Source: Bacteroidota bacterium (lineage in GTDB: Bacteria > Bacteroidota > Bacteroidia > UBA4408). From it: 64,000 nt of DNA. The notes below the pieces were generated by a model. It did not search any database, had not been told where the DNA came from, and saw nothing but the letters and a program-made list of their open reading frames with translations. Positions 1 to 64,000 of this stretch are shown here, one piece after another. Each line of letters opens with the position of its first letter. The stretch's first letter is position 1. The stretch is from contig JADKHO010000002.1 of the NCBI GenBank assembly GCA_016721765.1, positions 927,141 through 991,140 of the forward strand, given 5' to 3'. The position numbers were made by a program, and so were the translations under genes.

Positions 1-92
1 TCTCAAAATGCGGCAATTCTACCACTTTGGGAAGTGATAATGCCATTTCTTTCGCTGTTCCAATGCTAATCATAAGGAAAGCCGCTTCTTGT

Positions 93-791
93 TTAAAATT
101 CTTCTAATTCCTTTTTTACCAAATCTTGATAACTTCTGCCCACCGGTATTGCCTTGCCACCCACTTCCACTTCTGTAGATGACACTGCATCAATTTTACT
201 CTTAGAAACCAAAAACGAACGATGCACCCGAACAAAATTTTTATCGTTTAAAAATTCTTCCAATTCACCCAGCTGAAACTTGGTTACTATGCTCTTATCC
301 TTTGTTACAATCTTTACATAATCTTTCAAACTTTCCACAAACAAGATTTCATCCAAGTATATTTTAAACTTCTTCTTGTTTACATTAAAAAATCGATGTG
401 CACGCTCTTGCTGTTGCGGTGTCGCTGCCACTACCATTTCGGCAGCCGGCTGCAAGCGGTTCACTGCTTTTAAGAAACGCGCAAACGAAAATGGTTTTAG
501 CAAATAATCAACTATCTCCAACTCAAAACCTTCAATTGCGTATTGCTTGTAGGCACTAGTAATAATCACCTTGGGTGGATGGTGCAAGGCTTTCAAAAAA
601 TCAATCCCTTTTAACTTGGGCAAATGAATGTCCAAAAAAATCACATCGATGTGCTTTTGTTTCAACACTTCAAAAGCAGAAATAGCATCGAAACAAATTT
701 GTTCGAGCTTTAAAAAAGAAACTTGCCCGATGTATGATTGCGTAATTTCGGCTGCAAGCGGTTCGTCTTCAATGATGAGGCAATTGAGCAT
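93..791 (-). CDS. Two-component response regulator, LytTR family (receiver + LytTR DNA-binding domain)
   Basis: The N-terminus has a CheY-like receiver with a conserved Asp pocket (IIEDEPLAA...FLDIHLP). The C-terminus (HRSFLVSKSKI) matches the LytTR motif. The gene overlaps the upstream kinase gene by 23 nt. Confidence 0.85.
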   Translation of the reverse strand: MLNCLIIEDEPLAAEITQSYIGQVSFLKLEQICFDAISAFEVLKQKHIDVIFLDIHLPKLKGIDFLKALHHPPKVIITSAYKQYAIEGFELEIVDYLLKPFSFARFLKAVNRLQPAAEMVVAATPQQQERAHRFFNVNKKKFKIYLDEILFVESLKDYVKIVTKDKSIVTKFQLGELEEFLNDKNFVRVHRSFLVSKSKIDAVSSTEVEVGGKAIPVGRSYQDLVKKELEEF

Positions 792-1806
792 TTTCGTGTG
801 CTTTAAGATGGATTACTAGGTGAATTACAAATGTGTCTTTCAAATCTTTTATTTCTAAGTGATGGTGCTTACCATAAATTAATTCCAATTGTCGACTTAT
901 ATTCTTTAATCCAATTCCAACTGAATTTTCATTTGTTCCTTCTTTGCTGTTGGTGACCGTAAAACTTAGTGTACCTTGTTTCAGCTGCAAAGAAATCGAG
1001 ATCGTTGCATCAAAACGAGATTCGCTGGCACCATGCTTAAAACTATTTTCTACAAATGGTATCAGCAACAACGGAGCAATTAGCTCTTCCTCATTGTCCA
1101 CCTCAATATCCAAATTAACGGTAAGCCTGTCGCCATAGCGCAATTGCTCCAACTCAATATAATCATTCAGTGTTTTTATTTCATCTGCCAATTTTATTTT
1201 TTCGGCTGCTCCATCGTGCACCATAAATTGTAGCAGTTCGCTTAATTTTAAAATGGCATCCGATGTTTGAGGTGAATTTTTTAGCGACAATCCATAAATA
1301 TTATTTAAGGTGTTGAATAAGAAATGTGGATTTATTTGTGCTTTCAAAAAACTCAATTCGGTTTGCAATTTTTCCTTTTGTAACTCCTGCTCCCGCTCCA
1401 CACTAGCATACTTTTGCTTAAACAATTTAATGCTCACCGCAATGGCTGCTACCGAAAACACTTCAAATGTTCCCCACAACATTTTTGCAAAATTCCAGAA
1501 ATGAAATTCGCTATCGGGATAATAATAAGGCTGAACAATTTTATAAATCGTAAACCTGAAAATCAGCGAAGAGACAATGATCAAAAATAGGAGTATCAAA
1601 AAAAATTGAGCATACTGTCGGGTAATCACATAACGAGGTAAAATAAAATAGAGGATAAAATAAGTGGTTACAATCTTTAGCGGCAATTGCACTGCATCCG
1701 CCCAAAACGAACGGATAAAATTTCCATCGTAGGAGCCCATCACATAAACGCCCCACACAATATAGGTGAGCCAAAATAAGATGTGATACAGTACGCGTTT
1801 GGTCAT
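769..1806 (-). CDS. Sensor histidine kinase (LytS/YehU-type, His_kinase internal region + HATPase)
   Basis: The N-terminus has multiple TM helices. It is followed by a coiled-coil and an H-box region (FLKAQINPHFLFNTLNNI) and a C-terminal ATPase segment, typical of LytTR-partner kinases. Confidence 0.8.
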   Translation of the reverse strand: MTKRVLYHILFWLTYIVWGVYVMGSYDGNFIRSFWADAVQLPLKIVTTYFILYFILPRYVITRQYAQFFLILLFLIIVSSLIFRFTIYKIVQPYYYPDSEFHFWNFAKMLWGTFEVFSVAAIAVSIKLFKQKYASVEREQELQKEKLQTELSFLKAQINPHFLFNTLNNIYGLSLKNSPQTSDAILKLSELLQFMVHDGAAEKIKLADEIKTLNDYIELEQLRYGDRLTVNLDIEVDNEEELIAPLLLIPFVENSFKHGASESRFDATISISLQLKQGTLSFTVTNSKEGTNENSVGIGLKNISRQLELIYGKHHHLEIKDLKDTFVIHLVIHLKAHENAQLPHH

Positions 1807-2005
1807 GTTACAAAATTGATGATTTATCCTCGCTTTCTGTTGCGATGAAGTTAAAATTCACGCATCAGCCTACAAACAACAGGCATTTGCCAACGAACGG
1901 AAATTCTATGCATTTAGTGCTATACGTAGGCTTCAAACGGTTGATTGTATACTAATTAATTTTCTATCCTTAAAACGATGTAGTCTTACAACAAAAAATA
2001 AGTAA

Positions 2006-3391
2006 ATGCCAAAAAAGATACTTTATTTCTTACTTGCTCTTCTGTTTGGCTCTAATGCAAAGGCAAACATACTAAATGTTCCGGCTAATTTCGCCAACAT
2101 CCAGCTTGCCATTATTGCTTCCGCAGATGGAGATACAGTGTTGGTGGAACCGGGTACTTATTTTGAAAATATAAATTTAAGAGGAAAAAAAATATTGCTC
2201 ACCAGCCGTTTTTACGAATTAAAAGATACCGGATTTATATGTTCCACCATTATTAACGGAAGTCAACCCACTTACCCCGATTCAGCTAGTTGTATTACTA
2301 TTAATACGGCCGAAGATTCCACCACCATTATTCAAGGATTTACCATTACCGGCGGCGCAGGGACTAAATGGACGGATGAGCATGGTGCCGGGAATTACCG
2401 CGAAGGAGGAGGAATACTCATTGCTTACGCCTCTCCTACAATTCGCAACAATCATATAATAAACAATTGGGTTACAAATACCTTAACTGTTGCGTCCACA
2501 GGAGGCGGTGGAGTGCGCTGTGGAGACGGGCACCCACACATTTACAACAATGTGATTGCTTATAACAAAGCAAGATATGGAGCAGGCATTGTATTTAATC
2601 ATTGCACCAACGCCTTACTTAAAAATAATGTAATCGCTCACAATTCTGGTGGACAAGATTATGGTGGCGGTGGCGTATGGACCAATTATGGCGGGCTACT
2701 GCGCATCGAGAATAATACTATTGCTTATAATCACGTTAGTGGAACCGGCACCTTTGGCGGAAAAGCCGGAGGTATATGTGTTCGCTCCAATACTGTAAAT
2801 GTAAAAAATAACATTGTGTGGGGCAATTCTCAAAGTGGTGGAAATTCAATCCGTAATTTTTCAGGAACGCTCACAGTAAGCTACACCGATGTGGATTATG
2901 CAGCACCCGGAATTGGAAACATCAATATCGATCCACTCTTTATCGACACAGCCATTTTTTCGCTCAGTCAAAACTCGCCTTGCATTGATAAAGGTGATTC
3001 TCTTTCAGGATATGATGATTTAACGATGGGAGCCTCTGCAGCGCTCTACCCTTCGCTTGGAACCAATCGTAACGATATAGGTGCTTATGGTGGTAAGCTA
3101 GCTCAGCTAATTCCTCCATGTGCACTTTTATCTGTCGGAATAAAATCCGAATCCATTATTACTGACTTAAAAATTTATCCAAATCCGGCAGTTGAATATA
3201 TTCAAATTGAATCTTTCAACCAAGCCATTTTTGGTATTGAAATAATTAATGCTAACGGTATACTTGTTAAACAAATTCAAGTAAATCAGTCCCAATATAA
3301 GTTAGACACCCAACAATTCTCCACTGGAATATATGTCTTGAAACTAATTTTCAGTGATCATGTGTGTTACCAAAAAATAGTAATCAACTAA
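2006..3391 (+). CDS. Secreted right-handed parallel beta-helix repeat protein with T9SS C-terminal sorting domain
   Basis: It has a signal peptide and repeated 'NN.I..N' beta-helix turns (NNHIINN, NNVIAYN, NNVIAHN, ENNTIAYN, KNNIVWGN). The C-terminal ~80 aa (KIYPNPA...VLKLIF) is a T9SS CTD. Confidence 0.6.
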   Translation: MPKKILYFLLALLFGSNAKANILNVPANFANIQLAIIASADGDTVLVEPGTYFENINLRGKKILLTSRFYELKDTGFICSTIINGSQPTYPDSASCITINTAEDSTTIIQGFTITGGAGTKWTDEHGAGNYREGGGILIAYASPTIRNNHIINNWVTNTLTVASTGGGGVRCGDGHPHIYNNVIAYNKARYGAGIVFNHCTNALLKNNVIAHNSGGQDYGGGGVWTNYGGLLRIENNTIAYNHVSGTGTFGGKAGGICVRSNTVNVKNNIVWGNSQSGGNSIRNFSGTLTVSYTDVDYAAPGIGNINIDPLFIDTAIFSLSQNSPCIDKGDSLSGYDDLTMGASAALYPSLGTNRNDIGAYGGKLAQLIPPCALLSVGIKSESIITDLKIYPNPAVEYIQIESFNQAIFGIEIINANGILVKQIQVNQSQYKLDTQQFSTGIYVLKLIFSDHVCYQKIVIN

Positions 3392-3402
3392 AAATTTGTG
3401 CC

Positions 3403-5172
3403 ATGGTAAAAAAAGCAGTACTTCCTTTAATTTTAGTTTTTACAACTTGTGCTTCTACTTGCTTATTCGCACAATCCTTTACCAAAATTACAAGCGGACC
3501 TGTTGTAAATACCATCGGCGATTCCAGAAGCGTAAACTGGATAGATGTAAATAACGATGATTTGCTCGACCTCATGATTACCAATGGCCCAGCCGGAGGG
3601 CAAAATAATTTTTTATACTTGAATGATGGAGTAGGCGGCTTTACTGCTGTAATTAACGACACCATTGTGAAAGATGGAAAGCCATCGGATGGCGCCACTT
3701 GGGCCGATACGGATAACGATGGAGACTTAGATTGTTTTGTTGCCAATTGGTACAATTTTATTGGACTGTATTACAACAATAATGGCAACGGAACATTTAC
3801 TTACAATGCAGCTGCCGGTTTAACCAATGGAATCAGCTATTCAGAGACAGCTTCCTGGGGCGATTATGATAAAGATGGATTTGTAGATTTATATGTAGCG
3901 CGCAGCGGCGGCACTGTTGCGACCAACCGCAACTTTTTATTTCATAATAATGGAAATAACACCTTTACCAAAATAACCACTGGTAGCTTAGTAACCGATG
4001 CCCTTGTTTCTAGAAGTGTGAATTGGACGGATGCAGATAACGATGGCGATTTAGATTTATTTGTGAGTAATGAAGATGTTACCAATAACGATGAAAATTT
4101 TTATCGAAACGACGGAAATGGTGTATTTACGAAACTCAGCAGTGGCGATTTACTCAATGACGGCAAAAAAACCATGAGCAGTTCCTGGGCTGATTTTGAC
4201 AACGATGGCGACTTGGATGTTTTTCTTGCGAATGAAGATGCTACAAATGCACTCTTTAGAAATGACGGAAATTTTAATTTCACCAAACTCATTGCAGATA
4301 CGGTTTCTAAAGGCATTGCAAACTCATTTAGTTCAGCTTGGAGCGATGTGGACAATGATGGGGATGTTGATTTATTTGTTACCAACTCCTTTAAAACAAA
4401 TACAAAAATGCCTTGTCACTTTTACCTTAATAATGGCAATGCAACGTTTACCCGCATCACTAATCATACGCTAACAGCCGATTCGGGTTGGACTTATGGC
4501 TGTGCATTTGGCGATTACGATAACGATGGCTTTGAAGATTTAGCGGTTGCCACGGTGCGATATCAAAGTCAAGATAAGCCTGATTGGCTTTATCACAACG
4601 ATGCCAACTCAAACAATTGGCTTACACTAAAACTTATTGGAACTACTACTAATAAATCCGCACTTGGAACAAAAGTTAGAATTAAGTCTCAAATAAATGG
4701 AACACCTGTTTGGCAAATGCGCGAAATTTCTTCACAGTCTTCCTATTGTGGACAAAATGATATGCGAGCACATTTTGGTTTAGGCAATGCCACTTTAGTG
4801 GATAGTTTAAAAATTGAATGGCTTTCGGGACTCGTCCAGGTTTTTGATTCAGTTCCATTAAATGAATTTATTACGATTACCGAAGGGCAAGTCTCCCTTG
4901 GAATTTCTGAAAAGGAAAAAGCTTCCGATATGATTCTATTTCCGAATCCCAGTAAAGGAATTATAACGCTAAGCAATATCCGCCTAAGCGAAGGAGATGT
5001 GATTTTAATCTCCAATAACAAAGGCGATACGTTAAGCAAAATAGACATAAAATCAGCTGTCTCTCGCTTCGAAATTGATCTCAAAAAACAAGAATGTAAA
5101 TCCGGTGGAAACTATTATATAACGGTACAAAGTAAAAATGGTTCTATCACTAAAAAAATTGTAAAGCTATGA
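3403..5172 (+). CDS. FG-GAP/ASPIC-UnbV (CRTAC1-like) repeat protein with T9SS C-terminal domain
   Basis: It has repeated DxDxDGDxD Ca-binding FG-GAP-like motifs (DADNDGDLDLFV, DFDNDGDLDVFL, DVDNDGDVDLFV) and a UnbV/ASPIC-like region. The C-terminal FPNPSKG... is a T9SS CTD. The start is taken at the ATG at 3403 (MVKKAVLP), a signal peptide, rather than the overlapping start at 3364. Confidence 0.65.
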   Translation: MVKKAVLPLILVFTTCASTCLFAQSFTKITSGPVVNTIGDSRSVNWIDVNNDDLLDLMITNGPAGGQNNFLYLNDGVGGFTAVINDTIVKDGKPSDGATWADTDNDGDLDCFVANWYNFIGLYYNNNGNGTFTYNAAAGLTNGISYSETASWGDYDKDGFVDLYVARSGGTVATNRNFLFHNNGNNTFTKITTGSLVTDALVSRSVNWTDADNDGDLDLFVSNEDVTNNDENFYRNDGNGVFTKLSSGDLLNDGKKTMSSSWADFDNDGDLDVFLANEDATNALFRNDGNFNFTKLIADTVSKGIANSFSSAWSDVDNDGDVDLFVTNSFKTNTKMPCHFYLNNGNATFTRITNHTLTADSGWTYGCAFGDYDNDGFEDLAVATVRYQSQDKPDWLYHNDANSNNWLTLKLIGTTTNKSALGTKVRIKSQINGTPVWQMREISSQSSYCGQNDMRAHFGLGNATLVDSLKIEWLSGLVQVFDSVPLNEFITITEGQVSLGISEKEKASDMILFPNPSKGIITLSNIRLSEGDVILISNNKGDTLSKIDIKSAVSRFEIDLKKQECKSGGNYYITVQSKNGSITKKIVKL

Positions 5173-5222
5173 ACCCATTAAATTGTTTTAAGTTTGGTTA
5201 ACAAAAGGGAGCACGAGGAGAA

Positions 5223-5258
5223 CACAAAGCTTTGCAGCTAGCTTTGTGCTTTTCTTTG
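5223..5258 (+). terminator. Rho-independent terminator hairpin (CACAAAGC...GCTTTGTG + T-run)
   Basis: There is a perfect 8-bp stem followed by a T-rich tract immediately after the stop of the 3403..5172 gene. Confidence 0.5.
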
Positions 5259-5313
5259 TGTAAAAAGGGGAAGCATTTTCTAAAATAAAAATAAATAATC
5301 CACATAAAAAAAC

Positions 5314-6357
5314 ATGAAAATAAAAGCGCTTATTCTATCGTCATTTTTGCTTTTTCTTACTTGTAAAATAGAAGCACAATCCGAATTAAAAAAACCTGAA
5401 GCCAGTCAAGCTGCTGAAGTGAGCCAGCGCATTGGCTTAACGGATATTCGTATTAGCTATCACAGTCCCTTAGCCAATGGCCGCAAAATTTGGGGCGAGC
5501 TTGTTCCTTATAAGGAAGTATGGCGTGCCGGTGCGAATGAAAATACTTCCATCAGCTTTTCTACCGATGTTGAAATTGAAGGGAAAGGCTTATCAGCCGG
5601 CACTTATGGACTTCACATGATACCCGGCGAAAAAGAATGGACGATTATTTTTTCTAAAAACTATTACGCCTGGGGAAGTTTTTTCTACAACGAAAAGGAC
5701 GACGCTTTGAGGGTTCAAGTTAATCCCAAAACAGCTCCCATGCAAGACTGGCTAAGCTATTCCTTCCTATATCCCAAAGCAAAAGCGGTAACTATTGCTT
5801 TACATTGGGAACAATTAATTATTCCTATTCAGGTAGATATAAATGTACCCGAAACGGTTTATGAAAGTATGCGCCGCGAATTAAGTAATGTGAATGGTTT
5901 CTTTTGGCAGGGTCATAATCAGGCAGCAGCCTATTGCATACAAAATAACATTCACTTAGATGATGCTTCTGCTTGGATTGAAAAATCCATTTCCATCCAA
6001 AAGAATTTTACAAACCTCACAACCAAAGCTAAACTATTGGAAGTTCAAGGGAAATCACAAGAGGCAGATGCTTTGCGCAAAGAAGCCCTCACAATGGCCG
6101 ATGAAGCACAAATTAATGCTTATGGTTATGCACTAATTGCACAAAGCAAACTTGCGGATGCAACAGAGCTATTTCGACTTAATGTAAAACGTTATCCGGC
6201 GTCTTGGAATGTATATGACAGCTTGGGAGAAGCGCTGGATATGGCCGGTGATAAAAAAGGGGCAATTAACAATTATAAAACTGCCTTGTCAAAAGCGCCT
6301 GACGCACAGAAAAAAAGAATAGGTGATATTCTTAAAAAGCTGGAAGGAAAATCCTAA
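5314..6357 (+). CDS. DUF2911 domain protein with C-terminal TPR repeats (secreted)
   Basis: It has a signal peptide and a DUF2911-like N-domain (ISYHSP...GRKIWGELVPYKEVWRAGANE). The C-terminus has TPR-like helical repeats. Confidence 0.5.
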   Translation: MKIKALILSSFLLFLTCKIEAQSELKKPEASQAAEVSQRIGLTDIRISYHSPLANGRKIWGELVPYKEVWRAGANENTSISFSTDVEIEGKGLSAGTYGLHMIPGEKEWTIIFSKNYYAWGSFFYNEKDDALRVQVNPKTAPMQDWLSYSFLYPKAKAVTIALHWEQLIIPIQVDINVPETVYESMRRELSNVNGFFWQGHNQAAAYCIQNNIHLDDASAWIEKSISIQKNFTNLTTKAKLLEVQGKSQEADALRKEALTMADEAQINAYGYALIAQSKLADATELFRLNVKRYPASWNVYDSLGEALDMAGDKKGAINNYKTALSKAPDAQKKRIGDILKKLEGKS

Positions 6358-6363
6358 AAAAAA

Positions 6364-6389
6364 GGCGCGTTTCGAAAACGCGCCTTTTA
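6364..6389. terminator. Bidirectional terminator palindrome GGCGCGTTTcgaaAACGCGCC between convergent genes
   Basis: There is a perfect 9-bp inverted repeat flanked by A/T runs between the + gene ending at 6357 and the - gene ending at 6393. Confidence 0.6.
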
Positions 6390-6392
6390 AAT

Positions 6393-6887
6393 TTATTTCT
6401 TTAAAAAATTTAGTTGCCCTAAATGATAGGCTAAGTGCCCGGTTCGACCTATAACCACATTTAATTTGTTGCGATGTGGCTCCTTCACAAAGTCTTCTGC
6501 AGAAACCGAAGTGTGCCGCTCAAACCAATCATTAGCAGTCAAGCTTGCAAAATGCTTACTCAACTCAGCGCAGGAGTCAGACCAAAAATTCCTTATCTCT
6601 GCAATAGTCGGCAACACTTCCAATTCCCTATCCGCCTTATTCAAAAAAGCCTCAGACCATTGTGGAAATTTTTGTGCACCAAAGTTTAATAAAGGCAGCA
6701 TTTTATCATTCACCGCGGCCAAGTGGCCCACTAAATAAATTCCTCTGTTACGCCCGGGAGCTACTTCATTTTGCAATTGTTCATCACTCAGCGAACTGAG
6801 TAATTTGCTGGTATGGTTTACCTGGGCATTCCATGCATCCAAGGCCATTTTAACCAGAAGTTGATTTTGATCGATTACTGTTTCCAT
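6393..6887 (-). CDS. DinB/DinB_2 family (four-helix-bundle metal-dependent) protein
   Basis: The protein is 164 aa with His-containing motifs (VGHLAAV, HLAYHLGQ) spaced as in DinB_2 proteins. It is transcribed divergently from the HxlR gene. Confidence 0.45.
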   Translation of the reverse strand: METVIDQNQLLVKMALDAWNAQVNHTSKLLSSLSDEQLQNEVAPGRNRGIYLVGHLAAVNDKMLPLLNFGAQKFPQWSEAFLNKADRELEVLPTIAEIRNFWSDSCAELSKHFASLTANDWFERHTSVSAEDFVKEPHRNKLNVVIGRTGHLAYHLGQLNFLKK

Positions 6888-6978
6888 GTTGTTTTTAATT
6901 AGGTTTTAATTTAATTGAATTGCACTCCAATGCTTGAAAATAAACCGAGTAGAATAAAAAGAATATCCTACTTTTGTA

Positions 6979-7033
6979 CACTTGCAAAACGCAAGTGAAT
7001 GCAAATGTAGTTTATTACTTGCATTTTGCAAGC
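6979..7033. promoter_or_regulatory. Two related palindromic operator-like sites (CACTTGCaaaacGCAAGTG and CTTGCAtttTGCAAG) upstream of the HxlR gene
   Basis: The two inverted repeats share the half-site CTTGC(A). They lie in the divergent intergenic region between the DinB-like gene and the HxlR gene. Confidence 0.45.
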
Positions 7034-7136
7034 ATTATTTAAAAATAGTTTGAATAATTATTTGACCCCGATTCGAAACCTAAGTCAAATCAGTGTTACA
7101 AGTGTTTAAAAAATTGATCAATGTTTTATAATAAAT

Positions 7137-7559
7137 ATGGAATCGCATAAATCACATTGTCCCATCAACCTTTCGCTCGAAATATTTGGCGATAAATGGA
7201 GCTTGGTAATTATCCGCGACATGATGTTTGGCAACAAGCGCTCTTTCAGAGAATTGATAGATTCGCACGAGAAAATTGCTACCAATATATTAAGCGACAG
7301 GCTACTGATGCTCGAACGTGAAGGCATCATCACTAAAGCAAAAGACCCGGCACACAAACTCAAGTTCATATACAGCCTTACTAAAAAGGGTATCGATTTA
7401 CTGCCCATCCTCACCGAAATTGGTGCCTGGGGCATGAAACATTTAGCTTTTGATGAAGAAAAATTTCAGCATGCCAAAAAATTAGTAAAGGGCGGCAAGG
7501 AAATGCAGAAAGAAGTAAAACATTATTTGATAAAAGAGCACTTGAATAAAAAGAAATAA
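7137..7559 (+). CDS. HxlR family transcriptional regulator
   Basis: The CPI..SL...GDKWSL.II wHTH signature is typical of the HxlR/MarR-like family. Confidence 0.8.
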   Translation: MESHKSHCPINLSLEIFGDKWSLVIIRDMMFGNKRSFRELIDSHEKIATNILSDRLLMLEREGIITKAKDPAHKLKFIYSLTKKGIDLLPILTEIGAWGMKHLAFDEEKFQHAKKLVKGGKEMQKEVKHYLIKEHLNKKK

Positions 7560-7569
7560 CAAAAAATTT

Positions 7570-8601
7570 ATGGAAATAGGAATCGACAGTTTTGCAGCGG
7601 CTACTTTAAGTGAAGATAAAACAAAAGCATTACACCCGGCACAATCCATTGCCGATTTGTTGGAGCGCATTGAAGCCGCCGATGCTGCAGGCTTGGATGT
7701 ATTTGGAATAGGTGAACACCACCGCAAAGAATTTTTAGATTCGGCACCAACGGTTATTCTTGCAGCCGCCGCCGCTAAAACCAAACGCATTATACTTACC
7801 AGTGCAGTAACTGTATTGAGTGCCATTGACCCGGTGCGCGCATTTCAAAACTTTGCCACACTCGATTTAGTTTCTCAAGGCAGGGCCGAAATGGTGGTGG
7901 GCAGAGGTTCTTTCACAGAAGCCTTTCCTTTGTTTGGATTAGATTTAAATGATTACGATGAATTGTTTGCCGAGAACTTAGATTTGCTTTTAAAAATACG
8001 CGACAATGAAGTGATAACTTGGAACGGAAATTTCAGAGCACCCTTGCAACAACCAGCCATTTATCCGCGTCCGCTTCAAAAAAAATTACCCATTTGGCTG
8101 GGAGTGGGCGGTACTCCCGAATCATTTGTTCGTGCGGGAACACTTGGCTTGCCGCTCATGGTTGCAATTATAGGTGGAGAAACACAACGCTTTCGACCCT
8201 ATATAGATTTGTATCGAGCTGCCGGAAAACGTGCCGGATTTGCTGCGGAACAATTAACGGTAGGCTTGCATTCCCTCGGCTATGTTGCCAGCAGCAAGGA
8301 AGAAGCCATCGCCGATTATTATCCAGGCTATGCCGAAACGTTTACTCGCATTGGTAAAGAAAGAGGCTGGCCACCGGTGAGTCGTGCACGTTTTGATGCG
8401 CAAAATGGTCCATTGGGCGCGCTATTAGTTGGCGCCCCGGATGAAATTGCCGAAAAAATAATTCGTCACAGTGAAGCATTGGGTGGCATTTCACGCTTTA
8501 CGTTTCAAATGGATAATGCGGCATTGCCACATAGTAAATTATTGAACTCGATTCGTTTGATCGGGGAAAAGGTGGCGCCTTTAGTGAATGGGAGCATTTG
8601 A
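7570..8601 (+). CDS. LLM class flavin-dependent oxidoreductase (luciferase-like monooxygenase)
   Basis: It has an LLM TIM-barrel signature region (FGIGEHH, VGRGS) and is 343 aa. Confidence 0.75.
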   Translation: MEIGIDSFAAATLSEDKTKALHPAQSIADLLERIEAADAAGLDVFGIGEHHRKEFLDSAPTVILAAAAAKTKRIILTSAVTVLSAIDPVRAFQNFATLDLVSQGRAEMVVGRGSFTEAFPLFGLDLNDYDELFAENLDLLLKIRDNEVITWNGNFRAPLQQPAIYPRPLQKKLPIWLGVGGTPESFVRAGTLGLPLMVAIIGGETQRFRPYIDLYRAAGKRAGFAAEQLTVGLHSLGYVASSKEEAIADYYPGYAETFTRIGKERGWPPVSRARFDAQNGPLGALLVGAPDEIAEKIIRHSEALGGISRFTFQMDNAALPHSKLLNSIRLIGEKVAPLVNGSI

Positions 8602-8680
8602 TTTATGAAACCGAATGTTCCATAAATCACAACTTCTTATTTATTGAAATAGGAAGCATAACGTACATCATAAGCTAAAG

Positions 8681-9037
8681 TTATATTGAGCCTTTATCCC
8701 AAAAGGCAAAATAAATCAACATCAAAAATCCTACAATAGCAAGCAATCCATGCACGATCCCTAGCCATTTAGGGACTGACTTGCCGGTGATATCTCTGTA
8801 ATTTAAAATTAGTCCTCCTGATGCTGCTACTATAAATACAACGATGCTGGTCCATGGTCCGCCATCTTGTCTAATACAATAAATGAATAATAGGATTAAA
8901 GCCACAACAGCCAATAAACCATGTATAATAGTTACACCTTTTGGGGTGGATTTGTTGCGTAAAAGCAGGGTGAATAAATACATTCCTAAAAGGGCTGTCA
9001 TCCCCAAAATGGCAATTGCAGCATATATCGTTTCCAT
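8681..9037 (-). CDS. Small integral membrane protein (4 predicted TM helices), function unknown
   Basis: The protein is 118 aa and strongly hydrophobic. It directly follows the Rieske/FAD oxidoreductase gene with a 1-nt gap. Confidence 0.4.
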   Translation of the reverse strand: METIYAAIAILGMTALLGMYLFTLLLRNKSTPKGVTIIHGLLAVVALILLFIYCIRQDGGPWTSIVVFIVAASGGLILNYRDITGKSVPKWLGIVHGLLAIVGFLMLIYFAFWDKGSI

Positions 9038-9038
9038 G

Positions 9039-10646
9039 CTATTCGTTTTTTTCTACTTTATTTTCAACTGCATTAAATGTATAGGTCGGAAGGTTAAAAT
9101 TAGCGGGACCATTGATAACCTTTCCATCACAGGTAAAGCGACTTCCATGGCAGGGGCAATCCCAACTGCGTTCATCGGCATTCCACACCACACTGCATTT
9201 TAAGTGTGTGCATTGCGCGGAGACAATACTTAGCTTTCCGAAATCGTCGCGAAAAACGCCGAATTTTTCTTCGAGCATATCCACAATTTTTCCTTCACCA
9301 TTTTTTATTGACGACAATTCACTTGCATCCTTAAAATTGGGTAGTTGCTTTAAAAATGAAATCGTTTCGTTAATAAATTGTTTCACTGCCGGACCACTTT
9401 CTTTTACCGTAAAACGTGATGGGCTGTAGAGTTCCTTCCATTTATTTTCTTTACCGTGAATCAAATCGCTGATCAGTAAACCGGCAAAAGAGCAATGCGT
9501 CATTCCATTTCCTGAATCGCCTGTTACGATATACACATTCTCTTTGTCGTGAGGGTTGTGCCCGATAAAGGCAAGGCCATCCATAGGTTCCAATACTTGG
9601 CCCGACCATTTGTATACGATATCTTCAATCGGAAAATTTTGTCGCGTCCATGCTTCCACCAAGTCATAACGGTCTTCTTCTCGAACATCGGTTTTTCCGG
9701 TATCTCCAATCGGATGGTCTTCGCCACCACTGATGAGTAAGTCATAATTTTCGTTATACACTTGCACACGCACATAATGATACGGAGGAACTTTGCGGTT
9801 GGCAGTAAAATCGCCACTATCCCACCACAGTGCTTTTGGTAATAAATTTTTTTTCACCAATGCTGCAATCACATACGTGCGGAAAGCATATTGCCTTTCG
9901 ATAAGCATAAACAAATTATTTACAGGACTATTGGTGGCCACTACAATATGCTTTGCACTTATTTTAAAACCTTCGCTACTGGTAATTCCTTCCTGATTAA
10001 TTTCAGCTGCATGAGTTCCTGTAAAAATTTTACCACCCTTTTGTTCAATTGCTTTTTTCAATCCTTGCAAATATTTCATAGGATGAAATTGCGCTTGATT
10101 CATAAAACGTAATCCGTCGATTTTATCAAGTAATCCGGGCACTTCTGCTATTGCTTCAATTTCAACACCGGCTGTTAAGGCTGCCTTCAATTCATTTTCC
10201 AGCGCATCCGCTTTATCAGAAGGATGTTTAAAAAGATATCCACTAACACGTTCAAATTCGCAATCGATGTTTTCCGCTTTAACCGTTGCTTCCACAAAGT
10301 CAATTGCGGTTTGGTGACTAGATGCTATGAGTTTTGTTTTATCGGCACCAAAAACTTTTTCTAAATGATAATAGCGATCATCCAAAGCAGTAACCAAATG
10401 CGCGGTAGTTCTTCCTGTTTCGCCACTTCCAATGGCGCCATCTTCCACCACAATTACTTTTTTTCCCGACTGCATCAGGCAATACGCCACACTCATTCCG
10501 GCCAAACCGGCACCCACAATTACCACATCTGTTTCGAGATTTTCTTTTAAAGGATTTAATGCCGGATTAGGAACAGAATCCGTCCAAAAACTAATATTTT
10601 TCCCGGAAGTAAGTTCAGGATCTTGGGGATTATCATTTGCATGCAT
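9039..10646 (-). CDS. FAD-dependent oxidoreductase fused to C-terminal Rieske [2Fe-2S] domain
   Basis: The N-terminus has a GxGxxG dinucleotide fold (VVIVGAGLAGMSVA). The C-terminus has CTHLKC...CPCHGSRF, which is the Rieske CxH...CxxH motif. Confidence 0.75.
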   Translation of the reverse strand: MHANDNPQDPELTSGKNISFWTDSVPNPALNPLKENLETDVVIVGAGLAGMSVAYCLMQSGKKVIVVEDGAIGSGETGRTTAHLVTALDDRYYHLEKVFGADKTKLIASSHQTAIDFVEATVKAENIDCEFERVSGYLFKHPSDKADALENELKAALTAGVEIEAIAEVPGLLDKIDGLRFMNQAQFHPMKYLQGLKKAIEQKGGKIFTGTHAAEINQEGITSSEGFKISAKHIVVATNSPVNNLFMLIERQYAFRTYVIAALVKKNLLPKALWWDSGDFTANRKVPPYHYVRVQVYNENYDLLISGGEDHPIGDTGKTDVREEDRYDLVEAWTRQNFPIEDIVYKWSGQVLEPMDGLAFIGHNPHDKENVYIVTGDSGNGMTHCSFAGLLISDLIHGKENKWKELYSPSRFTVKESGPAVKQFINETISFLKQLPNFKDASELSSIKNGEGKIVDMLEEKFGVFRDDFGKLSIVSAQCTHLKCSVVWNADERSWDCPCHGSRFTCDGKVINGPANFNLPTYTFNAVENKVEKNE

Positions 10647-10868
10647 GATTTAATTTTTAGATAGGATTTCAGCATGCAATTTCCTATTCTTAATCACAAA
10701 GTACTTATATAATTCTTTGGAATGCTTATATAATTTAGGGAAGAGTTATTGAATTATTGTAATGCACAAGTTGGTAGACTTTCGCGAGAAGGGGTAGCCC
10801 CACATATATTCTCAATTATTCTAAACTAAGCCCACATTAGTTAATCTATACATCAACTAATTATCTTA

Positions 10869-12521
10869 TCATTCAAAAACAATCTTACCACTATAACTTT
10901 TTGTCCCATTGCTTAGTACCGCATTATATAAGCCCTTGGCTTCCGCTTCCAAACTAAGTTTTACTTTGCCATCGCTCATTTCTAAGTTCTTCTGTTGGAT
11001 GAGTTTGCCTAAGCTGTTGTAAATGCTCAGCACAAGAATTCTCTCGTGCAAAAATTCATTGGGCACTGAAATGTTGCACTTGCCTTCATTGGGGTTGGCG
11101 TGGATAAACAGTTGATTTCTTGAATTAGATTTTTCTAATTCCTTTGTATCTAAAGTTAAATCATATTTACCTATGAAAACATCATCATAGCCAGTGCTTG
11201 ATAATAGGAATAAGTCTAAAGAAATTGCTTGGTAAAAACTTCCTGAAATATATATATTATTTGATATATCTAATGTCATTTTAGCCAAACTATTAATAGC
11301 TATAAGCCTAGCTGATAGGCTATTACCACTATCATTGAGTGTATGAATAAAATGCTCACCATTTCCCGAACTAGTTAAAGAAAATGTATCAAAACTAGCA
11401 TTGCCATCAAGATAGCCCATTTGATAAATTGTCCCATCAGAACCAAGCGAAAGTTGCAATCCATCCATTCCATTTGAGGCATTTCCTTGTTTGCACCATT
11501 TCCAGATTCCCATTGAATCGGCTTTACAAATAAACATATCAGCCAAATTAGAATTAAATAATTGGAAATTCCCAAAATCCAAATTTGATTGAAAGTCACC
11601 AGTTATATAAACATTATCATTCAAATCACAGCATAAATCAAAAGCACCAGCATAAAAATTGCTCTATACTAATTTATGCCATTTTAGTGAACCAAGTGTA
11701 TCAAAACATGCCAAAATAAAGTTATGTGCAGTGGATGAAGTAATTTGGGTTGTATCAATTTTTATGGAATTACTGCTTACACTAAAAATTGAATAAATAT
11801 TATCATCCTTTCTTACTGTTTTAAATTCTAAAGTTTTTGATGATATTTTTTTACTAAATACAATATTTCCATTAATATCGAATAAAGCGAAAAAATTCCC
11901 AGGTAAAAGTATATTGGGACCAACCTGCATTGTATCAGATGTATAACCATAAATAATCTGATTTCCATGTATATCAGAATCGATTGAAATAAAACTTGAG
12001 AATGCATATGGAAATTGTTTTGCCCAAATGAAATTTCCATTCAAATCCATTTTAGTATAAAAACTCACTCCATAACCTGACAAAGTTGTGCTCCCGAATG
12101 CTGCAAAGCCATATATATTTCCGGTTAAATATATACATTGATTGAACGGATCAAAGCTTAAACTTCCAGATGATTCATAAATATTAGAGTTTCCAATAAT
12201 ATTGTTACCGCCTATACTTTTTGCCCAAAGTACATCTCCGGTGGAGGAATACTTCGCAATATAAATTTGATTATCTCCAACTGGAAGTAAGGTAATTGTA
12301 TCAAAACTTATGCTTGAGGCTGGAGTATTCATAAAAATAAAGCTATAAGTTCCAGTAACATAAACATTGCCGCTAAAGTCAGTACAAATATTGGAAATTT
12401 TATCAGATGAGCTGCCTCCGGCTTGTTTAGCCCATTGCCAATTTTGCGCATAAATTTCTATCGTATTTAAAAAAACACAAAATAGAATTATGCCATTTAT
12501 ATTTTTATAGATATTTTTCAT
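10869..12521 (-). pseudogene. SBBP (beta-propeller) repeat T9SS-secreted protein interrupted by a single in-frame TAG (at 11664-11666)
   Basis: ORFs 11664..12521 and 10869..11624 are in the same frame and are separated only by one TAG. The upstream part has a signal peptide and SBBP repeats. The downstream part continues the repeats (starting from a TTG pseudo-start) and ends with a T9SS CTD. The read-through peptide is a continuous ...WHKLV*SNFYAGAFDLCCDLNDNVYITGDF. Confidence 0.55.
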
Positions 12522-12617
12522 GTGAAAATATTTATTTTAACACCCCAGTCCCCACGAAGTTTTGCTTCGTGCGTTTTCTAATCTGTAGAGCTTTGCTCGG
12601 GTTAGAAATTCTCTACT

Positions 12618-12845
12618 TTAATTGTATTTTAATATTGCTTCAACAGACAAATCTTCATCAATCAGCGGCCAATGAATTCCATAACCGGAAGGGGAGACTT
12701 TATAAAAATTACGTTGCATATCACCGGTTGCCATAAGTCTTGGAGATAACATATCAAGACTTATTGTAATAATCTTTCCATCTATTTTGAGGATGAGAGC
12801 GTTGCTTGAAAAGCTCACTACTTGAATACTGCGTTTAACTATCAT
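12618..12845 (-). CDS. DUF2442 family small protein
   Basis: The protein is 75 aa and its C-terminus IHWPLIDEDLSVEAIL matches the DUF2442 signature. Confidence 0.4.
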   Translation of the reverse strand: MIVKRSIQVVSFSSNALILKIDGKIITISLDMLSPRLMATGDMQRNFYKVSPSGYGIHWPLIDEDLSVEAILKYN

Positions 12846-12940
12846 GATTTATTTATTAAAGTAGATATTCCAAGCAGGCTTCTATCACAAATATAAAGAT
12901 TCTTGAAAAACTCTTAATTAGCTATAAACTAAGCACAAAA

Positions 12941-12980
12941 AGAAAAGCCTTGCAAGAGTGAATCTTACAAGGCTTTTTTC
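12941..12980 (+). terminator. Hairpin AGCCTTG(n15)CAAGGCT + T6 immediately left of the att repeat
   Basis: A 7-bp stem is followed by TTTTTT, and it abuts the attL copy. Confidence 0.4.
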
Positions 12981-12995
12981 GAGCGGTCCGGACGG
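12976..12995. repeat. attL: 20-bp direct repeat TTTTCGAGCGGTCCGGACGG (duplicated 3' end of tRNA-Asp + 8 nt flank)
   Basis: It is identical to 43544..43563. The last 12 nt equal the 3' acceptor/T-stem end of the tRNA-Asp gene at 43552..43625. Confidence 0.75.
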
Positions 12996-13234
12996 CTTGA
13001 TATTCAGCACTTTAGCTACCTTTTTGCTTCTTTAATGCTTCCTGAATTGCCTGATTCTAAAGGCTTTCTATTTTTTATACCCAAATGGGTTACATACGCT
13101 TTTTAGATTTTTCGTAATCCCACACGTAATCCGTTTTTTGGCTCCTGAGTTAATAAATATACTTGGCAAAGCCTATGTTCTATGGTACCTTAGCTAATGA
13201 AGCGTCAAAGTTAGCGCCTTAAAAATCAAAGATA

Positions 13235-14608
13235 ATGAATATTAATTTCCATCCAAGAAACCTTACAAAAAAAACACCTCAGCGTATTTGGGCTATATTT
13301 TATGCCGAAAAAAACAGAATCGCAATTGACACTAATCTGTTTGTTTCACCCAAAGATTGGAGCAGAAAAAAGAAGTGTTATTTAAGCACAAATGCCAACT
13401 CCGAAAAGCTTAATAAAATTCTTAAAGAGCAAAAAAAGCAAATTGAAATTTATGCAGAGGAATTGCTCAGTCACTTGATGAAAAACAAAAAGCGTTTTTA
13501 CAAAGATGAATTTGAAAAAGAGTTGAAGGAAAAATTCGACTACTACTTCAAGTTTGGTGAAAATAAGCCGGAAGAAAAAGGTGAAGTATATGACTTCATC
13601 AGCTTTATTGATAAATACATTTCCAATCGAATGGAACTATGTGAAGGCACACATCAAACACTTCGTGGCGCGAGGAAAAATATTGTTTTGGCATTCAATC
13701 TTGCGCCAGCTAAACTGGTAAAAAAATGGAAAGCAATGAACAATTTTGAGCGAAAATTAAACCCTGATTTCTTGGAAGCTGAAAAACAACTTGACTTTTC
13801 TGAAATTAACAAATCATGGATGATGGCTTATAATACTTGGTTGATAAATGCTAATTATAGAGATAAGAACAAAGAGACCGGAATCATGGAGAATATGCCC
13901 TATTCGAAAAATTACATTGCGAAGGAAATAAAAATTGCAAAGCAATTTGCGAATGCAGCTGCCGATGAAGGGTACATAAGTAATTTAAGTTATAGAAGTG
14001 TAAAAGCGCAATGGGAAGAAGCAGATACAATTGCCCTATCATGGCAAGAAATTGCAAAACTTAAAGCATTAGAACTTGACCCGAATACTACAGAAGGTAA
14101 GGTAAGAAACCTATTTGTTTTTAATTGCTATTGCGGCTTACGATGGAGTGATTTAGTGCGCCTCGACAATAGCCGATTCTCAAGAGAAGGCAATCAACTG
14201 TTTCTAAGCATTCGCATGAAAAAGACAGATACATCCATTGGATTTCCAATTCTACCGGCTGCCGAAGAAATAATGAGAATTTATAATTACCGACTACCCA
14301 ACGTTTGTGTGCAAATATTTTGCGAAAAGATTAAAAAAATCTGTTTGAAAGCCGGTATCACAGAATTGGAAACCAAGCGTGAAACAAGAGGTGGAAGGAA
14401 ATTAATCTTCTCCATTCCCCGCTATAAAATGGTAAGCAGTCATACTGGAAGAAGAACATTTGCCACCAATTTTGAAGCAATGGGAGTAGCCTTAAATGAA
14501 TTGATGGCAATTACAGGACATACAACCGAAAAGGCATTTCGAAAATATGTAAAGAAAAGAGTGGAAACCAAATTTGCAAGTTTCTTAGCTGCGGGTGCAA
14601 CTGTATAA
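13235..14608 (+). CDS. Tyrosine-type site-specific integrase (Bacteroidota Arm-DNA-binding N-domain + SAM-like + catalytic domain)
   Basis: The C-terminal catalytic motifs are HTGRRTFAT...H..EKAFRKYV (R, H-x-x-R and the Tyr nucleophile region). The N-terminus resembles the Bacteroidota integrase arm-binding domain. Confidence 0.85.
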   Translation: MNINFHPRNLTKKTPQRIWAIFYAEKNRIAIDTNLFVSPKDWSRKKKCYLSTNANSEKLNKILKEQKKQIEIYAEELLSHLMKNKKRFYKDEFEKELKEKFDYYFKFGENKPEEKGEVYDFISFIDKYISNRMELCEGTHQTLRGARKNIVLAFNLAPAKLVKKWKAMNNFERKLNPDFLEAEKQLDFSEINKSWMMAYNTWLINANYRDKNKETGIMENMPYSKNYIAKEIKIAKQFANAAADEGYISNLSYRSVKAQWEEADTIALSWQEIAKLKALELDPNTTEGKVRNLFVFNCYCGLRWSDLVRLDNSRFSREGNQLFLSIRMKKTDTSIGFPILPAAEEIMRIYNYRLPNVCVQIFCEKIKKICLKAGITELETKRETRGGRKLIFSIPRYKMVSSHTGRRTFATNFEAMGVALNELMAITGHTTEKAFRKYVKKRVETKFASFLAAGATV

Positions 14609-14652
14609 CTAACTCAAATCAACAAAAAATCAACTAAACAATTACCATAACC

Positions 14653-15276
14653 ATGAATACAATTAAAACAATAACGCTCATTTGTAAATGCTGCGATCGA
14701 GAATTTATTCCAACCCGAATGGATGCAAAATTCTGTTCCGGTGCTTGCAAACAAAAAGCTTACAACCGAAGAGTGAAACAAAACATTTTAAAATACGGGA
14801 ATAATTGTTCAGCCCCAGAAAGGCAGCGGATTGACAGAATAAATGCCATTGAAATAAGGTTAGAACAGAAACTAAAGGAAAGTAGCATAGCCCCTACCCC
14901 AGCCACCGAAGATATTTCAAAATCAATGGAAGCGTTTTTCGCTAAAATGAAGCAGGATGATGAAAACAGAAAAGTCAAAGACGCCAATCAGCGCTTGAAA
15001 GAATGCCTGAATGAAATTTTGGAATATTCGCAACAAGAAGAAATTTCTCGATGGAGACTTATTTCACTTTGTAATTCCGTTGAAAGAAAGCTCGGAACAA
15101 GAATTTTTTCGTTGCCTATTGGATACAAATACACCTGCTTTATTAATGATACCTTATTACCAAAGGTAATGAATTTAAGGGATGTACTTAATAATTCAAA
15201 CGAGCGATATGTAAAAATGGAATTACACGAATTTCTTGAAAAACAAATTATAGAAATATTGAGCCAATTGGGATAA
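14653..15276 (+). CDS. Hypothetical protein with N-terminal zinc-ribbon (CKCCD...CSGAC)
   Basis: Four Cys are arranged CxxC...CxxxC within the first 35 aa and the rest is helical and charged. It lies immediately downstream of the integrase. Confidence 0.35.
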   Translation: MNTIKTITLICKCCDREFIPTRMDAKFCSGACKQKAYNRRVKQNILKYGNNCSAPERQRIDRINAIEIRLEQKLKESSIAPTPATEDISKSMEAFFAKMKQDDENRKVKDANQRLKECLNEILEYSQQEEISRWRLISLCNSVERKLGTRIFSLPIGYKYTCFINDTLLPKVMNLRDVLNNSNERYVKMELHEFLEKQIIEILSQLG

Positions 15277-15420
15277 TGCAGATTTAGAATTCTTTTGATT
15301 TATTAAAGTTTTTACCAACTAATTCAATAATTGAGAGTGATCAAATAGGGTTTGTTTTAGCGGAATTCCCAATCTTGTCAAAAAAACTATTATTGAAATT
15401 TATAAACATTTTGGGGGTTA

Positions 15421-15948
15421 TCAATAGACCAAAAAATAACTAAGGCCTACAAATTTTCCGTTAGTAATAATAACTGTATCGTGTATGGTAGGCTCTACTA
15501 AAGTACCTGAAAATGTTCCACTCACTTTATGGCTTATGCTGTCATTGGCAGTTATCTGTACTGAAGCTGCAAAAGCTACGTAATTATCATAGTAAACACC
15601 TGCTACCGTGCGCGACAATTCAACGGATGCTGTTGGATAACTCATTTGTGTTGCTGGTAGACTTAAATTTATTCCCGGAAAAGTAAAACCAAATCCAACG
15701 AAGTTTGAATCAATTATTCCCCCACAAACTAAAATTTTGAAATTTGATAAAGTATCAATGTAAAATGGATTGTTATCGGCTGAATCAGTATTAAAAAGCG
15801 TCCCATTTAAATTGCAGGAAAATTTTTTTAATGCTGCTGTGCTTGGTGGAATTTTAGCATCTTCCGATGAAGCAGGATTTTGTTCGTCTTTTTTGCATGC
15901 GCAAAATATCAGAATAAAAGAAATTATAATTATTTTTGTTATTTGCAT
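15421..15948 (-). CDS. Hypothetical lipoprotein
   Basis: It has a signal peptide with a lipobox-like Cys (ILIFCAC). Confidence 0.35.
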   Translation of the reverse strand: MQITKIIIISFILIFCACKKDEQNPASSEDAKIPPSTAALKKFSCNLNGTLFNTDSADNNPFYIDTLSNFKILVCGGIIDSNFVGFGFTFPGINLSLPATQMSYPTASVELSRTVAGVYYDNYVAFAASVQITANDSISHKVSGTFSGTLVEPTIHDTVIITNGKFVGLSYFLVY

Positions 15949-15952
15949 CTTA

Positions 15953-16519
15953 TTAATTTATAAAAATCGAGTTAAAGAAATTATTTTTTAAAATACTCAA
16001 ATCGGTTTCTCTTCGTTTTAAACCTATTAAAATAAAAGTATAAATGTCATGTCCGTTGTAGTAAATTCTTGTATGAAGTTCCTTTTCTGTTTGGTCTTCC
16101 TCATCAATATATGCCACACCAATTTCAGCACATTTTAAGTTTGTATCAGCTTGTTCAATAAGGTTGAAATAAAGTTCTGTTGTGCTATCGTGTAAGCTTT
16201 GGAACATAATACGATTCAAATAAAGTGGGTCGGCTAATGAATCGTTAGCTTGCATATAGTTTGAGTCATCTGTCGAAATGCCTTGATTCATAGACGCTCT
16301 AAAGGATGAATCAGATTTTACAAACTGAATAAAATACTGAGTACTATCAACATCTGATTCAGCAACGAATAATAATAACCCTAAAGTGTCGAGTTCTTTA
16401 GATGGAGGAATTGAAATGTCAAATCCAAATACAGGATTAGTATTTCGAATTTGAAAAGTAGATTGAGGAAACGATGATTCGCAAATAAGTAGTGCAACAA
16501 AAAGGAAATATTTTTTCAT
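15953..16519 (-). CDS. Hypothetical secreted protein
   Basis: It has a signal peptide (MKKYFLFVALLICESSF). It lies 4 nt from the downstream gene start and 1 nt from the upstream gene stop, so it sits in an operon. Confidence 0.35.
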   Translation of the reverse strand: MKKYFLFVALLICESSFPQSTFQIRNTNPVFGFDISIPPSKELDTLGLLLFVAESDVDSTQYFIQFVKSDSSFRASMNQGISTDDSNYMQANDSLADPLYLNRIMFQSLHDSTTELYFNLIEQADTNLKCAEIGVAYIDEEDQTEKELHTRIYYNGHDIYTFILIGLKRRETDLSILKNNFFNSIFIN

Positions 16520-16520
16520 T

Positions 16521-18512
16521 TTATTTAGACTTAATAAGTTTTAATGATTTGGTTTTCCCATTAATCTCAACTGTTACAAGGTAGAAGCCCTTGTCTAGTG
16601 CCTCTGTTGAAAAACTCAAAAGTGAATTTGATTCACTCACCAAGCCAGAGGAAAGTATCTTAATTAATTTTCCTTCAATCGACCTAAGTTCAATGGTAGC
16701 CCAACAAGGCATTTCAATAGAAAGATTTAAATTTATGTTTTCATTAAATGGTACTGGAAAGGCTGTAGCTTCAAAATTAATATTTACATTCTTTTGCTGC
16801 TTTAAATTTGACAAAACCGAATTTGAAATGGATTTTGCCGAAAGTTTTCTTTCAAAAACATCACCGTCATCAACACATTCTACATCATCAATGTGGGCAT
16901 AAAAATTTGCTTGTGCATCAACGGTAAAATTCGTAGTTAAATCAATGCTTTTTCCCGCTCTATATTCAACATCTCCAGAATTTGAAATATGGTTGCTTGC
17001 AGTTATTGTATTATGACTTATGATATCAGCTGGGTCACTTGAACTCCCATAATTTGATAAAGTTGGAAAATCAGTTATCATGGTATTATTGTATAAATCG
17101 TAAAAATACTTCTTTGTTGGCTCATTCTTAGTTAGGCATACTAAATTATACAATACCATATAATCTAATCCATGATACTCTCCAGGAAAATCAGGGTCAC
17201 ATTCACCTCTTCTTTCAGGTTCAACTAATAAAGTTGATGAAGACCAATTGTAACTTTGGTATAATACAGTATTACAATCTTCACTAAAGTTATAAGGACC
17301 ATAACACGGAGCTTCATCCAATAAATTTCGGTAATATGGATTACCATGCCAATCCGCTATTCCGTATAAATACTGATTAAGAAGTGGTAGGTCTACTCTT
17401 GGATGCTTATGGCTTAAATCTGTACTATAAAGGTTTATTTTAGCTCCAAATGGAAGGACATGATTATTATTTACATAATAAGGTCCTGAAAATGTCAAAC
17501 ACTCTAAAAATTTCAGCCCTTGACTTGACCAGAATACAAAGGGCGCACCAACCATATATTTATAAACCTTTTCTAGTTTTTTCCAAGCTTGATCAGCGGT
17601 TTTAATAATCTTGGTAGGATTATTATGGTTCGCGAAATTTAGATTGGCAAACGAAAGTGCGGGAGCTTGTAAATACGCACTTGCTGTACCGTTAAGGGTA
17701 GGCGTGCCAGTTGGATCATATATACGCCAATTCCATGGTGTATTAACTAATGTACCAGAATGGTGGATATAATCAATTATTCGTTTCATTATTTCTTTTG
17801 CTTCATTAGAAAAACTATATGGACCATCCATAAAATTTAAACTCGGGCTAACAGAAGAGGGCATTTTATTTATTAATACATTTAATGCCATATATAAATG
17901 AAGTACTTGATCAATACTCATTTCAAATTCAGGAAGCATATGCTCCTTGGATGCTATCCACATAGCACCTAAATTATCAATACGAGAATTTTGTGATTTA
18001 TTATTCAAATGATCTATAACCGATTGATATGATGTATTATTTTTTTGGTGAAGCGCATCATCCCAACAATTAAAACACAAATCCTCCCTCATTAAAAATC
18101 CATTCAAAGATGTAGTAAATCCCCACCATGACTCGCAATAATGATCGAGTCTATTTATTGCCTCAACAGCGTAATATAATTCATTTAATGTAGCATCAGT
18201 ATTTTGACCGTTTTGTGTTAATAAATCATATTCTGTAACTAAAGCTATTATATAGTAAGATAATGTTATAGTTCCATCAGCACCTTCTTCCCATGTGCCT
18301 CCTGGAGTAGGATGGAAATCTGTTCTAAAACTTGCCGGTATGCTCTCGCCATGTCCAGCGCCAATATCAAGCATAAATTTTGTCCTAAGCCTCTCTCTGT
18401 AATACCAGTATTTTAATTGCCTTTGCTGGTCATCGGATATTTGTGCAACTGCAAAGTGTTGCAAAAACAAGAAAAAAATAAAAATCAATAATAAATTTCG
18501 TTTCATATTCAT
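16521..18512 (-). CDS. Hypothetical secreted protein with T9SS C-terminal sorting domain
   Basis: It has a signal peptide. The C-terminal ~80 aa (ATIELRSIEGKLIKIL...GFYLVTVEINGKTKSLKLIK) is a T9SS type-A CTD. Confidence 0.5.
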   Translation of the reverse strand: MNMKRNLLLIFIFFLFLQHFAVAQISDDQQRQLKYWYYRERLRTKFMLDIGAGHGESIPASFRTDFHPTPGGTWEEGADGTITLSYYIIALVTEYDLLTQNGQNTDATLNELYYAVEAINRLDHYCESWWGFTTSLNGFLMREDLCFNCWDDALHQKNNTSYQSVIDHLNNKSQNSRIDNLGAMWIASKEHMLPEFEMSIDQVLHLYMALNVLINKMPSSVSPSLNFMDGPYSFSNEAKEIMKRIIDYIHHSGTLVNTPWNWRIYDPTGTPTLNGTASAYLQAPALSFANLNFANHNNPTKIIKTADQAWKKLEKVYKYMVGAPFVFWSSQGLKFLECLTFSGPYYVNNNHVLPFGAKINLYSTDLSHKHPRVDLPLLNQYLYGIADWHGNPYYRNLLDEAPCYGPYNFSEDCNTVLYQSYNWSSSTLLVEPERRGECDPDFPGEYHGLDYMVLYNLVCLTKNEPTKKYFYDLYNNTMITDFPTLSNYGSSSDPADIISHNTITASNHISNSGDVEYRAGKSIDLTTNFTVDAQANFYAHIDDVECVDDGDVFERKLSAKSISNSVLSNLKQQKNVNINFEATAFPVPFNENINLNLSIEMPCWATIELRSIEGKLIKILSSGLVSESNSLLSFSTEALDKGFYLVTVEINGKTKSLKLIKSK

Positions 18513-19039
18513 TAACTTTTAAAATGTATCCAAATATATTTTCCATTATAAGTTAGTTCAAGCCAAAGTTCACTTTTAGTTAGTCGCTTAATTCTATATT
18601 CAACATAATCATCCGTAAAAAATGGCCCAACTTCCTTATACTTTAAGTTTACAATGTCTGAAGTTCGAATAATATTCATAATTAAATATTTTCCATTTTC
18701 GCTCAGCTTATAAGAACCTGGCAGATGAGAATAATAGATAGACCCTGTAATATTAACTCGCACATCAATTGGTGCGTAATTAAAACAAGTTCCATCACTT
18801 GGCTCAATAAATTTTGCTCTAAATTTATTATCAATTATGCCTAAAGCTTTATAAACCGCCTCTGTAGAATCAATGCCATCAATATAGATATAAGAAAGCG
18901 TCCATGTCCTTTCTAGCCTTTTACATTTAGAAGTAAAACTAATTAAGGGACCTTCTTCATATTTTCTTTTACAGGATGCCAATACTGCAAATGCCATTCC
19001 TAGAAGAAAAAAAAATTTAATTCTAACTTTAAAATTCAT
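18512..19039 (-). CDS. Hypothetical lipoprotein
   Basis: It has a signal peptide plus a lipobox (VLASC). Confidence 0.35.
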   Translation of the reverse strand: MNFKVRIKFFFLLGMAFAVLASCKRKYEEGPLISFTSKCKRLERTWTLSYIYIDGIDSTEAVYKALGIIDNKFRAKFIEPSDGTCFNYAPIDVRVNITGSIYYSHLPGSYKLSENGKYLIMNIIRTSDIVNLKYKEVGPFFTDDYVEYRIKRLTKSELWLELTYNGKYIWIHFKS

Positions 19040-19040
19040 G

Positions 19041-22000
19041 TTATCTTAATTTTTCAATCTCAATTTTCAACAAGTCATTTTCCTTTTTAAGCTCAATCAT
19101 ATGCAAGGTAAGTTCCTCAACACTTTTTAATAGTTTCACTTGCATTTCTAACAAATCTACACCATTTTCTTGTGCTTCACATTCTGTTGGCATATCGGGT
19201 AAATGTTTGTTTTTTGCAATGAAAGCTTCAAGTTCATTTAGTGGCATCCTTTTATAATTTTTGTCAAACACATAATCTGCCCAACCTGCAGTTGCACCGA
19301 TATCTACCTTCACTCTTTCTGTTCGTATTCCGTGTGTAACGTACAAATCATAATCTGCTGAAAATCCACCTATTTTAATATCCTTACCTATACCAACTTT
19401 ACCGGTAGCAGTAATAATCATTTTAACATTTTGTAAAACTGAGGCATCTGTAGTAGTAACTTCACCGGAATTGTCACCCGGTATTGTTGCAAATCTTAAG
19501 TCACCTGCAAGTGACCCCATTATTACTGATGCCCCATTTCCTGAATTGTCTTTAAAGGTCCAAGTTCCAGCTTCTGAATTTGCTGCCTTTTGGCGTGCGG
19601 CATTAAAACCTAAATAATTGGTTATCCACTCATTTCCATAGCTCCAAAATCCACCCATCGAAATGCTACCAACCCCTTGTCCTACCTGAAATTGAGCATT
19701 TGGGGCATTATTACCAATTCCAACATTACCAAAACTATAATTATTTGCATTATCCAAAAAAGGTTTAATAAAAATGGAAGGTTGATTCGGATCACCAAAT
19801 AATGTTTTTCCATTGGCATTAATCGAAAAAACTTCATTATTTAAATTATTGGCTTTTAGAAAGCCTCCTATTAATTTTGTTACAGTAGAACTAGATATTA
19901 ATTGGGCAGTGTATGCTGGATCACTAGAGGTTTCAACTCGCAGCCCTTCTTCTCCCATAGGAGCAATTACATCTAAATAAGTGGATGGGATGCTTGTTCC
20001 AATACCCACTCTACCGGATGGCCTGTAAACATTAACACCATTCGTTTCCCATAAGCCAATTCCATTGAGCGTATTGGTGGAAACATAACTCAGTTTCCCA
20101 TTCGCATCCGATTGAACTAAATTATATGCATTTGGTCCATTTGCTAATCCCGAAATTCGCACCTCCCCTTGTACATCTAATTGTTCTTGCGGGTCATCGG
20201 TTCCAATTCCCACATAACTTGTGGTTAAAATACTTCCATCAAAAAAAGGTTTTATAAATAATGAAGGTTCGGTTGTTGTAACATCACTACCAATTCTTGT
20301 TTCACCATCTCCTTTAATTGAAAAAAGTTCTTGATCCCAACTTCCGTTAAATGAGGTGCCGCTTATTATTTTAGTGCGTATATCATATACCGAGAGTTGG
20401 GTGTTTTTTTGAGGATATAATCCTCCATTTGGCGTAGTTGTTAAAACTTTTAAGCCGGTATTTGCAACTGAATTAATGTTTGCTGTTACTTCCGGTGAAC
20501 CGCTTGGCACATAAGGGCCACCTATTTCAAAATGTTTTCCAACTCTAACTACCCCAGAGTTATAACCAGGATCTGTATTTGTGCAAATGGAAACGTCTCT
20601 TCCACAAAAATAATTTATTAAAAGCCCGTTGTTTGTGCCCCCATTATTATCGGTGCCTTGCACATCAATTAATCCACTTCCATCCCAAGGTGCCGAACCC
20701 ATTATTAGCGCTGAATTGGTGCTTCCTATAGGGTTGGATGGAAGTGAAGTCATAAATCCTTCAAATAAAAATTTGGTATTTGTCCCACCCAAATTTGGGC
20801 TAATACAGGTAGGCGCATTGGCATTGACTCTTCCAAAATACACTGTTTTTTCGCCAGCTATTGAGTCACTTATAATTTTTAAAGTTTTTGATGGATTTAA
20901 AGCTATCCCTGCTTCGGCACTTATTAATTTACTAAATTTTGTTCCGCTCGAAGTAAAACGCATTGTTTCGGAATTAAAACGCTTAAACACCAAATCTTTA
21001 TTATCAGCTGTACCAATATATTGGGTGGTGGGGTCAATACCTGTGTTACCGGACATTGACCAATCCTCACGCTCGGGTGCTATAATAAAAGCTGTTTTTT
21101 CGGTGGTACATCCTGCTGCATCCACTATCGCAACGGAATAAACACCTGCCGCAAGATTATTCGGGTTTTGAACATGCGAACCATTATTCCACGTATAAGT
21201 ATAAGGGGCTGTACCACTTGTTATAGATAAATTAATACTACCGTTGTTACATGTATTACATGATGTGTTTTTGTTATTAGAATATACAAATGGAGTTGCT
21301 GTTGCTGAAATTTCAGGCGATCGTGTCATTGATATATAAGCCCTATCTTCAGCACCATTTGCATCCATAACCAAGACGCCATAAACTCCTTCCTCTAATA
21401 CATCAGTTACATTTTGTGTACTTGGTCCATGCTCCCAAACAAAAGAGTAGGAATTAGTCCCACCTGAAACTTGTAAGTTAATAGAGCCGGCTATTCCACA
21501 CCCTATATTGTAATTTCCAACAACTTTAGGACTAGTAATACTTACAATATGTAAGACAGTTGGTTCAATTAAAGTTACGCTACCAAATGCTGTACAATTA
21601 GTAGCATCATGCACGGTAATTGAATAAGTTCCGGCACTTACATCAGTTATATTATCACTAGAAGTACTTCCATTGCTCCATAAATAAGTATAAGGTGGCA
21701 CACCTCCTGAAACTTCAACTTTAACTTCACCATCACTCCCACCATTTTCGGAAATATGATACCCACCATTTTTTTCAGTTGGAATTAAAGCTGCATTAAA
21801 TGGCTCAGGTTCAACCAAACCAATAGCCCTAACTACACTTGCCCCATTTGATGCAGTTACTGTAACACTATAGTCGCCTGCAATCAAATTTGAACGATTC
21901 CTTGTTGTAATTCCGTCATTCCAAACATAGGTGTATGGGGCGACTCCACCTGTTATAAACAAATTAATTGAGCCGGTGTTTGCACCGTGGCAACTTATAT

Positions 22001-22118
22001 TATAACCACCGACATACAAAGAAGGTGTTAACTGCACATCAAATTCCTGAGCGCTTACTGCTGAACTAAATAAAAGCATTAAAAATGCAGTTCTAAAAAG
22101 AAAGGATAATTTTTTCAT
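19041..22118 (-). CDS. Large secreted SprB-repeat protein with tail-fibre-like C-terminal coiled-coil domain
   Basis: It has four SprB-type repeats (GGVAPYTYVWNDG, GGVPPYTYLWSNG, GGTNSYSFVWEHG, GTAPYTYTWNNG). The C-terminus (WADYVF...HLPDMP...coiled coil) resembles the Bacteroidota 'tail fiber domain-containing protein' C-terminal module. Confidence 0.5.
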   Translation of the reverse strand: MKKLSFLFRTAFLMLLFSSAVSAQEFDVQLTPSLYVGGYNISCHGANTGSINLFITGGVAPYTYVWNDGITTRNRSNLIAGDYSVTVTASNGASVVRAIGLVEPEPFNAALIPTEKNGGYHISENGGSDGEVKVEVSGGVPPYTYLWSNGSTSSDNITDVSAGTYSITVHDATNCTAFGSVTLIEPTVLHIVSITSPKVVGNYNIGCGIAGSINLQVSGGTNSYSFVWEHGPSTQNVTDVLEEGVYGVLVMDANGAEDRAYISMTRSPEISATATPFVYSNNKNTSCNTCNNGSINLSITSGTAPYTYTWNNGSHVQNPNNLAAGVYSVAIVDAAGCTTEKTAFIIAPEREDWSMSGNTGIDPTTQYIGTADNKDLVFKRFNSETMRFTSSGTKFSKLISAEAGIALNPSKTLKIISDSIAGEKTVYFGRVNANAPTCISPNLGGTNTKFLFEGFMTSLPSNPIGSTNSALIMGSAPWDGSGLIDVQGTDNNGGTNNGLLINYFCGRDVSICTNTDPGYNSGVVRVGKHFEIGGPYVPSGSPEVTANINSVANTGLKVLTTTPNGGLYPQKNTQLSVYDIRTKIISGTSFNGSWDQELFSIKGDGETRIGSDVTTTEPSLFIKPFFDGSILTTSYVGIGTDDPQEQLDVQGEVRISGLANGPNAYNLVQSDANGKLSYVSTNTLNGIGLWETNGVNVYRPSGRVGIGTSIPSTYLDVIAPMGEEGLRVETSSDPAYTAQLISSSTVTKLIGGFLKANNLNNEVFSINANGKTLFGDPNQPSIFIKPFLDNANNYSFGNVGIGNNAPNAQFQVGQGVGSISMGGFWSYGNEWITNYLGFNAARQKAANSEAGTWTFKDNSGNGASVIMGSLAGDLRFATIPGDNSGEVTTTDASVLQNVKMIITATGKVGIGKDIKIGGFSADYDLYVTHGIRTERVKVDIGATAGWADYVFDKNYKRMPLNELEAFIAKNKHLPDMPTECEAQENGVDLLEMQVKLLKSVEELTLHMIELKKENDLLKIEIEKLR

Positions 22119-23236
22119 GAGGTAGCGTTTTAGTTATAAATTGGGATAAAAGGATTGGCGATACAAGGTTGAACAAAGGATTTTGGATTGTCAATACTCA
22201 AAAAGGATGATATTTGAGTGATTACAAAAAAGGCGCTTGGAAATTGCTTAGAAAGAGAATGGGTAGTTCTTATCATGTAGTTCGGTTTTAAAAATTAAAA
22301 CTCCAACCTTACATTTTTCACTCAATTTTTTAAGTGAAAATCCTTCTAAGTAAAAAGCCTAAATAAAATGCATTTGGGCGATGAATTATTTGATGGGGTC
22401 AATTAAAGAAAAATAAATTGAAATGTCAATCCGTATTTCTACGGAAAATTCAATTATTTTTTGGATAGCTACAAACCAATGATAGAAAGGAATCAAACAA
22501 TTTATTTGCGAATATCGCAAATTTTTGTTTAAATTTTTTTCGGCAGATTTGATAAAACAGGAGCAAAATATTGGCGATTTTAGCGGGAACGAAAAGCAAG
22601 AAAAAAACTCCCTTTTTTTTAGAAATAAAACATGCCATTTTTTACTTCCAATTCATTTAATAATTTTCTTTGAGCGGCTAATTATTTATCTAAGCATGAA
22701 ATAGATTTAAGGCAAAATACTCCTGTCGCAAATTGTTTTTTGCATTGTTGCCTGCAAGCTTTTATAATGGCTAAACCCAATTTCATTTTTCTGGATTCTG
22801 AATTAGAGCGATTTTGATGTTATAACTTGTTGTAGCAAGATAACTGCTAAAGATTTCTAGGCATTTTATTTTCGAAAAATCAAATAGCTGCTTTTATACT
22901 TTTATTTCAAGCTTTAACTAAGCTATTCCTAATCAAACAAAAATAATTGCTGGCTTTTCGAAGAAATTTCGAATAGCTCCCAAACGATTACTCAATTCAA
23001 ACACAGTTTAACTCGATGTGAATTAAAAATAACGGACTTTATCCAAGCAATTCTAGACTTCTCACTTAAAATAATGGATTGTTGCCAATGTATTTCTGAT
23101 AATTTGAAGCTTTTTGGAGCATATTACAAGAGTTTTTCTAAAGTGTAACCTGTTTGCATAGTATTTTAATGTTATTTAGATGGCATTTTTATGCCTTTTA
23201 CATACCATTTACATAGATTTTAATGTTATTTACAGG

Positions 23237-23380
23237 CTTATCCGTAACAATAACACAGTTTTATACAAGAATTACAGACTTATCCGTAACAATAACACGG
23301 TTTATCACATTAATAACTCATTTATCCGTAACAATAATTCATTTTTTCGAATCAATTACAGACTTAGCCGTAACAAATAA
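23237..23380. repeat. Iteron array: 4 copies of (A)CAGrCTTAtCCGTAACAAtAA at exact 42-bp spacing
   Basis: The copies start at 23237, 23279, 23321 and 23363. They lie in a 2-kb non-coding region between divergent genes. Confidence 0.7.
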
Positions 23381-24080
23381 GTGCTGTAAACTACTGAATT
23401 TACACGGTTTTATGAAATGGGATGATAAATTCCACGCATTTTAGCTTAGTGTCGCTCACATTTGAATTAGGCAATTGCTAAAAGATATCATTTTCACCGT
23501 TTCCTGACTTGCGCATTTCCATTTCAGAAAACAAAAAAACTCAAGCCAAATTTTGCTTTTTGTGTTTTACAATTTTCGAATATTTTTCTCCCCCATTTTC
23601 CAAAATCTGACGGAATTTTCCGGTCCCGTTTTTTGCAGAAATCGCAAAAATAGTTAGCAATCATTTACCAGCGTTGAGCTACAGCTATTTTTAAGATAGT
23701 TGCATTTTCCGTATTTCTACGGATTGATAATTCGATTATTTTTTTATTGCTTTAGCGGGATTTAATTTATTAAAGTGGCTAGGGATAAATTTGAGTTCTT
23801 TGAATTATTTTGATAAATAACATTAAAACAAGCTGAAAGCAATAATAAAAGTGGATAAACTATCTTGATAAATTTTTTAAGACCTAATAATGCACTTTAT
23901 TTTGGGTAAATAGGGATTGAAAATATAAAATATTCTTTTTGAAAGCACCTGAAAAATATTATGATGGAATAGAGTGGATAATTCCAATAATTACAGATTT
24001 AGTGTCTGATAAATTATCAGCAAAAGAAATAATTAAAAAAGTAATCACAATTATTCAAACAATAAATAAATAAATAGGTC

Positions 24081-24572
24081 ATGGCAAGAAAAACATTCTT
24101 TAGCTTCCATTATGAAAATGATGTATGGAGAGCAAATCAAGTTAGAAATAGTTGGGTAACCAAGGACAATAACGAAGCGGCTGGCTTTATTGATTTTGCA
24201 GATTTTGAGAAAGTAGAGAAAGAAGGAGAGACTGCAATAAAGCAATGGATAGATAAACAGCTTGAAGGAACTTCTGTAACTGTTGTATTGATTGGTTCAG
24301 ACACCAACAATCGTCCGTATGTAAAATATGAGTTAGAAAAAAGCTGGGAAAAGGGCAATGGCATTTTGGGTATTTATATTCATCAACAAAAGAATAAAGA
24401 CGGGAAAATTGATAAAAAGGGAAGTAATTCATTTGGCCCTCTCTTTAAAAAGAGTTCTGATGACAAGCAATATTTTTGGGAACGATTTGAAACTTATGAC
24501 TGGGTTGATGATGACGGTTATAATAACATGGGAAAATGGATTGAATTAGCAGCAAAAAAAGCAGGTAGATAA
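24081..24572 (+). CDS. ThsB-like TIR domain protein (DUF1863/MTH538 TIR-like)
   Basis: The N-terminal motif FFSFHYENDVWRANQVRNSW and the overall ~160-200 aa layout match Thoeris ThsB-type TIR proteins. It is the first of three tandem paralogs. Confidence 0.65.
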   Translation: MARKTFFSFHYENDVWRANQVRNSWVTKDNNEAAGFIDFADFEKVEKEGETAIKQWIDKQLEGTSVTVVLIGSDTNNRPYVKYELEKSWEKGNGILGIYIHQQKNKDGKIDKKGSNSFGPLFKKSSDDKQYFWERFETYDWVDDDGYNNMGKWIELAAKKAGR

Positions 24573-25195
24573 TGGCAAGATATGTTTTTTTTAGTTTCGC
24601 TTATGACGATGTAAAGAACTTCAAAGTAAACGTTGTTCGGCACAGTTGGCTAATCAATAAAAATGAAGAAACTTTTATTGATGGTTCAATTTGGGAAAAG
24701 GATAAAACCAAAGGTTCAATAGCAATAATGAAGCTTATTGAGAATGGTTTAAACAAAACATCGGTAACGGCAATTCTAATTGGAGAAGAAACGGCAAATA
24801 GGCGTTGGGTTAATTATGAACTAATAAAAAGTTTTGACCGAGGAAACGGAATTTTAGGAGTTTATATTAATAGAATCAGAGGCAAACAACAAGCAATTTC
24901 AGCAAGAGGCCTTAATCCACTTGACCGTCTTGCATTTCAAATTTCAGAGGATGGAAGGAAAATTCGGTTTTATGAATTGATAAATCGCAAATGGGTCGTT
25001 TACTCTGACTTACCTGAAATAAATAATAAGAAGTCAAATACACTTTACTTTGAAGATAGCTTTTGGAAGGGTAATGATTTTGGAAAATCATTTCGCTTTT
25101 CTGAAATGTTCAATACTTTTTGTTGGATAAATGATGATGGACACAAAAACTTTTCATCTTGGGTTGAAGAAGCGGCAAATGAAGCAGGACGATAA
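24572..25195 (+). CDS. ThsB-like TIR domain protein (DUF1863)
   Basis: It has FFSFAYDDVKNFKVNVVRHSW...SVTAILIGEETANRRWVNYE...WVEEAANEAG. This is the closest in the window to the canonical ThsB pattern. Its start overlaps the previous gene's stop. Confidence 0.7.
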   Translation: MARYVFFSFAYDDVKNFKVNVVRHSWLINKNEETFIDGSIWEKDKTKGSIAIMKLIENGLNKTSVTAILIGEETANRRWVNYELIKSFDRGNGILGVYINRIRGKQQAISARGLNPLDRLAFQISEDGRKIRFYELINRKWVVYSDLPEINNKKSNTLYFEDSFWKGNDFGKSFRFSEMFNTFCWINDDGHKNFSSWVEEAANEAGR

Positions 25196-25212
25196 ACATA
25201 AAATATATTTTC

Positions 25213-25590
25213 ATGAGTAAATCAATTTTTATTAGTTGCGTTTTTGAAGACAGTCATAGAATTGAGTCAATAAAAAAATGGGCTATGAACAACCGACTTG
25301 GGGATGTAATAATTACCCATGAAACGGAAGATAAACGCCCACTTGGTAAAGATGCAATCAAGAAACATATTCAAAGCAAAATTGAAGGCGCTGCCATAAT
25401 ATTAGTATTGATTGGACAAGACACACATAATCATGAATGGATTGAAGCAGAAGTTGAGCTTGCAAACAGTTTTCATAAAGAAATTATTTGCGTTAGAGTT
25501 CCTCAAACCAAAGGTGCAGCTCCAATTTTGCTGGCAAATAAACGTTTAATTAGTTTTGACCCTGACGCTATTAAAAAGCTAATTTCATAG
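25213..25590 (+). CDS. Short TIR-like (DUF1863-like) protein
   Basis: It has an IFISCVFEDS start with an AIILVLIGQDTHNHEWIEAEVELA core. It is 125 aa. Confidence 0.5.
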   Translation: MSKSIFISCVFEDSHRIESIKKWAMNNRLGDVIITHETEDKRPLGKDAIKKHIQSKIEGAAIILVLIGQDTHNHEWIEAEVELANSFHKEIICVRVPQTKGAAPILLANKRLISFDPDAIKKLIS

Positions 25591-25852
25591 ACTATACTTA
25601 AACAGAATAAAGAGACAAAAAGCACAGAGCAAATGGATCATTTGAAAAAAGATAGATATCAAGTTCCGTAGATTATTTTTACAACGTACGTCTTTTTTAA
25701 TTCAATTTTATTGCCATCTCACAAATAATAAATTTGGTTTTGCCTAAGTCATAAGCAAAACCTTTGTAAACATTTATTGTCCACGCAACAACAATAACTT
25801 TAAGTATTTATAACTTAGCAAATTCCTAGACTTAAAATACTTATACCCAAAA

Positions 25853-27415
25853 ATGGCAAAACAAAAAAAAGAAGTAAAAGAAAAAAGCATTGAAGTTACC
25901 CTTTGGGAAGCAGCTAATAAATTGAGAGGTAGCGTAGAGCCTGCCGAATACAAACACGTAGTATTAGGCCTGATTTTCTTAAAGTTTGCCAGTGACAAGT
26001 TTGAAGAACATCGAGCCAAATTGATTGCAGAAGGCAAAGACAAATACCTTGAACTGGCTGACTTCTACAATATGAGCAACGTATTCTTTTTGGAAGAAAC
26101 AAGCCGGTGGAGTCTCCTTATAAAAAAGTCAAAACAAAACGACATTGCATTGCTCATTGACACAGCATTGCATACTATTGAAAAAAACAACAAAGCACTG
26201 AAAGGTGCATTGCCCGACAATTACTTTTCTCGTTTGGGTTTGGATGTAACCAAACTAGCTTCTTTGCTTGATACCATTAACGACATTGACACCATCAAAG
26301 ACCCGAAGCAAGATGTTGTTGGGAAAGTGTATGAATACTTTCTTTCAAAATTTGCATTGGCAGAAGGAAAAGGCAAAGGAGAATTTTACACCCCCAAAAG
26401 CATTGTAAACCTGATTGCCGAAATGATTGAACCTTACAAGGGAATTATCTATGACCCAGCTTGTGGTTCGGGTGGAATGTTTGTGCAGAGTATTAAGTTT
26501 ATTGAAGCACACCACGGCAACAAAAAAGAAATTAGCATTTACGGACAGGAATACACCAACACGACTTACAAACTGGCGAAAATGAATTTGGCCATTAGAG
26601 GCATTAGTGGCAATCTTGGTGAAAAAGCTGCCGACACTTTTGCAGACGATCAACACAAAGACCTTAAAGCAGATTACATAATGGCTAATCCACCTTTTAA
26701 CCAAAAAGATTGGCGTGCCGAGAACGAATTGAAAGACGACCCACGTTGGAGAGGCTATGATGTGCCTCCCAAAAGCAACGCCAATTATGGTTGGATATTA
26801 AATATGGTTTCTAAACTTTCCGACAATGGTATTGCAGGTTTTATATTGGCAAACGGTGCATTGAGTGGCGGTGGCGAAGAATATAAAATACGCAGAAAAC
26901 TGATTGAAAATAAATTGGTGGAAGCCATTTTGGTATTGCCACGTAATTTGTTTTATACCACCGACATCAGCGTTACGCTTTGGATTGTGAACAAAAACAA
27001 AAAAGCACAAAATAAAAAAGTGGGAGTCGAAACCCGCAACAACCGTGACCGTGAAAAGGAAATCTTATTTATGGATTTGCGACAAATGGGCGAACCATTT
27101 GAAAAGAAATACACACAGTTTTCTGAGACTGATATTCAAAAAGTAACAAGTACATACCACCAATGGCAAACTAAAAATATTGAAAACGTTCCTGAATTCT
27201 GCTATTCGGCAACGTTTGATGAAGTAGCCAAAAAAGATTTTTCACTCGTTCCGAGCAAATACATTGAGTTTGTAAACCGTGACGAGAATATTGACTTTGA
27301 CAAAAAAATGCAAATCCTGCAAAACGAATTTGCAGGATTACTAAAAGCAGAAGCTAATTCAAAAAATGATTTACTAACCGTGTTTAAAGAATTGGGTTAT
27401 GAAATCACATTATAA
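25853..27415 (+). CDS. hsdM: Type I restriction-modification system DNA methyltransferase subunit
   Basis: It has an N6-adenine MTase catalytic motif NPPF (IMANPPFNQ) and an AdoMet motif (DPACGSGGMF). It is 520 aa and has HsdM N- and C-domains. Confidence 0.9.
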   Translation: MAKQKKEVKEKSIEVTLWEAANKLRGSVEPAEYKHVVLGLIFLKFASDKFEEHRAKLIAEGKDKYLELADFYNMSNVFFLEETSRWSLLIKKSKQNDIALLIDTALHTIEKNNKALKGALPDNYFSRLGLDVTKLASLLDTINDIDTIKDPKQDVVGKVYEYFLSKFALAEGKGKGEFYTPKSIVNLIAEMIEPYKGIIYDPACGSGGMFVQSIKFIEAHHGNKKEISIYGQEYTNTTYKLAKMNLAIRGISGNLGEKAADTFADDQHKDLKADYIMANPPFNQKDWRAENELKDDPRWRGYDVPPKSNANYGWILNMVSKLSDNGIAGFILANGALSGGGEEYKIRRKLIENKLVEAILVLPRNLFYTTDISVTLWIVNKNKKAQNKKVGVETRNNRDREKEILFMDLRQMGEPFEKKYTQFSETDIQKVTSTYHQWQTKNIENVPEFCYSATFDEVAKKDFSLVPSKYIEFVNRDENIDFDKKMQILQNEFAGLLKAEANSKNDLLTVFKELGYEITL

Positions 27416-28565
27416 ACCATTGGGTAAATACATACAACTTGTTGTAGGTCGCAACAATGAGTTGGGAGATTTACCATTAATGGGCTTGAGTATTTCAAAA
27501 AAATTTATTCCTTCTATTGCGAATACAATAGGAACTGATATGTCAACATACAGAACCATTTATAAAAATCAGTTCGCTTATGGTCCTGTAACATCAAGAA
27601 ACGGAGATAAATTTACAATTGCTTTGTTTAATGATTATGACAAAGCGTTGATTTCACAAGCATATATTCCTTTTGAAGTAAAAGACAGCAACGAACTTGA
27701 ACCCGAATATTTGATGATGTGGTTTCGCAGACCTGAGTTTGACCGTTACGCAAGATTTAAAAGTCACGGCAGTGCAAGAGAAATTTTTGATTGGGAAGAA
27801 ATGTGTAATACACTTCTGCCAGTTCCCCACCCCGACAAACAACGAGAAATAGTAAAAGAATACAACACCATACAAAACCGCATAGCACTCAACCAGCAAC
27901 TGATACAAAAACTCGAAGAAACCGCACAAGCTATTTATAGGCAGTGGTTTGTGGAAGGTATTGATTTACAGAATTTGCCAGAGGGGTGGACAATTGGTGA
28001 TTTAAGTATGATTTCCAAAAAAATATTTAGCGGTGGTACTCCGTCAACTGAAGTTGATGAATATTGGAATGGTGATTATTACTGGTTTTCTTCTGGTGAG
28101 ACTGGCTATAAATATATTCTTAGTACAGAAAAAAAAATCACTAAGGAAGGTATAAAGAACTCTACCACAAAAAAAACACAAAGATTAAGTACTGTAATTG
28201 CAACTGCGGGTCAGGGTAAAACTAGAGGTCAATCTGCTCTAATTTTTAATGATGTTTATATTAACCAATCTGTTATCTCTGTAGAACCAATAAGTACTGA
28301 ATATTCATATTTCATTTTCCTGAACATTAATTCAAGATACGAGGAATTAAGAAATGATTCTGATGCTCAAAGTATCAGAGGTAGCATCAATTCAAATGAC
28401 ATTAAAGGGTTGTCAACGATAGTGCCACTAAATGACATTATGCTAAAGTTTCACAAGACCGTTTCTCCTTTTTTTGAAATAATTGAGAATAAAATGAAAC
28501 AAAACCAAATGCTAAAGGAACTGAAAGATTTGCTTCTTTCGAAATTAGCGACAATAGAAAATTAA
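27399..28565 (+). CDS. hsdS: Type I restriction-modification specificity subunit
   Basis: It has two target-recognition domains separated by a conserved central helical repeat. It overlaps hsdM by 17 nt. Confidence 0.8.
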   Translation: MKSHYKPLGKYIQLVVGRNNELGDLPLMGLSISKKFIPSIANTIGTDMSTYRTIYKNQFAYGPVTSRNGDKFTIALFNDYDKALISQAYIPFEVKDSNELEPEYLMMWFRRPEFDRYARFKSHGSAREIFDWEEMCNTLLPVPHPDKQREIVKEYNTIQNRIALNQQLIQKLEETAQAIYRQWFVEGIDLQNLPEGWTIGDLSMISKKIFSGGTPSTEVDEYWNGDYYWFSSGETGYKYILSTEKKITKEGIKNSTTKKTQRLSTVIATAGQGKTRGQSALIFNDVYINQSVISVEPISTEYSYFIFLNINSRYEELRNDSDAQSIRGSINSNDIKGLSTIVPLNDIMLKFHKTVSPFFEIIENKMKQNQMLKELKDLLLSKLATIEN

Positions 28566-28572
28566 AAAAAAT

Positions 28573-29754
28573 ATGAGATATAAATATCAGCTAATAATAT
28601 TAGGCAGTAAAGTTTCAATAATTGATGATGTGATAGAATTGTTTTCTAAAAAATTAGAAGATTTGAAATTGCCAGATAGTTCTGTTAAAATTATTAATTC
28701 AGGTAATTTTGAAGCTGAATACCTAGGTAATCAGCCGGCATTTGTATTTTATTTTGGTGATGTGGTTGGAAATTTTAAGGATTTGGATATTACTCAGAGG
28801 TTATTGAATGAAGGCACTATGATATTGCCTATTTATTTTAATAATGATTCCTTCTCAAAGGAAATACCATGCATTTTAGAAAACCAAAATGGTATTCAGT
28901 ACAAAAAAATTGAAGAAGACAGAATAGTAAATATTGCATTAGAATCTTTTGAACTATTAAACAATACAAGAAAAATATTTATTAGTTATAAAAGAAATGA
29001 ATCAACATCAGTTGCCATTCAATTATTTGAAGCTTTAGAAGCGCATAATTTTGATGTTTTTTTAGATACTCATTCAATAGGTAAAGCTGAAGCGTTTCAA
29101 GAAGAATTATGGCACAAAATGACGGATTGTGATGTAATTCTACTACTGAATACACCAAATTTTCTGAATAGTCATTGGTGTAAAGAAGAATTTGCAGAAG
29201 CTGGTGCTAAACAAATTGGTATTGTTCAATTGGTTTGGCCAAATCATAATGTAAAAATGGATGATACATCTCATATCAGTTTTCCAAAGCAATTAATTAA
29301 AGAAAATTTCATTGCCGATTTATTTGATGACAGGGATAAATCAAAATTAAAAGATGATATAGTTGAAGAGATAATCAAAGAGGTTGAATCAGTTAGAGCG
29401 AGGAATTTAGCCGCACGGCAAGATAATTTAATTACAGAATTTAGAAATATTGCTGATAGAATTGGAAAAAAAATCACTTTACAACCAGAAAGATTTTTGA
29501 CAGAAGATTTGTCAAACGGTGAAAGAAGAATATATATACCAACGATTGGTATACCACAGTCAACAAGTTGTCAATCTGCTGAAATAAGAAATGAATTATT
29601 AAACTATGGTAATATCAGCATTAGGTTAATTTATGATGATATACGGATAAGAGAAAAATGGATTAATCATCTAGATTGGTTAAATAAAAATTTAAATGTA
29701 GATATCAAGACATTAAAAAAACAAGAATTTGAATCATGGCTAAGCAAGAATTAA
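28573..29754 (+). CDS. TIR domain-containing protein (N-terminal unknown domain + canonical TIR + C-terminal extension)
   Basis: The central RKIFISYKRNESTSVAIQLFEALEAHNFDVFLD...DVILLLNTPNFLNSHWCKEE is a canonical TIR signature. It starts 8 nt after hsdS. Confidence 0.6.
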   Translation: MRYKYQLIILGSKVSIIDDVIELFSKKLEDLKLPDSSVKIINSGNFEAEYLGNQPAFVFYFGDVVGNFKDLDITQRLLNEGTMILPIYFNNDSFSKEIPCILENQNGIQYKKIEEDRIVNIALESFELLNNTRKIFISYKRNESTSVAIQLFEALEAHNFDVFLDTHSIGKAEAFQEELWHKMTDCDVILLLNTPNFLNSHWCKEEFAEAGAKQIGIVQLVWPNHNVKMDDTSHISFPKQLIKENFIADLFDDRDKSKLKDDIVEEIIKEVESVRARNLAARQDNLITEFRNIADRIGKKITLQPERFLTEDLSNGERRIYIPTIGIPQSTSCQSAEIRNELLNYGNISIRLIYDDIRIREKWINHLDWLNKNLNVDIKTLKKQEFESWLSKN

Positions 29755-30332
29755 AAAATATTTTTCTATCTGCAAGTATTCCTTTGCCGGACAGAGATCC
29801 AAAATATATAGAGACTGCTGATATTATTGCTATCCGAGATGCTGTTATAGCTCTAACAACAGTTGTGCTACCATATCATAGAATTATTTGGGGTGGTCAT
29901 CCATCAATTACTCCTTTAATTTATTATGTAATGGATAAATTGAAATTAAATGTACAAAATCATGTTACTCTTTATCAATCAGAGTTCTTTAAAGAAAAGT
30001 TTCATGAAGACAATAATAAATTTGAAAATGTAATACTTACTGAAAACCTAGGTGACATTCCTTCAAGTGTTAAAAGAATGCGTGAAATAATATTTTCTGA
30101 GAATAAATTTGTTGCTGCAGTTTTTATAGGTGGTATGGATGGAATTGAAGTTGAATTTAATATGTTTCGAGAATATCATCCGGATGCTATTTTATTGCCA
30201 ATTTCAAGTGCAGGAGCAGCTTCTAAAGTTGTTTATGAAAATCTTCTGCCTGCAGAATTTAAAAATGAAATGCTGGTTAAGAATTATGCTTATATGTCTT
30301 TATTTCAAAATTTGTTAATCGATAAAATTTAG
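29736..30332 (+). CDS. SLOG/LOG-like Rossmann-fold protein (candidate TIR-signal sensor)
   Basis: The protein is 198 aa with two Gly-rich loops (RIIWGGHPS and VFIGGMDGIE) like LOG/SLOG (ThsA C-terminal) domains. It overlaps the upstream TIR gene by 19 nt. Confidence 0.4.
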   Translation: MAKQELKNIFLSASIPLPDRDPKYIETADIIAIRDAVIALTTVVLPYHRIIWGGHPSITPLIYYVMDKLKLNVQNHVTLYQSEFFKEKFHEDNNKFENVILTENLGDIPSSVKRMREIIFSENKFVAAVFIGGMDGIEVEFNMFREYHPDAILLPISSAGAASKVVYENLLPAEFKNEMLVKNYAYMSLFQNLLIDKI

Positions 30333-30335
30333 TTT

Positions 30336-31031
30336 ATGGCAAGAAATGTTTTTGTTTCATACAAATATTCTGACTCAAAAGTTCAAGACTTAGAGCTTTT
30401 TGAGATAGTTAATTATTTTGGTTCTAATATGAGACGTAAAATCACTACTACTGCTCGGCACTATGTAGACAAAGTAGCTGAAAAGCTGGAAAAGGAAGAC
30501 CACATCTTTAAAGGAGAAGATGATAATGAAAGCATGGAGACACTTGCTGATTCAACCATTGGTTCAAAGTTAGGTGATAAGATATTTTACAGTAGCGTAA
30601 CAATAGTGTTAATCTCTAAAGGAATGAAAGAACCTTTCAAGGCAGATAAAGACCAATGGATTCCTTGGGAAATATCTTATTCATTAAAACAACAAGATAG
30701 GCAAGATCAAAAAAGCAAAACCAATGGAGTTATAGCAGTTGTGTTACCTGATGAACTAGGCAGTTATGACTACTATATTACAAGAGATGAAGAATGTAAT
30801 TGCCGGTCATTAAATACGCCTATTCTCTTTGAAATACTAAGAGAAAATATGTTCAATGTAAAAGTCCCTAACAGACGACTTTGCAATGGTAGCTATGTTT
30901 ACACAGGTGATGCTTCATATATCCCGTCAATTAAATGGGAGGATTTTATTATTAAACCTTCAACATACATTGATAAGGCAATAGAACTAAGAGACAGAAA
31001 GGAAGATTTTGAATTAAGAAAAAATTTGTAA
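30336..31031 (+). CDS. TIR-like (DUF1863-like N-terminus) protein with unknown C-terminal domain
   Basis: The N-terminus MARNVFVSYKYSDSK parallels the ThsB-like genes upstream. It is 231 aa and starts 4 nt after the SLOG-like gene. Confidence 0.45.
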   Translation: MARNVFVSYKYSDSKVQDLELFEIVNYFGSNMRRKITTTARHYVDKVAEKLEKEDHIFKGEDDNESMETLADSTIGSKLGDKIFYSSVTIVLISKGMKEPFKADKDQWIPWEISYSLKQQDRQDQKSKTNGVIAVVLPDELGSYDYYITRDEECNCRSLNTPILFEILRENMFNVKVPNRRLCNGSYVYTGDASYIPSIKWEDFIIKPSTYIDKAIELRDRKEDFELRKNL

Positions 31032-31041
31032 CAAAAATAAT

Positions 31042-32754
31042 ATGGCGGAATTACATGTAAGTAGAAAAACGATCAGCAAATTACTAAGTGAAATGCAAGG
31101 AAGAAGGTTTATTATTCCAGATTTTCAACGCCCTTATAGATGGGACATAGAAAAATGTGAAACTCTTTGGAACGATATTATTAATTTTTTTGAAAATGAT
31201 CCAGAAGACACGGAATATTTTTTAGGAACCATTGTTACTGCTGAAAATGAAGAAAAAAATCCAGAAGTAATTGATGGACAGCAACGACTTACTTCGCTTT
31301 TTTTAATGTTAAGAGCTTTTTACAAGAAGTTGGAATCAATGAAAGATGATGATGATGTATTAGGTCTTAAAATGCAAGTAGGTCCATGTCTTTGGGATGT
31401 ACATTCAATATCTAAAAAAGTAAGTGATTTCAGTAAAATACATATATATTCTGATGTTGCAACCGATAGCGATAATCAGGTATTTCATAACATACTAGTT
31501 AAAGGTGAAGTAGAGAAGGCTCATGAAGATAATTATTCAATTAATTATCAATTTTTCAAAAGCTCTTGTGATGAATACGCAAAATCTAAACCGACAAAAT
31601 GGTATAGCTTATGTGTGGCAATACTAAATAGATGCATTATATTACCAATTGAATGTGATAAGCAGGAAACTGCCCTTACAATTTTTTCAACATTAAATGA
31701 TAGAGGGCTTCCTTTGGCAGACTCTGATATTTTTAAAGCTCAAATTTATAAGAACTATAAGTCTTCGGCTGAAAGAAAGGAATTTACTGAGCAATGGAAG
31801 CAGCTTACTGAAGTTTGCACTGAAGCTAATATTTCAATAGATGATGTCTTTAGGTATTATACTCATATTTTAAGAGCTAAAGCGAATGATAAAACAAAAG
31901 AGGTGGGCTTAAGAAAGTTTTATGCTCAAGATTTCTATTCCAGATTAAAAGAGGAGAACTGTCTTTCAGAAATTATTAAACTCTCTAATTTTTGGTGGTA
32001 TATTAATAATTATGAAAATCCTGCTGATTACCTTGAAGAAAATGAACCCTACCAAATCAGTACTTCAGCATTCAGATATATTCACGTTCTTATGAACTAC
32101 CCAAATGAATATTGGAAATATGTTACCAGTGTTTATTACTATACAAACAGAGTAAATGAAAATTTTAAAGATGATTTTGAGATATTCCTGAAACAACTTA
32201 TTGCATTTTTATTTGCAAAATTTATTGAACAGCCTACTGTAAACGCAATTAAAGATGATATTTATAGCGCTTGCATTTCAATTAGTTATGGAAACGGCTT
32301 AGGTCTTTACTACAATTTTTCTCAAGCCTATTTAGCTAATCGATATGAAACATTTTCTAGTTCTAAAATCAGCAAAGGCTTATTGCTACTTGACGCTTAT
32401 TTACATCCTGATCAAAAAGACTACATAAAAAAAGAAGTTGAAATTGAACATATATTTCCTAGGAAATGGCAATCTACAAATTACTTTGGATGGAAAGAAG
32501 AAGATGCAAGGGATTACTTAGACAAATTCGGAAATAAAATTGTTTTTGAGAAGAAACTAAATATTCAGGCCGGTAATGGTTATTTTAAGCGGAAGCAAGA
32601 TAAATATAGGTCTTCGGAAATTTCAGTTGTTAGAGATTTGGCAAACTATCAAAATAATGATTGGACAAAAGATGATATTGAAAAGCGTGAAGCAATTTTA
32701 AAAGATAGATTGATTGATTTTTTCAATAGTTTTATAAATGTTGGCTCTAAATAA
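31042..32754 (+). CDS. GmrSD-family type IV (modification-dependent) restriction enzyme, DUF262 + DUF1524
   Basis: The N-terminal DUF262/ParB-like motif is FIIPDFQRPYRWD...IDGQQRLTS. The C-terminal DUF1524 His-Me finger is EIEHIFPRKW. Confidence 0.8.
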   Translation: MAELHVSRKTISKLLSEMQGRRFIIPDFQRPYRWDIEKCETLWNDIINFFENDPEDTEYFLGTIVTAENEEKNPEVIDGQQRLTSLFLMLRAFYKKLESMKDDDDVLGLKMQVGPCLWDVHSISKKVSDFSKIHIYSDVATDSDNQVFHNILVKGEVEKAHEDNYSINYQFFKSSCDEYAKSKPTKWYSLCVAILNRCIILPIECDKQETALTIFSTLNDRGLPLADSDIFKAQIYKNYKSSAERKEFTEQWKQLTEVCTEANISIDDVFRYYTHILRAKANDKTKEVGLRKFYAQDFYSRLKEENCLSEIIKLSNFWWYINNYENPADYLEENEPYQISTSAFRYIHVLMNYPNEYWKYVTSVYYYTNRVNENFKDDFEIFLKQLIAFLFAKFIEQPTVNAIKDDIYSACISISYGNGLGLYYNFSQAYLANRYETFSSSKISKGLLLLDAYLHPDQKDYIKKEVEIEHIFPRKWQSTNYFGWKEEDARDYLDKFGNKIVFEKKLNIQAGNGYFKRKQDKYRSSEISVVRDLANYQNNDWTKDDIEKREAILKDRLIDFFNSFINVGSK

Positions 32755-35700
32755 ATGAAATTCACGGAAGAAAAATTAGAGAGAGCATTTATCGAATTGT
32801 TAGGGCAAGAAGGATTTCCCTACCGATTAGGCAATACTTTAACTCGTAAGTCTGAAGAAGTATTGATAGAAGAAGATTTACAAAACTTTCTTTTAACACA
32901 ATACGCTGGGCAAGGCATTACAGTCAATGAAATCAAATCTATTATTCTTCAACTCAAATCGCTTTCCGCTTCCGACCTTTATGAAAGCAACAAAACATTT
33001 TTAAAAATGCTTTCAGACGGTTTTATTCTCAAACGAGAAGACCGCAGCCAAAAAGATATTTACATTCAGCTTATCAATTACGCAGGACTAAACAAACACC
33101 GCCAACCTGATGCAGCCCAGTTAATTTCTATTGCTGCCGAACCCGAAGAAGTTTATCCACCAGACAATAACATTTACAAGTTTGTAAACCAATTAGAAAT
33201 TATTGGTTCAGAAAAACGTATTCCTGATGGTATTGTTTATATCAACGGTTTGCCTTTGGTGGTATTTGAATTCAAATCTGCCATTCGTGAAGAAGCCACT
33301 ATTTTCGATGCTTTCAAGCAATTAACGGTTCGTTACCGCAGAGATATTCCTGAACTGTTTAAATACAATGCTTTTTGTGTTATTAGCGATGGCGTAAATA
33401 ACAAGTCAGGTTCATTCTTTGCCCCGTATGAGTTTTTCTATGGCTGGCGCAGAGTGGCAGGTTTGGCAAAAGATGTGGACGGCATTGACAGTATGTTTAC
33501 ACTCATACAGGGAATGTTTCACAAAAACCGATTACGAGATATTATTCGCAACTTCATTTACATTCCTGATAGCTCAAAGAAAAATGAAAAAATTGTTTGT
33601 CGCTATCCGCAATACTATGCAGCAAGAGCATTATATGACAATATCAAAAAAGCCCAAAAGCCCGAAGGAAACGGAAAAGGTGGAACTTATTTTGGTGCCA
33701 CAGGATGCGGAAAAAGTTTTACTATGCTTTATCTCACAAGATTGTTGATGAAGAGCGAATACTTTGAAAGTCCGACTATTGTTTTAATAACTGACCGTAC
33801 CGATTTAGATGACCAACTTTCGGGACAATTTACCAATGCTAAAAATTTCATAGGCGACAATACTGTTGTAAGTGTGGAGAGCAGGGCCAATTTGAGAGAA
33901 TTAATTCAAGGCAGACAAAGCGGAGGCGTTTTCTTAACCACGATTCACAAGTTTACGGAGGACACACAACTTCTTACCGATAGACCAAACGTGATTTGTA
34001 TTTCTGACGAAGCTCACAGAAGCCAAGTAAACCTTGACCAAAAAGTAAAAGTTACCGAGAAAGGCGTTACCAAAACTTATGGCTTCGCCAAATACTTGCA
34101 CGATTCATTGCCCAATGCCACATTTGTTGGTTTCACAGGAACTCCCATAGATGCAACGTTGGATGTATTTGGGAAAGTGGTGGATGCTTACACAATGACC
34201 GAATCGGTGAAAGATGAAATCACTGTGCGGATTGTTTATGAAGGCAGAGCAGCAAAAGTGTTGTTGAACAATTCCAAACTCAAAGAGATTGAAGATTATT
34301 ACGCCAAGTGTGCTGAAATAGGCAGCAACGAAAATCAGATTGAACAGAGCAAAAAGGAAATGGCACACATGTATGCCATCATTGGCGACCCTGACCGTTT
34401 AAAAGCAGTTGCCGAAGACTTTGTAAACCATTATGAAAACAGAGTTTCGGAAGGTTCAACCGTGAAAGGCAAAGCAATGTTTGTGTGTAGCACTCGTGAA
34501 ATTGCTTATGAGTTGTATAAAAACATTATTGCCCTAAAACCCGAATGGAATGAAATACTTGCAGCAGAAGAAGGAGCAGAACTCACCGACAAAGACAAAC
34601 GAGAACTAAAACCCATTGAACGAATAAAGTTGATTGCCACCCAAGGAAAGGACGATGAAAAAGATATGTATGATTTGTTAGGCACAAAAGATTATCGCAA
34701 AGAACTTGACAGACAATTCAAAAATGAAAAATCGAATTTCAAAATCGCAATAGTAGTTGATATGTGGCTCACAGGTTTTGATGTGCCGTTCTTGGATAGC
34801 ATTTACATTGACAAACCTATTCAACGACATAATTTAATTCAAACTATTTCAAGAGTAAACCGCAAGTTTGAAGGAAAGAACAAAGGTTTGGTTGTGGATT
34901 ATATCGGCATCAAAACACAAATGAATCTGGCCTTGAAGCAATACAGCGAAGGCGACAAAGATAATTTTGAAGACATTGCTGAATCTATAATCATTGTAAG
35001 AAATCATTTAGACCTTTTGGCTAAACTGTTTCACACCTTTGACAATTCAAAATATTTTAAAGGCACTACTATTCAGCAATTAAATACGTTGAATTTGGCT
35101 GCTGAATATGTGCAACAAAGCAAAGACTTTGAAACCCGTTTTATGGGCTTGGTAAAGCGACTAAAAGCCGCTTATGATATTTGTGCAGGAAGCGAACAAT
35201 TAACTCAGTTAGAAAGAGATTACACACATTTTTATTTGGCAGTTCGTTCTATTGTTTTCAAACTCACCAAAGGTAATGCACCCGACACAGCACAGATGAA
35301 CGCTAAAGTTCGGGAAATGATAAAAGAAGCGTTGCAAAGTGAAGGTGTAGAAGAAATTTTCAAGCTCGGTGATGAAGCAGAAACCGAACAAGACATATTT
35401 GATGAAGATTATTTAGCGAAAATTGATAAAATCAAATTGCCGAATACTAAAATCAAATTGCTTCAACAGTTATTGGCTAAAGTGATTGCAGAAATTAAAA
35501 AAGTAAATCGTGTAAAAGGAATTGACTTTACTAAAAAGATGCAAGCTCTTGTTGAACGCTACAACAACCGTGATGTAAATGATATTTTGAGAAGTGAAGT
35601 GTATGAGGAAATGGCAAACGCTTTGACAGACTTGATTTGGGAAGTTCACAAAGAATTTGCAGCAGGAGACGCTTTAGGAATTGACTTTGAAGAAAAAGCA

Positions 35701-35967
35701 TTTTACGACATTCTTAAAGAACTGTGTGTAAAATACGACTTCAAGTATCCTGATGACAAAATGATTGACCTTGCAAAAGCTGTGAAAGACTTGGTTGATG
35801 GACAAGCCAAATTTCCTGATTGGAATAAACGTGATGATATTAAATCAGCTTTGAAAGTTGGTTTGATTTTATTATTGGATGAGTTTGGTTATCCACCGGT
35901 GGAAAGGGATGAAGTGTATGTAGAGATTTTTGAACAGGCGGAGAATTTTAAGAAAAATAAAATTTAA
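32755..35967 (+). CDS. hsdR: Type I restriction enzyme R subunit
   Basis: It has an N-terminal HsdR_N, an SF2 helicase motor (GTGKS-like Walker A in ATGCGKSF and DEAH-box ISDEAHRSQ) and a C-terminal helical domain. It is 1070 aa and its start abuts the gmrSD stop. Confidence 0.9.
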   Translation: MKFTEEKLERAFIELLGQEGFPYRLGNTLTRKSEEVLIEEDLQNFLLTQYAGQGITVNEIKSIILQLKSLSASDLYESNKTFLKMLSDGFILKREDRSQKDIYIQLINYAGLNKHRQPDAAQLISIAAEPEEVYPPDNNIYKFVNQLEIIGSEKRIPDGIVYINGLPLVVFEFKSAIREEATIFDAFKQLTVRYRRDIPELFKYNAFCVISDGVNNKSGSFFAPYEFFYGWRRVAGLAKDVDGIDSMFTLIQGMFHKNRLRDIIRNFIYIPDSSKKNEKIVCRYPQYYAARALYDNIKKAQKPEGNGKGGTYFGATGCGKSFTMLYLTRLLMKSEYFESPTIVLITDRTDLDDQLSGQFTNAKNFIGDNTVVSVESRANLRELIQGRQSGGVFLTTIHKFTEDTQLLTDRPNVICISDEAHRSQVNLDQKVKVTEKGVTKTYGFAKYLHDSLPNATFVGFTGTPIDATLDVFGKVVDAYTMTESVKDEITVRIVYEGRAAKVLLNNSKLKEIEDYYAKCAEIGSNENQIEQSKKEMAHMYAIIGDPDRLKAVAEDFVNHYENRVSEGSTVKGKAMFVCSTREIAYELYKNIIALKPEWNEILAAEEGAELTDKDKRELKPIERIKLIATQGKDDEKDMYDLLGTKDYRKELDRQFKNEKSNFKIAIVVDMWLTGFDVPFLDSIYIDKPIQRHNLIQTISRVNRKFEGKNKGLVVDYIGIKTQMNLALKQYSEGDKDNFEDIAESIIIVRNHLDLLAKLFHTFDNSKYFKGTTIQQLNTLNLAAEYVQQSKDFETRFMGLVKRLKAAYDICAGSEQLTQLERDYTHFYLAVRSIVFKLTKGNAPDTAQMNAKVREMIKEALQSEGVEEIFKLGDEAETEQDIFDEDYLAKIDKIKLPNTKIKLLQQLLAKVIAEIKKVNRVKGIDFTKKMQALVERYNNRDVNDILRSEVYEEMANALTDLIWEVHKEFAAGDALGIDFEEKAFYDILKELCVKYDFKYPDDKMIDLAKAVKDLVDGQAKFPDWNKRDDIKSALKVGLILLLDEFGYPPVERDEVYVEIFEQAENFKKNKI

Positions 35968-36331
35968 ATTAAAAATAGACATTATATGAAAGGCAACATT
36001 CAAGGAATTGAAAGTGAAAATTTGGGCAATTAAGAGACTTATGAAAAAACACATCTCTGGTATTCAAGCATTGATAACTTTAAAATTGGCAATAACATTT
36101 GCGAATTTTCATTCAATTGGGATATTTATGTTTATCGCATAAATGCAACTACAAATAATGATTTTAATTACAAGGGTACTATTCAAATTCAGGGATATGA
36201 AGCGCATGACATAAGTTTTTGTCATTATAAAAACGGCAATCGGAATTTATTAATTGGCAATTATATTGAGGATGATACTGACTACAGATTTGTTATTGAA
36301 GTGAGTTGACGTTTTCTAAGAATAAAATTAA

Positions 36332-37588
36332 ATGGAAGAAAAAACTGAGCCCAAGAACGGATTTAGGATTTTAAGCGCCACAATGGCTATTGCTATTGCA
36401 TTTATTGCATTGGTAGCATTTCTTTTTATTACTTTTTTTTTCTTCCATAGCGAAATAATCCCATACAAATTTTTCGAACAAGCAACAGGTAATTATGCTC
36501 AATTAATTGCCGGAGTAATTGGAACATTGCTCTCATTTGCAGGCATCATTTTAATATACGCAACCTTTAAAGAACAGCAAGACTCAAATAAGGCGCAAGA
36601 TGATAAACAAAATCGGCAAACTAAACTTTTTAATCAACAGCAATTTGAAACAACTTTTTTTAATTTAATAGAAAACCATTTTAGAATAATTAAAAGTTTT
36701 GATGAAGAATTTTTTGATTTAAATAGAAATAGTTCCAAAGACAAGAGTGGCTATAATCAGCTAAATGATTGCTTCAGAAGGTTCAGAATAAAATTCTACA
36801 AAGTCGCAGATTATCAAATTTCTTCGCAATATTCAAATTACCAAACAATCAACTTTTATCCACTAGCTGATGAAAATATTGATAAAGCAATTATTATAAA
36901 ATCTGCTTCAAACATTCAGTTGATACTTGACTATATTTTGAGCTCAAAACAAATCGATAAAGATGCAAAAGAGCTTTATGCTAGAATATTATTTACTTCT
37001 TTAAATGAGAGTGAGGTATATTTTTACATTGCAAGAAGTTTTTGGGAAACCGGAAAATCAAATTTTTTCTTTAAAAACTTTAACGACTATTTCTTAGAGC
37101 AAGAAATGATGCGGAGTGTAAAGTTTAGCCTGAACCAATCACTTGGTTTTTACACATCCGAAAGAAATGGTCCTTCAAGGGAATTTGTCCTCACTGCTAA
37201 CGATGTTAAGTCAGATTTAAAACTTATCGAAATGGGGGAAAATCAAGAAATAAATTCTATTGAACATTCAATCTACGGAGAAAATGTTTCATTCGAATTT
37301 GAAGAAATAGTTTTACTTTTCCCTGAGCGCAAAAAACTTAAAATAGATTTTGATAAGTGTAATGGAGGAGGAATGTTTTATATAAAGTTACCTATTGCAT
37401 CAATTGCAAATGAACTTTATCCTAATCGCTTTGTACCTAACAGTGTTGAAGAAAAAAAAACATTTTTTGATGAGCATCAATTAGCTATAAGTTATTCTAT
37501 AAAAACAGGCACTGAATCCACAAAAATATGGTATAAAGTAAAAATGCAATATGAAGCTTTGAATCAAATAAGGATGGAAATTGAATAA
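36332..37588 (+). CDS. Hypothetical membrane protein (2 N-terminal TM helices + ~330 aa cytoplasmic domain); candidate defence/Abi effector
   Basis: Hydrophobic segments are at aa ~18-40 and 57-79. It is AT-rich and lies inside the defence island. Confidence 0.4.
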   Translation: MEEKTEPKNGFRILSATMAIAIAFIALVAFLFITFFFFHSEIIPYKFFEQATGNYAQLIAGVIGTLLSFAGIILIYATFKEQQDSNKAQDDKQNRQTKLFNQQQFETTFFNLIENHFRIIKSFDEEFFDLNRNSSKDKSGYNQLNDCFRRFRIKFYKVADYQISSQYSNYQTINFYPLADENIDKAIIIKSASNIQLILDYILSSKQIDKDAKELYARILFTSLNESEVYFYIARSFWETGKSNFFFKNFNDYFLEQEMMRSVKFSLNQSLGFYTSERNGPSREFVLTANDVKSDLKLIEMGENQEINSIEHSIYGENVSFEFEEIVLLFPERKKLKIDFDKCNGGGMFYIKLPIASIANELYPNRFVPNSVEEKKTFFDEHQLAISYSIKTGTESTKIWYKVKMQYEALNQIRMEIE

Positions 37589-37731
37589 GAGTTACTTCTT
37601 GTTTTGCTCAAGCGGTAATTACATCGCAGTTAGACCAAGATTTTTGAGCTCCTGAGTCCTATAATTTCTTAAATAAATGTGAATAACTCGTTATAAATAG
37701 ACGTTTCGAATTCATTAATTTTGCCTTCATA

Positions 37732-38727
37732 ATGACTATAAATCAAACCATTATGAAGAGAACAAACGAAATTATTAAATCATTTGATTACTCAGTAAAT
37801 CAAACTGAAGAATTGCTGTCAAGTTTAAGTGGAGAGCTCAGGATGTTGCCTCTAATTACAACCACTATTGCAAAAGGACAAAAAATATTTAGATGCCGTC
37901 CGATTCGCAAAGTTTCAGATATTCCACATTCTGAAAGCGAAATTTCTTATAGACCTGATGAAAAAGAAATTAAAACAATAGGCAGATGCAACTGGTTGGA
38001 GTCTTCAAAATTCTATGGTTCCATTAAAAGTGGAAATGAAGATGAAAACAATAAGGAGAAAAAGTATATACCTGGGGACGTGACAGCAATTGCAGAAATC
38101 AGTGATCTTGCACGAAATGATAAAGACGGTTCCGAAGTTTATGCAGTTGGAGTCTGGGAGGCTATAGAAGATTTTAAATTGTCTGTCTTGAAACCACCAT
38201 CTACAATTTCTTCCGAAAGTTTAATTGTTACAGAAATTCGTAATGCTTATAATGAGACATTTAAGAATGATAATCTTTCAGATGATCTCATAGAATTTCT
38301 TGAATTATATGGAAAACACATGGTACAAAAAGTAGGACCTGATGAAAATGAAAAGTATATGATATCATCATTAATCTCAGAGACACTTTTAGACTTTATT
38401 CCAGGGATGATATATACCTCGGTACAGTCGGATCACAAGGGCTTAAATGTTGTTATGAATCCACATGATTTTGTTAAATATTTTGCATTAAATCATGTAG
38501 TTATTGGTGAGTATTTCAAATTTAAAAACCATGCAACTTTTGGAGCAGTGTCGGTTTGTGAAGACACAAACGTCATTCCGTTTCAATATAAATTACCATC
38601 TGAAAAGGATCGCTTGATTTATTCTGAAATTATCGCGCTTTTTATCAGAGAAGGTATCTCTCGCGATTATATGGCAGATGTATTGACTAAACAATTGGCA
38701 AGTCAATCTCAAAAGGTTAAAGTATGA
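37732..38727 (+). CDS. RES-like (Arg-Glu-Ser NAD+-glycohydrolase toxin fold) domain protein - tentative
   Basis: GRCNW...KFYGS, AIAEIS and GMIYTSVQSDHKGLNVVMNP resemble the RES domain R / E / S blocks. Confidence 0.35.
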   Translation: MTINQTIMKRTNEIIKSFDYSVNQTEELLSSLSGELRMLPLITTTIAKGQKIFRCRPIRKVSDIPHSESEISYRPDEKEIKTIGRCNWLESSKFYGSIKSGNEDENNKEKKYIPGDVTAIAEISDLARNDKDGSEVYAVGVWEAIEDFKLSVLKPPSTISSESLIVTEIRNAYNETFKNDNLSDDLIEFLELYGKHMVQKVGPDENEKYMISSLISETLLDFIPGMIYTSVQSDHKGLNVVMNPHDFVKYFALNHVVIGEYFKFKNHATFGAVSVCEDTNVIPFQYKLPSEKDRLIYSEIIALFIREGISRDYMADVLTKQLASQSQKVKV

Positions 38728-39194
38728 ATTTCAGCATAGAATCTATTGTTGGAATATTAGCATTGTTAATAGCAGCTGCAGCTTTTATTCTTCAAATAAG
38801 AGATTCAAGTAAGAAAAAACCACCTGCACGTTTTAAAGGAGGCATTGGTAAGGGCAGCGTAGATATAGATATTAATACAGGAAATTTTGTGAGTTTTATT
38901 TTTAATAAAGAAGCAGGAGAGATTATTTATTTAGATATTTTTTTTGAAAATGATCAGAATTATGGGATAGATGAAAATAATAGATTCCATTTTTCTTTTT
39001 ATGAAAAACCAGAGCCGCAATGGGGTGGTTACAGTTTTTACATAGAAGTAAACGAAAATGATGATTTTTTTTTCGACAACAGACCATCTTCAAGAAGGTT
39101 GGCTGGACATTTTAAAATTATTGGAACAATTGGACCGCAACAAGGTTGGGTTACAGCATTTTTGAAGCCTGTAAAAAGTGAATTTATTAACTAA
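38724..39194 (+). CDS. Small protein with N-terminal TM helix, overlapping partner of the RES-like gene
   Basis: It has a 4-nt start/stop overlap with the upstream gene. There is a hydrophobic N-terminus (IVGILALLIAAAAFIL). Confidence 0.35.
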   Translation: MNFSIESIVGILALLIAAAAFILQIRDSSKKKPPARFKGGIGKGSVDIDINTGNFVSFIFNKEAGEIIYLDIFFENDQNYGIDENNRFHFSFYEKPEPQWGGYSFYIEVNENDDFFFDNRPSSRRLAGHFKIIGTIGPQQGWVTAFLKPVKSEFIN

Positions 39195-39217
39195 TTGTCT
39201 TCTATTAAACCTATAGT

Positions 39218-40006
39218 ATGCTTAGACTTGACGAAATAAAACTCCCAGATGGAAGTGGAGAACAAATGCATTTCCATTCTCCTGATGTGGAATACGTTGA
39301 CCCCATTGAGCATGTTGCCAATGCAATATTTGAATTGAGTGCATCTCTTACTACAAAACTTCTTTTGAACTCTGGGTTACCGTATTCACCTGAAATACTC
39401 AAAGGTGAGGCATTAAAGTTCGCATCGAGATCATTAAAAAAGGAAATGGATTTGTTTTTTGCGGCAACAATACCTGAAAATCTTCTTTCGATATTAACTG
39501 CAACCAAAAAGAACAATCAAGTCAAATTACTCAAAGGATTATCTATTACCCAGGAACAACTTTACGCATTTATTTTTAGAGCGAAAACTGAATTTGACTT
39601 TTTATTCAGCACTTATACTGCTGAACACCTACCCAATGGACTTGACCCAAATGAACTACCGGTATTTATAGAGGTAAAAGGTAACGAGGTTAATAAAATT
39701 GGGCAAACTAATCTTTCTGATGGACAACTAAAACAAGTGATGGCACATAGAAATTTTGTCTCTGCAATGTTTATAGATAAGGGCAGCACATGGCACTGTT
39801 TCTTTTTTACATTTAACAGTGTAAGAGGAAAAGAGGCATGGAAGGATGGCCAAGCCCACTATCATTATATTTCTGATAAATTTGGAATTCCCAGAGCAAA
39901 GGTTGTTGAGGAAATAAAGAGCGGAAGATATCACTTGGGAAACCTTCCTCATATTAATCTAAATGATGATCGTTACGACAAAAATAAAGGGAAAGGAACT
40001 TACTAA
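39218..40006 (+). CDS. Hypothetical protein (262 aa), no recognisable domain
   Basis: It is an intact ORF inside the defence cluster with an RBS-like spacing to the upstream gene. Confidence 0.35.
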   Translation: MLRLDEIKLPDGSGEQMHFHSPDVEYVDPIEHVANAIFELSASLTTKLLLNSGLPYSPEILKGEALKFASRSLKKEMDLFFAATIPENLLSILTATKKNNQVKLLKGLSITQEQLYAFIFRAKTEFDFLFSTYTAEHLPNGLDPNELPVFIEVKGNEVNKIGQTNLSDGQLKQVMAHRNFVSAMFIDKGSTWHCFFFTFNSVRGKEAWKDGQAHYHYISDKFGIPRAKVVEEIKSGRYHLGNLPHINLNDDRYDKNKGKGTY

Positions 40007-40463
40007 CAAATACGTAAAAATAATGCTAAAACAGGTTGTAACCGCTATAAGTAAAAGCAATAGAGATTCCTTAATAAAGGGAGTTGAGTATGCAATGTTA
40101 TTAGAAATTGAAACAAACGGGAGAATAGTTATTGAATTATATCCGCTGGTTGTGCCCGGTAAGGTGATTGTATAGATAAGCCTACATGACTTTTTATTTT
40201 AGTGGAAGGAAGTTACGGGCTAATTCTATTCAAAAAAGAAAAAAGCGGATGTAGAAGACTTTTCTGTGTTTCATGAAGAGACTGCAACCGAAAAGGAAGA
40301 TATATCAAATGAAGATATTTCACCATCAATAACGTTTTCGAGTAAAATGAACATTGACGATGATTCTGCGCCATTTTAACCATTACTAATTTAAGGCAAG
40401 TGGTGATCAAAATCCAGTTTTTTTAAATTGGTAGATTTAAGAATTGAATTAATCTTAGGTAAG

Positions 40464-41843
40464 ATGACCAATAAGGAAGTACTCAAAAACTGTATATTTT
40501 GTAATAACTCATTGGATAATTCTGATGAACATATAATTCCTGATTGTTTAAATGGTCGGCTGCACTCAAAGTACTTAATATGCCAAAAATGCAATTCCGA
40601 TAAATTTGGCAAGCAACTTGAACCAGCAATAAAAAAACTATTCAACACAATCCTAATAATATTAGGGTTTGAAAATGCGAAATCAGTCTATTCAGAAGAC
40701 CCTGATGGAAAGATATTTTTATTTAGTAAAGGTGGAAATATTTCGCAAGTGAAACCTGAGATTTTGGTAAATAAAAGGGGGGGGAAAACATATCTCAGCA
40801 TTAATGGTGATAGCAAGAATGCCTTAAAATATTTTGAAAAACAGGCTAATGAACTTTTGAAGAAGGGCCATAGACCTCTACATAGCTGTGTATTGAAAAC
40901 TGATTCAACATCACTTCCAATTAAAGTCGAGGAAAAATTTCAAATCTCTCCAGAGATTATTTTGGAATTAAATAAAATCGCAATCGAATTCTATGCTTAT
41001 TCTGGTTTAGATATTTCTAAGATTAAGGAACTATCGGACAGGGTTAATAAGATGGATAGGACTTTAAAAAATGTTGTATTCTGCAATGCTTCAAATGAAA
41101 TTAGAACCTGTCAATCAGATGAAGTATCTCATATTATAGTTATTCGAACACATACAAATGGATCGCTATACTGTTACATAGAGCTCTTCAATATTGTTTG
41201 TGCTTACATTAATTTTTATGATGGTCATGAAAGCAAAACGATGTATTCTTATTATCAAGATGCTTTAACAGGTGAAAGACTTACAGAAGATATTGTCCTT
41301 GACTTCGATAAGGAGCCTGATAATGTAGAAAATTTAAATTTTAACTCTCAGATTAATGCTTTATCTGATCGGCTAAGGTCAAGGGAATATAATTCGATGC
41401 TTGCATCAATAGCTAAGGATTTAACTGAATTTATTGATAAAGAAGTTTTGGAAGAGAGGATTAAAAAGGAGGATAGAGATAAAATTTTATGCGATAGCAT
41501 AATTGGTGAAGCAGCACGATTGTCAGTTTATGAATTTCCTTATATGATTGAAGATTACGAGGATGAAAAAAATGATGAGTTAAATCACATACATTCCAAT
41601 TTACAAGAAAATCAATATGAAGATTTTTGTAATAAGTATAACAAATTAATTGGGCGTAGGATTGATATACCAGACGAAGGAATTTATCTAATTGATAGTT
41701 TTCTGAAACAACCTTTTTTACAACGAAACGGTATAAGTTTGGTTAAAGTATTTTGTGTATTGACACATGAGGATTTTAAACATAAACGGTATATTCCATA
41801 CAGGGATCTTTTCGTAGCAATATCTATAAGACATGACACTTGA
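40464..41843 (+). CDS. HNH nuclease-domain protein with long C-terminal helical region
   Basis: The N-terminal CIFCNN...DEHIIPDCLNGRL...CQKCNSDKFG is the HNH/His-Me finger pattern. The start is placed at the ATG at 40464 (MTNKEV) rather than the upstream alternative start at 40428. Confidence 0.5.
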   Translation: MTNKEVLKNCIFCNNSLDNSDEHIIPDCLNGRLHSKYLICQKCNSDKFGKQLEPAIKKLFNTILIILGFENAKSVYSEDPDGKIFLFSKGGNISQVKPEILVNKRGGKTYLSINGDSKNALKYFEKQANELLKKGHRPLHSCVLKTDSTSLPIKVEEKFQISPEIILELNKIAIEFYAYSGLDISKIKELSDRVNKMDRTLKNVVFCNASNEIRTCQSDEVSHIIVIRTHTNGSLYCYIELFNIVCAYINFYDGHESKTMYSYYQDALTGERLTEDIVLDFDKEPDNVENLNFNSQINALSDRLRSREYNSMLASIAKDLTEFIDKEVLEERIKKEDRDKILCDSIIGEAARLSVYEFPYMIEDYEDEKNDELNHIHSNLQENQYEDFCNKYNKLIGRRIDIPDEGIYLIDSFLKQPFLQRNGISLVKVFCVLTHEDFKHKRYIPYRDLFVAISIRHDT

Positions 41844-42199
41844 AGAAGAATTAATATTTTCAATTAACATTTTACAAAAACTTAGGGATCATTTGAAACA
41901 GAACTCAAATAATAAGGAGTTAATCGAAAGAACATTGCAAAAATTAAGGGATAAAAAATTGGATTTAATTCTTACTGAGTTTATCTCAGGTGAGGAAGAA
42001 ATTATTTAAACAGTACTAAATCCTCCTGCGCCCAAGTGTTCCTTTTTGAGGGTGTTTTTTTAAAAAACTACAACCTCCGAAAGCCTTGATGCTAAATGAA
42101 ACCCGTTGGTTTTAGTCGGACAGCGATGTAATTACCGCTCAAGCAAAAAAACAATGTTATTATATTTTGTTTTTCATAATAACATTGTATATTTGCATC

Positions 42200-42907
42200 A
42201 TGAAAGCTCAAAAGAAGATTACAATAAAACCATTTCTAAATCAGAACCTGATACCGGAATGCACTGATGGTAGCGGAAAAAACTTTTATCCCTTATACAT
42301 ACAAATTACCTACGACCGCAAAAACACACAAATTCGCAGTAAGTATGGTATGTATTACGAAACGCTGAACGATCCGGGATTATTTAATCTAATTGCCTTT
42401 GAGTCGAACATCCTTCAAAAAATCATACAATTTGAGACAAAAAATAGCGATTGCGAATACGATTTAAGAGGGCTTAAAAACAAATACACTACTTACAGCA
42501 CATCTATTCACTATGCGGTAAGCGAATACCTCAAAGAAAAGCTTAAATGGGCAATCAAGCGAACTAACAATGAGCTAATGCATGTTTTAAAATTTGAGGG
42601 CTTTAAATCGGGTTTTGATAATCTGTACAAGGCTTCACAATTGTTATTTCCCAACTTGAAAGAAAAAATTACTCCTGAGTTTAAAAAAGAAATTGAAGCC
42701 TTTCATTTACTGAATAAGCTCCACCCCATTGGCAGCGGGGAATATTCCTTCGCAGCCTTAATCGATTGGAAAGACAATAGTTTTAAATCAAAATTTGAAG
42801 CGAGTTTGAATAAGGAATTGAAACAAAACAAAAAACAAGTGTCCGAAACGCTTGCTATTATTGATAAAATCGTTGCTGAAAATTTGAAAAGTATAGAGGG
42901 CGCTTAA
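42200..42907 (+). CDS. Integrase N-terminal (Arm DNA-binding + SAM-like) domain-only protein; truncated integrase or recombination directionality/regulatory factor
   Basis: ITIKPFLNQ...YPLYIQITYDRKNTQIRSKYGM matches the Bacteroidota integrase arm-binding domain. It is 235 aa with no catalytic R-H-R-Y region. Confidence 0.45.
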   Translation: MKAQKKITIKPFLNQNLIPECTDGSGKNFYPLYIQITYDRKNTQIRSKYGMYYETLNDPGLFNLIAFESNILQKIIQFETKNSDCEYDLRGLKNKYTTYSTSIHYAVSEYLKEKLKWAIKRTNNELMHVLKFEGFKSGFDNLYKASQLLFPNLKEKITPEFKKEIEAFHLLNKLHPIGSGEYSFAALIDWKDNSFKSKFEASLNKELKQNKKQVSETLAIIDKIVAENLKSIEGA

Positions 42908-42984
42908 AAAAATTTACTAAATATGTTCGTATTTTTTTTATATTATAATAACAGTAATTAGACTGAGTAAAAGTCAAGAAATTA

Positions 42985-43365
42985 ATGACTCCTGAATTAA
43001 ATAAAATTTTCAAAGCTCTTGAAAAGGAGATAACTGCAATAGTTACCAAAAAGGTAACAGCGCAGCTGAGGGAATCTTATGTGGAGGATGTTAAAGCAAT
43101 AGTAAAGGATTGCTTGAAAAACAATGAATTTATAAATGAAGCAGGTTCAGGTTTCATTACCATTGAAGCACTTAGTAAAAAATATGGGGTAAGCAGAAAA
43201 ACAGTAACTGATAAATGCAAGCAATTCAATGAAGGTTTCTTAAAAATTGAGCGCAAGTGGGTGAATGGACACCATACAGTAAACGAAAAACAATATGTGG
43301 AGGCTTGTGATCATTCCTCAAGAAAAGGGAAACCGAAATTTATCTCCAAGCAAAAAGCAGCTTAA
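42985..43365 (+). CDS. Small helix-turn-helix DNA-binding protein (excisionase-like), adjacent to attR
   Basis: ITIEALSKKYGVSRKTVTDKCK is an HTH. The protein is 126 aa and is the last gene before the tRNA/att site. Confidence 0.4.
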   Translation: MTPELNKIFKALEKEITAIVTKKVTAQLRESYVEDVKAIVKDCLKNNEFINEAGSGFITIEALSKKYGVSRKTVTDKCKQFNEGFLKIERKWVNGHHTVNEKQYVEACDHSSRKGKPKFISKQKAA

Positions 43366-43543
43366 TCACCCTAATTTTAGTCGCAATTCAAAAAGTTATC
43401 AACAGTAGTACTAGCGCTACTCTCCCACTCCACCACCTTCTACAAGCCAATAATATCAAGGTTTTTTATAAAACGTCATCCAGCACGTGATCCGCATCAA
43501 ATCAAAAGCCCTTAAGTAGTTGATACTTAAGGGCTTTACGAAA

Positions 43544-43563
43544 TTTTCGAGCGGTCCGGACGG
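43544..43563. repeat. attR: second copy of 20-bp direct repeat TTTTCGAGCGGTCCGGACGG overlapping the tRNA-Asp 3' end
   Basis: It is identical to 12976..12995. Confidence 0.75.
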
Positions 43564-43625
43564 GACTCGAACCCGCGACCCCATGCGTGACAGGCATGTA
43601 TTCTAACCAGCTGAACTACCGAACC
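43552..43625 (-). tRNA. tRNA-Asp (anticodon GTC)
   Basis: The reverse complement folds as a cloverleaf. The acceptor stem is GGTTCGG/CCGGACC (one G-U). The anticodon stem is CATGC/GCATG with loop CTGTCAC, giving GTC. The T-arm is GCGGG-TTCGAGT-CCCGT. The length is 74 nt and no CCA is encoded. A downstream terminator hairpin is GCCCTTAAGTA..TACTTAAGGGC. Confidence 0.85.
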
Positions 43626-43698
43626 GTTTTTGTATTAGAATTTTGGGACTGCAAAAATAGATTAATTTTAATACCAAGCAAAATAATCTTTCAAATAA

Positions 43699-44628
43699 TT
43701 AAATAAGCTTGCTGCGCTTAATTAAATAGGCCGATAAAATAGTGTTGAAACCCGCGTTAATATCAGCTTCCACAAAATCGATGTGGTATTGTCCGCATTT
43801 TAATTTTAATTCTTTGGTGTAGGCATTTACCGCTTTTAAGTAGCTTTCCTTAATTTCATGGGGATGAACTTTGAGCTCCTCCCCTGTTTCCATATCGATA
43901 AAATTGTAAGGCCGGTTCTCAAATTCAAATTCCATTTCCTTGGACTTATCCACCACATGAAACAAAATTACTTCATGCTTATTATGCCGCAAATGCTGCA
44001 AAGCCGCAAACAAATCGGCATCACTTTTAGTGGATTCCATCATGTCACTAAAAATAATGACGAGCGAACGTTTATGGATGTTTTCGGCAATTTCGTGCAA
44101 GGCATTCACTGCAAAGGTGCGTTTTGTGTGCTCTGGAGAATAAGGTAAAAGTAATTTTTCGAGCTCCGAAAAAATCAGCTTGCTATGCACCATGCTCGAT
44201 TTACAAGGTGTTTGAACCGTAACCTTATCCGAAAACACGCTCAAGCCCACTGCATCTCTTTGGTTTCGCAGCAAGTAAGTAAGGGCAGCTGCACAATGTG
44301 TACTAAAGTTGATTTTATTTTGCTTTTCAGGATATCTTTTATCCGCTTCCGGAAAATACATCGAAGAGGAAGCATCAATAACCAACTGACAACGTAAATT
44401 GGTTTCCTCCTCATAGCGTTTCACAAACAATTTATCGCTACGCCCATATAATTTCCAATCAATATGCTTGGTCGATTCTCCTGTATTATACAAGCGATGC
44501 TCGGCAAATTCCACCGAAAAGCCATGAAACGGACTTTTATGCAAGCCGGTAATAAATCCCTCCACCACTTGCTTAGCAAGCAATTCTAAATGCGAATATT
44601 GTTGAATTTGTTGTTGATTCAGAGACAC
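43699..44628 (-). CDS. DUF58 domain protein (VWA-like, MoxR-associated family)
   Basis: Its length and motifs (LVIDASSSM...) are typical of DUF58. Confidence 0.7.
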   Translation of the reverse strand: MSLNQQQIQQYSHLELLAKQVVEGFITGLHKSPFHGFSVEFAEHRLYNTGESTKHIDWKLYGRSDKLFVKRYEEETNLRCQLVIDASSSMYFPEADKRYPEKQNKINFSTHCAAALTYLLRNQRDAVGLSVFSDKVTVQTPCKSSMVHSKLIFSELEKLLLPYSPEHTKRTFAVNALHEIAENIHKRSLVIIFSDMMESTKSDADLFAALQHLRHNKHEVILFHVVDKSKEMEFEFENRPYNFIDMETGEELKVHPHEIKESYLKAVNAYTKELKLKCGQYHIDFVEADINAGFNTILSAYLIKRSKLI

Positions 44629-44639
44629 GGGGTTAGTTT

Positions 44640-45175
44640 TTAAGTTATTGGGTTATTGAGTTATTGAGTTATTGGGTTGTTATGTCATCCTGAGCGTAGT
44701 CGAAGGAGGGTTATTGGGTTGTTATGTCATCCTGAGCGTAGTCGAAGGAGAGTTATTTAGTTATTGAGTTCTTATGTCATCCTGAGCGTAGTCGAAGAAG
44801 GGTTATTGGATTATTGAGATTCTTGATTCAATTTATGCAGTTGTTGTTTATAAATATCCCCCGCTGGCGAGGGCAGGGGGTGGTATGGAACGCTGATTTA
44901 TTATGATAATTATGATTTTTATATGATTTTCTTGTATCGAGTTTCTTGGTTTCAAGGTTTCAAGGTTTCAAGGTTATAATTTATCTCGAAAATAGTAGTT
45001 GTTAGTTTCAACCTCAATTAATCAACCAATCCAAACACTAGCAAATCATCCAATCCCTATGTCACCTAATCGGCTAATCAGCTAATCAGCTAATCGGCTA
45101 ATCGGCTAATCAAAACAATCAGCTAATCAACAATAGTACAAAAATAAAAACGGCTAATCATTATTAAAAAAATAA
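44640..45175. repeat. Tandem-repeat-rich intergenic region with three families: 3× ~46-bp unit containing GTCATCCTGAGCGTAGTCGAAGGAG, 4× GGTTTCAA(G), and ≥8× (C/A)GGCTAATC 9-mers
   Basis: The units occur at 44684, 44726 and 44776 with TTATTGRGTT sub-repeats. GGTTTCAAGGTTTCAAGGTTTCAAGG is at ~44948-44975. CGGCTAATCAGCTAATCAGCTAATCGGCTAATCGGCTAATC is at ~45070-45130. Confidence 0.8.
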
Positions 45176-45202
45176 CAATTAACCGTTTTTGAATTCGTTC
45201 TA

Positions 45203-45523
45203 TTATGCCAACTGAGCGTCCAATTTGCCTGATAATACTGACTTTGGAACTGCGCCTACTTGTTTGTCGACAACCTGACCATTCTTAATAAATAAAATGG
45301 TAGGGATATTTCGGATACCGAATTTTGCGGAAATCATGGGATTGTTATCCACATCCACTTTTCCAATCACCGCTTTCCCGGCATAATCGTTTGACATTTC
45401 TTCAACTACCGGACCAACCATTCTGCAAGGACCACACCATTCGGCCCAAAAATCGACCAACACCGGTTTGTCTGATTTCATTACCATTTCTTCGAAATTT
45501 GCATCTGTTATTTCTAGTGCCAT
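45203..45523 (-). CDS. trxA: Thioredoxin
   Basis: The WCGPC active site (FWAEWCGPCRM) is present and the protein is 106 aa. Confidence 0.9.
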   Translation of the reverse strand: MALEITDANFEEMVMKSDKPVLVDFWAEWCGPCRMVGPVVEEMSNDYAGKAVIGKVDVDNNPMISAKFGIRNIPTILFIKNGQVVDKQVGAVPKSVLSGKLDAQLA

Positions 45524-46181
45524 TTTATTTGAGATTTAAAAATTTAGAACTGTTTTATTTTCTGTAAAAGTACGTTTAATTTCTCTTACGCTTTGTATAA
45601 AGTCAATTTGTTTGCCAAGAAGAAATAAACAATAAATGTTAATACCGCTTTACAAAATACTGCTTGCTATGTAACTATTAATAAACCACTTAAGACATAT
45701 TTATTACAAATTTTAAGCTTTGATCTTGCCGCGTCATTGTGTCATATTGTGCTTGCCAAAATGGGAGTATGTTTCTCTGTTCAGTGGGTTTAATAAAAAA
45801 TACACGAAAGCATTAATGCAATGGGAATTCTTTTATATCGATTAAGGAAATTTTTATTTTAAAAAGACCTATTTATTTTTGCTACTCCGTTTTAAAGACC
45901 ACTAGAGCTGAAAAATTCTAGCTCGTCGGGGCGATACAATTTCGCCTTTAATTTTTCTTCTTTTAAAGTTCAATCATCAATTTGGTTTTCCTTAGAATAG
46001 TGGCAACAAAATCGAATTTTTTGCACTCCCATATTAAATACATATTACTAAAACAGCACCTTAATTTTTCTATTTTTATCCGTTTAAAAAAATATTTTAC
46101 TCCGGCATAGGGGTATATCCCCTTTTGTTTGTCATAAGGTTAAAAGAAGGCAAAAATTGAATTCAACTTGTACATTTTTTT

Positions 46182-46760
46182 GTGGAATATTCAGATAGCG
46201 AAATAGTTTCGGCAATGCAAAACAGCAACGAACTGGTTTTTGAAGCCCTGTTTCGTTTCTACTACCAGCGGCTTTGCAATTATGCAAATACTTTACTCAA
46301 GGATGCCGATGAATCGGAAGAAGCGGTGCAACAATTTTTTGCAGGCTTGTGGGAAAGACGCGAGCGTTTTTCGGTAACGCTGTCGGTAAAATCCTATCTC
46401 TACAAATCGGTTCACAATGCCTGCTTGAATAAAATAAAACAAAATCAGATGAAACAAGCGCATCATGAACGCGAAAGCAAATTGGAAACAGTGAGCAAAT
46501 CAAGCACAGAGCAAGCACTGGTGATGAAAGAACTGGAACAACAAATTGCTCTTGCTATTGAAAGCCTGCCGGAACAATGTCGCCTCATTTTTAAATTAAG
46601 TCGCTTTGAAGAATTAAAATACGCAGAGATTGCAGGTCAATTAAACCTCTCAGTAAAAACAGTGGAAAACCAAATGGGTAAGGCCTTGCGTGTAATGCGT
46701 GAAAAATTAAATGCCTACTTACCCACCCTGCTTACCCTCTTATTATTAACCCATAGCTAA
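46182..46760 (+). CDS. RNA polymerase ECF-type sigma-70 factor
   Basis: Sigma-70 regions 2 and 4 are present. It heads the σ/FecR/receptor arrangement. Confidence 0.85.
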   Translation: MEYSDSEIVSAMQNSNELVFEALFRFYYQRLCNYANTLLKDADESEEAVQQFFAGLWERRERFSVTLSVKSYLYKSVHNACLNKIKQNQMKQAHHERESKLETVSKSSTEQALVMKELEQQIALAIESLPEQCRLIFKLSRFEELKYAEIAGQLNLSVKTVENQMGKALRVMREKLNAYLPTLLTLLLLTHS

Positions 46761-46768
46761 ACAAGACG

Positions 46769-47776
46769 ATGAAGGAAATGAACGAATACAGGGATGAACT
46801 TATCGCCATGAACCTTGCCGGGGAAGCCAATCTCCAGCAAATTCAAGAGCTTAGTGATTGGGTGAATGCTTCGTCTGAAAATGCGCAGTATTATGCTCAA
46901 CTAAAAACACTTTTTGAAGCATCTTCAACTGCTCAAAAAATTACCCCTTTCGATACCGATACCGCCTGGCTTAATTTGCAAACTAAAATCCATTCACAAA
47001 ATAAAAACAAGCATGGAATTCTATATTTGTTTCAAAAATACGATTTCATGAAAGCTGCAGCAGGACTGCTTCTGTTGCTTGGATTAACCTATGTCCTAAA
47101 TATTGTGTTTAACAATAACACTTCACGTGAGATCAGTTTTAAAGCCGATAAACGCGCCGTGGAAAAAAGAATGGCCGATGGCTCGGTGTTGCATCTGAAT
47201 AAAAAATCGAGTATTCAGTACAGCAAAAATTTCAACAAAAGCAATCGCAAAGTTATCCTTAGCGGGGAAGCCTTTTTTGAGGTGATACACAATGAAAAAC
47301 TGCCCTTTACCGTTGCCGTGGATGAATTGCTGATTGAAGATGTTGGTACTTCATTTAACGTAAATGCCTATCCCGATAAGGAAAGCGTGGAAGTAAGCGT
47401 GCTAAGCGGAGAGGTAAAAATGTTTACTGAAAATGAAATAGGAATTTCATTAAGCGCCGGAGAATCGGCGAGCTATAATAAACGAACCAAACTATTTGCG
47501 CACACTCAAGTGAAAAATAAAAACTTAACCGCCTATAAAGACAAAATTTTTGTATTTGAAAATACTGCCTTGCATACGGTGATTGCCATGCTGAATGATG
47601 TATATCAAAGCTCCATTGTGCTTGCTAATCCTAAATTAAACGATTGCCAACTTACGGTTAGTTTCGAAAATGAATCGTTGGATAAAGTGGTTGACGTTAT
47701 TGCAGCTACTTTTAATTTAAAAGTCACTAAAACCGAAACCGGAATTTTATTGGAAGGCGATGGTTGTGGAAAATAA
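46769..47776 (+). CDS. FecR family anti-sigma factor (FecR + DUF4974)
   Basis: It has a central TM helix and a periplasmic FecR domain. It follows the ECF sigma gene by 8 nt. Confidence 0.8.
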   Translation: MKEMNEYRDELIAMNLAGEANLQQIQELSDWVNASSENAQYYAQLKTLFEASSTAQKITPFDTDTAWLNLQTKIHSQNKNKHGILYLFQKYDFMKAAAGLLLLLGLTYVLNIVFNNNTSREISFKADKRAVEKRMADGSVLHLNKKSSIQYSKNFNKSNRKVILSGEAFFEVIHNEKLPFTVAVDELLIEDVGTSFNVNAYPDKESVEVSVLSGEVKMFTENEIGISLSAGESASYNKRTKLFAHTQVKNKNLTAYKDKIFVFENTALHTVIAMLNDVYQSSIVLANPKLNDCQLTVSFENESLDKVVDVIAATFNLKVTKTETGILLEGDGCGK

Positions 47777-47786
47777 AAAAGTACTC

Positions 47787-49625
47787 ATGTCAAAATTACA
47801 TTTTGCTATTTTGCTAGTTTTCTTGCTTCTAGGCGCTCGTATCCATGCGCAAAGCACCACGCCAGCTTTGGAGCGTACGCTAAATTTGCAAGTAACGAAC
47901 GCTTCAATAGAAGTAATTTTAAATAAAATTTCTACAGCTTGCGGATGCAAATTTTCTTACAATCCCGGCGCCATTGGTAGTCAAAAAATTAGTTCGCTTC
48001 AGGTTAAAAATAAATCGGTAAGAGAAAGTTTGAACTTGCTGTTTGCCAATCAGGTAAACTATAAAGCACGCGGCAACTATATTATCCTGCAAAAGAAAAG
48101 CGAAGCCGAATTAAAAGCAGCCAAGAAAAACGTAGTGGTAAAAGGCTATGTGACCAATGCCAATACAGGTGAGAAAGTTCCATTTGCAACCATTTACGAT
48201 AAAAAATCATTGGGATCCGCCAATAGCGACGATTACGGCTACTATGAACTGAAGTTAAGAAACGATCGCGAACTGCAATTAAACATCAATAAACAAAATT
48301 ATTCGGATACCATTATCATTGTTAAACAAGATGCAGATGAGCTCATTAACGTGGCCATTTATCCCGCTACAGCGGATACCACTAAAGTGGAAAAAATCAG
48401 CAGCCGAATTAAGAAATCAACTGTCGATTTTTTTATCAGCGCCCGGCAGAAAGTGAATAGTTTGAATGTGCGCGACACGCTTTCGCGGAAATGGCAAGTT
48501 TCGTTGGTACCTTATGTTGGAACAAATTTGATGATGAGTGGAAATGTAAAAAACGACTATTCACTTAATGTTATTGGTGGCTATTCGCAAGGAACGCGCA
48601 TTTTAGAAATGGGTGGTGTTGTTAATATGGACAGAGGTGATGTTGGCAAAGTGCAAGTGGCCGGTTGTGCCAATTTGGTTGCCGGAAAGGTAAATGGAGT
48701 GCAATTGGCGGGCTGCACCAATATTAACAAGCAGGGCTTTTATGGTTTACAAAGTGCTGGATTTTTAAATCTCAACAACGATTCCAGCAGCGGAGTGCAG
48801 CTGGCAGGATTTTTAAATGTAAATCACGCCAAAATGAATGGCATTCAAGCCGCAGGCTTTGCCAATGTAAACTCCAATTCAGAAGTCGGAATTTTATTAG
48901 CGGGATTTACAAATGTGAATCGAGGCAACTACACCGGTGTTCAGCTCGCAGGATTTGGGAACAATCACAAAGGAAATTTAAACGGAGTGCAAGTTGCCGG
49001 ATTTTATAATTCGGTGCAAGGGGAAATAAGCGGTGTGCAAGTTGCGGGGTTTATTAATTATGCAAAAAAAGTGAATGACTTTCAATTGGGAATAATAAAC
49101 ATTTCGGATAGTTGCGGCGGTGTTCCTTTCGGGATTTTTAGTTATGTGAAAAGCGGCTATCATCGCATTGAATTGGCTGCCGACCAACAACTTTACTATA
49201 GTGCTGCCTTTCGCACTGGAACAAAGCGCTTGTACAACATTTTTACAGCCGCTACGCAAGTCAATACCCTTCAAGGAAAATCAGAATTGTGGACACTTGG
49301 TTATGGTATGGGAACCAGTTTTCAGGCCGCAAAAAAAATACAAGTTAACCTCGATCTAACGGCACATCAATTTGTATCCGAAAGCAATATTAGTTCTTAT
49401 CAAACAGTAGGAAAATTGGCACTTAGCGCGGACTTTTATGTAGTGCCGAAATTTTCAATCTTCATAGGCCCTGTTTTAAATGTGGCCATTTTAGATAAAT
49501 CGGATAAAGAATTTTATACCAAAGTGGTCAAAAATTTACCTGGCCCCAATTATCTTTCTAATTTAAATACCACACAACAACTGCGTGGATGGCTAGGTGT
49601 GAAGGCCGGAATTAGATTTTTATAA
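47787..49625 (+). CDS. STN (secretin/TonB N-terminal) + CarboxypepD_reg-like domain protein with internal Gly-rich ~17-aa tandem repeats (GVQLAGFxNVN...) and beta-barrel-like C-terminus
   Basis: It has a signal peptide from MSKLHF. The STN-like region is LNLQVTNASIEVILNKI. The CarboxypepD region is VKGYVTNANTGEKVPFATIY. There are about 10 repeats of G(V/I)Q(L/V)AGF.N. Confidence 0.5.
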   Translation: MSKLHFAILLVFLLLGARIHAQSTTPALERTLNLQVTNASIEVILNKISTACGCKFSYNPGAIGSQKISSLQVKNKSVRESLNLLFANQVNYKARGNYIILQKKSEAELKAAKKNVVVKGYVTNANTGEKVPFATIYDKKSLGSANSDDYGYYELKLRNDRELQLNINKQNYSDTIIIVKQDADELINVAIYPATADTTKVEKISSRIKKSTVDFFISARQKVNSLNVRDTLSRKWQVSLVPYVGTNLMMSGNVKNDYSLNVIGGYSQGTRILEMGGVVNMDRGDVGKVQVAGCANLVAGKVNGVQLAGCTNINKQGFYGLQSAGFLNLNNDSSSGVQLAGFLNVNHAKMNGIQAAGFANVNSNSEVGILLAGFTNVNRGNYTGVQLAGFGNNHKGNLNGVQVAGFYNSVQGEISGVQVAGFINYAKKVNDFQLGIINISDSCGGVPFGIFSYVKSGYHRIELAADQQLYYSAAFRTGTKRLYNIFTAATQVNTLQGKSELWTLGYGMGTSFQAAKKIQVNLDLTAHQFVSESNISSYQTVGKLALSADFYVVPKFSIFIGPVLNVAILDKSDKEFYTKVVKNLPGPNYLSNLNTTQQLRGWLGVKAGIRFL

Positions 49626-49714
49626 AATTTATCCTTCACGCAAACTTTTTTCAAAAAGACATAGGGGTACTTGCAGTTTTAATTGTCCTAACATCAAAAC
49701 CAATAATTGATGTT

Positions 49715-52081
49715 ATGAAAAAATTAAAAATCGTTGTTTTGTTTCTCTCCCTTTTCTTATACTCAGCCACATTACAAGCAAGCGACTTAAGTCAAACCGT
49801 GCGTGGGCAAGTAGTGGATAAAATAACCCAAAGTCCTTTGCCGGGCGCAACAATACTCTTGCTCAACCAAGCTACAACTATTGGAACCGCAAGCGATGCA
49901 GATGGATTTTTTAAACTTACGAATGTTCCTCTGGGCAAACAAAGTTTAGTGGTAAATTACATGGGCTATAAGCCGAGCACCATCAGCAACATAACTGTAA
50001 ATGCCGGAAAGGAAGTGGTCTTAACCATTGCATTGGAAGAGAACATAATGCAATCCAAAGAATTTGTGGTTACGGCAAAAGTCGAAAAAAACAAAGCGCT
50101 GAATGAATTGGCGACTGTAAGTGCACGTACTTTTTCGGTAGAAGAAACACAAAAATATGCAGCAGCAGTAAACGATCCTGCGCGTATGGCTACAGCATTT
50201 GCCGGTGTTACCTGCACCGATGATGGCAACAACCGCATCTCCATCCGTGGAAACGCACCACAAGGATTATTGTGGCGAATGGAAGGAGTAGAAATTCCCA
50301 ACCCCAATCATTTCAGTAATGTAGGAACGTCGGGTGGTGGAATTTCCATTTTGAGTTCTCAATTAATGGCCAATTCCGATTTTTTAACAGGCGCTTTCCC
50401 CGCCGAATATGGCAATGCACTTTCGGGTGTGTTTGACATTAAACTCCGAAAAGGAAATGACGAAAAAAAAGAATACACATTTCAAGCGGGTGTGCTTGGT
50501 TTGGATGCCGCAATGGAAGGCCCATTTAAAAAGGGATACAACGGCTCGTACTTAGTAAATTACCGTTATTCTACCCTCTCGGTATTGGGTAAATTGGGTG
50601 TGCCTTTGGGCGATGCCATTACCCTTTTTCAGGATTTATCCTACAACATTTCCTTACCCACGTCACATGCCGGAACATTCGGATTATTTGGCTTTGGTGG
50701 ATTAAGCAATCAAAAAACATGGTCCACCAAAGATTCCACAAAATGGAAGGAAAATCCTTTTAAAAAATACGACTCTGAATTTTTAGCAAACACCGGTGCG
50801 TCGGGACTCACACATACACTCATTCTAAATCCGCAAACCGCCTTAAGAACTGCGCTGGTGTATTCCGGAACCGGCAATGGCTATCACGAAACACAACTCG
50901 ACAAAGAGTATGAAAAAGTAGAACAGGGCCGTCAAAATTTTGTGCAAAAAAAGCTTACGCTCAGCAGCACGCTTACACATAAGTTTAGCCCTAAAAGCAG
51001 TTTAAAAAGTGGAATTATTTTAAATCAGTTATCGTACAATTTCAAGCAAAAATATTTTGATTATGATTTAAAAAAATATGTGGTTAGTTTGGATGCAAAA
51101 GGCACTGCACATACACTGCAAGCCTTTTCGCAATTCAGTTATAAACTCAACGAGGACTTAACGCTAAATCCGGGAATACACTACATGCGTTATTTCGAAA
51201 ACAGTACTCAGTCGGTAGAGCCGCGCCTCTCCATGCGTTATCAATTAAATCGCAAAAACAGTGTGAGTCTTGGTTATGGGATGCACAGCCAGCTTCAGCC
51301 GATTGGTGTTTATTTTGCAGAACGAACCGATGACTCAGGCATAATTAGTAGACCCAATAAAAATTTAAAACTGGCAAAGTCTCAACACCTTGTGCTTTCC
51401 TACGACTTAATGGCAACCGAATTTTATCATTTTAAAGTCGAGAGTTATTATCAACACCTCAGCAATGTTGCCATAAGCACAAATCCAAACAATACTGTTT
51501 CATTAATTAATTTAGAAGATGGCTATTATACCGATTCGTTGAACAGCAATGGAATTGGGCGCAATTATGGTTTGGAGCTCACAGCAGAGCGCTTTTTGAA
51601 AAACAATTTATACTTTTTATTAAGTGCTTCCTTTTTCGATTCCAAATATCGGGCGGCAGATAATCGTTGGTACAACACCCGTTTCAATGGAAATTACTTA
51701 GTTACATTCACTGCCGGAAAAGATTTCCCGATAAACCGACATGAAAAATCACGTGTTTTTGGCATCGGTATAAAAACGGTGTATTGTGGCGGATTACGCT
51801 ACACGCCCATCAACCAAGAAAAATCAATCGAAAAAGGAAGCGCAGTATATGAAGACGATAAAGCGTATACCTTACAAAATGCAGCGTATTTTCGCACCGA
51901 CATCAAAGTCAGTTTAAAACGAAATTACAAACGCAGCACCGGAACCATTTCATTTGATGTGCAAAATGTGAGCAATCGCAAAAACGCCGGCGGCAGTTAT
52001 TATAACCCCGAAAGCGCGAAAATAGAAACATGGTCACAGGCACCTTTGATACCGATTTTGAGTTATAGAATTGAATTTTAA
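49715..52081 (+). CDS. TonB-dependent outer-membrane receptor (CarboxypepD_reg + plug + barrel)
   Basis: It has a signal peptide, a CarboxypepD N-domain, a TonB-box/plug region and a C-terminal aromatic residue (RIEF). Confidence 0.8.
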   Translation: MKKLKIVVLFLSLFLYSATLQASDLSQTVRGQVVDKITQSPLPGATILLLNQATTIGTASDADGFFKLTNVPLGKQSLVVNYMGYKPSTISNITVNAGKEVVLTIALEENIMQSKEFVVTAKVEKNKALNELATVSARTFSVEETQKYAAAVNDPARMATAFAGVTCTDDGNNRISIRGNAPQGLLWRMEGVEIPNPNHFSNVGTSGGGISILSSQLMANSDFLTGAFPAEYGNALSGVFDIKLRKGNDEKKEYTFQAGVLGLDAAMEGPFKKGYNGSYLVNYRYSTLSVLGKLGVPLGDAITLFQDLSYNISLPTSHAGTFGLFGFGGLSNQKTWSTKDSTKWKENPFKKYDSEFLANTGASGLTHTLILNPQTALRTALVYSGTGNGYHETQLDKEYEKVEQGRQNFVQKKLTLSSTLTHKFSPKSSLKSGIILNQLSYNFKQKYFDYDLKKYVVSLDAKGTAHTLQAFSQFSYKLNEDLTLNPGIHYMRYFENSTQSVEPRLSMRYQLNRKNSVSLGYGMHSQLQPIGVYFAERTDDSGIISRPNKNLKLAKSQHLVLSYDLMATEFYHFKVESYYQHLSNVAISTNPNNTVSLINLEDGYYTDSLNSNGIGRNYGLELTAERFLKNNLYFLLSASFFDSKYRAADNRWYNTRFNGNYLVTFTAGKDFPINRHEKSRVFGIGIKTVYCGGLRYTPINQEKSIEKGSAVYEDDKAYTLQNAAYFRTDIKVSLKRNYKRSTGTISFDVQNVSNRKNAGGSYYNPESAKIETWSQAPLIPILSYRIEF

Positions 52082-52190
52082 GTGAATTGCCTGCGCATCA
52101 ATTAAAATCTGAAAACGGTTTTATCCAAGCATTTAGGAATTCAAAAAAATGGCTATTTTTGGCGCGGAAAAATGAACAATTTCTAATCGT

Positions 52191-52268
<78 letters not shown>

Positions 52269-52333
52269 AATTTTAAGCCTGAAGAAATTCAGGCTTTCTT
52301 ATTTTTTATTTTTATGAATTTAAACTAAACCAC

Positions 52334-53974
52334 ATGCCACTACAACGCCTTTCCTATTTGACTTTAATTATTGCTTTAGCACTGCTCAGCTCCTGCTCAA
52401 AAAAGCAAGTTGACCTTGTACTTTACAATGGAAAAATATACACAATTGACAGTACTTTTAAAGTAGTGGAAGCAATGGCCATACATGATGGAAAAATTGT
52501 TTCATGCGGAAGTAACACCGAAATCGAATCTTTTGAAGCTGCTCAAAAAATAGATTTGAAGGGAAACTTTGTGTATCCCGGCTTTATTGATGCCCATTGT
52601 CATTTTTATGGGTATGGTGTGGATTTAAAAAAAATAAATTTAACCGGAACCAATTCATGGAATGCTGTGCTCGATACCCTTGTGAAATATAGAGAACAAA
52701 AATTTATGGGTTGGATTTTTGGTCGCGGATGGGATCAAAACGATTGGGAAACAAAACAATTTCCGAGAAAAGAAAAATTAGACAGCCTCTTCCCGGACGT
52801 TCCGGTTTTTTTAATGCGCATTGATGGACATGCTGCAGTTGTAAATCAAAAAGGATTGGATATGTGTGGACTCAGCATCACCAGTAAAATTGACGGAGGA
52901 GAAGTAGTTCTTAAAAATGGGAAATTGAGCGGATTACTAATTGATAATGCCGTGGATTTAGTAAAATTAAAAATACCGAATCCAACTAAAGCAGCCGAAA
53001 TTGAAGCCTTATTAAGTGCACAAAAAAATTGCTTTGAAGTTGGACTTACCACTGTTGATGATGCCGGATTAGAAAAGGAAACTATCTTATTAATTGATTC
53101 CTTACAAAAGGCTGGGCAATTAAAAATGCGCTACTATGCCATGATTAGCTGCACCGAAAGCAATAAAAAGTATTTCTTTGAAAAAGGCAAAATCAAAACC
53201 GATCATCTATCAGCACGCTCGTTTAAAATTTATGCGGATGGAGCCTTAGGTTCGAGAGGAGCTTTGCTTTTGGAAGACTACGCAGATATGGCAAACCACA
53301 GAGGACTTGCACTCACACCAATGGACCAAGTAAAAAAATCGGCCGAAGAAATTGCTGCACATGATTTTCAGCTTTGCACCCATTGCATTGGAGACTCTGC
53401 CAATCGTGTATTGTTAGGCATTTATGCTGCAGCCACTAAAAACAATCTCAATGCCCGCTGGCGCATCGAACATGCTCAAGTGTTGAATGAATCAGATTTT
53501 CAACTTTTCAAAACAGCTCATGTTATCCCATCGGTGCAACCCACGCATGCCACAAGCGATATGTATTGGGCGGGAGATCGTTTGGGAAATGAACGAATTA
53601 AAAATGCTTATGCCTACAAAAAACTTTTAACCTACACAGGAATTCTTGCTGCCGGCAGCGATTTTCCAGTGGAAGATATAAACCCGCTGTATGGATTTTA
53701 TGCAGCAACCGTGCGCAAAGACAAAAAGAATTATCCCCCAAACGGTTATCAAACTGAAAATGCGTTGAGTCGCGAAGAAGCATTGCGGGCCATGACTTAT
53801 TGGGCGGCCTATGCTAATTTCGAAGAAAAAGAAAAAGGTTCACTTGAACCCGGAAAATTTGCTGATTTTGTGATTTTAAATGAGGATTTAATGAATGCAC
53901 CCGATGAAAAACTGTGGCAATTGAAAGTGCAACGCACTTATGTGAATGGAGAATTGGTTTTTGAAAGAAAATAA
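52334..53974 (+). CDS. Amidohydrolase family (Amidohydro_3) metal-dependent hydrolase, lipoprotein
   Basis: There is a lipobox LLSSC. The metal-binding motif is YPGFIDAHCHF. It is 546 aa. Confidence 0.8.
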   Translation: MPLQRLSYLTLIIALALLSSCSKKQVDLVLYNGKIYTIDSTFKVVEAMAIHDGKIVSCGSNTEIESFEAAQKIDLKGNFVYPGFIDAHCHFYGYGVDLKKINLTGTNSWNAVLDTLVKYREQKFMGWIFGRGWDQNDWETKQFPRKEKLDSLFPDVPVFLMRIDGHAAVVNQKGLDMCGLSITSKIDGGEVVLKNGKLSGLLIDNAVDLVKLKIPNPTKAAEIEALLSAQKNCFEVGLTTVDDAGLEKETILLIDSLQKAGQLKMRYYAMISCTESNKKYFFEKGKIKTDHLSARSFKIYADGALGSRGALLLEDYADMANHRGLALTPMDQVKKSAEEIAAHDFQLCTHCIGDSANRVLLGIYAAATKNNLNARWRIEHAQVLNESDFQLFKTAHVIPSVQPTHATSDMYWAGDRLGNERIKNAYAYKKLLTYTGILAAGSDFPVEDINPLYGFYAATVRKDKKNYPPNGYQTENALSREEALRAMTYWAAYANFEEKEKGSLEPGKFADFVILNEDLMNAPDEKLWQLKVQRTYVNGELVFERK

Positions 53975-54106
53975 AAGAGTATGGTGATTTACATTCAAAT
54001 GTTTTGTTACAGCCAAAACGGCTGATAAACGCTGAACTAAAAAAAATTATATGGCAATTTCGGGGTTCCGTATAAAATATTTATTTTTGTCGTATAAAAC
54101 AAAATT

Positions 54107-54364
54107 ATGGATGCAAAAATCACATTAAGTTTTGATGAGCAAATCATCAGCAAGGCTAAAAAATTTGCTGAGGATAACGATATCAGTCTTTCCCGCTTAA
54201 CTGAATTTTTATTGGCAAAAGTTACCAGTTCCACCTACAAATCGTTGGATAGTTTGCCTGTTGCGGATTGGATTTCGATACTTGCTGAAGGTCAAACGGA
54301 GTATCAAACAAAAGCCAAAAGCCGTAAAGCGCTTAAAAATGAATATTACAGCTCCAAAAAGTGA
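54107..54364 (+). CDS. Putative antitoxin (ribbon-helix-helix-like/DUF6364-type) of VapBC-like pair
   Basis: The protein is 85 aa and charged. It overlaps the downstream PIN gene by 4 nt. Confidence 0.5.
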   Translation: MDAKITLSFDEQIISKAKKFAEDNDISLSRLTEFLLAKVTSSTYKSLDSLPVADWISILAEGQTEYQTKAKSRKALKNEYYSSKK

Positions 54365-54780
54365 AAATCTTTTTAGATGCTAATATTCTTGTTTCGGTAT
54401 TGAATAATGAATATCCATTGTTCACTTATTCAGCACGTGTGCTTAGTTTGATGGACAATCGAAAATTTGAAGTGTATACTTCACCGCTTTGCATGGCAAT
54501 TGCATATTATTTTGCAGAGAAAAAGAGTGGAAATAAAATTGCCTTACAAAAAATTAGGTTATTGAGTTCAAAAATTAAAATTGCAGGAATTACTGAAGCC
54601 AATGTAAAATCAGCTGCCGAGAATGTTAAAATCCATGATTTTGAGGATGGAATTCAATACTATTCTGCTTTACAGGCTAAATGCACTTGCCTTATAACTG
54701 AAAACACAGAAGATTTTTATTTTTCTGAAATGGAGGTTTTAGATGCCAAAAGCTTCCTGGAAAAGACTTTCGTGAAGTAA
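54361..54780 (+). CDS. PIN-domain toxin (VapC-like)
   Basis: It has MKIFLDANILV, which is the PIN N-terminal acidic motif, and further conserved D/E positions. It is 139 aa. Confidence 0.7.
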   Translation: MKIFLDANILVSVLNNEYPLFTYSARVLSLMDNRKFEVYTSPLCMAIAYYFAEKKSGNKIALQKIRLLSSKIKIAGITEANVKSAAENVKIHDFEDGIQYYSALQAKCTCLITENTEDFYFSEMEVLDAKSFLEKTFVK

Positions 54781-54879
54781 AATTTCATCGTATTTTGAAG
54801 GAAAATGAAAATATATTTTGATGGAAAGGTATTTTTTTTACCTTTGCAGTCCGTTTTAAAAAAGTAAAAATAAAATACG

Positions 54880-55038
54880 ATGAAAAGGACATTTCAACCT
54901 TCCCAGAGAAAAAGAAGAAATAAGCACGGTTTTCGTGAGCGCATGGCTACTGCAAATGGGCGAAGAGTAATAAATGCACGCAGAGCAAAAGGCCGTAAAA
55001 AACTTACTGTGTCTTCCGATAAATTGCACAAAAAATAA
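54880..55038 (+). CDS. rpmH: 50S ribosomal protein L34
   Basis: The translation [45 protein letters not shown] matches the L34 signature. It is 52 aa and is not in the ORF track because it is <60 aa. Confidence 0.85.
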
Positions 55039-55156
55039 TAATTGATTTAGCTTCGGCGAATCAATGCTCTAAAAATGCTACTCATTTTCGATAATGAGTA
55101 GCATTTTTATTTTTATAATGTTTACATTTGGATTACAGATAATTTTAACTCCCTAA

Positions 55157-57844
55157 ATGAAACCTACTCCATCCCTTCTTCTGCTTTCGGCATTGTTTTT
55201 TGTCGTAAACCTTTCAGCACAACCCTTTTTAAAAACCACTGCGAACAAAGCCCTAAGCTTTAAAGAAATGCAATTGCAATTTGATCAATGGAAGCAGACT
55301 GTTGATCTTAAAAAGCAAAAGAATTGGAAGAACTTTAAGCGTTGGGAAATGGAAACCCAGTTGCATACCGATGCGCAGGGAAATCCAGTGAATCCCGAAT
55401 TATATGTGAATGAAATTATTAAAGCCACTGCCGATAAAGCCAAACAGAGCGCCGCCCGAACTAATTTTGCACACCCATGGATTCCAACAGGTCCATTTAA
55501 TTTGCCGTTAAATCAAACTGGTTATCTGGAAGTGGGCATGGGGCGAATAAATTGCATGGCTTTTCATCCTTCTGATCCAAATACTTATTTTGTAGGTGTA
55601 GCACAAGGCGGATTGTGGAAAACCACAAACAGCGGTCAAAGCTGGATACCCTTGACGGATAATTTACCCATTTTACGCATCAGCGATATTGCTATTGACC
55701 CCATCAATCCAAACACCATTTACATTTCGGTATGTGACTTTGAATACCTGGATGTGAGTTTAAAATTAGATGGTAGAAAACGAAATACGCATTATGGTTT
55801 AGGATTGTATAAAACCACAGATGGTGGGCTTACCTGGAACCCTACGGGATTGAGTTTTCAATTAACGAATGGCGATGCTTCTTTGATTCGCAAAACTATT
55901 ATTCATCCCTCCACAACAAATAAATTGGTTGCTTGCGGACCAAGCGGAATGTATATCAGCAACAATGCAGGCCAAAATTGGACAAAGACAATGGATTCTC
56001 TTTTTTGGGATTTGGTGCAAGATCCGGCCAACCCAAACTTACTTTACGCAGCAAGTGGTTGGTTAAAAAATTCGAACACCGGAAATGCAGCTATCTACAA
56101 ATCAACTGATTTTGGTGTAACCTGGACAATGCTTACTACCGGAATACCTTCAACAGGCTTTGTTCAGCGTATAAAATTAGCAGTTGCACCATCTGATCCC
56201 AATTATATTTATGCTGTAGCTGTGGATTATGATAGAGGTTTATATGGTATTTACAAAAGCACCGATGCCGGCAACAATTGGGTGTATATTCCACCCGCAT
56301 TAAATATTTTAGAAGGCGGTGATGGAAGTTCTCCCGGCGGGCAAGGAACTTACGATTTAGGATTGCTGGTAAGCAGTACCAATCGGGATTTACTTTATGT
56401 TGGTGGTGTAAACCTTTGGGGATCGAGTGACGGTGCACAAAGTTTTAATCCGGTTAGCCATTGGACAACAAGTTACGGGCCTACCACACATGCCGATATT
56501 CACTATTTATATAGCCATCCCCTTACGGGAAATATATTTGCATGCAACGACGGAGGAATTTATCGCACCACCAATATAATAATACATTCCTGGTTGGATG
56601 CAAATAATGGAATACCGTGGCCAACACAATGGGCAAAATTGAACGATGGCTTGCAAATAACATCATTTTACAGACTTTCAAGTTCAAAAAACACCAATGG
56701 AAAAATCATGGCTGGTGCTCAGGATAATTCCACCTTCTTTTTTAATGGGACATCCTGGACGAACATTGGAGGTGGCGATGGGATGGATAATTACATAAAT
56801 CCACAAAACGACAGTAATCTTATTACCTCCAGCCAGTATGGAAATTTTAGTTTATCCTACGATAATGGAGTAAATGGTTTTTGGTGCGATCCAAATATAA
56901 ATGGTGAAGTAGCAGAATGGACAAGTCCTATAATTGCTGATTATAACCAATCTAATACCTTGTATGCAGGTTTTGCCAATGTAAGTAAATCAACAGATGG
57001 AGGAAATAATTGGACAGCGATTTCTAACTTCCCTACCGGAGGCTTTGCGAACAATGAAATTTCGGCGCTTGCTGTTGCTAACACCAATGGCAATGTGCTT
57101 TATGCGACTAAACGCGTACGTTATGAATATGGCATTCCCGGAAGTGTATTTACCACTACGGATGGAGGAACCAATTGGACGGATGTTACTGCAGGTTTGC
57201 CCGACTCGCTATATTATACCTCAGTGGAAGTAAACGTTGCCGATCCGGATATTGCTTATGTTACTATGGCCGGGTTTAGTGCGGGCTTAAAAGTATTTAT
57301 TACCGGCGATGGCGGAGCAAGCTGGCAAAATATTTCGTATAATTTGCCCAACTTGCCTGTTAATTGCATCAAGAGCTTGCCTGGAGGCAGTAAACTGCTT
57401 ATCGCAACCGATATTGGCCTCTACATGCTTGATGATACTTCTTCTACTTGGCAGCAAGTAAGCACAGGATTGCCCAATGTAATTGTTACGGACATAGAAC
57501 TGAATGTTTCATTAAATAAAGTATACGTTTCTACATTTGGAAGAGGAATTTGGGAAACGGATTTAGATGCGCTATTAGGCACTTCACAAGCCCAAGCTTC
57601 CTTGTCGGAGTTTAAGCTTTATCCAAGTATTAACAGTGGAGCCTTCACACTTGAAGTGCAACACAAAAGCAAAATAGACTCGCATTTAACACTGCAAATT
57701 ATCGACATTATGGGCAGAATGGTTTACAGCAGTGAATTGGCAAAAGCTAAAAACCAAATTCAAGTCGATTTGCCTTCCGGTAAATACTTTGCAAAGGTAA
57801 GTGGAAACGGATTTTCAGCGGTTAAAACTTTTGTGAAGGAGTAG
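55157..57844 (+). CDS. BNR/Asp-box repeat (sortilin/VPS10-like glycoside-hydrolase-like) protein with T9SS C-terminal domain
   Basis: There are multiple S/T-x-D-x-G-x-T-W Asp-box repeats (WKTTNSGQSW, YKTTDGGLTW, YKSTDFGVTW, YKSTDAGNNW, TTTDGGTNW). The C-terminal ~80 aa is a T9SS CTD. Confidence 0.65.
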   Translation: MKPTPSLLLLSALFFVVNLSAQPFLKTTANKALSFKEMQLQFDQWKQTVDLKKQKNWKNFKRWEMETQLHTDAQGNPVNPELYVNEIIKATADKAKQSAARTNFAHPWIPTGPFNLPLNQTGYLEVGMGRINCMAFHPSDPNTYFVGVAQGGLWKTTNSGQSWIPLTDNLPILRISDIAIDPINPNTIYISVCDFEYLDVSLKLDGRKRNTHYGLGLYKTTDGGLTWNPTGLSFQLTNGDASLIRKTIIHPSTTNKLVACGPSGMYISNNAGQNWTKTMDSLFWDLVQDPANPNLLYAASGWLKNSNTGNAAIYKSTDFGVTWTMLTTGIPSTGFVQRIKLAVAPSDPNYIYAVAVDYDRGLYGIYKSTDAGNNWVYIPPALNILEGGDGSSPGGQGTYDLGLLVSSTNRDLLYVGGVNLWGSSDGAQSFNPVSHWTTSYGPTTHADIHYLYSHPLTGNIFACNDGGIYRTTNIIIHSWLDANNGIPWPTQWAKLNDGLQITSFYRLSSSKNTNGKIMAGAQDNSTFFFNGTSWTNIGGGDGMDNYINPQNDSNLITSSQYGNFSLSYDNGVNGFWCDPNINGEVAEWTSPIIADYNQSNTLYAGFANVSKSTDGGNNWTAISNFPTGGFANNEISALAVANTNGNVLYATKRVRYEYGIPGSVFTTTDGGTNWTDVTAGLPDSLYYTSVEVNVADPDIAYVTMAGFSAGLKVFITGDGGASWQNISYNLPNLPVNCIKSLPGGSKLLIATDIGLYMLDDTSSTWQQVSTGLPNVIVTDIELNVSLNKVYVSTFGRGIWETDLDALLGTSQAQASLSEFKLYPSINSGAFTLEVQHKSKIDSHLTLQIIDIMGRMVYSSELAKAKNQIQVDLPSGKYFAKVSGNGFSAVKTFVKE

Positions 57845-57853
57845 TATCACACC

Positions 57854-58273
57854 TTACTTTAGTTTCATTTGTGCAAAATAAGGATGTTCAGGATTTACTA
57901 GCAGTTCCTGACGAAGAGGATGAATTACAACATCTAAATCTTCCAATGGAATTGCCCCCAATAAAGGCTCATTGTTACCTGAAAGGACAAGTGCATTGCA
58001 CACGGTTCTTCGATTTTTGAATTTTACAACCACAGGCCCAACAACGTCAAATTCTTCGATATTTCCATTCGCCATTTGAGCCTTTCGTTTTTCAATGTAA
58101 GGCAAGTTTAATTGTGCTTGGATGCTTTCATTAATACAAAGATTATATGCACCGGTATCTACTAACATTTTAACATTCAAACGTTTTACCTCCTCCTCTC
58201 CAATTATGCTGCGACGCACTAAGCCCAAATCATCAGAATTAATCAATTCAATATCAGCGTAAATAATTCCCAT
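57854..58273 (-). CDS. Retropepsin-like (clan AA) aspartic protease
   Basis: The D-T/S-G active-site motif LVDTGAY is present. The protein is 139 aa, the size of a single-lobe dimeric retropepsin. Confidence 0.6.
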   Translation of the reverse strand: MGIIYADIELINSDDLGLVRRSIIGEEEVKRLNVKMLVDTGAYNLCINESIQAQLNLPYIEKRKAQMANGNIEEFDVVGPVVVKFKNRRTVCNALVLSGNNEPLLGAIPLEDLDVVIHPLRQELLVNPEHPYFAQMKLK

Positions 58274-58424
58274 TTTTTCTTCTACTAACTTTTTCTTCTA
58301 CAAATTTAAAAAAATTGCTGATAATTTGTTTATAAAAACTCTTCAAAACAGTGTCTCAAAAAGACTCAAAAAGGGGATAAATGTTACCTTTGCGCACCAG
58401 TAAAAACACTTATCCTTCCAATCC

Positions 58425-61265
58425 ATGCCATTAGATAAATCCATTAAATCAGTATTAATCATCGGAAGCGGACCCATTGTTATTGGACAAGCTTGTGAAT
58501 TTGATTACAGCGGGTCACAGTCGGCTCGTTCGCTTAAGGAGGAAGGTATTGAAGTGAGTTTAATCAACTCCAATCCGGCTACCATCATGACCGATAAGGT
58601 GACAGCCGACCATGTGTACTTGCTTCCGCTTACTACGCAAAGCATTGTTAAAATATTGCAAGAGCGTAAAATTGATGCTGTACTTCCAACTATGGGCGGG
58701 CAAACTGCGCTAAACCTCTGCATTAAAGCAGATGAAATGGGCATTTGGAAAAAATACGGTGTAAAGTTGATTGGGGTGGATATTGCTGCAATAGAGATTA
58801 CGGAAAATCGTGAGAAATTCCGCCAATTGATGATTGATATTGGAATTGGCGTTGCACCTTCCGAAACGGCTAACTCTTTTTTGGAAGGGAAAGAGATTGC
58901 TCAGCGCATTGGCTTTCCATTAGTTATAAGACCTTCCTACACCTTGGGTGGTACTGGAGCTTCATTTGTGCACACCCGCGAAGAATTTGACGAATTATTG
59001 AATCGCGGATTACACGCCTCTCCTATTCACGAAGTGCTTATTGATAAAGCCGTTTTGGGTTGGAAAGAATACGAGTTAGAATTGTTGCGCGATAACAATG
59101 ATAATGTTACCATCATTTGCAGCATCGAAAATTTTGATCCCATGGGAATCCATACCGGCGATTCCATTACAGTTGCGCCTGCCATGACCTTAAGCGACAC
59201 TACATTTCAGCGTTTGCGCACTATGGCCATAAAAATGATGCGCAGCATTGGAAATTTTGCCGGTGGTTGTAATGTTCAATTTGCGGTGAGCCCGGACGAA
59301 AAGGAAGAAATTATTGCCATCGAAATTAACCCACGTGTTTCACGTTCATCAGCCTTAGCAAGCAAAGCAACCGGTTATCCCATTGCCCGCATTGCTTCCA
59401 AATTGGCTATTGGGTATAATTTAGACGAACTTAAAAATCCAATTACTGGGAATACCTCCGCATTTTTTGAACCTACCTTAGATTATGTTATCGTGAAAAT
59501 TCCGCGTTGGAATTTTGATAAATTTAAAGGAGCTAATCGTGAACTCGGCTTGCAAATGAAATCGGTGGGTGAGGTAATGGCCATTGGGCGTACCTTTCAG
59601 GAAGCATTGCAAAAAGCGTGTCAAAGTTTGGAGATTAAACGTAATGGTTTGGGAGCCGATGGAAGAGAACTTCGCAATCAGGATGAGTTGTTAACCAGCT
59701 TAGCAAAACCCAGTTGGAACAGGCTTTTCCATATTTATGATGCACTTAAATTAGGCATCTCTTTTAAGACCATTCAAAAATTAACTTTGATAGACCCTTG
59801 GTTTCTCAATCAAATTGAAGAATTGGTGAATCTCGAAAAAGAGATTACGTCTTATACACTCGCCGATATTCCGGCAGAAGTAATTTTTATTGCCAAGCAA
59901 AAAGGGTATGCGGATCGTCAAATTGCCCACTTACTGCGTTGCTTGGAGAGTGAGGTGTACAAGAAACGAAACGATTTAAACATTAAACGTGTTTACAAAT
60001 TAGTGGATACTTGTGCCGGCGAATTTACAGCGCAAACACCTTATTACTATTCCACTTTCGAAAATCCGCCTTTGCAAGGTGAGGTGCTAACGAACGAATC
60101 GATAGCCAGCAAAAAGAAAAAAGTTATAGTGTTGGGTTCAGGCCCAAATCGCATTGGACAGGGAATTGAATTTGATTACAGCTGTGTGCACGGAATTTTG
60201 GCAGCGAAGGAATGCGGGTATGAAACCATCATGATAAATTGCAATCCAGAAACAGTTTCTACGGATTTTAGCACAGCGGATAAATTGTATTTCGAGCCGG
60301 TTTTTTGGGAACATATTTACGATATAATTCTGCACGAAAAACCCGATGGCGTGATTGTTCAACTTGGTGGACAAACGGCATTAAAGTTGGCAGAGAAATT
60401 AAATCGATACGGAATTAAAATTTTGGGAACAACCTATCATGCGCTCGATTTAGCTGAAGACCGAGGAAGTTTTTCGACATTGCTGAAAGAGAACAATATT
60501 CCCTATCCTAAGTTTGGAGTGATTGAAGATGCAGAGCAGTCGATAGAACTGGCAAGGGAGCTTGGCTTTCCGCTGTTGGTGCGACCCTCGTATGTGTTGG
60601 GCGGACAAGGCATGAAAATCGTGATAAACGAGCAAGAGTTGGAAACACACGTGGTGAATATTTTAAAAGATATTCCCGAGAACAAAGTATTGTTGGATCA
60701 TTTTTTAGAGCGTGCCTTGGAGGCTGAGGCCGATGCTATTTGCGACGGTGAGGATGTTTACATTATTGGTATTATGGAACACATTGAGCCGGCCGGGATA
60801 CATTCGGGCGATTCGTATGCGGTGCTTCCACCTTTTGATTTGAGTGAAGGAGTGATTAAACAGATTGAAGAATACACCAAAAAAATAGCCATTGCCTTAA
60901 AAACGGTGGGCTTAATTAATATACAATTTGCCATAAAAAATGAAGTGGTGTATGTGATTGAAGCCAATCCACGTGCATCTCGTACGGTACCCTTTATTGC
61001 AAAAGCATATGATGAACCTTATGTAAATTACGCCACAAAAATAATGTTGGGCGAAAAAAAGGTGAAGGATTTTAAATTTAATCCGCGCAAGCAAGGTTAT
61101 GCCATTAAAATTCCGGTTTTTAGTTTTGAAAAATTTCCGGAAGTAAATAAAGAGTTGGGACCTGAAATGAAATCCACAGGTGAATCCATTTATTTTATTG
61201 AGGATTTAACGGATGAATATTTTCACCAGATTTATTCTGAACGAAATCTTTATTTGAGTCGCTAA
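58425..61265 (+). CDS. carB: Carbamoyl-phosphate synthase large subunit
   Basis: It has two ATP-grasp halves with conserved motifs and an oligomerisation domain between them. It is 946 aa. Confidence 0.95.
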   Translation: MPLDKSIKSVLIIGSGPIVIGQACEFDYSGSQSARSLKEEGIEVSLINSNPATIMTDKVTADHVYLLPLTTQSIVKILQERKIDAVLPTMGGQTALNLCIKADEMGIWKKYGVKLIGVDIAAIEITENREKFRQLMIDIGIGVAPSETANSFLEGKEIAQRIGFPLVIRPSYTLGGTGASFVHTREEFDELLNRGLHASPIHEVLIDKAVLGWKEYELELLRDNNDNVTIICSIENFDPMGIHTGDSITVAPAMTLSDTTFQRLRTMAIKMMRSIGNFAGGCNVQFAVSPDEKEEIIAIEINPRVSRSSALASKATGYPIARIASKLAIGYNLDELKNPITGNTSAFFEPTLDYVIVKIPRWNFDKFKGANRELGLQMKSVGEVMAIGRTFQEALQKACQSLEIKRNGLGADGRELRNQDELLTSLAKPSWNRLFHIYDALKLGISFKTIQKLTLIDPWFLNQIEELVNLEKEITSYTLADIPAEVIFIAKQKGYADRQIAHLLRCLESEVYKKRNDLNIKRVYKLVDTCAGEFTAQTPYYYSTFENPPLQGEVLTNESIASKKKKVIVLGSGPNRIGQGIEFDYSCVHGILAAKECGYETIMINCNPETVSTDFSTADKLYFEPVFWEHIYDIILHEKPDGVIVQLGGQTALKLAEKLNRYGIKILGTTYHALDLAEDRGSFSTLLKENNIPYPKFGVIEDAEQSIELARELGFPLLVRPSYVLGGQGMKIVINEQELETHVVNILKDIPENKVLLDHFLERALEAEADAICDGEDVYIIGIMEHIEPAGIHSGDSYAVLPPFDLSEGVIKQIEEYTKKIAIALKTVGLINIQFAIKNEVVYVIEANPRASRTVPFIAKAYDEPYVNYATKIMLGEKKVKDFKFNPRKQGYAIKIPVFSFEKFPEVNKELGPEMKSTGESIYFIEDLTDEYFHQIYSERNLYLSR

Positions 61266-61283
61266 TTAAAAGAGTTTTAAAAA

Positions 61284-61835
61284 ATGAAAGATTTAGCATT
61301 TCCGGAATTGCACACCGAGCGACTTATCCTGAGGCAAGTTTCAGAAAGCGATGTGGCCGAAATATTTTTTTTGCGATCAGATGAAAGGCAATTAAAATAC
61401 CTGGATAAAAAACCCGCAACGAGCACAGAGGAAGCCCTTACATGGATTCGTATGATTGAAGATTTGCAGCAGAAGGAAGAGGGATATATGTGGGCTATTT
61501 GTTTGAAAAATAATCCCAAACTTATTGGTACATTTTGCTTTTGGAACATTCAAAAAGAGAATTTTCGAGCCGAAATTGGTTATTCACTTCATCCCGATTT
61601 TCAAGGAAAAGGAATTATGGACGAAACCATAAAAGCGGCACTGGATTTTGGTTTTAAGCAGCTCAAGTTTCATTCGGTGGAAGCCAATGTGAATCCGGCC
61701 AACGAAAAATCTATTCAGCTCCTACAACGAAATAATTTTGTAAAAGAGGCACATTTTAAAGAAAACTATTATTTTGATGGAAAATTTATTGATTCGGCTA
61801 TCTACTCCTTACTCGCATCGGTGCATTTAAAATAA
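61284..61835 (+). CDS. GNAT family N-acetyltransferase (RimJ/RimL-like)
   Basis: It has the Acetyltransf_3 pattern and is 183 aa. Confidence 0.75.
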   Translation: MKDLAFPELHTERLILRQVSESDVAEIFFLRSDERQLKYLDKKPATSTEEALTWIRMIEDLQQKEEGYMWAICLKNNPKLIGTFCFWNIQKENFRAEIGYSLHPDFQGKGIMDETIKAALDFGFKQLKFHSVEANVNPANEKSIQLLQRNNFVKEAHFKENYYFDGKFIDSAIYSLLASVHLK

Positions 61836-61865
61836 TAAATTTGTAGTCATTTAATTCTTCAACAA

Positions 61866-62093
61866 ATGCAAGATTTTTTGCTCACCCTTGTGGTAGTTTA
61901 TGTGCTCTTCCGCATTTTTGGTAGGAGTTCAACTGCACCAAAATCAACAGTCCATTTTACACAAAACAATTTTAATGCTTCCGAAAAAAAGCCGGATGGT
62001 AAAGTAAGTGTTGATTATATTCCTGAAAACAAATCCACAAAAACTAAAACCAACGAATCAGGTGATTATGTTGATTATGAAGAAGTGCAATAA
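61866..62093 (+). CDS. Small hypothetical protein with N-terminal TM helix
   Basis: The protein is 75 aa with the hydrophobic segment LLTLVVVYVLFRIF followed by a charged tail. Confidence 0.3.
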   Translation: MQDFLLTLVVVYVLFRIFGRSSTAPKSTVHFTQNNFNASEKKPDGKVSVDYIPENKSTKTKTNESGDYVDYEEVQ

Positions 62094-62135
62094 GTTTTTC
62101 TATTTTTACCCTTTACTAAAAAATCAATTTAACGT

Positions 62136-64000
62136 ATGACATTCAATTTTAAAAAATTAATTCCGCATGCTGTTGCCATTGTGGGGTTTATACTTGTTAC
62201 GCTAGTTTTCTTTAGCCCACTGCTCGAAGGCAAAAAACTAAAGCAATCGGATGTGAGCAATTTTAAAGGCATGTCGAAAGAAATTTCCGATTATCGTGCC
62301 GCTCATCCCGGGGAAGAACCCTTGTGGACCAACTCTATGTTTAGTGGGATGCCGGCCTATCAAATTTCGGTTTTGTATCCTTCTAACCTCGTAAAAAGTG
62401 TTACCAAATTGCTTTCTTTTGGTACACCACACCCTTCTTCTATAATTTTATTGTGCTTTCTTGGTTTTTATTTTTTGCTGATTGTTCTAGGCGCAAGTCC
62501 TTTATTGGCGGGCGTAGGAGCAATTGCATTTGGGCTCTCTTCTTACTTTTTGATTTTGATTGAAGCAGGTCACAATCCTAAGGGATACGCCATTGCATAT
62601 ATGGCGCCTGTAGTTGCAGGTATTTTGCTTACCTATCGTGGTAAATTACTGTTGGGTGCGGCTGTTACGGCTTTCATGCTTTCGCTTGAATTATCTGCAA
62701 ACCACTTACAAATTACCTATTATTTAATGCTGTGTATTGGTATTTTAGTTTTAGTTGAATTGGTGGATGCAGTAAAAAATAAGACACTTCCTACATTTTT
62801 TAAAGCCTCAGCCTTGTTGCTTGTAGCAGCACTTTTGGCTGTAGGACCCAACTTAACCAACCTTTGGGTAACAGCCGATTACGGAAAATACACTACACGT
62901 GGTACATCCGATTTAACGCACGATAAGGACAACAAAACTTCGGGACTCGATAAAGATTATGCAACTGCTTGGAGTTACGGTCAGGGTGAAAGCTTTTCGC
63001 TGATGATTCCAAATTTTAATGGAGGCGCTTCTGGTGCTATTGGGGATAATAAAAGTGCTTTAAAAAATGTAGATCCTGAATTCAAACAATACATCGCCAA
63101 TGTGGATTCCTATTTTGGAAATCAACCTTTTACTTCGGGGCCGGTGTATGCGGGAGCATTGGTTTGTTTTCTTTTTGTGTTGGGATTATTTATTGTAAAA
63201 AGCAATATGCGTTGGTGGTTGCTTGCGGCTACTTTGTTTTCGATCATGTTGGGATGGGGTAAAAATTTTATGCCTTTAACCGAATTTTTCCTCGATCATT
63301 TTCCGGGCTATAATAAATTTCGTGCGGTATCGATGATACTTGTAATTGCAGAGTTTACCATCCCGCTTTTGGCAATATTGGCTGTGATGGAAGTTATTGC
63401 CAATCCTAGCATCTTAAAAGAAAAACGCAAACAGTTTTACATTGCCTTTGGACTTACTGGAGGTTTGTGTTTTGTTTTTTATTTGATGCCCGATATGTTT
63501 ATGGATTTCTTTAAAGTAGGCGAATACAATGACATTAGTTCACAACTTAAAAAGAGTCAACTTAGTCCTGACCAAGTGAATCTATTTTTAGCCGGTGTGG
63601 AAGAAGCGCGCAGAAGTATTTTTAATGCGGATGCATTGCGCAGTTTCTTTTTTATTTTACTAGGTGCAGGTTTGATGTTCTTTTATTCCATTAAAAGTTT
63701 CAATAAAAATATCTTAATTGGAGCACTCGGATTTTTGATCTTGATAGATATGTGGGTGGTGGATAAACGCTACATGAACAAAGATAATTTTGTAACGAAA
63801 AGTTTGGTGGATGAGCCTTTTGAAATGACTCAAGCTAATCTTCAAATATTGGAAGATAAAGATCCCAACTTTAGGGTTTACAATACTACGGTTAGCACGT
63901 TTAATGATGCAAGCACTTCTTATTACCACAAATCAATTGGAGGATACCATGGTGCGAAGTTGAAGCGTTATCAGGAATTAATAGAAATGCAAATCAGCAA
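62136..64000 (+). CDS. YfhO-family polytopic membrane protein (partial, runs off the window)
   Basis: There is an ATG at 62136. The frame is stop-free to the window end and is not in the ORF track. It has multiple TM helices. Confidence 0.6.

Follow-up and report, generated by a model that had tools for sequence, protein, structure and literature searches.

Type III Thoeris genes between hsdS and hsdR of a Bacteroidota type I restriction-modification operon

Introduction

The presence of genes for TIR and SLOG proteins inside a type I restriction-modification (R-M) operon raises the question of whether these genes form a defence system of a new kind, and of which protein would act as its effector. 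The operon lies in a window of 64,000 nucleotides (the whole stretch of DNA that was analysed) from a Bacteroidota metagenome-assembled genome. A sequence-only reading of this window had proposed an undescribed Thoeris-like system, in which a TIR protein of 393 aa produces a signal, a SLOG protein of 198 aa receives it, and the effector is supplied in trans by HsdR, by GmrSD or by genes downstream.

As described in citing papers, type III Thoeris of Pseudomonas combines multiple TIR proteins with an effector that carries a SLOG domain (van den Berg et al. 2024, Cell Host Microbe 32:1427), the components being ThcA and ThcB1-4, of which ThcB4 was named by the authors as a ThsB-type (producer) protein. 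In this literature the signalling molecule and the effector mechanism are presented as still undefined, and a citing preprint reports no abortive-infection (Abi) phenotype for the system and refers to a 'NucS nuclease effector domain' as a hypothesis.

Defence genes lodged between hsdS and hsdR are known from PrrC/EcoprrI and from the Rlo genes of C. jejuni, where RloF is a DUF262 protein, and a GmrSD-family enzyme at this position is a documented pattern. TgvAB of V. cholerae is a further embedded defence system, and 'guilt-by-embedding' has been put forward for such cases (Payne 2024, bioRxiv 10.1101/2024.01.29.577857). Payne 2024 makes no mention of Thoeris or SLOG, and type III Thoeris was not found as embedded cargo in the literature examined.

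Results

Organisation of the locus

The type I R-M set is complete, with HsdM, HsdS and HsdR all full-length by Pfam and PADLOC. The methyltransferase gene hsdM (25853..27415, on the + strand, as are all genes described here; Pfam N6_Mtase 1e-104 and HsdM_N; PADLOC MTase_I 1e-146) overlaps by 17 nt the specificity gene hsdS (27399..28565; two stretches of Pfam Methylase_S; PADLOC Specificity_I 2e-51). A gap of 7 nt leads to the gene for ThcB4 (393 aa, 28573..29754; Pfam TIR_2 6e-14 and TIR), which overlaps by 19 nt that for ThcA (198 aa, 29736..30332), a stand-alone SLOG protein of the LD_cluster3 family (SLOG cluster3, PF18180, 6e-59). The gene for a ThsB-like TIR protein of 231 aa (30336..31031; Pfam ThsB_TIR, formerly DUF1863, 6e-6; PADLOC ThsB PDLC00428 6e-78) begins 3 nt further on and is followed after 10 nt by gmrSD (31042..32754), which adjoins with a 0-nt gap the restriction/translocase gene hsdR (32755..35967; Pfam HSDR_N, SWI2_SNF2, T1R_D3-like and T1RH-like_C; PADLOC REase_I, 1261 bits). 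These junctions, taken from the ORF coordinates, and the domain calls by Pfam and PADLOC agree with the sequence-only reading, as does the tight packing of the genes, which are probably expressed as one transcript.

The GmrSD protein (570 aa; GmrSD_N 1.7e-38, GmrSD_C 4.9e-16; PADLOC HEC-06 1.5e-54) belongs to a family of type IV, modification-dependent restriction enzymes and has both domains, with the motifs VIDGQQR (GmrS, DUF262) and EIEHIFP (GmrD, DUF1524, His-Me). The cargo genes have a GC content of 0.29-0.32, against 0.39-0.40 for hsdM and hsdR.

Three more genes for ThsB-like TIR proteins, overlooked in the earlier reading, lie directly upstream of hsdM and bring the TIR genes of the window to five, next to a single SLOG gene. 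They encode proteins of 163 aa (24081..24572; Pfam ThsB_TIR 1.2e-27; PADLOC ThsB PDLC00431 1.6e-68, full length), 207 aa (24572..25195; Pfam ThsB_TIR 6e-18; PADLOC ThsB/PDC-M50B ~1e-50) and 125 aa (25213..25590; Pfam ThsB_TIR 5e-13, TIR_2 9e-7; PADLOC ThsB 1.7e-12), the last separated from hsdM by 262 nt.

ThcB4 and ThcA identify the system as type III Thoeris

The 393-aa protein scores 442.6 bits (residues 5-387) against the NCBIfam equivalog NF058526, 'Thoeris type III ThcB4', with a cut-off of 220, and the 198-aa protein scores 250.7 bits against the equivalog 'Thoeris type III ThcA', with a cut-off of 110. Given that both exceed their equivalog cut-offs, the TIR/SLOG system is one already catalogued as type III Thoeris, and three features of that type were found here: a stand-alone SLOG (LD_cluster3 / DprA-type) ThcA, ThcB4 and multiple TIR proteins. 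The pairing of TIR and SLOG in a Thoeris-type system, which the sequence-only reading had recognised, is thereby supported, while its description as undescribed has to be given up; that reading had itself named an already catalogued system as decisive against novelty, and type III Thoeris is such a system.

In ThcB4 an N-terminal alpha/beta domain is followed by a SARM1-like TIR domain (residues ~133-240), a long helix and a C-terminal alpha/beta domain. When ThcB4 is aligned by profile with the TIR of SARM1, its invariant E205/E206 pair falls in the region of the catalytic Glu of SARM1. The fold matches include TIR-STING structures, and the TIR domain also matches the N-glycosidases MilB and DNPH1. 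ThcA has the SLOG domain of ThsA as its best structural match, with the R / G...E / TG positions of the two aligned; it is strongly conserved, with a mean column identity of 80% in the alignment of its closest relatives, and no domain beyond SLOG was found in it. A nuclease-like domain was found in none of the proteins of the Thoeris III locus.

An invariant core and shuffled accessory TIRs

Related loci were compared in a set of 80, picked for having the ThcA proteins nearest to that of the R-M-nested query. ThcB4 and ThcA were both detected in 78 of these, with ThcB4 directly upstream of ThcA in every locus containing both genes. Of 75 junctions, 54 show precisely the 19-nt overlap of the window; in the others the genes overlap by no more than 22 nt or lie no more than 11 nt apart. 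The recurrence of the pair and of its 19-nt overlap means that the TIR-SLOG arrangement is not due to chance. For ThcA and ThcB4 the pairwise-identity matrices have a correlation of r = 0.58, comparable to the 0.62 of hsdM and hsdR, while either protein against the 231-aa TIR gives r of ~0.1; ThcB4 against hsdR gives 0.47. ThcB4 and ThcA form a core that does not vary, is coupled in translation and is inherited together.

The two proteins also occur as fusions, in which a ThcB4-like TIR is joined to an LD_cluster3 SLOG in proteins of 572, 600, 613 and 735 aa. These belong to four divergent clusters at 50% identity, each found in several independent assemblies, and in one locus (L168) a separate TIR gene still adjoins the fused gene. 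In one lineage (P0365) ThcA is fused to a small ThsB-like TIR and not to ThcB4, which means that fusions do not point to ThcB4 exclusively. When all ORFs of the 80 loci were clustered, only TIR, SLOG and hsd families exceeded 13 loci, with no conserved gene for a non-TIR effector.

The accessory TIRs belong to the Pfam ThsB_TIR and PADLOC ThsB families. At least one extra TIR was detected by HMM in 75 of 76 untruncated loci, the exception having a SEFIR/TIR-like neighbour, and the commonest is the 231-aa TIR, which follows ThcA in 54/80 loci. The small TIRs all retain a conserved Glu (W111-E112 in the 231-aa protein, E84 in the 163-aa and E83 in the 207-aa protein). In a comparison bearing on their orthology to the reference ThcB1-3, none of the four in the window matched an NCBIfam model at E<=1, the 231-aa TIR giving no match whatsoever. 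These small ThsB-family TIRs differ between loci both in kind and in how many there are, and their shuffling is independent of the ThcB4-ThcA core.

The three genes at 24081-25590 are cut off from this core by hsdMS and the intervening gap upstream of hsdM. Orthologues of the 163-aa TIR (67-72% identity) directly adjoin ThcB4-ThcA in three other loci (L070, L077, L079), and orthologues of the 207-aa TIR (also 67-72%) lie downstream of ThcA in L031, L071 and L077. Given these neighbourhoods, and that the window offers no other partner, the three genes are most probably part of this Thoeris system, the 163-aa TIR being a probable accessory sensor/producer displaced upstream of hsdM.

The hsdS|hsdR junction as a site for defence cargo

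Thoeris III is nested in an hsd operon of the same lineage in 36 of the 80 loci, a fraction of 45% that may be inflated by the choice of loci as relatives of an R-M-nested query. The other 44 have no same-lineage hsd genes; in a few of them a type I R-M system that is unrelated, or arranged differently, lies in the vicinity. On the tree of ThcB4+ThcA the nested loci are dispersed, with 17 parsimony changes over 76 tips.

Thoeris III is present in only 1 of the 40 informative loci among the closest relatives of hsdM, and of the 20 loci in which hsdS and hsdR are both present, 18 hold other cargo of 1-5.2 kb between them. The other defence cargo of the slot includes Shedu, SIR2-HerA, AbiE, GmrSD and Schlafen-like genes. 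In close relatives the slot is filled by Shedu, Thoeris III and AbiE, or by SIR2-HerA and Thoeris III. Because it is usually filled by other defence cargo, the slot is a general hotspot, as the sequence-only reading had surmised and as Payne 2024 (bioRxiv 10.1101/2024.01.29.577857) leads one to expect; in this hsd lineage it takes many occupants that can replace one another, type III Thoeris among them. GmrSD/DUF262 accompanies Thoeris III in few loci, a minority of the 80, and the versions on proteobacterial plasmids have neither hsd nor GmrSD. In 10-13 related loci a nucleotide-modification module of Nmad2, 5-hmdU DNA kinase and MazG_C with a ThsB-like TIR adjoins ThcB4-ThcA.

Discussion

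The locus is very probably a Bacteroidota type I R-M operon with type III Thoeris and GmrSD as cargo at the hsdS|hsdR junction, and we are equally confident that Thoeris III (ThcB4, ThcA and the 231-aa TIR) and GmrSD are two independent cargo defence modules. Since both the system and the slot are known, the locus does not represent a new system: judged by sequence, its TIR and SLOG genes encode a Bacteroidota version of the type III Thoeris already described. Taken as a whole, identity, organisation and the mechanism proposed below make a probable account of the locus.

For the mechanism, we tentatively prefer a model in which ThcB4·ThcA works as a ThsA-like split TIR-SLOG effector and the small TIRs as sensors. 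As in type I Thoeris, the small ThsB-like TIRs would sense a phage cue and convert NAD+ into an ADP-ribose-derived signal, which the ThsA-like SLOG pocket of ThcA would bind. ThcA would be the regulatory subunit of ThcB4, the two chains forming a counterpart of the SIR2-SLOG fusion ThsA, and the most likely output would be consumption of NAD+ by the SARM1-like TIR domain of ThcB4. The recurrent fusion of the two proteins makes a producer/receiver relation within this pair, as put forward in the sequence-only reading, less likely than a sensor-effector pairing. An NAD+-depleting effector usually gives an Abi phenotype. The absence of this phenotype that the citing preprint states for type III Thoeris counts against an NAD+-depleting ThcB4, and the naming of ThcB4 as a ThsB-type producer counts against a split effector.

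Both observations leave some room, at the level of a possible but doubtful alternative, for the classical Thoeris logic, in which ThcB4 is a sensor and signal producer like the other TIRs and ThcA alone is the receptor-effector. This agrees with the wording 'SLOG domain-containing effector' and the thcB names in the literature, and a non-NADase effector would suit the reported lack of Abi. ThcA might, with the same low probability, act on the nucleotide pool as a LOG-like nucleotide N-glycosidase/phosphoribohydrolase, or oligomerise on its ligand; the LOG motif is PGGxGTxxE, which GGMDGIEVE of ThcA resembles, and its very high conservation is in line with such a role. However, the ThcB4-ThcA fusions would then be an atypical case of a producer and its own receptor on a single chain, ThcA has no domain besides SLOG, and the invariance of ThcB4 next to TIRs that can be swapped is left unexplained. 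It is very unlikely that signalling is absent altogether and that the TIR-like and SLOG proteins are nucleoside 2-deoxyribosyltransferase/LOG-type enzymes acting on nucleotides or DNA bases in aid of the restriction enzymes. The matches to MilB and DNPH1 and the module with Nmad2 would fit this, but the best matches are to genuine TIRs of the signalling or NADase type (SARM1, plant TIRs, ThsB) and to the ligand-binding SLOG domain of ThsA, and the proteins are equivalogs of a reported anti-phage Thoeris type.

The position in the operon, which is that of PrrC/EcoprrI and the Rlo genes, invites the thought that the module signals in trans to HsdR or GmrSD, or guards the R-M complex as PrrC does. 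The nested loci, the packing that suggests a single transcript and the moderate correlation of ThcB4 with hsdR are consistent with this. It is nevertheless quite unlikely, given that same-lineage hsd genes are missing from more than half of the loci, that plasmid versions dispense with hsd and GmrSD, that GmrSD is an infrequent companion, that the slot hosts many unrelated defence systems, and that the reference system is reported as TIR plus SLOG. The effector in trans of the sequence-only reading is disfavoured on the same grounds, and its other candidates, the membrane or 'RES-like' genes downstream of the operon, are not conserved with Thoeris III. Embedding in R-M would rather allow co-expression and co-transfer of layered defences, against unmodified DNA, against hypermodified DNA and with signalling as back-up, and would imply no obligate functional dependence of Thoeris III.

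A bolder combination, which we regard as improbable, would unite the split effector, with a SARM1-like TIR replacing SIR2 and the small TIRs as sole sensors/producers, with a PrrC-like guard of R-M. If true, type III Thoeris would be built otherwise than its gene names imply; if the guard part held, Thoeris III would be triggered once anti-restriction proteins of a phage had put the R-M complex out of action, and this role might underlie its repeated capture in hsdS|hsdR slots of Bacteroidota.

Comparison with known systems

With type III Thoeris, whose reference architecture was compared indirectly through citing papers, the system in the window shares a stand-alone LD_cluster3/DprA-type SLOG and several TIR proteins in one operon. 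It differs from the Pseudomonas reference in its Bacteroidota host, in small TIRs that match no NCBIfam model, and in its place within the R-M operon: it sits between hsdS and hsdR, and hsdMS seems to divide it, leaving three TIRs upstream of hsdM. The canonical TIR of 193 aa that 49/80 relatives have is missing from it.

Type I Thoeris likewise has ThsB-family TIRs, often several per locus, and a SLOG ligand-binding domain, but the SLOG of ThsA is of the STALD family, whereas that of the window is LD_cluster3 and is a separate protein, coupled, or fused in certain lineages, to a TIR instead of a SIR2. A type I system with a ThsA of SIR2 and STALD-type SLOG is ruled out, since the window contains neither a SIR2 domain nor, by tblastn, a ThsA homologue. 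Type II, with its ThsA of TM helices and Macro, was rejected as well, as no Macro domain was found in the operon or the flanking proteins and PADLOC gave no match on the flanking genes.

In TIR-SAVED, TIR-STING and the CARF-TIR Cat1, a nucleotide sensor is joined to a TIR, which is the architecture of the fused TIR-SLOG proteins; the sensor here is a SLOG, usually on a separate polypeptide, and the NADase activity of ThcB4 is putative. From PrrC the system differs in that its association with type I R-M is not near-obligate, a near-exclusive embedding like that of PrrC being contradicted for Thoeris III by the 44/80 loci outside same-lineage hsd operons and by the plasmid versions without hsd, but with PrrC, Rlo and TgvAB as embedded R-M cargo it shares the placement of defence genes, in this case Thoeris III and GmrSD, between hsdS and hsdR.

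Identity of the locus

The locus, from a Bacteroidota MAG, is a type III Thoeris system that shares a type I restriction-modification (R-M) operon with a GmrSD gene. All the open reading frames from hsdM to hsdR were found on the + strand with tight junctions, as the sequence-only reading had described, and each of its domain calls (TIR, SLOG, DUF1863-like TIR, GmrSD and HsdM/S/R) was confirmed by Pfam. The genes hsdM (25853-27415) and hsdS (27399-28565), both full Pfam matches, overlap by 17 nt, and a gap of 7 nt leads to the gene of a 393-aa protein with Pfam TIR_2/TIR (28573-29754), which overlaps by 19 nt with that of a 198-aa protein matching SLOG cluster3 (6e-59; 29736-30332). After 3 nt follows the gene of a 231-aa protein with ThsB_TIR, formerly DUF1863 (30336-31031), and after a further 10 nt that of a 570-aa protein with GmrSD_N and GmrSD_C and the motifs DGQQR and EIEH (31042-32754), which hsdR (32755-35967, full Pfam match) adjoins with no gap. 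Judging from this spacing, the hsd-Thoeris operon is probably a single transcript. The sigma-70 promoters (71 versus 66.7 in shuffles) and the terminators (13 versus 8.2) were not above shuffles, the model being ill-suited to Bacteroidota promoters.

In the NCBIfam release of June 2026, the 393-aa protein matches the equivalog "Thoeris type III anti-phage system protein ThcB4" with 442.6 bits (cut-off 220), and the 198-aa protein the equivalog "ThcA" with 250.7 bits (cut-off 110). The earlier proposal of a Thoeris-like system built on a TIR and a SLOG protein is therefore borne out, while its description as undescribed has to be abandoned, given that scores above the equivalog cut-offs place the system among those already catalogued. 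PADLOC v2 (2023) calls both ThcB4 and the 231-aa TIR ThsB (1.6e-133 and 6e-78) but the SLOG protein is covered by none of its models, which may be why the system looked new. An identical ThcA sequence is recorded in a Bacteroidetes MAG. Type III Thoeris has been reported in Pseudomonas (van den Berg et al. 2024), and the accessible parts of the literature describe it as several TIR proteins with a SLOG effector, the signal and mechanism being unreported in them. A phage inhibitor of type III Thoeris, TadIII-1, is also documented. Taken alone, this finding corrects an annotation: the defence system is one already catalogued, and its kind of genomic setting is documented too.

The TIR genes of the window

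An HMM scan of all the open reading frames of the window gives exactly five TIR genes. The two named by the sequence-only reading are among them; it had overlooked three ThsB-like TIR genes 5' of hsdM, at 24081-24572, 24572-25195 and 25213-25590 (Pfam ThsB_TIR 1e-27, 6e-18 and 5e-13, respectively), each called ThsB by PADLOC. These three genes are assigned to the same Thoeris system because orthologues of the two larger ones, 67-72% identical, directly adjoin ThcB4-ThcA in other genomes. From the gene order, part of the Thoeris TIR set appears to sit displaced 5' of hsdM. A SIR2-SLOG ThsA is absent from the window by tblastn.

ThcB4 and ThcA form the core of the system

About 2300 homologues of ThcA are detectable, and the 120 closest are all stand-alone proteins of ~198 aa, 69-88% identical. 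The window proteins were mapped onto 80 loci around the closest ThcA relatives, nearly all from Bacteroidota. Both ThcB4 and ThcA were detected in 78 of these, and ThcB4 lies directly 5' of ThcA wherever a locus spans both genes. In 54 of 75 loci the two genes overlap by exactly 19 nt, the remainder having an overlap of up to 22 nt or a gap of up to 11 nt. The identity matrices of ThcA and ThcB4 correlate with r = 0.58, to be compared with 0.62 for hsdM and hsdR, which indicates that the two are co-inherited; the 231-aa TIR is not coupled to either of them (r ~0.1). ThcB4 and ThcA are thus an invariant, tightly coupled and co-inherited pair, which is sometimes fused. Clustering of all the open reading frames of the 80 loci yielded no further gene family that accompanies the system and no non-TIR effector gene conserved with it.

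The fusions came to light when 1.84 billion representative proteins were searched with a profile. Most of the 1120 ThcA-family clusters returned are stand-alone; in four divergent ones, a single chain of 572-735 aa carries TIR_2 at the position of ThcB4 and a C-terminal LD_cluster3 SLOG. These four have 4, 4, 4 and 15 members and each recurs in independent assemblies, which frameshift errors in single assemblies do not explain. In a locus carrying a fused TIR-SLOG gene, a separate TIR gene is retained next to it. Other ThcA-family SLOG domains are fused, in one cluster each, to a ThsB_TIR domain (P0365, 371 aa) or to a receiver domain and a zinc ribbon (P0247, 392 aa). A further protein of 2848 aa (P0253) has 40 stretches matched by the ThcA profile, probably an artefact of repeats or low sequence complexity, given that its Pfam matches are unrelated (Mpo1-like, microcin immunity).

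The remaining TIRs around this core are of the ThsB family, variable and shuffled. The 231-aa type occurs in 54 of the 80 loci, the 163/207-aa types in 42, and a canonical TIR_2 type of 193 aa, which the window does not have, in 49. Between one and six extra TIR genes are found per locus, with a mode of two; five loci have none, four of them being truncated contigs and the fifth having a SEFIR/TIR-like neighbour. The conserved Glu is kept in all the small TIR families.

Two gene arrangements were observed beside the core in other genomes. A four-gene module of Nmad2 (PF18753), a ThsB-like TIR, a 5-hmdU DNA kinase helical domain (PF18723) and MazG_C (PF18722) adjoins ThcB4-ThcA in 10-13 related genomes and is absent from the window. 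It occupies 10886-13943 on the minus strand of locus L001, with similar modules in L004, L006 and ~10 further loci, so that a TIR gene lies inside a cassette of nucleotide-modification type. The E. coli IncHI1B plasmid NZ_CP034659.1 (L166:2735-9409) carries an enterobacterial version of the type III locus, in the order two small TIRs, a 538-aa product annotated as 'CBASS cGAMP-activated phospholipase', a 275-aa TIR, a 380-aa ThcB4-like protein, a 189-aa ThcA and a 190-aa TIR. No CD-NTase is annotated within this stretch, and the phospholipase gene could belong to an adjacent second Thoeris system of phospholipase type or be an extra effector.

The R-M operon as a site of defence cargo

The same hsd lineage, defined as hsdM and/or hsdS on the 5' side and/or hsdR on the 3' side at more than 50% identity, surrounds the module in 36 of the 80 loci, with hsdM, hsdS and hsdR all seen in 23. 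This nested state is scattered on the tree of ThcB4 and ThcA, with 17 parsimony changes over 76 tips (shuffled mean 25, minimum 19), which means many gains or losses of nesting. Type I R-M accompanies the module in somewhat more loci than these 36. Two loci counted as not nested (L028 and L044) have a different type I R-M directly 5' of ThcB4, with hsdM/hsdR 25-29% identical to those of the window, and in a third (L068) same-lineage hsdS and hsdR both lie upstream of ThcB4.

Thoeris III is the sole cargo in 7 of 26 nested loci, and in the other 19 a further 1.2-5.2 kb precedes hsdR. Seen from the R-M side, among 80 metagenome loci with hsdM at least 81% identical to that of the window, ThcB4-ThcA is present in only one of 40 informative loci. 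Where both hsdS and hsdR are found, other cargo of 1-5.2 kb lies between them in 18 of 20 loci and none in two; it includes Schlafen/AlbA_2-HATPase, GmrSD/DUF262, AbiEii and unknown genes. Several systems share the slot in close relatives, with the order hsdM-hsdS-Shedu (SduA_C)-ThcB4-ThcA-TIR-TIR-DUF6998-DUF6088-AbiEii-hsdR in L161:1242-12296, and hsdM-hsdS-DUF8370/8371-SIR2 (SIR2_2)-HerA (DUF87)-ThcB4-ThcA-TIR-TIR in L163:1307-11882. The junction of hsdS and hsdR is thus a general hotspot of defence cargo in this R-M lineage, as had been proposed from the sequence. In the window, the GC content of the cargo (0.287-0.320 over 28000-33000) is clearly below that of hsdM (0.396 over 26000-27000) and hsdR (0.385 over 33000-35000), consistent with a separate acquisition.

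Cargo between hsdS and hsdR is documented for the Rlo genes, where RloF is a DUF262 protein, and embedding is also documented for TgvAB in V. cholerae. The 'guilt-by-embedding' paper gives PrrC as a nearly always embedded example and names neither Thoeris nor SLOG among the embedded cargo. The present data describe one Bacteroidota type I R-M lineage as the scaffold of a small defence island, in which Shedu, SIR2-HerA, AbiE, GmrSD, Schlafen-like genes and Thoeris III are swapped between conserved hsdS and hsdR flanks.

On a larger scale, the window has a low GC content from 11000 to 43625 (~0.29-0.35 versus 0.37-0.43 in the flanks). This stretch contains a tyrosine integrase (13235-14608, + strand) and ends at a tRNA-Asp (43551-43625, - strand), which together suggest a genomic island holding the whole defence locus. 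The 3' end of the tRNA-Asp has no repeat elsewhere in the window, and it was rejected as the attachment site of the island on this basis. Six + strand genes lie 3' of hsdR (36332-43365), their products being, in order, a membrane protein of 418 aa that matches MFS_2/MARVEL weakly, three proteins of 331, 156 and 262 aa with no matches, one of 471 aa whose N-terminus carries an HNH_5 domain, and one of 246 aa. None has a PADLOC match (36-43 kb) or an NCBIfam match, and none is conserved beside Thoeris III in the loci compared; they may represent as yet uncharacterised defence functions within this island. The products of 19041-22118 (- strand; 1025 aa, with SprB repeats) and of 16521-18512 (- strand; with a Por secretion tail) are surface proteins of gliding/T9SS type, as fits a Bacteroidota origin.

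Mechanism

The comparative data bear on the mechanism of type III Thoeris, in that ThcB4 and ThcA are its sole invariant parts. The sequence-only reading had suggested an effector in trans, for example HsdR, GmrSD or membrane proteins encoded downstream. No evidence supports this, and it was rejected because none of these genes is conserved with the system. For the nested subset, HsdR or GmrSD could still act as effector, or a PrrC-like guard relationship could hold; this is quite improbable because most relatives do not have these genes. In Proteobacteria the core occurs on plasmids that have no hsd genes, as TIR-ThcB4-ThcA in Rhizobium and as ThcB4, ThcA and several TIR genes on an E. coli IncHI1B plasmid. 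A nuclease or other effector domain within ThcB4 was also rejected, given that its residues 1-130 and 245-393 have no Pfam match at E<=10, and its N- and C-terminal pieces match neither TIR nor SLOG profiles in hhalign. When PDB sequences were searched with the profile of ThcA, no meaningful match appeared.

By analogy with known systems, we tentatively propose that, as in type I Thoeris, the small ThsB-family TIRs would be the sensors and would make the signal, and that ThcA would be the ligand-binding subunit of ThcB4, the two forming a two-chain TIR-SLOG effector whose likely output would be the consumption of NAD+ by the SARM1-like TIR domain of ThcB4. The fusion of the two chains in four clusters bears on this assignment: in such systems a sensor domain is usually fused to an effector domain, and it would be unusual for a producer to be joined with the receptor of its signal. 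The main rival, which we regard as possible but doubtful, has ThcB4 as the producer and ThcA itself as the effector, perhaps a LOG-like enzyme. Three points stand against the two-chain effector: in one lineage the fusion partner of ThcA is a small TIR; ThcB4 was named as a ThsB-type protein by the original authors; and a citing preprint describes type III as lacking an Abi phenotype and speaks of a nuclease domain ('NucS nuclease'), for which no counterpart was found at this locus. Together, the core pair, its co-evolution, the fusions and the lack of any other conserved effector lead to a testable hypothesis for the missing effector, namely a two-chain TIR-SLOG NADase. Such a ThcB4·ThcA effector is proposed to be analogous to the SIR2-SLOG protein ThsA, and likewise to TIR-SAVED, TIR-STING and CARF-TIR.

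Follow-up and report, generated by a model that had tools for sequence, protein, structure and literature searches.

Do the five genes that follow hsdR in a defence island of a Bacteroidota bacterium form one system, and what does the RES-like gene among them do? The window, i.e. the whole stretch of 64,000 nucleotides that was analysed, contains a tRNA-Asp-integrated island of 30.6 kb, rich in defence genes, which encloses the complete five-ORF region. Repeat search and alignment placed its left boundary at an exact, att-like direct repeat of 20 nt (12976–12995, no strand assigned). A tyrosine integrase gene with Phage_integrase and SAM_5 domains lies just inside this repeat (13235–14608). 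The right boundary (43544–43625, minus strand) is located 1.7 kb past ORF5, where the second copy of the repeat (43544–43563) overlaps the 3' end of tRNA-Asp(GTC) (43551–43625, minus strand). Upstream of the five genes, on the plus strand (25853–35967), Pfam and PADLOC matches identified a type I restriction-modification (R-M) operon made of hsdM (25853–27415), hsdS (27399–28565) and hsdR (32755–35967). Four genes are embedded in it between hsdS and hsdR: a TIR gene (28573–29754), a SLOG-cluster3 gene (29736–30332, 198 aa), a ThsB-TIR gene (30336–31031) and a GmrSD gene (31042–32754).

All five plus-strand ORFs that a previous sequence-only reading had described downstream of hsdR were found intact: ORF1 (36332–37588, 418 aa), ORF2 (listed at 37732–38727, 331 aa), ORF3 (38724–39194, 156 aa), ORF4 (39218–40006, 262 aa) and ORF5 (listed at 40428–41843, 471 aa). 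Their GC content is 0.29–0.36 and their in-frame codon-usage log-likelihood is 0.20–0.29 per codon (0.22 for ORF1 and 0.29 for ORF3), comparable to those of genuine genes in the window. A shuffled window would be expected to contain 0.16 open stretches of 156 codons or more. PADLOC has no model that matches any of the five. The description of genes devoid of housekeeping identity in a defence-island setting is supported, and the seven upstream genes listed above are as previously described. Every homologue and two gene callers place the start of ORF2 at M8 (37753, giving 324 aa), which is therefore most likely the true one. The start of ORF5 is probably also later than listed, since the TTG at 40428 was assigned mechanically and the gene caller uses the ATG at 40464 (459 aa).

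RES-fold identity of ORF2

ORF2 itself matched no profile in Pfam (even at E ≤ 0.1), PADLOC or NCBIfam and no PDB sequence; it does not reach the gathering score (GA) of Pfam RES (PF08808) and its precomputed Pfam field is empty. Hence its assignment is transitive and structural. A profile built from 9 close homologues retrieved 1,204 clusters at E ≤ 1e-3. Pfam RES was matched by 81 of the 142 sampled family members at E ≤ 0.01 (best E 8.6e-10); four of them, P0150 (31 bits), P0200, P0160 and P0174, exceed the GA of 23.2. Direct BLASTP comparison of ORF2 with P0150 gave an E value of 2e-14, so that ORF2 is linked to the RES superfamily through homologues that match PF08808. The RES-profile blocks fall on residues 82–125 and 199–247, and the protein displays the ART-like RES fold.

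The predicted active-site residues (331-aa numbering) are R54/R56, R85, Y95, E122, S230 and N239; the Arg, Glu and Ser of RES active sites are thus all present, together with the first Arg, the Tyr and the Asn. R54, R85, Y95 and E122 never vary among the 142 family members, and S230 is kept in at least 90% of them. N239 does not vary among 26 closer relatives of ORF2. These residues were mapped onto NatT and MbcT by motif order, spacing and profile coordinates. The R85–Y95 and S230–N239 spacings of 10 and 9 match those of 11 and 9 in NatT (published residues R82, Y93, S184 and N193), and the order agrees with the one published for MbcT (R27, R47, Y58, E69 and S126). Outside the core, ORF2 possesses N-terminal helices (3–37), an insert at the position of the NatT 'Flap' (58–93), a helical insert (164–220) and a C-terminal β-hairpin followed by helices (251–329). 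These results show that ORF2 is a genuine, very divergent RES-domain (ART-fold) protein. The RES-like call, at first tentative, is now backed by transitive homology, by the fold and by conserved R, E and S residues (plus R, Y and N); neither a profile match to an unrelated metabolic function nor a misalignment of the R/E/S blocks was observed.

Neighbours of ORF2 and of its relatives

Comparison of homologous neighbourhoods, a check that the sequence-only reading had itself proposed, revealed no conservation: in each of 8 contexts the gene downstream of the ORF2 relative is different and non-homologous. ORF2 has no conserved partner gene and is recurrently sited among restriction and defence genes, which around its relatives include SIR2_2, Schlafen-AlbA_2, McrB_N, OLD-TOPRIM/AAA_21, Eco57I, T5orf172 and an N6_Mtase/Methylase_S gene. 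This position in islands is suggestive of a role in defence, short of proof.

No conserved adjoining antitoxin of the Xre/COG5642 type was detected, and neither ORF1 nor ORF3 matches a helix-turn-helix (HTH) or antitoxin profile, so the layout is indeed unlike that of the Xre-RES type II toxins (MbcT/MbcA, P. putida Res/Xre, NatT/NatR, VPA0770/VPA0769 and ParT/ParS). Unlike these, ORF2 is flanked by a two-TM protein upstream and a TM ORFan downstream. It is also about twice their size (324 aa versus 145–250 aa) and shares 12–15% sequence identity with them; no sequence-level match to ORF2 was obtained in the PDB, even with family profiles.

The downstream ORFan is ORF3, which carries one N-terminal TM segment (residues 1–29 by hydropathy). 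Its pairing with the RES gene had been put forward on the basis of their overlap, which we confirm as a 4-nt ATGA (38724–38727). If the two genes formed a toxin-immunity or abortive-infection module, the membrane protein would restrain, localise or sense for the RES enzyme. Such a module would fit the same-strand overlap, which implies translational coupling, and the coding-like character of ORF3. Moreover, N-terminal-TM proteins are encoded directly 3' of the RES gene in four of the 8 contexts (the window, L005, L012 and L015), which could hint at a membrane partner that is not homologous from one locus to another. However, a search of 5.8 billion proteins recovered ORF3 itself and no homologue, no Pfam, PADLOC, NCBIfam or PHROG profile matched it, and no counterpart is present beside any of the ORF2 relatives. 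The four downstream TM proteins have no detectable similarity to one another. At the remaining four loci the downstream gene is unrelated and encodes a soluble protein; the closest ORF2 homologue (L004, 74% identity), for instance, is followed after 193 nt by a gene for a soluble protein of 177 aa. About a quarter of the proteins of a proteome carry TM segments, and against this frequency four out of 8 is not significant. We consider a two-gene module unlikely; ORF3 is a membrane ORFan specific to this lineage and coupled in translation to ORF2, without demonstrable link to RES function.

The proposal that ORF2 is the missing NAD-depleting effector of the upstream TIR-SLOG-TIR genes, activated by their nucleotide signal in a Thoeris-like manner, fared worse. 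These genes are on the same strand and in the same island as ORF2, and the 198-aa SLOG protein has no recognisable effector domain. Thoeris combines a ThsB TIR protein with a ThsA effector (SIR2/SLOG) or another one, and a NAD+-consuming effector would share its logic. Yet GmrSD, hsdR and ORF1 lie in between, over 6.7 kb and with gaps of 365 nt and about 165 nt between genes, and ORF2 lacks any known signal-binding domain, be it SLOG, Macro, SAVED or another. ThsA-like effectors are recognised by a SLOG or Macro domain and conserved adjacency to ThsB, and ORF2 has neither; in none of the 8 contexts was a TIR, SLOG or ThsB relative found within 6–10 kb of the ORF2 relative. This makes it very unlikely that ORF2 serves as the effector of the upstream genes. 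These negative results matter, as neither the 'RES plus TM partner' nor the 'missing Thoeris effector' story should be passed on.

Predicted activity of ORF2 and its relation to aRES

We think it reasonably probable, somewhat better than an even guess, that the 5.5-kb segment, which lies distally in the island, is a series of single-gene modules that assort independently, with ORF2 acting as a stand-alone, autoinhibited RES enzyme that cleaves NAD+ in abortive infection. This corresponds to the independent abortive-infection module that had been raised as one option before, and it is the reading favoured by the evidence. ORF2 is a partner-less RES-type enzyme that probably destroys NAD+. In the mechanism that we infer, from its substrate and chemistry to its autoinhibition, phage trigger and defence phenotype, the protein would inhibit itself in cis through its additional segments, i.e. 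the N-terminal helices, the insert at the 'Flap' position, the three-helix insert and the C-terminal extension. Phage infection would then lead ORF2 to cleave NAD+, and possibly NADP+. The likeliest chemistry would be phosphorolysis to nicotinamide and ADP-ribose-1''-phosphate, as for MbcT, NatT and aRES, and the loss of NAD+ would result in growth arrest or abortive infection.

ORF2 could instead be an ADP-ribosyltransferase with a specific protein or nucleic-acid target, like ParT acting on Prs or the DarT-like ARTs, rather than a bulk consumer of NAD+. This appears rather unlikely, given that its three best-characterised fold relatives (NatT, MbcT and Res) and aRES, the only stand-alone defence RES proteins studied, are all NAD+ degraders, and that ORF2 has the full R/R/Y/E/S/N set described for NatT.

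The closest parallel to a stand-alone NAD+-cleaving ORF2 is provided by aRES. These stand-alone RES proteins of defence islands convert NAD+ into ADPR-1''-P, causing growth arrest and phage protection, and 4.7% of Bacteroidota genomes encode them (Osterman et al., bioRxiv 10.64898/2026.01.28.702374). They are defined by hhsearch matches above 80% to both RES and PF18870, the N-terminal helical domain HEPN/RES-NTD1 (bioRxiv 10.64898/2026.01.28.702374), which spans about 100 aa (PMC3710099). ORF2 resembles them as a single-gene RES protein devoid of operonic partner, within the 300–600 aa range (324–331 aa), sited in defence islands near R-M genes, and it too has kept the RES catalytic residues. 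In contrast with aRES, ORF2 is below detection by Pfam RES, its antiphage activity is a prediction, and HEPN/RES-NTD1 is replaced by other extra parts, namely the three helices inserted into the RES core and some 80 additional residues at the C-terminus. HMMER gave no match to PF18870 in ORF2 at E ≤ 0.1, the aRES definition itself being based on hhsearch, nor in the 142 relatives at E ≤ 0.01, nor in 16 relatives, six longer ones included, at E ≤ 0.1–1. In the model, only about 40 residues precede the first RES core strand of ORF2. The best reading is that ORF2 would be analogous to aRES and fall outside the aRES definition for want of HEPN/RES-NTD1.

When grouped at 50% identity, the clade to which ORF2 belongs has at least 1,204 clusters; all sampled members that bear a name are called 'hypothetical protein'. 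A bolder reading, which we put forward tentatively and regard as possible though doubtful, is that this large, so far unannotated stand-alone RES clade, set apart from aRES by its lack of HEPN/RES-NTD1 and by a helical insert and a C-terminal extension of its own, constitutes a second family of antiphage sensors that evolved independently, in which a single protein depletes NAD+ and recognises phage in another way, and that ORF4 is the first-noticed member of a conserved mobile-element family whose fold matches nothing in the PDB and which bears a His/Glu cluster resembling a metal site. Should ORF2 work as we propose, current tools would be missing a considerable share of RES proteins, and estimates of NAD+-depletion defence would be too low, because Pfam, PADLOC and NCBIfam miss ORF2 and the aRES definition excludes it. 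A RES core combined with other accessory segments would then offer a natural comparison for how single-protein NADases sense phage. It would equally be informative to compare whether phage counter-measures against aRES (the Adpp phosphatase and the aRad1 inhibitors) work across RES families.

ORF1, ORF4 and ORF5

The five genes do not stay together from locus to locus. ORF4 is the only one found again near an ORF2 homologue, once, at the most closely related locus (L004), and elsewhere it occurs alone.

The two TM helices ascribed to ORF1 were recovered by hydropathy as two N-terminal segments (residues 9–45 and 55–80), followed by a soluble C-terminal region. The sole profile match is to phrog_8999, a PHROG of unknown function (E 1.3e-12, residues 18–229). 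ORF1 has no significant match in Pfam, PADLOC, NCBIfam or the PDB; the sub-threshold Pfam/NCBIfam matches, MFS_2 (21.6 bits versus a cutoff of 27) and MARVEL, are confined to the TM region. No close relatives were found by tblastn in phage, IMG/VR and JGI metagenome collections.

The HNH domain proposed for ORF5 is borne out by a match of residues 22–72 to HNH_5 (PF14279) above the gathering score (32.8 bits versus 27.5, E 6.7e-8), a tag also given by the gene caller, and the C-x2-C...DEH...N...C-x2-C-N motif is present with its four Cys and its His and Asn intact. Judged by this motif, ORF5 is a candidate HNH_5 nuclease. Like the stand-alone HNH_5 endonucleases, it has an N-terminal ββα-Me zinc-finger HNH motif, but it differs from them in carrying about 390 C-terminal residues that match no domain. 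No PADLOC, NCBIfam or PDB match was obtained, and no close relative was found in metagenome and viral contigs; a single further match was obtained, to a C-terminal fragment of 66 aa on a conjugative Adhaeribacter plasmid.

This plasmid fragment, the presence of ORF4 homologues, in the company of Fic and small hypothetical genes, on Mucilaginibacter plasmids, the location of the region inside an integrase-bearing, tRNA-flanked island and the lack of PADLOC matches for all five genes would also be compatible with mobile-element cargo that serves ends other than phage defence (addiction or stabilisation, competition between bacteria, anti-defence), gathered in a recombination hot spot. However, the genes nearby, both in the window and around the relatives, have overwhelmingly restriction or defence functions, and RES and HNH are classic defence-effector domains. 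Cargo of this kind is therefore very unlikely to account for the five genes.

ORF4 is part of a conserved, uncharacterised Bacteroidota family with about 90 members. Its model (pLDDT 94), for which no fold match was found in the PDB, consists of an N-terminal β-meander, a long helical hairpin and a C-terminal α/β domain. The protein also has a conserved His/Glu cluster. Since the model is confident, the putative metal ligands are conserved and no known fold matches, ORF4 is a cheap target for structural genomics. The invariant residues of the C-terminal domain are W192-H193, E206, H214-x-H216-Y217-x-S219 and H245.

Coding status of the five genes and the RES relationship of ORF2

All five open reading frames proposed downstream of hsdR in the sequence-only reading were borne out, on the + strand: ORF1 (36332–37588, 418 aa), ORF2 (37732–38727, 331 aa), ORF3 (38724–39194, 156 aa), ORF4 (39218–40006, 262 aa) and ORF5 (40428–41843, 471 aa). 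The true starts of ORF2 and ORF5 are probably later than these. M8 of ORF2 (37753, 324 aa) is the start in all its homologues and in public gene calls, and the ORF5 gene call begins at ATG 40464 (459 aa). ORF2 and ORF3 are joined by an ATGA overlap. The segment has a GC content of 29–36%. In all five ORFs the codon-usage log-likelihood in frame is 0.20–0.29 per codon, compared to 0.25–0.30 for accepted window genes, SLOG and TIR among them; a shuffled window is expected to give 0.16 runs of at least 156 codons without a stop. By hydropathy, ORF1 has two transmembrane (TM) helices and ORF3 has one. A sigma-70 promoter and terminator scan stayed at chance level and is uninformative, since Bacteroidota promoters differ from the sigma-70 model. 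One metagenome gene caller lists as genes two small + strand ORFs (39963–40175, 70 aa; 41833–42009, 58 aa) that overlap the 3' end of ORF4 and of ORF5, respectively; lower codon-usage scores, of 0.17 and 0.13 per codon, make their reality uncertain.

When the five proteins were scanned directly against Pfam, PADLOC, NCBIfam and PHROGs, only HNH_5 (ORF5) and phrog_8999 (ORF1) were found. ORF2 had no match in these libraries even at E 0.1–1, nor among PDB sequences. The PDB sequences also included no relative of ORF1, of ORF5, of the ORF2-family member P0150 or of profiles A1, A2 and A4, the only matches being at chance level (E≥0.5).

Close homologues of ORF2 number only nine (35–100% identity) among 5.8 billion proteins. 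In an exhaustive search of 1.84 billion representatives, the profile built from these nine retrieved 1,204 proteins at E≤1e-3, with 571 of them reaching E≤1e-10. Almost all are 280–320 aa long, and the named members that were looked up are all "hypothetical protein". Pfam RES (PF08808) was matched at E≤0.01 by 81 of 142 sampled members, in which no other Pfam family recurred. P0150, P0200 and P0160 reached 31.0, 28.0 and 26.9 bits respectively, against a gathering score of 23.2, and P0150 aligns directly with ORF2 at E 2e-14. Through the family alignment, RES-profile positions 23–50 fall on ORF2 residues 82–125 and positions ~90–140 on residues 199–247. Independently of this sequence route, a good AlphaFold model obtained from the nine-sequence alignment (pLDDT 82, pTM 0.81) had the RES toxin NatT as its top Foldseek match (E 3e-4, probability 0.99). 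ORF2 is thus very likely a RES-fold enzyme, of a very divergent kind, and its family of ~1,200 clusters escapes every profile library tried. The profile A1 locus search returned one GTDB locus, a plasmid search gave no ORF2 relative, and the broad alignments A2 and A3 contain no conserved stretch of 7–10 residues. Some members, such as P0155 (L017 3995–5719, 574 aa) and P0221 (562 aa), have ~280 additional N-terminal residues without a Pfam match.

The catalytic residues could be compared with those of two characterised RES toxins. The active site of MbcT comprises R27, R47, Y58, E69 and S126, of which R47-E69-S126 form the RES motif (PMC6436930). That of NatT comprises R23, then R82, Y93, S184 and N193, with E104 nearby (PMC11535050). 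Among the 142 diverse family members, R54, R85, Y95 and E122 of ORF2 (331-aa numbering) are invariant, while conservation reaches at least 90% for R56, S72, F94, G96, W142, Y228 and S230; the closer 26 members all share N239. The order of the residues is the same as in both toxins, and the spacings R85–Y95 and S230–N239 are 10 and 9, compared to 11 and 9 in NatT. A 30-residue insert between R54/R56 and R85 matches the position of the NatT "Flap", an insertion at residues 26–66, a site which according to the NatT authors has gained insertions repeatedly (PMC11535050). The R/E/S blocks that had been recognised tentatively in ORF2 therefore do align to the RES catalytic residues, as judged from residue order, spacing and profile positions, and R54, R85, Y95, E122, S230 and N239 constitute its predicted active site.

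Genomic neighbours of ORF2 relatives

Eight contexts of ORF2 relatives were compared: the window and loci L001/2/3/10, L004, L005, L012/13, L014, L015/16 and L017/18. The genes up- and downstream differ in all eight, and the flanking genes show no detectable mutual similarity across them. In the sequence-only reading, ORF2 was paired with ORF3 as a small TM partner. The ATGA overlap would suit such a pair, and the downstream neighbour carries an N-terminal TM helix in four of the eight contexts (L005 6748–7347, L012 2767–3102, L015 4017–5012 and the window gene, 38724–39194), a frequency that is not significant. The four proteins have no sequence similarity to each other, ORF3 has no homologue except itself among 5.8 billion proteins, and the downstream gene changes in every context. 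The pairing is not supported, and it is distinctly unlikely that ORF2 and ORF3 form one module.

ORF2 had also been proposed as the missing effector of the TIR/SLOG genes upstream. Relatives of the window TIR, SLOG, ThsB, ORF1, ORF3 and ORF5 proteins are all absent from the ORF2-relative contexts, which speaks against that proposal. ThsB genes do lie in the same island; a role of ORF2 as Thoeris effector is nonetheless highly improbable. The contexts do contain genes of defence and restriction: SIR2_2, Schlafen-AlbA_2, McrB_N, DEAD/ResIII helicase, OLD-TOPRIM/AAA_21, Eco57I, T5orf172, HipA_2 and a fused N6_Mtase/Methylase_S enzyme. Since no neighbour is conserved and restriction or defence genes surround the relatives, the behaviour of ORF2 is that of a stand-alone defence-island gene. 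That ORF2 and its neighbours are cargo of a mobile element with no part in defence would fit their location in an integrated island; given the company kept by the relatives, it is very unlikely. The observations of the sequence-only reading were thus confirmed, and its interpretation only in part.

Two arrangements concern particular loci. In L017/L018 a fused type IIG-like methylase/specificity gene precedes the RES-family gene with the N-terminal extension, and a HipA_2 kinase-like gene follows it after 3 nt. In L001/L002/L010 a 139-aa protein with an HNH-like CxxC...HHxK...CxxCH pattern (L001 8893–9312) is encoded two genes upstream of the homologue of ORF2. In these islands the block is directly preceded by a LexA-like S24 repressor, which hints at possible SOS or prophage control.

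Comparison with antiphage RES proteins and proposed activity

A January 2026 preprint describes aRES, stand-alone RES proteins located in defence islands. They protect E. coli against phages and convert NAD+ to nicotinamide and ADPR-1''-phosphate with growth arrest; phages counter them with Macro phosphatases (Adpp) and aRad1 inhibitors (bioRxiv 10.64898/2026.01.28.702374). The preprint takes away most of the surprise of ORF2, which is similar to aRES as far as genomics tells. aRES proteins are defined by matches to RES and PF18870 (HEPN/RES-NTD1) (bioRxiv 10.64898/2026.01.28.702374), the latter a helical N-terminal domain of ~100 aa (PMC3710099). PF18870 was matched neither in ORF2 nor in its relatives (142 sampled, a subset of them rescanned, and six longer ones). 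In the model, ORF2 has ~40 residues ahead of the first core strand, compared to the ~100-aa NTD1 of aRES, and its extra mass lies elsewhere, in a three-helix insert (164–220) and a C-terminal hairpin with helices (251–329). The distinction follows the published definition of aRES, whose supplementary tables list IMG gene ids without sequences. As a toxin of an Xre-RES toxin-antitoxin system ORF2 was ruled out, no antitoxin gene being present. Lacking both PF18870 and an antitoxin gene, ORF2 is a stand-alone RES protein of an architecture different from aRES.

ORF2 would be a RES NAD+ phosphorylase or NADase that is self-contained, and may act as an abortive-infection effector, as the sequence-only reading had allowed. 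We consider this full model of defence by NAD+ depletion the most likely, with moderate confidence. A ParT-like activity, in which ORF2 would ADP-ribosylate a target, appears unlikely beside the NatT-like model and active site.

The island and the remaining genes

An exact 20-nt direct repeat, TTTTCGAGCGGTCCGGACGG, occurs at 12976–12995 and 43544–43563; its chance recurrence in 35 kb is estimated at ~6e-4. The second copy is overlapped by the 3' end of a tRNA-Asp(GTC) gene (43551–43625, - strand), and a tyrosine integrase gene (13235–14608, + strand) lies just inside the first. A GC-poor hairpin precedes each copy, the two hairpins being different, and an Rfam scan found only two tRNAs. The repeat, the tRNA and the integrase together show that the five ORFs are cargo in the distal part of a low-GC island of 30.6 kb, which is integrated at tRNA-Asp and contains the whole defence cluster. 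The island also has T9SS-cargo genes, a tandem of three ThsB genes and a type I R-M operon with a TIR-SLOG-TIR-GmrSD block.

The R-M operon (25853–35967) is split by four genes between hsdS and hsdR, so that the order upstream of ORF1 is hsdM, hsdS, TIR (393 aa; PADLOC ThsB, E 1e-133), SLOG-cluster3 (198 aa), a second ThsB-TIR (231 aa), GmrSD (570 aa) and hsdR. These four genes overlap or are separated by at most 10 nt; the layout is reminiscent of prrC-in-hsd. No effector domain is fused to the SLOG protein. Directly upstream of hsdM (24081–25590) are the three tandem short ThsB_TIR genes (163, 207 and 125 aa), the first two sharing one base (24572); they may represent a duplicated or fragmented ThsB array.

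The ORF4 family comprises about 90 proteins with a length near 255 aa, found in Flavobacterium, in Mucilaginibacter and in many metagenomes of Bacteroidota; P29, K98, Q101, P148, G162, W192, H193, E206, H214, H216, Y217, S219 and H245 are invariant. Its members share no recurrent Pfam family, PF17070 being recorded for two longer, weak matches, and are "hypothetical" or nameless except for a single source label (bTHX, P0098) that is evidently spurious. The interest of ORF4 lies in a very confident predicted fold (pLDDT 94, pTM 0.89) that is unmatched in the PDB. Neighbours of its relatives vary (SIR2_2, Fic, small plasmid genes). ORF4 and ORF2 homologues lie near each other only in L004, the locus closest to the window, with identities of 74% and 73%; this points to shared island ancestry and not to a functional link.

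The HNH nuclease assignment of ORF5 stands, its N-terminal HNH_5 domain being bona fide; the ~390 further residues match no profile. Tblastn-style searches of phages, plasmids, IMG/VR and JGI metagenomes found no close relative of ORF5 save a 66-aa fragment, and no relative of ORF1, which matches phrog_8999 (E 1e-12), a family of unknown function. With its two TM helices and "FETTFFNLIENH" region, ORF1 resembles putAbiC proteins ("putative phage abortive infection protein"); this identity is not claimed because Pfam gave no putAbiC match. Finally, the stretch from ORF5 to the tRNA-Asp att repeat has two genes within 42167–43365: ORF6 (246 aa), for which nothing matched, and ORF7 (126 aa), with weak HTH matches. 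These two may provide the island's own DNA-binding or excision functions.

Follow-up and report, generated by a model that had tools for sequence, protein, structure and literature searches.

A 4523-bp gene block with terminal inverted repeats in a Bacteroidota defence island: a possible mobile insertion cassette

A mobile insertion cassette, or mic element, is defined by two bracketing inverted repeats with no transposase gene nearby, and the target site is usually found duplicated (PMC3913671). In MIC231 of Bacillus cereus and the qnrD/qnrS2 mic elements, as in other non-autonomous cargo transposons such as tIS and TIMEs, passenger genes lie between imperfect inverted repeats of about 24-25 bp. 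A comparable arrangement can be found in the window described here, a term that refers to the whole 64-kb stretch of Bacteroidota DNA that was analysed. It contains a block with two bracketing termini, an outer direct duplication and passenger genes without a recognised transposase. The block differs from mobile insertion cassettes in its Bacteroidota host, in its toxin-like and defence-like cargo (RES, HNH), and in a conserved subterminal right-end sequence of about 105 nt that elsewhere sits on larger arrays. No parent insertion sequence (IS) with the same termini is known for it, and its mobilisation in trans is putative.

Duplications of 8 bp, terminal repeats of 15-40 bp and tips starting with GG are features of the families IS6/IS26, ISL3, IS256 and IS1595. 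The block resembles these in its 8-bp duplication, the length of its terminal repeats and its GG tips, but has no recognised transposase by which a family could be assigned.

Site-specific integration can produce similar junctions. The serine integrase Bxb1 uses a 48-bp attP and a 38-bp attB with an 8-bp common core, and polarity is set solely by the asymmetric dinucleotide at the centre of that core (PMC3642061). The block shares with attL/attR sites of this type an 8-bp core whose non-palindromic central dinucleotide has the same orientation at both junctions, partly symmetric half-sites, and a reconstructed attP dyad of about 58 bp (PMC3642061). It differs in that no serine recombinase adjoins it and that the related right ends do not lie at one attB.

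Finally, the locus resembles tRNA-adjacent integrative islands, since defence-island cargo is exchanged near a tRNA-Asp gene and relatives hold differing cargo. Here, however, the unit of exchange is delimited by a duplication and terminal repeats of its own, and not by tRNA-derived repeats.

Terminal repeats and the outer direct repeat

The two ends of the block are related by an ungapped inverted repeat of 43 nt (37596-37638 and 42112-42154), complementary at 35 of 43 positions (81%). With a score of 46, this pair is the top non-overlapping distant inverted repeat of the window. Among 200 first-order Markov shuffles of the window none reached that score (null maximum 36.4 +/- 2.4), and a Gumbel estimate gives p ~0.003 at the level of the whole window. 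The inverted repeat is thus real and beyond chance at this level. Each arm is intergenic, upstream of a gene on the + strand, and contains the perfect palindrome GTAATTAC. As an earlier note on this DNA had described, they follow the stop of the gene at 36332-37588 and precede the next reading frame: the left arm begins 8 nt past that stop, and the right arm ends 46 nt ahead of the ATG at 42200.

The earlier note had reported a 32-nt repeat with 27 matching positions. Its left copy, at 37604-37635, and its match count were reproduced; the right copy lies at 42115-42146, one base from the 42114-42145 that had been given. The perfect 16-nt core is present, within a perfect run that is actually 17 nt long (AGCGGTAATTACATCGC). 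In the window the 16-nt core occurs only at 37612-37627 (+) and 42123-42138 (-), even when up to three mismatches are allowed, so that there are two copies of the arm in 64 kb.

The ends can be divided into the following parts.

37606-37613, left copy of the direct repeat, perfect over 8 bp, GCTCAAGC; either a duplicated target site or the core common to att sites
37614-37638 (+), left 25-nt terminal inverted repeat, GGTAATTACATCGCAGTTAGACCAA
42112-42136 (+), right 25-nt terminal inverted repeat, TTAGTCGGACAGCGATGTAATTACC
42137-42144, right copy of the direct repeat, perfect over 8 bp, GCTCAAGC, on the same strand as the left copy

An outer direct repeat with two 25-nt inverted termini is a better reading of these ends than one long inverted repeat. 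The termini, which begin GGTAATTACATCGC, match at 21 of 25 positions when the left is compared with the reverse complement of the right. Directly on their outer side both are abutted by GCTCAAGC, with 8 of 8 bases matching; next to a random pair of arms such a direct match has a probability of about 1.5e-5. If GCTCAAGC were a mere extension of the inverted repeat, its two central mismatches would have to equal an exact complementary swap (about 1/9 for the pair).

The 8-mer is itself palindromic at 6 of its 8 positions, with the layout GCT-CA-AGC at both junctions. Its only asymmetric part is CA, in identical orientation at the two ends; what had been noted as a CA/TG mismatch is this centre of the direct repeat. 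Because of the partial palindrome, a recombination core shared by both junctions is another possible reading of the direct repeat. A target-site duplication had been proposed for just outside the repeats, and the 8-bp candidate indeed exists, placed inside the 32-nt repeat rather than beyond it. The left copy lies 17 nt past the stop codon of the gene at 36332-37588.

Searches for further copies gave a single complete element. Scans with the exact core of IMG/VR, 185,579 species genomes and JGI metagenomes, which the earlier note had suggested in general form, returned just unrelated coding or chance matches and no true copy. No second complete copy, no further insertion flanked by a duplication of its own and no empty site was found. 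Likewise, no autonomous IS with the same termini was found in the 64-kb window, and none of the three collections held an exact-core copy. The arms did not form significant hairpins (fold z-scores -1.26 to +0.52) and neither was listed by a terminator scan. Only two tRNAs in the window reach the Rfam gathering score, and the best match in the region 41900-42300 (E 0.17) falls far under its own. The scenario of a common, terminator-like motif dispersed through the genome was therefore not borne out by fold, terminator pattern or core copies.

The block and the defence island around it

The block comprises six open reading frames (ORFs), all on one strand, and is set in a defence island.

36332-37588 (+), left flanking gene outside the insert, 418 aa, two N-terminal transmembrane helices, phrog_8999
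37614-42136 (+), inserted block, 4523 bp, six ORFs, all on the + strand
37732-38727 (+), RES-like gene of the NAD-targeting toxin type, annotated in the source MAG with its start at the ATG 37753 (324 aa)
38724-39194 (+), 156-aa ORF with one N-terminal hydrophobic helix, no family match
39218-40006 (+), 262-aa ORF, homologue 73% identical in locus L060 and a homologue on Mucilaginibacter plasmids
39963-40175 (+), 70-aa ORF overlapping the 3' end of the 262-aa ORF, 82%-identical stretch in L060
40428-41843 (+), 471-aa protein with an N-terminal HNH_5 nuclease motif (PF14279, E 6.7e-8)
41833-42009 (+), 58-aa ORF without assigned function
42154-42199 (+), conserved promoter region belonging to the 235-aa gene, containing the palindrome TGTTATTAT-N12-ATAATAACA as well as GTATATTTGC
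42200-43365 (+), conserved right-flank gene pair outside the insert, 235 aa (42200-42907) and 126 aa (42985-43365)
43551-43625 (-), tRNA-Asp, beyond the gene pair

Besides a RES-like toxin gene and an HNH gene, the cargo thus comprises four ORFs without assigned function. Although the product of 37732-38727 has no Pfam match at E<0.01, its family has invariant GRCN..FYGS, E and S residues, and its AlphaFold model (pLDDT 82.5) matches the NatT toxin 8qnq_C in Foldseek (E 4e-4, probability 0.98). The label RES, given from the sequence alone, is upheld by these results, as is the label HNH by PF14279; a PDB sequence search with the 471-aa protein gave no match. The transmembrane label of 38724-39194 is loosely supported by its one hydrophobic helix. 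Against Pfam, NCBIfam, PHROGs and PADLOC, the six ORFs gave zero matches to transposases or recombinases. Since three of the six have no detectable relatives of known function, one of them may still be an unrecognised transposase.

The 235-aa gene to the right had been called an integrase-arm ORF, which is a mislabel. The complete protein that it encodes belongs with full-length proteins of similar size (about 235 aa) in a Bacteroidota family that has no match in Pfam, NCBIfam, PHROG or PADLOC. AlphaFold models it with confidence, and no PDB fold was matched by the model. Its 126-aa partner has a weak HTH match. In one relative (L076) a homologue of the 235-aa gene adjoins a 556-aa large serine recombinase (Resolvase+Recombinase) at an island edge.

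The block lies within a defence island of about 20 kb that holds ThsB-TIR genes, a type I restriction-modification (R-M) system, TIR/SLOG and GmrSD, and that ends near tRNA-Asp. A search of the window found no repeated fragment of this tRNA. The island is mosaic: in the relative L064 HsdR is 96.7% identical, the next gene just 54%, and a full-length 420-aa homologue of the 418-aa protein follows HsdR. A tyrosine integrase gene lies at 13235-14608, 23 kb from the block. A separate short repeat family is found close by, at 44635-44815.

Relatives hold different cargo at the same island edge. Among those with wholly different upstream cargo, homology to the right flank begins at 42154 (42141 in L001). 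As judged from these alignments, 42154-42199 is target-side flank, kept in all relatives irrespective of what lies upstream.

The right end in other Bacteroidota

The right end of the block recurs in two other Bacteroidota gene arrays, one represented by L061 and L062 and the other by L060.

42031-42136 (+), conserved right end, about 105 nt, including the right 25-nt terminal inverted repeat

It is homologous to L061 17557-17661 and to L062 (72.6% over 106 nt, E 1.8e-15), and to L060 8548-8624 (nhmmer E 2.5e-4). The terminal 25 nt are its best-conserved part, at 88% and 80% identity. In both arrays the homology breaks off exactly at the tip ...TAATTACC, that is ...TAAT(T/A)ACC, and past it identity drops to about 25%. 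The three right ends abut mutually unrelated flanks, GCTCAAGC..., ACCTTTTC... and AATGAAAG.... Homology that ends at the tip, with three unrelated flanks beyond, is the behaviour expected of an element end at different targets.

In the other genomes the conserved right end is attached to far larger gene arrays. Upstream of the L060 copy, the 331-aa, 262-aa and 70-aa genes of the block recur at 73-82% amino acid identity. No left end was found in the part of L061 examined or in L060, whose contig begins too late to include it. Since larger accessory-gene arrays have this right terminus too, the block is probably a short offshoot of a broader family of elements.

Interpretation

Several explanations can account for parts of this pattern. 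Site-specific recombination, by either a large serine recombinase or a tyrosine integrase, may have brought in the cassette, and the two sites would then be its attL and attR. In that case GCTCAAGC would be the common core, with polarity set by its central CA, the 25-nt termini would be the P and P' half-sites, and recombination would excise the block as a circle with a near-perfect, 58-bp palindromic attP. With a partly symmetric attP and attB, the hybrid sites attL and attR are expected to show inverted flanks around a direct core, as is the case here. The joined ends of the block do give a 58-bp dyad, and a core with its asymmetric dinucleotide in one orientation between half-sites matching at 21 of 25 positions is as a serine integrase would leave it. 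Further points in favour are the resumption of homology between L001 and the window at AAGC, the right half of the 8-mer, the recombinase beside the 235-aa homologue in L076, and the tyrosine integrase gene of the window. That integrase is distant, however, and neither the block nor the other scanned ORFs of the window yielded a Resolvase or Recombinase domain. Unlike a site-specific attB, the flanks of the three right ends are unrelated and differ in the bases at the place of the central dinucleotide, and the dyad symmetry of the reconstructed attB is just a T-run opposite an A-run, which is of low complexity. Integration of this kind is the chief competing reading, though less likely than not.

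Explanations without mobility of the block are less probable. The repeats could be immobile relics, either binding sites of a dimeric regulator or what is left of an ancient gene or duplication where modules of a mosaic island meet. The mosaicism seen at HsdR, the palindrome in each intergenic arm, and the variation of the four known terminus copies mostly at each third base of one frame (GNYIAVR), which hints at former coding sequence, agree with such an origin. Neither the 8-bp direct repeat nor the abrupt stop of homology at the tip in three genomes is accounted for by a regulator site, though, and the arms are oppositely oriented relative to their respective downstream genes. The open frames are just 27-47 codons long and lack a start codon, no locus examined contains an intact homologue, and the DNA similarity to the HNH gene is no higher than in shuffles; relics are accordingly unlikely. 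A species-specific dispersed repeat of REP-like or MITE-like type, two copies of which bracket the block by chance, is very improbable. The window covers 64 kb of a genome with at least one contig of 1.13 Mb and does contain another short repeat family, but the arm itself has only two copies there, no true copy in the collections, no significant hairpin, and a flanking direct repeat that would be left unexplained. Inversion of the block by a DNA invertase, which the earlier note had also raised, has the least to recommend it and is hardly to be expected. Inverted repeats flank a multi-gene block in a defence island with a type I R-M system, as they might around an invertible segment; against this, the asymmetric centre of the 8-mer points the same way at both ends, the six ORFs share one strand, and there is no nearby invertase gene, no partial or silent gene copy and no outward promoter logic.

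The preferred reading, with a probability of roughly 45%, is that the block is a non-autonomous transposon, one of the mobile insertion cassettes, that ends in inverted repeats and duplicated 8 bp of its target. On this view a 4523-bp cargo transposon would have entered downstream of the 418-aa membrane-protein gene, ahead of the promoter of the 235-aa gene, and a staggered cut in the target would have given rise to the direct repeat GCTCAAGC as its duplication. As no transposase is recognisable in the block, one encoded elsewhere in the genome would bind both termini, excise or copy them, and insert them at a new target. The RES-like and HNH cargo fits the surrounding defence island. The earlier suggestion of a discrete acquired block with transposon-like or recombination ends is thus supported, and sharpened by the direct repeat and the recurrence of the right end, while its alternative of inversion is disfavoured. 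As such the block would be an ordinary kind of mobile element, though of an undescribed family.

More speculatively, the 105-nt right end might mark an undescribed family of Bacteroidota cargo elements whose load of toxin and defence genes (RES, SIR2, Schlafen-like, HNH) is delivered to defence islands and arrays of accessory genes. Its members would range from transposase-less cassettes of about 4.5 kb to elements of more than 17 kb, moved by a transposase or recombinase yet to be recognised, possibly the product of an unassigned ORF.

The ways in which defence islands gain and swap genes are only partly understood. If the block is a single isolated insertion, it is just another non-autonomous transposon. 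A transposase-less toxin cassette with its own termini and duplication would be a concrete vehicle for such exchange in Bacteroidota, and the conserved right end provides a search handle for more copies and for the enzyme that moves them.

Inverted termini and an abutting direct repeat

The 4523-bp block is bracketed by two inverted-repeat arms, both of them intergenic. An earlier note placed the left arm at 37604-37635, which is exact, and the right arm one base away from its position at 42115-42146. Its count of 27 complementary positions out of 32 was obtained again on re-checking. The perfect core that it gave as 16 nt is present, but the exact run is longer, at 17 nt. Ungapped extension of the repeat leads to 43 nt (37596-37638 against 42112-42154) with 35 matches. 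With a score of 46, the arm pair is the top non-overlapping inverted repeat of the 64 kb. The null maximum was 36.4 +/- 2.4, and a score of 46 was reached in 0 of 200 Markov-shuffled windows (p roughly 0.003). The strongest self-complementary match in the window is a 40-nt palindrome at 55070-55109 (95% self-complementary).

The 8-mer GCTCAAGC is found twice on the same strand, directly outside a pair of 25-nt inverted termini.

Features at the ends of the block
37606-37613: 8-mer GCTCAAGC, left copy
37614-37638: left 25-nt terminus, GGTAATTACATCGCAGTTAGACCAA, matching its right counterpart at 21 of 25 positions
37614-42136: whole block, termini included, six ORFs on the plus strand
42112-42136: right 25-nt terminus, inverted counterpart of GGTAATTACATCGCAGTTAGACCAA (21/25)
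42137-42144: 8-mer GCTCAAGC, right copy, same strand as the left

Thus, the 32-nt repeat described earlier consists of 2 bases, the 8-mer, and 22 nt of terminus. Two of its five mismatches, where CA faces TG, fall at the centre of the direct repeat, which is not palindromic there. The outer similarity of the arms (TTCTTGTTTT against AAAAAAACAA) is a T-run opposite an A-run and was given zero weight. A target duplication beside the repeats was among the checks proposed in the earlier note, and the 8-bp direct repeat resembles one. A left terminus of the GGTAATTA type has so far been seen in the window alone.

The same note considered that the arms could be a common, terminator-like motif dispersed through the genome. 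This was rejected, as the arms do not fold better than shuffled sequences. Neither arm was listed by a terminator scan, and no Rfam family was matched. Insertion of the block into a terminator hairpin was also rejected, since the folding of the reconstructed empty site (...TTCTTGTTTTGCTCAAGCAAAAAAACAATG...) is not above that of shuffles. For a tRNA-derived att repeat, a second copy of the 3' half of tRNA-Asp was sought in the window and none was found.

An exact scan for the 16-nt core in IMG/VR returned only hits with unrelated flanks. The same was true of a 20-nt pattern built on the core (19 bases specified) in JGI metagenomes and 185,579 species genomes, one genome per species. Most of the hits fall in genes whose product contains the peptide SGNYIAV, and about as many were found as chance predicts. 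For instance, unrelated genomes share the 17-mer AGCGGTAATTACATCGC (genome, metagenome, and viral hits L008-L051 and L052-L059) because it encodes this peptide. The flanking peptides suggest that SGNYIAV is part of FG-GAP-like repeats and of T9SS C-terminal domains. Exact-motif scans largely retrieve coding convergence. On sequence evidence, the arms are not a widespread dispersed repeat. It is very unlikely that they are members of a species-specific repeat family; over the 64 kb of the source genome inspected, the core has two sites only, even with up to 3 mismatches allowed.

The four terminus copies, read as GNYIAVR, vary mostly at every third base. Descent of the arms from a coding sequence is unlikely: the frames span 27-47 codons only, an intact homologue was not found, and a gene could not be reconstructed. 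The peptide of the GNYIAVR frame weakly resembles the HNH protein of the block (E 0.23), a resemblance unsupported at the DNA level.

The right end in other genomes

Sequences related to the right end of the block (42031-42136) can be found elsewhere. An intergenic stretch of two loci, L061 (ENA ERZ27258489 k141_1164432) and L062, matches it at 72.6% over 106 nt (E 1.8e-15). A third locus, L060, shows weaker homology at 8548-8624 (nhmmer E 2.5e-4). The best-conserved portion is the terminal 25 nt (88% and 80% identity). The homology stops at the identical base, ...TAAT(T/A)ACC, in 3/3 genomes, and the flanks past the tip are unrelated: GCTCAAGC in the window, ACCTTTTC in L061, and AATGAAAG in L060. 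As far as the sequences go, this is the look of a mobile-element end at different targets.

Upstream of its right-end copy, L060 encodes homologues of the 331-aa (73%), 262-aa (73%), and 70-aa (82%) proteins of the block. Other genes are interspersed among them, including Schlafen-like and SIR2 genes. The left terminus and the duplication were sought in L060 and in the retrieved part of L061 and were not found. Thus, these elements, if complete, would exceed 8.6 kb in L060 and 17.6 kb in L061. A candidate left end at 15625-15644 of L061 (18/20) was rejected; it lies where a 54-aa minus-strand gene starts, and a matching flank is absent.

A second sequence resembling the right end, though degenerate, is present in L061 at 12881-12904. 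Small ORFs on the minus strand (40-54 aa, ..TIEEIE(K/R)KL..VISENL..), which form a family, punctuate the same-strand gene array of L061 at 12600-12960, 15482-15646, and 17620-17700. These ORFs have the 19-mer GTTTCCTTTCGATTTCTTC in common, with one mismatch in the 15.6 kb copy, and one of them immediately adjoins the right-end tip.

Relaxed motif scans of IMG/VR gave nothing relevant. When plasmid and phage collections were searched by BLAST with the right end and with the whole block, the sole relevant result was a homologue of the 262-aa gene, carried by two Mucilaginibacter plasmids; the right end was not found near it. On Mucilaginibacter plasmid NZ_CP155082.1 (4404-5177), the homologue is the last in a run of small hypothetical genes, a Fic gene among them, that all lie on one strand.

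Cargo and possible movement of the block

The 331-aa family retains RES-type residues (GRCN..FYGS, E, S), and its predicted model resembles the RES-domain toxin NatT (Foldseek E 4e-4, probability 0.98). Elsewhere, the gene is found singly, among small genes without assigned function that are arrayed on the same strand. The 471-aa protein has an HNH_5 motif. The four remaining ORFs had zero matches in Pfam, NCBIfam, PHROGs, and PADLOC family searches. Likeness to a transposase or recombinase was found in 0/6 of the ORFs. The sole recombinase gene among the scanned window ORFs encodes a tyrosine integrase (13235-14608; 457 aa, Phage_int_SAM_5 and Phage_integrase), 23 kb left of the cassette and beside T9SS-substrate genes.

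The proposal that the block is a discrete cassette gains support from the direct repeat and the conserved element end, and is refined by them. The DNA itself shows the repeats, the duplication, and the break in homology. Because inverted termini are abutted by an 8-bp repeat, no recognisable transposase is encoded, and the end is shared at other targets, a non-autonomous transposon moved in trans is tentatively favoured, with a probability of about 0.45. A transposase acting in trans would move the block, and a staggered cut of the target would yield the 8-bp duplication. The one complete copy of the element known is that in the window, and it may be mobile at the present day.

The main rival, which is rather unlikely, takes the arms to be attL and attR of site-specific recombination. 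If attP and attB had partial symmetry, attL and attR would be imperfect mutual inverted repeats with the core in direct orientation. In Bxb1, for instance, the common core is 8 bp long, and polarity is set by the asymmetric central dinucleotide alone (PMC3642061). Two further observations speak for the rival: a homologue of the 235-aa protein encoded to the right of the block is followed in another locus, L076, by an 82-aa gene and a neighbouring large serine recombinase (556 aa), and homology to the related locus L001 starts again halfway through the 8-mer. Against it, neither the block nor its surroundings were found to encode such a recombinase, and no target is common to the three right ends. 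In both models, the orientation of the two sites is functionally direct, so recombination would excise the block and not invert it. Excision would join the ends as a circle, ...GATGTAATTACC[0-8 nt]GGTAATTACATC.... The suggestion that the block can invert is not supported by sites in this orientation, and an invertible segment is for that reason the least credible of these readings.

The defence island and its right edge

The block is part of a defence island that extends over 24-43.5 kb of the window. The products of two window genes have database counterparts of 100% identity, entered as 'MAG: Bacteroidetes bacterium' under the locus tags IPP32_12325 and IPP32_12330 of a 1.13-Mb contig.

Order of features in the island
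24081-25590: left edge, a tandem of three genes for proteins of 163, 207, and 125 aa, all with a TIR domain like that of Thoeris ThsB
25853-35967: split type I R-M operon, with hsdM and hsdS parted from hsdR by the four inserted genes listed next
28573: TIR_2
29736: SLOG cluster 3
30336: ThsB_TIR
31042: GmrSD
after hsdR: 418-aa membrane protein gene
37614-42136: bracketed block
42154-43365: 235-aa and 126-aa gene pair
43551-43625: tRNA-Asp

No ThsA-like gene was noticed beside the three tandem genes. When 32755-37588 is compared with 455-4955 of a JGI metagenome contig (L064), HsdR shows 96.7% amino-acid identity and the next gene 54%. The island of that contig terminates at a tRNA-Gln with AbiEi/AbiEii. 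This island end and the contrast between the two genes indicate module-by-module mosaicism. Outside the island, the interval between the DUF58 and thioredoxin genes (44635-44815) has a 50-66-nt unit containing GTCATCCTGAGCGTAGTCGAAGGA in three copies, as well as runs of the 8-mer AGTTATTG. These have the appearance of a family of short repeats, dispersed or tandem.

The 235-aa ORF had been labelled an integrase arm. It is instead complete, and belongs to a small family of Bacteroidota proteins that has no domain match. A truncated integrase beside the right arm was rejected, as the ORF is full-length and has neither a domain nor a structural match; its AlphaFold model is confident (pLDDT 89.9) and resembles no solved PDB structure. 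A palindromic promoter, TGTTATTAT-N12-ATAATAACA, is conserved at the pair in L001-L007 and L076.

In relatives, the 235-aa and 126-aa pair is retained at 70-93% amino-acid identity, and the upstream DNA is wholly different cargo. Homology of the right flank begins at 42154 among these relatives and at 42141 in L001. Thus, the right arm lies exactly at the edge of the variable region. In several Bacteroidota, the pair forms the constant border beside variable defence cargo.
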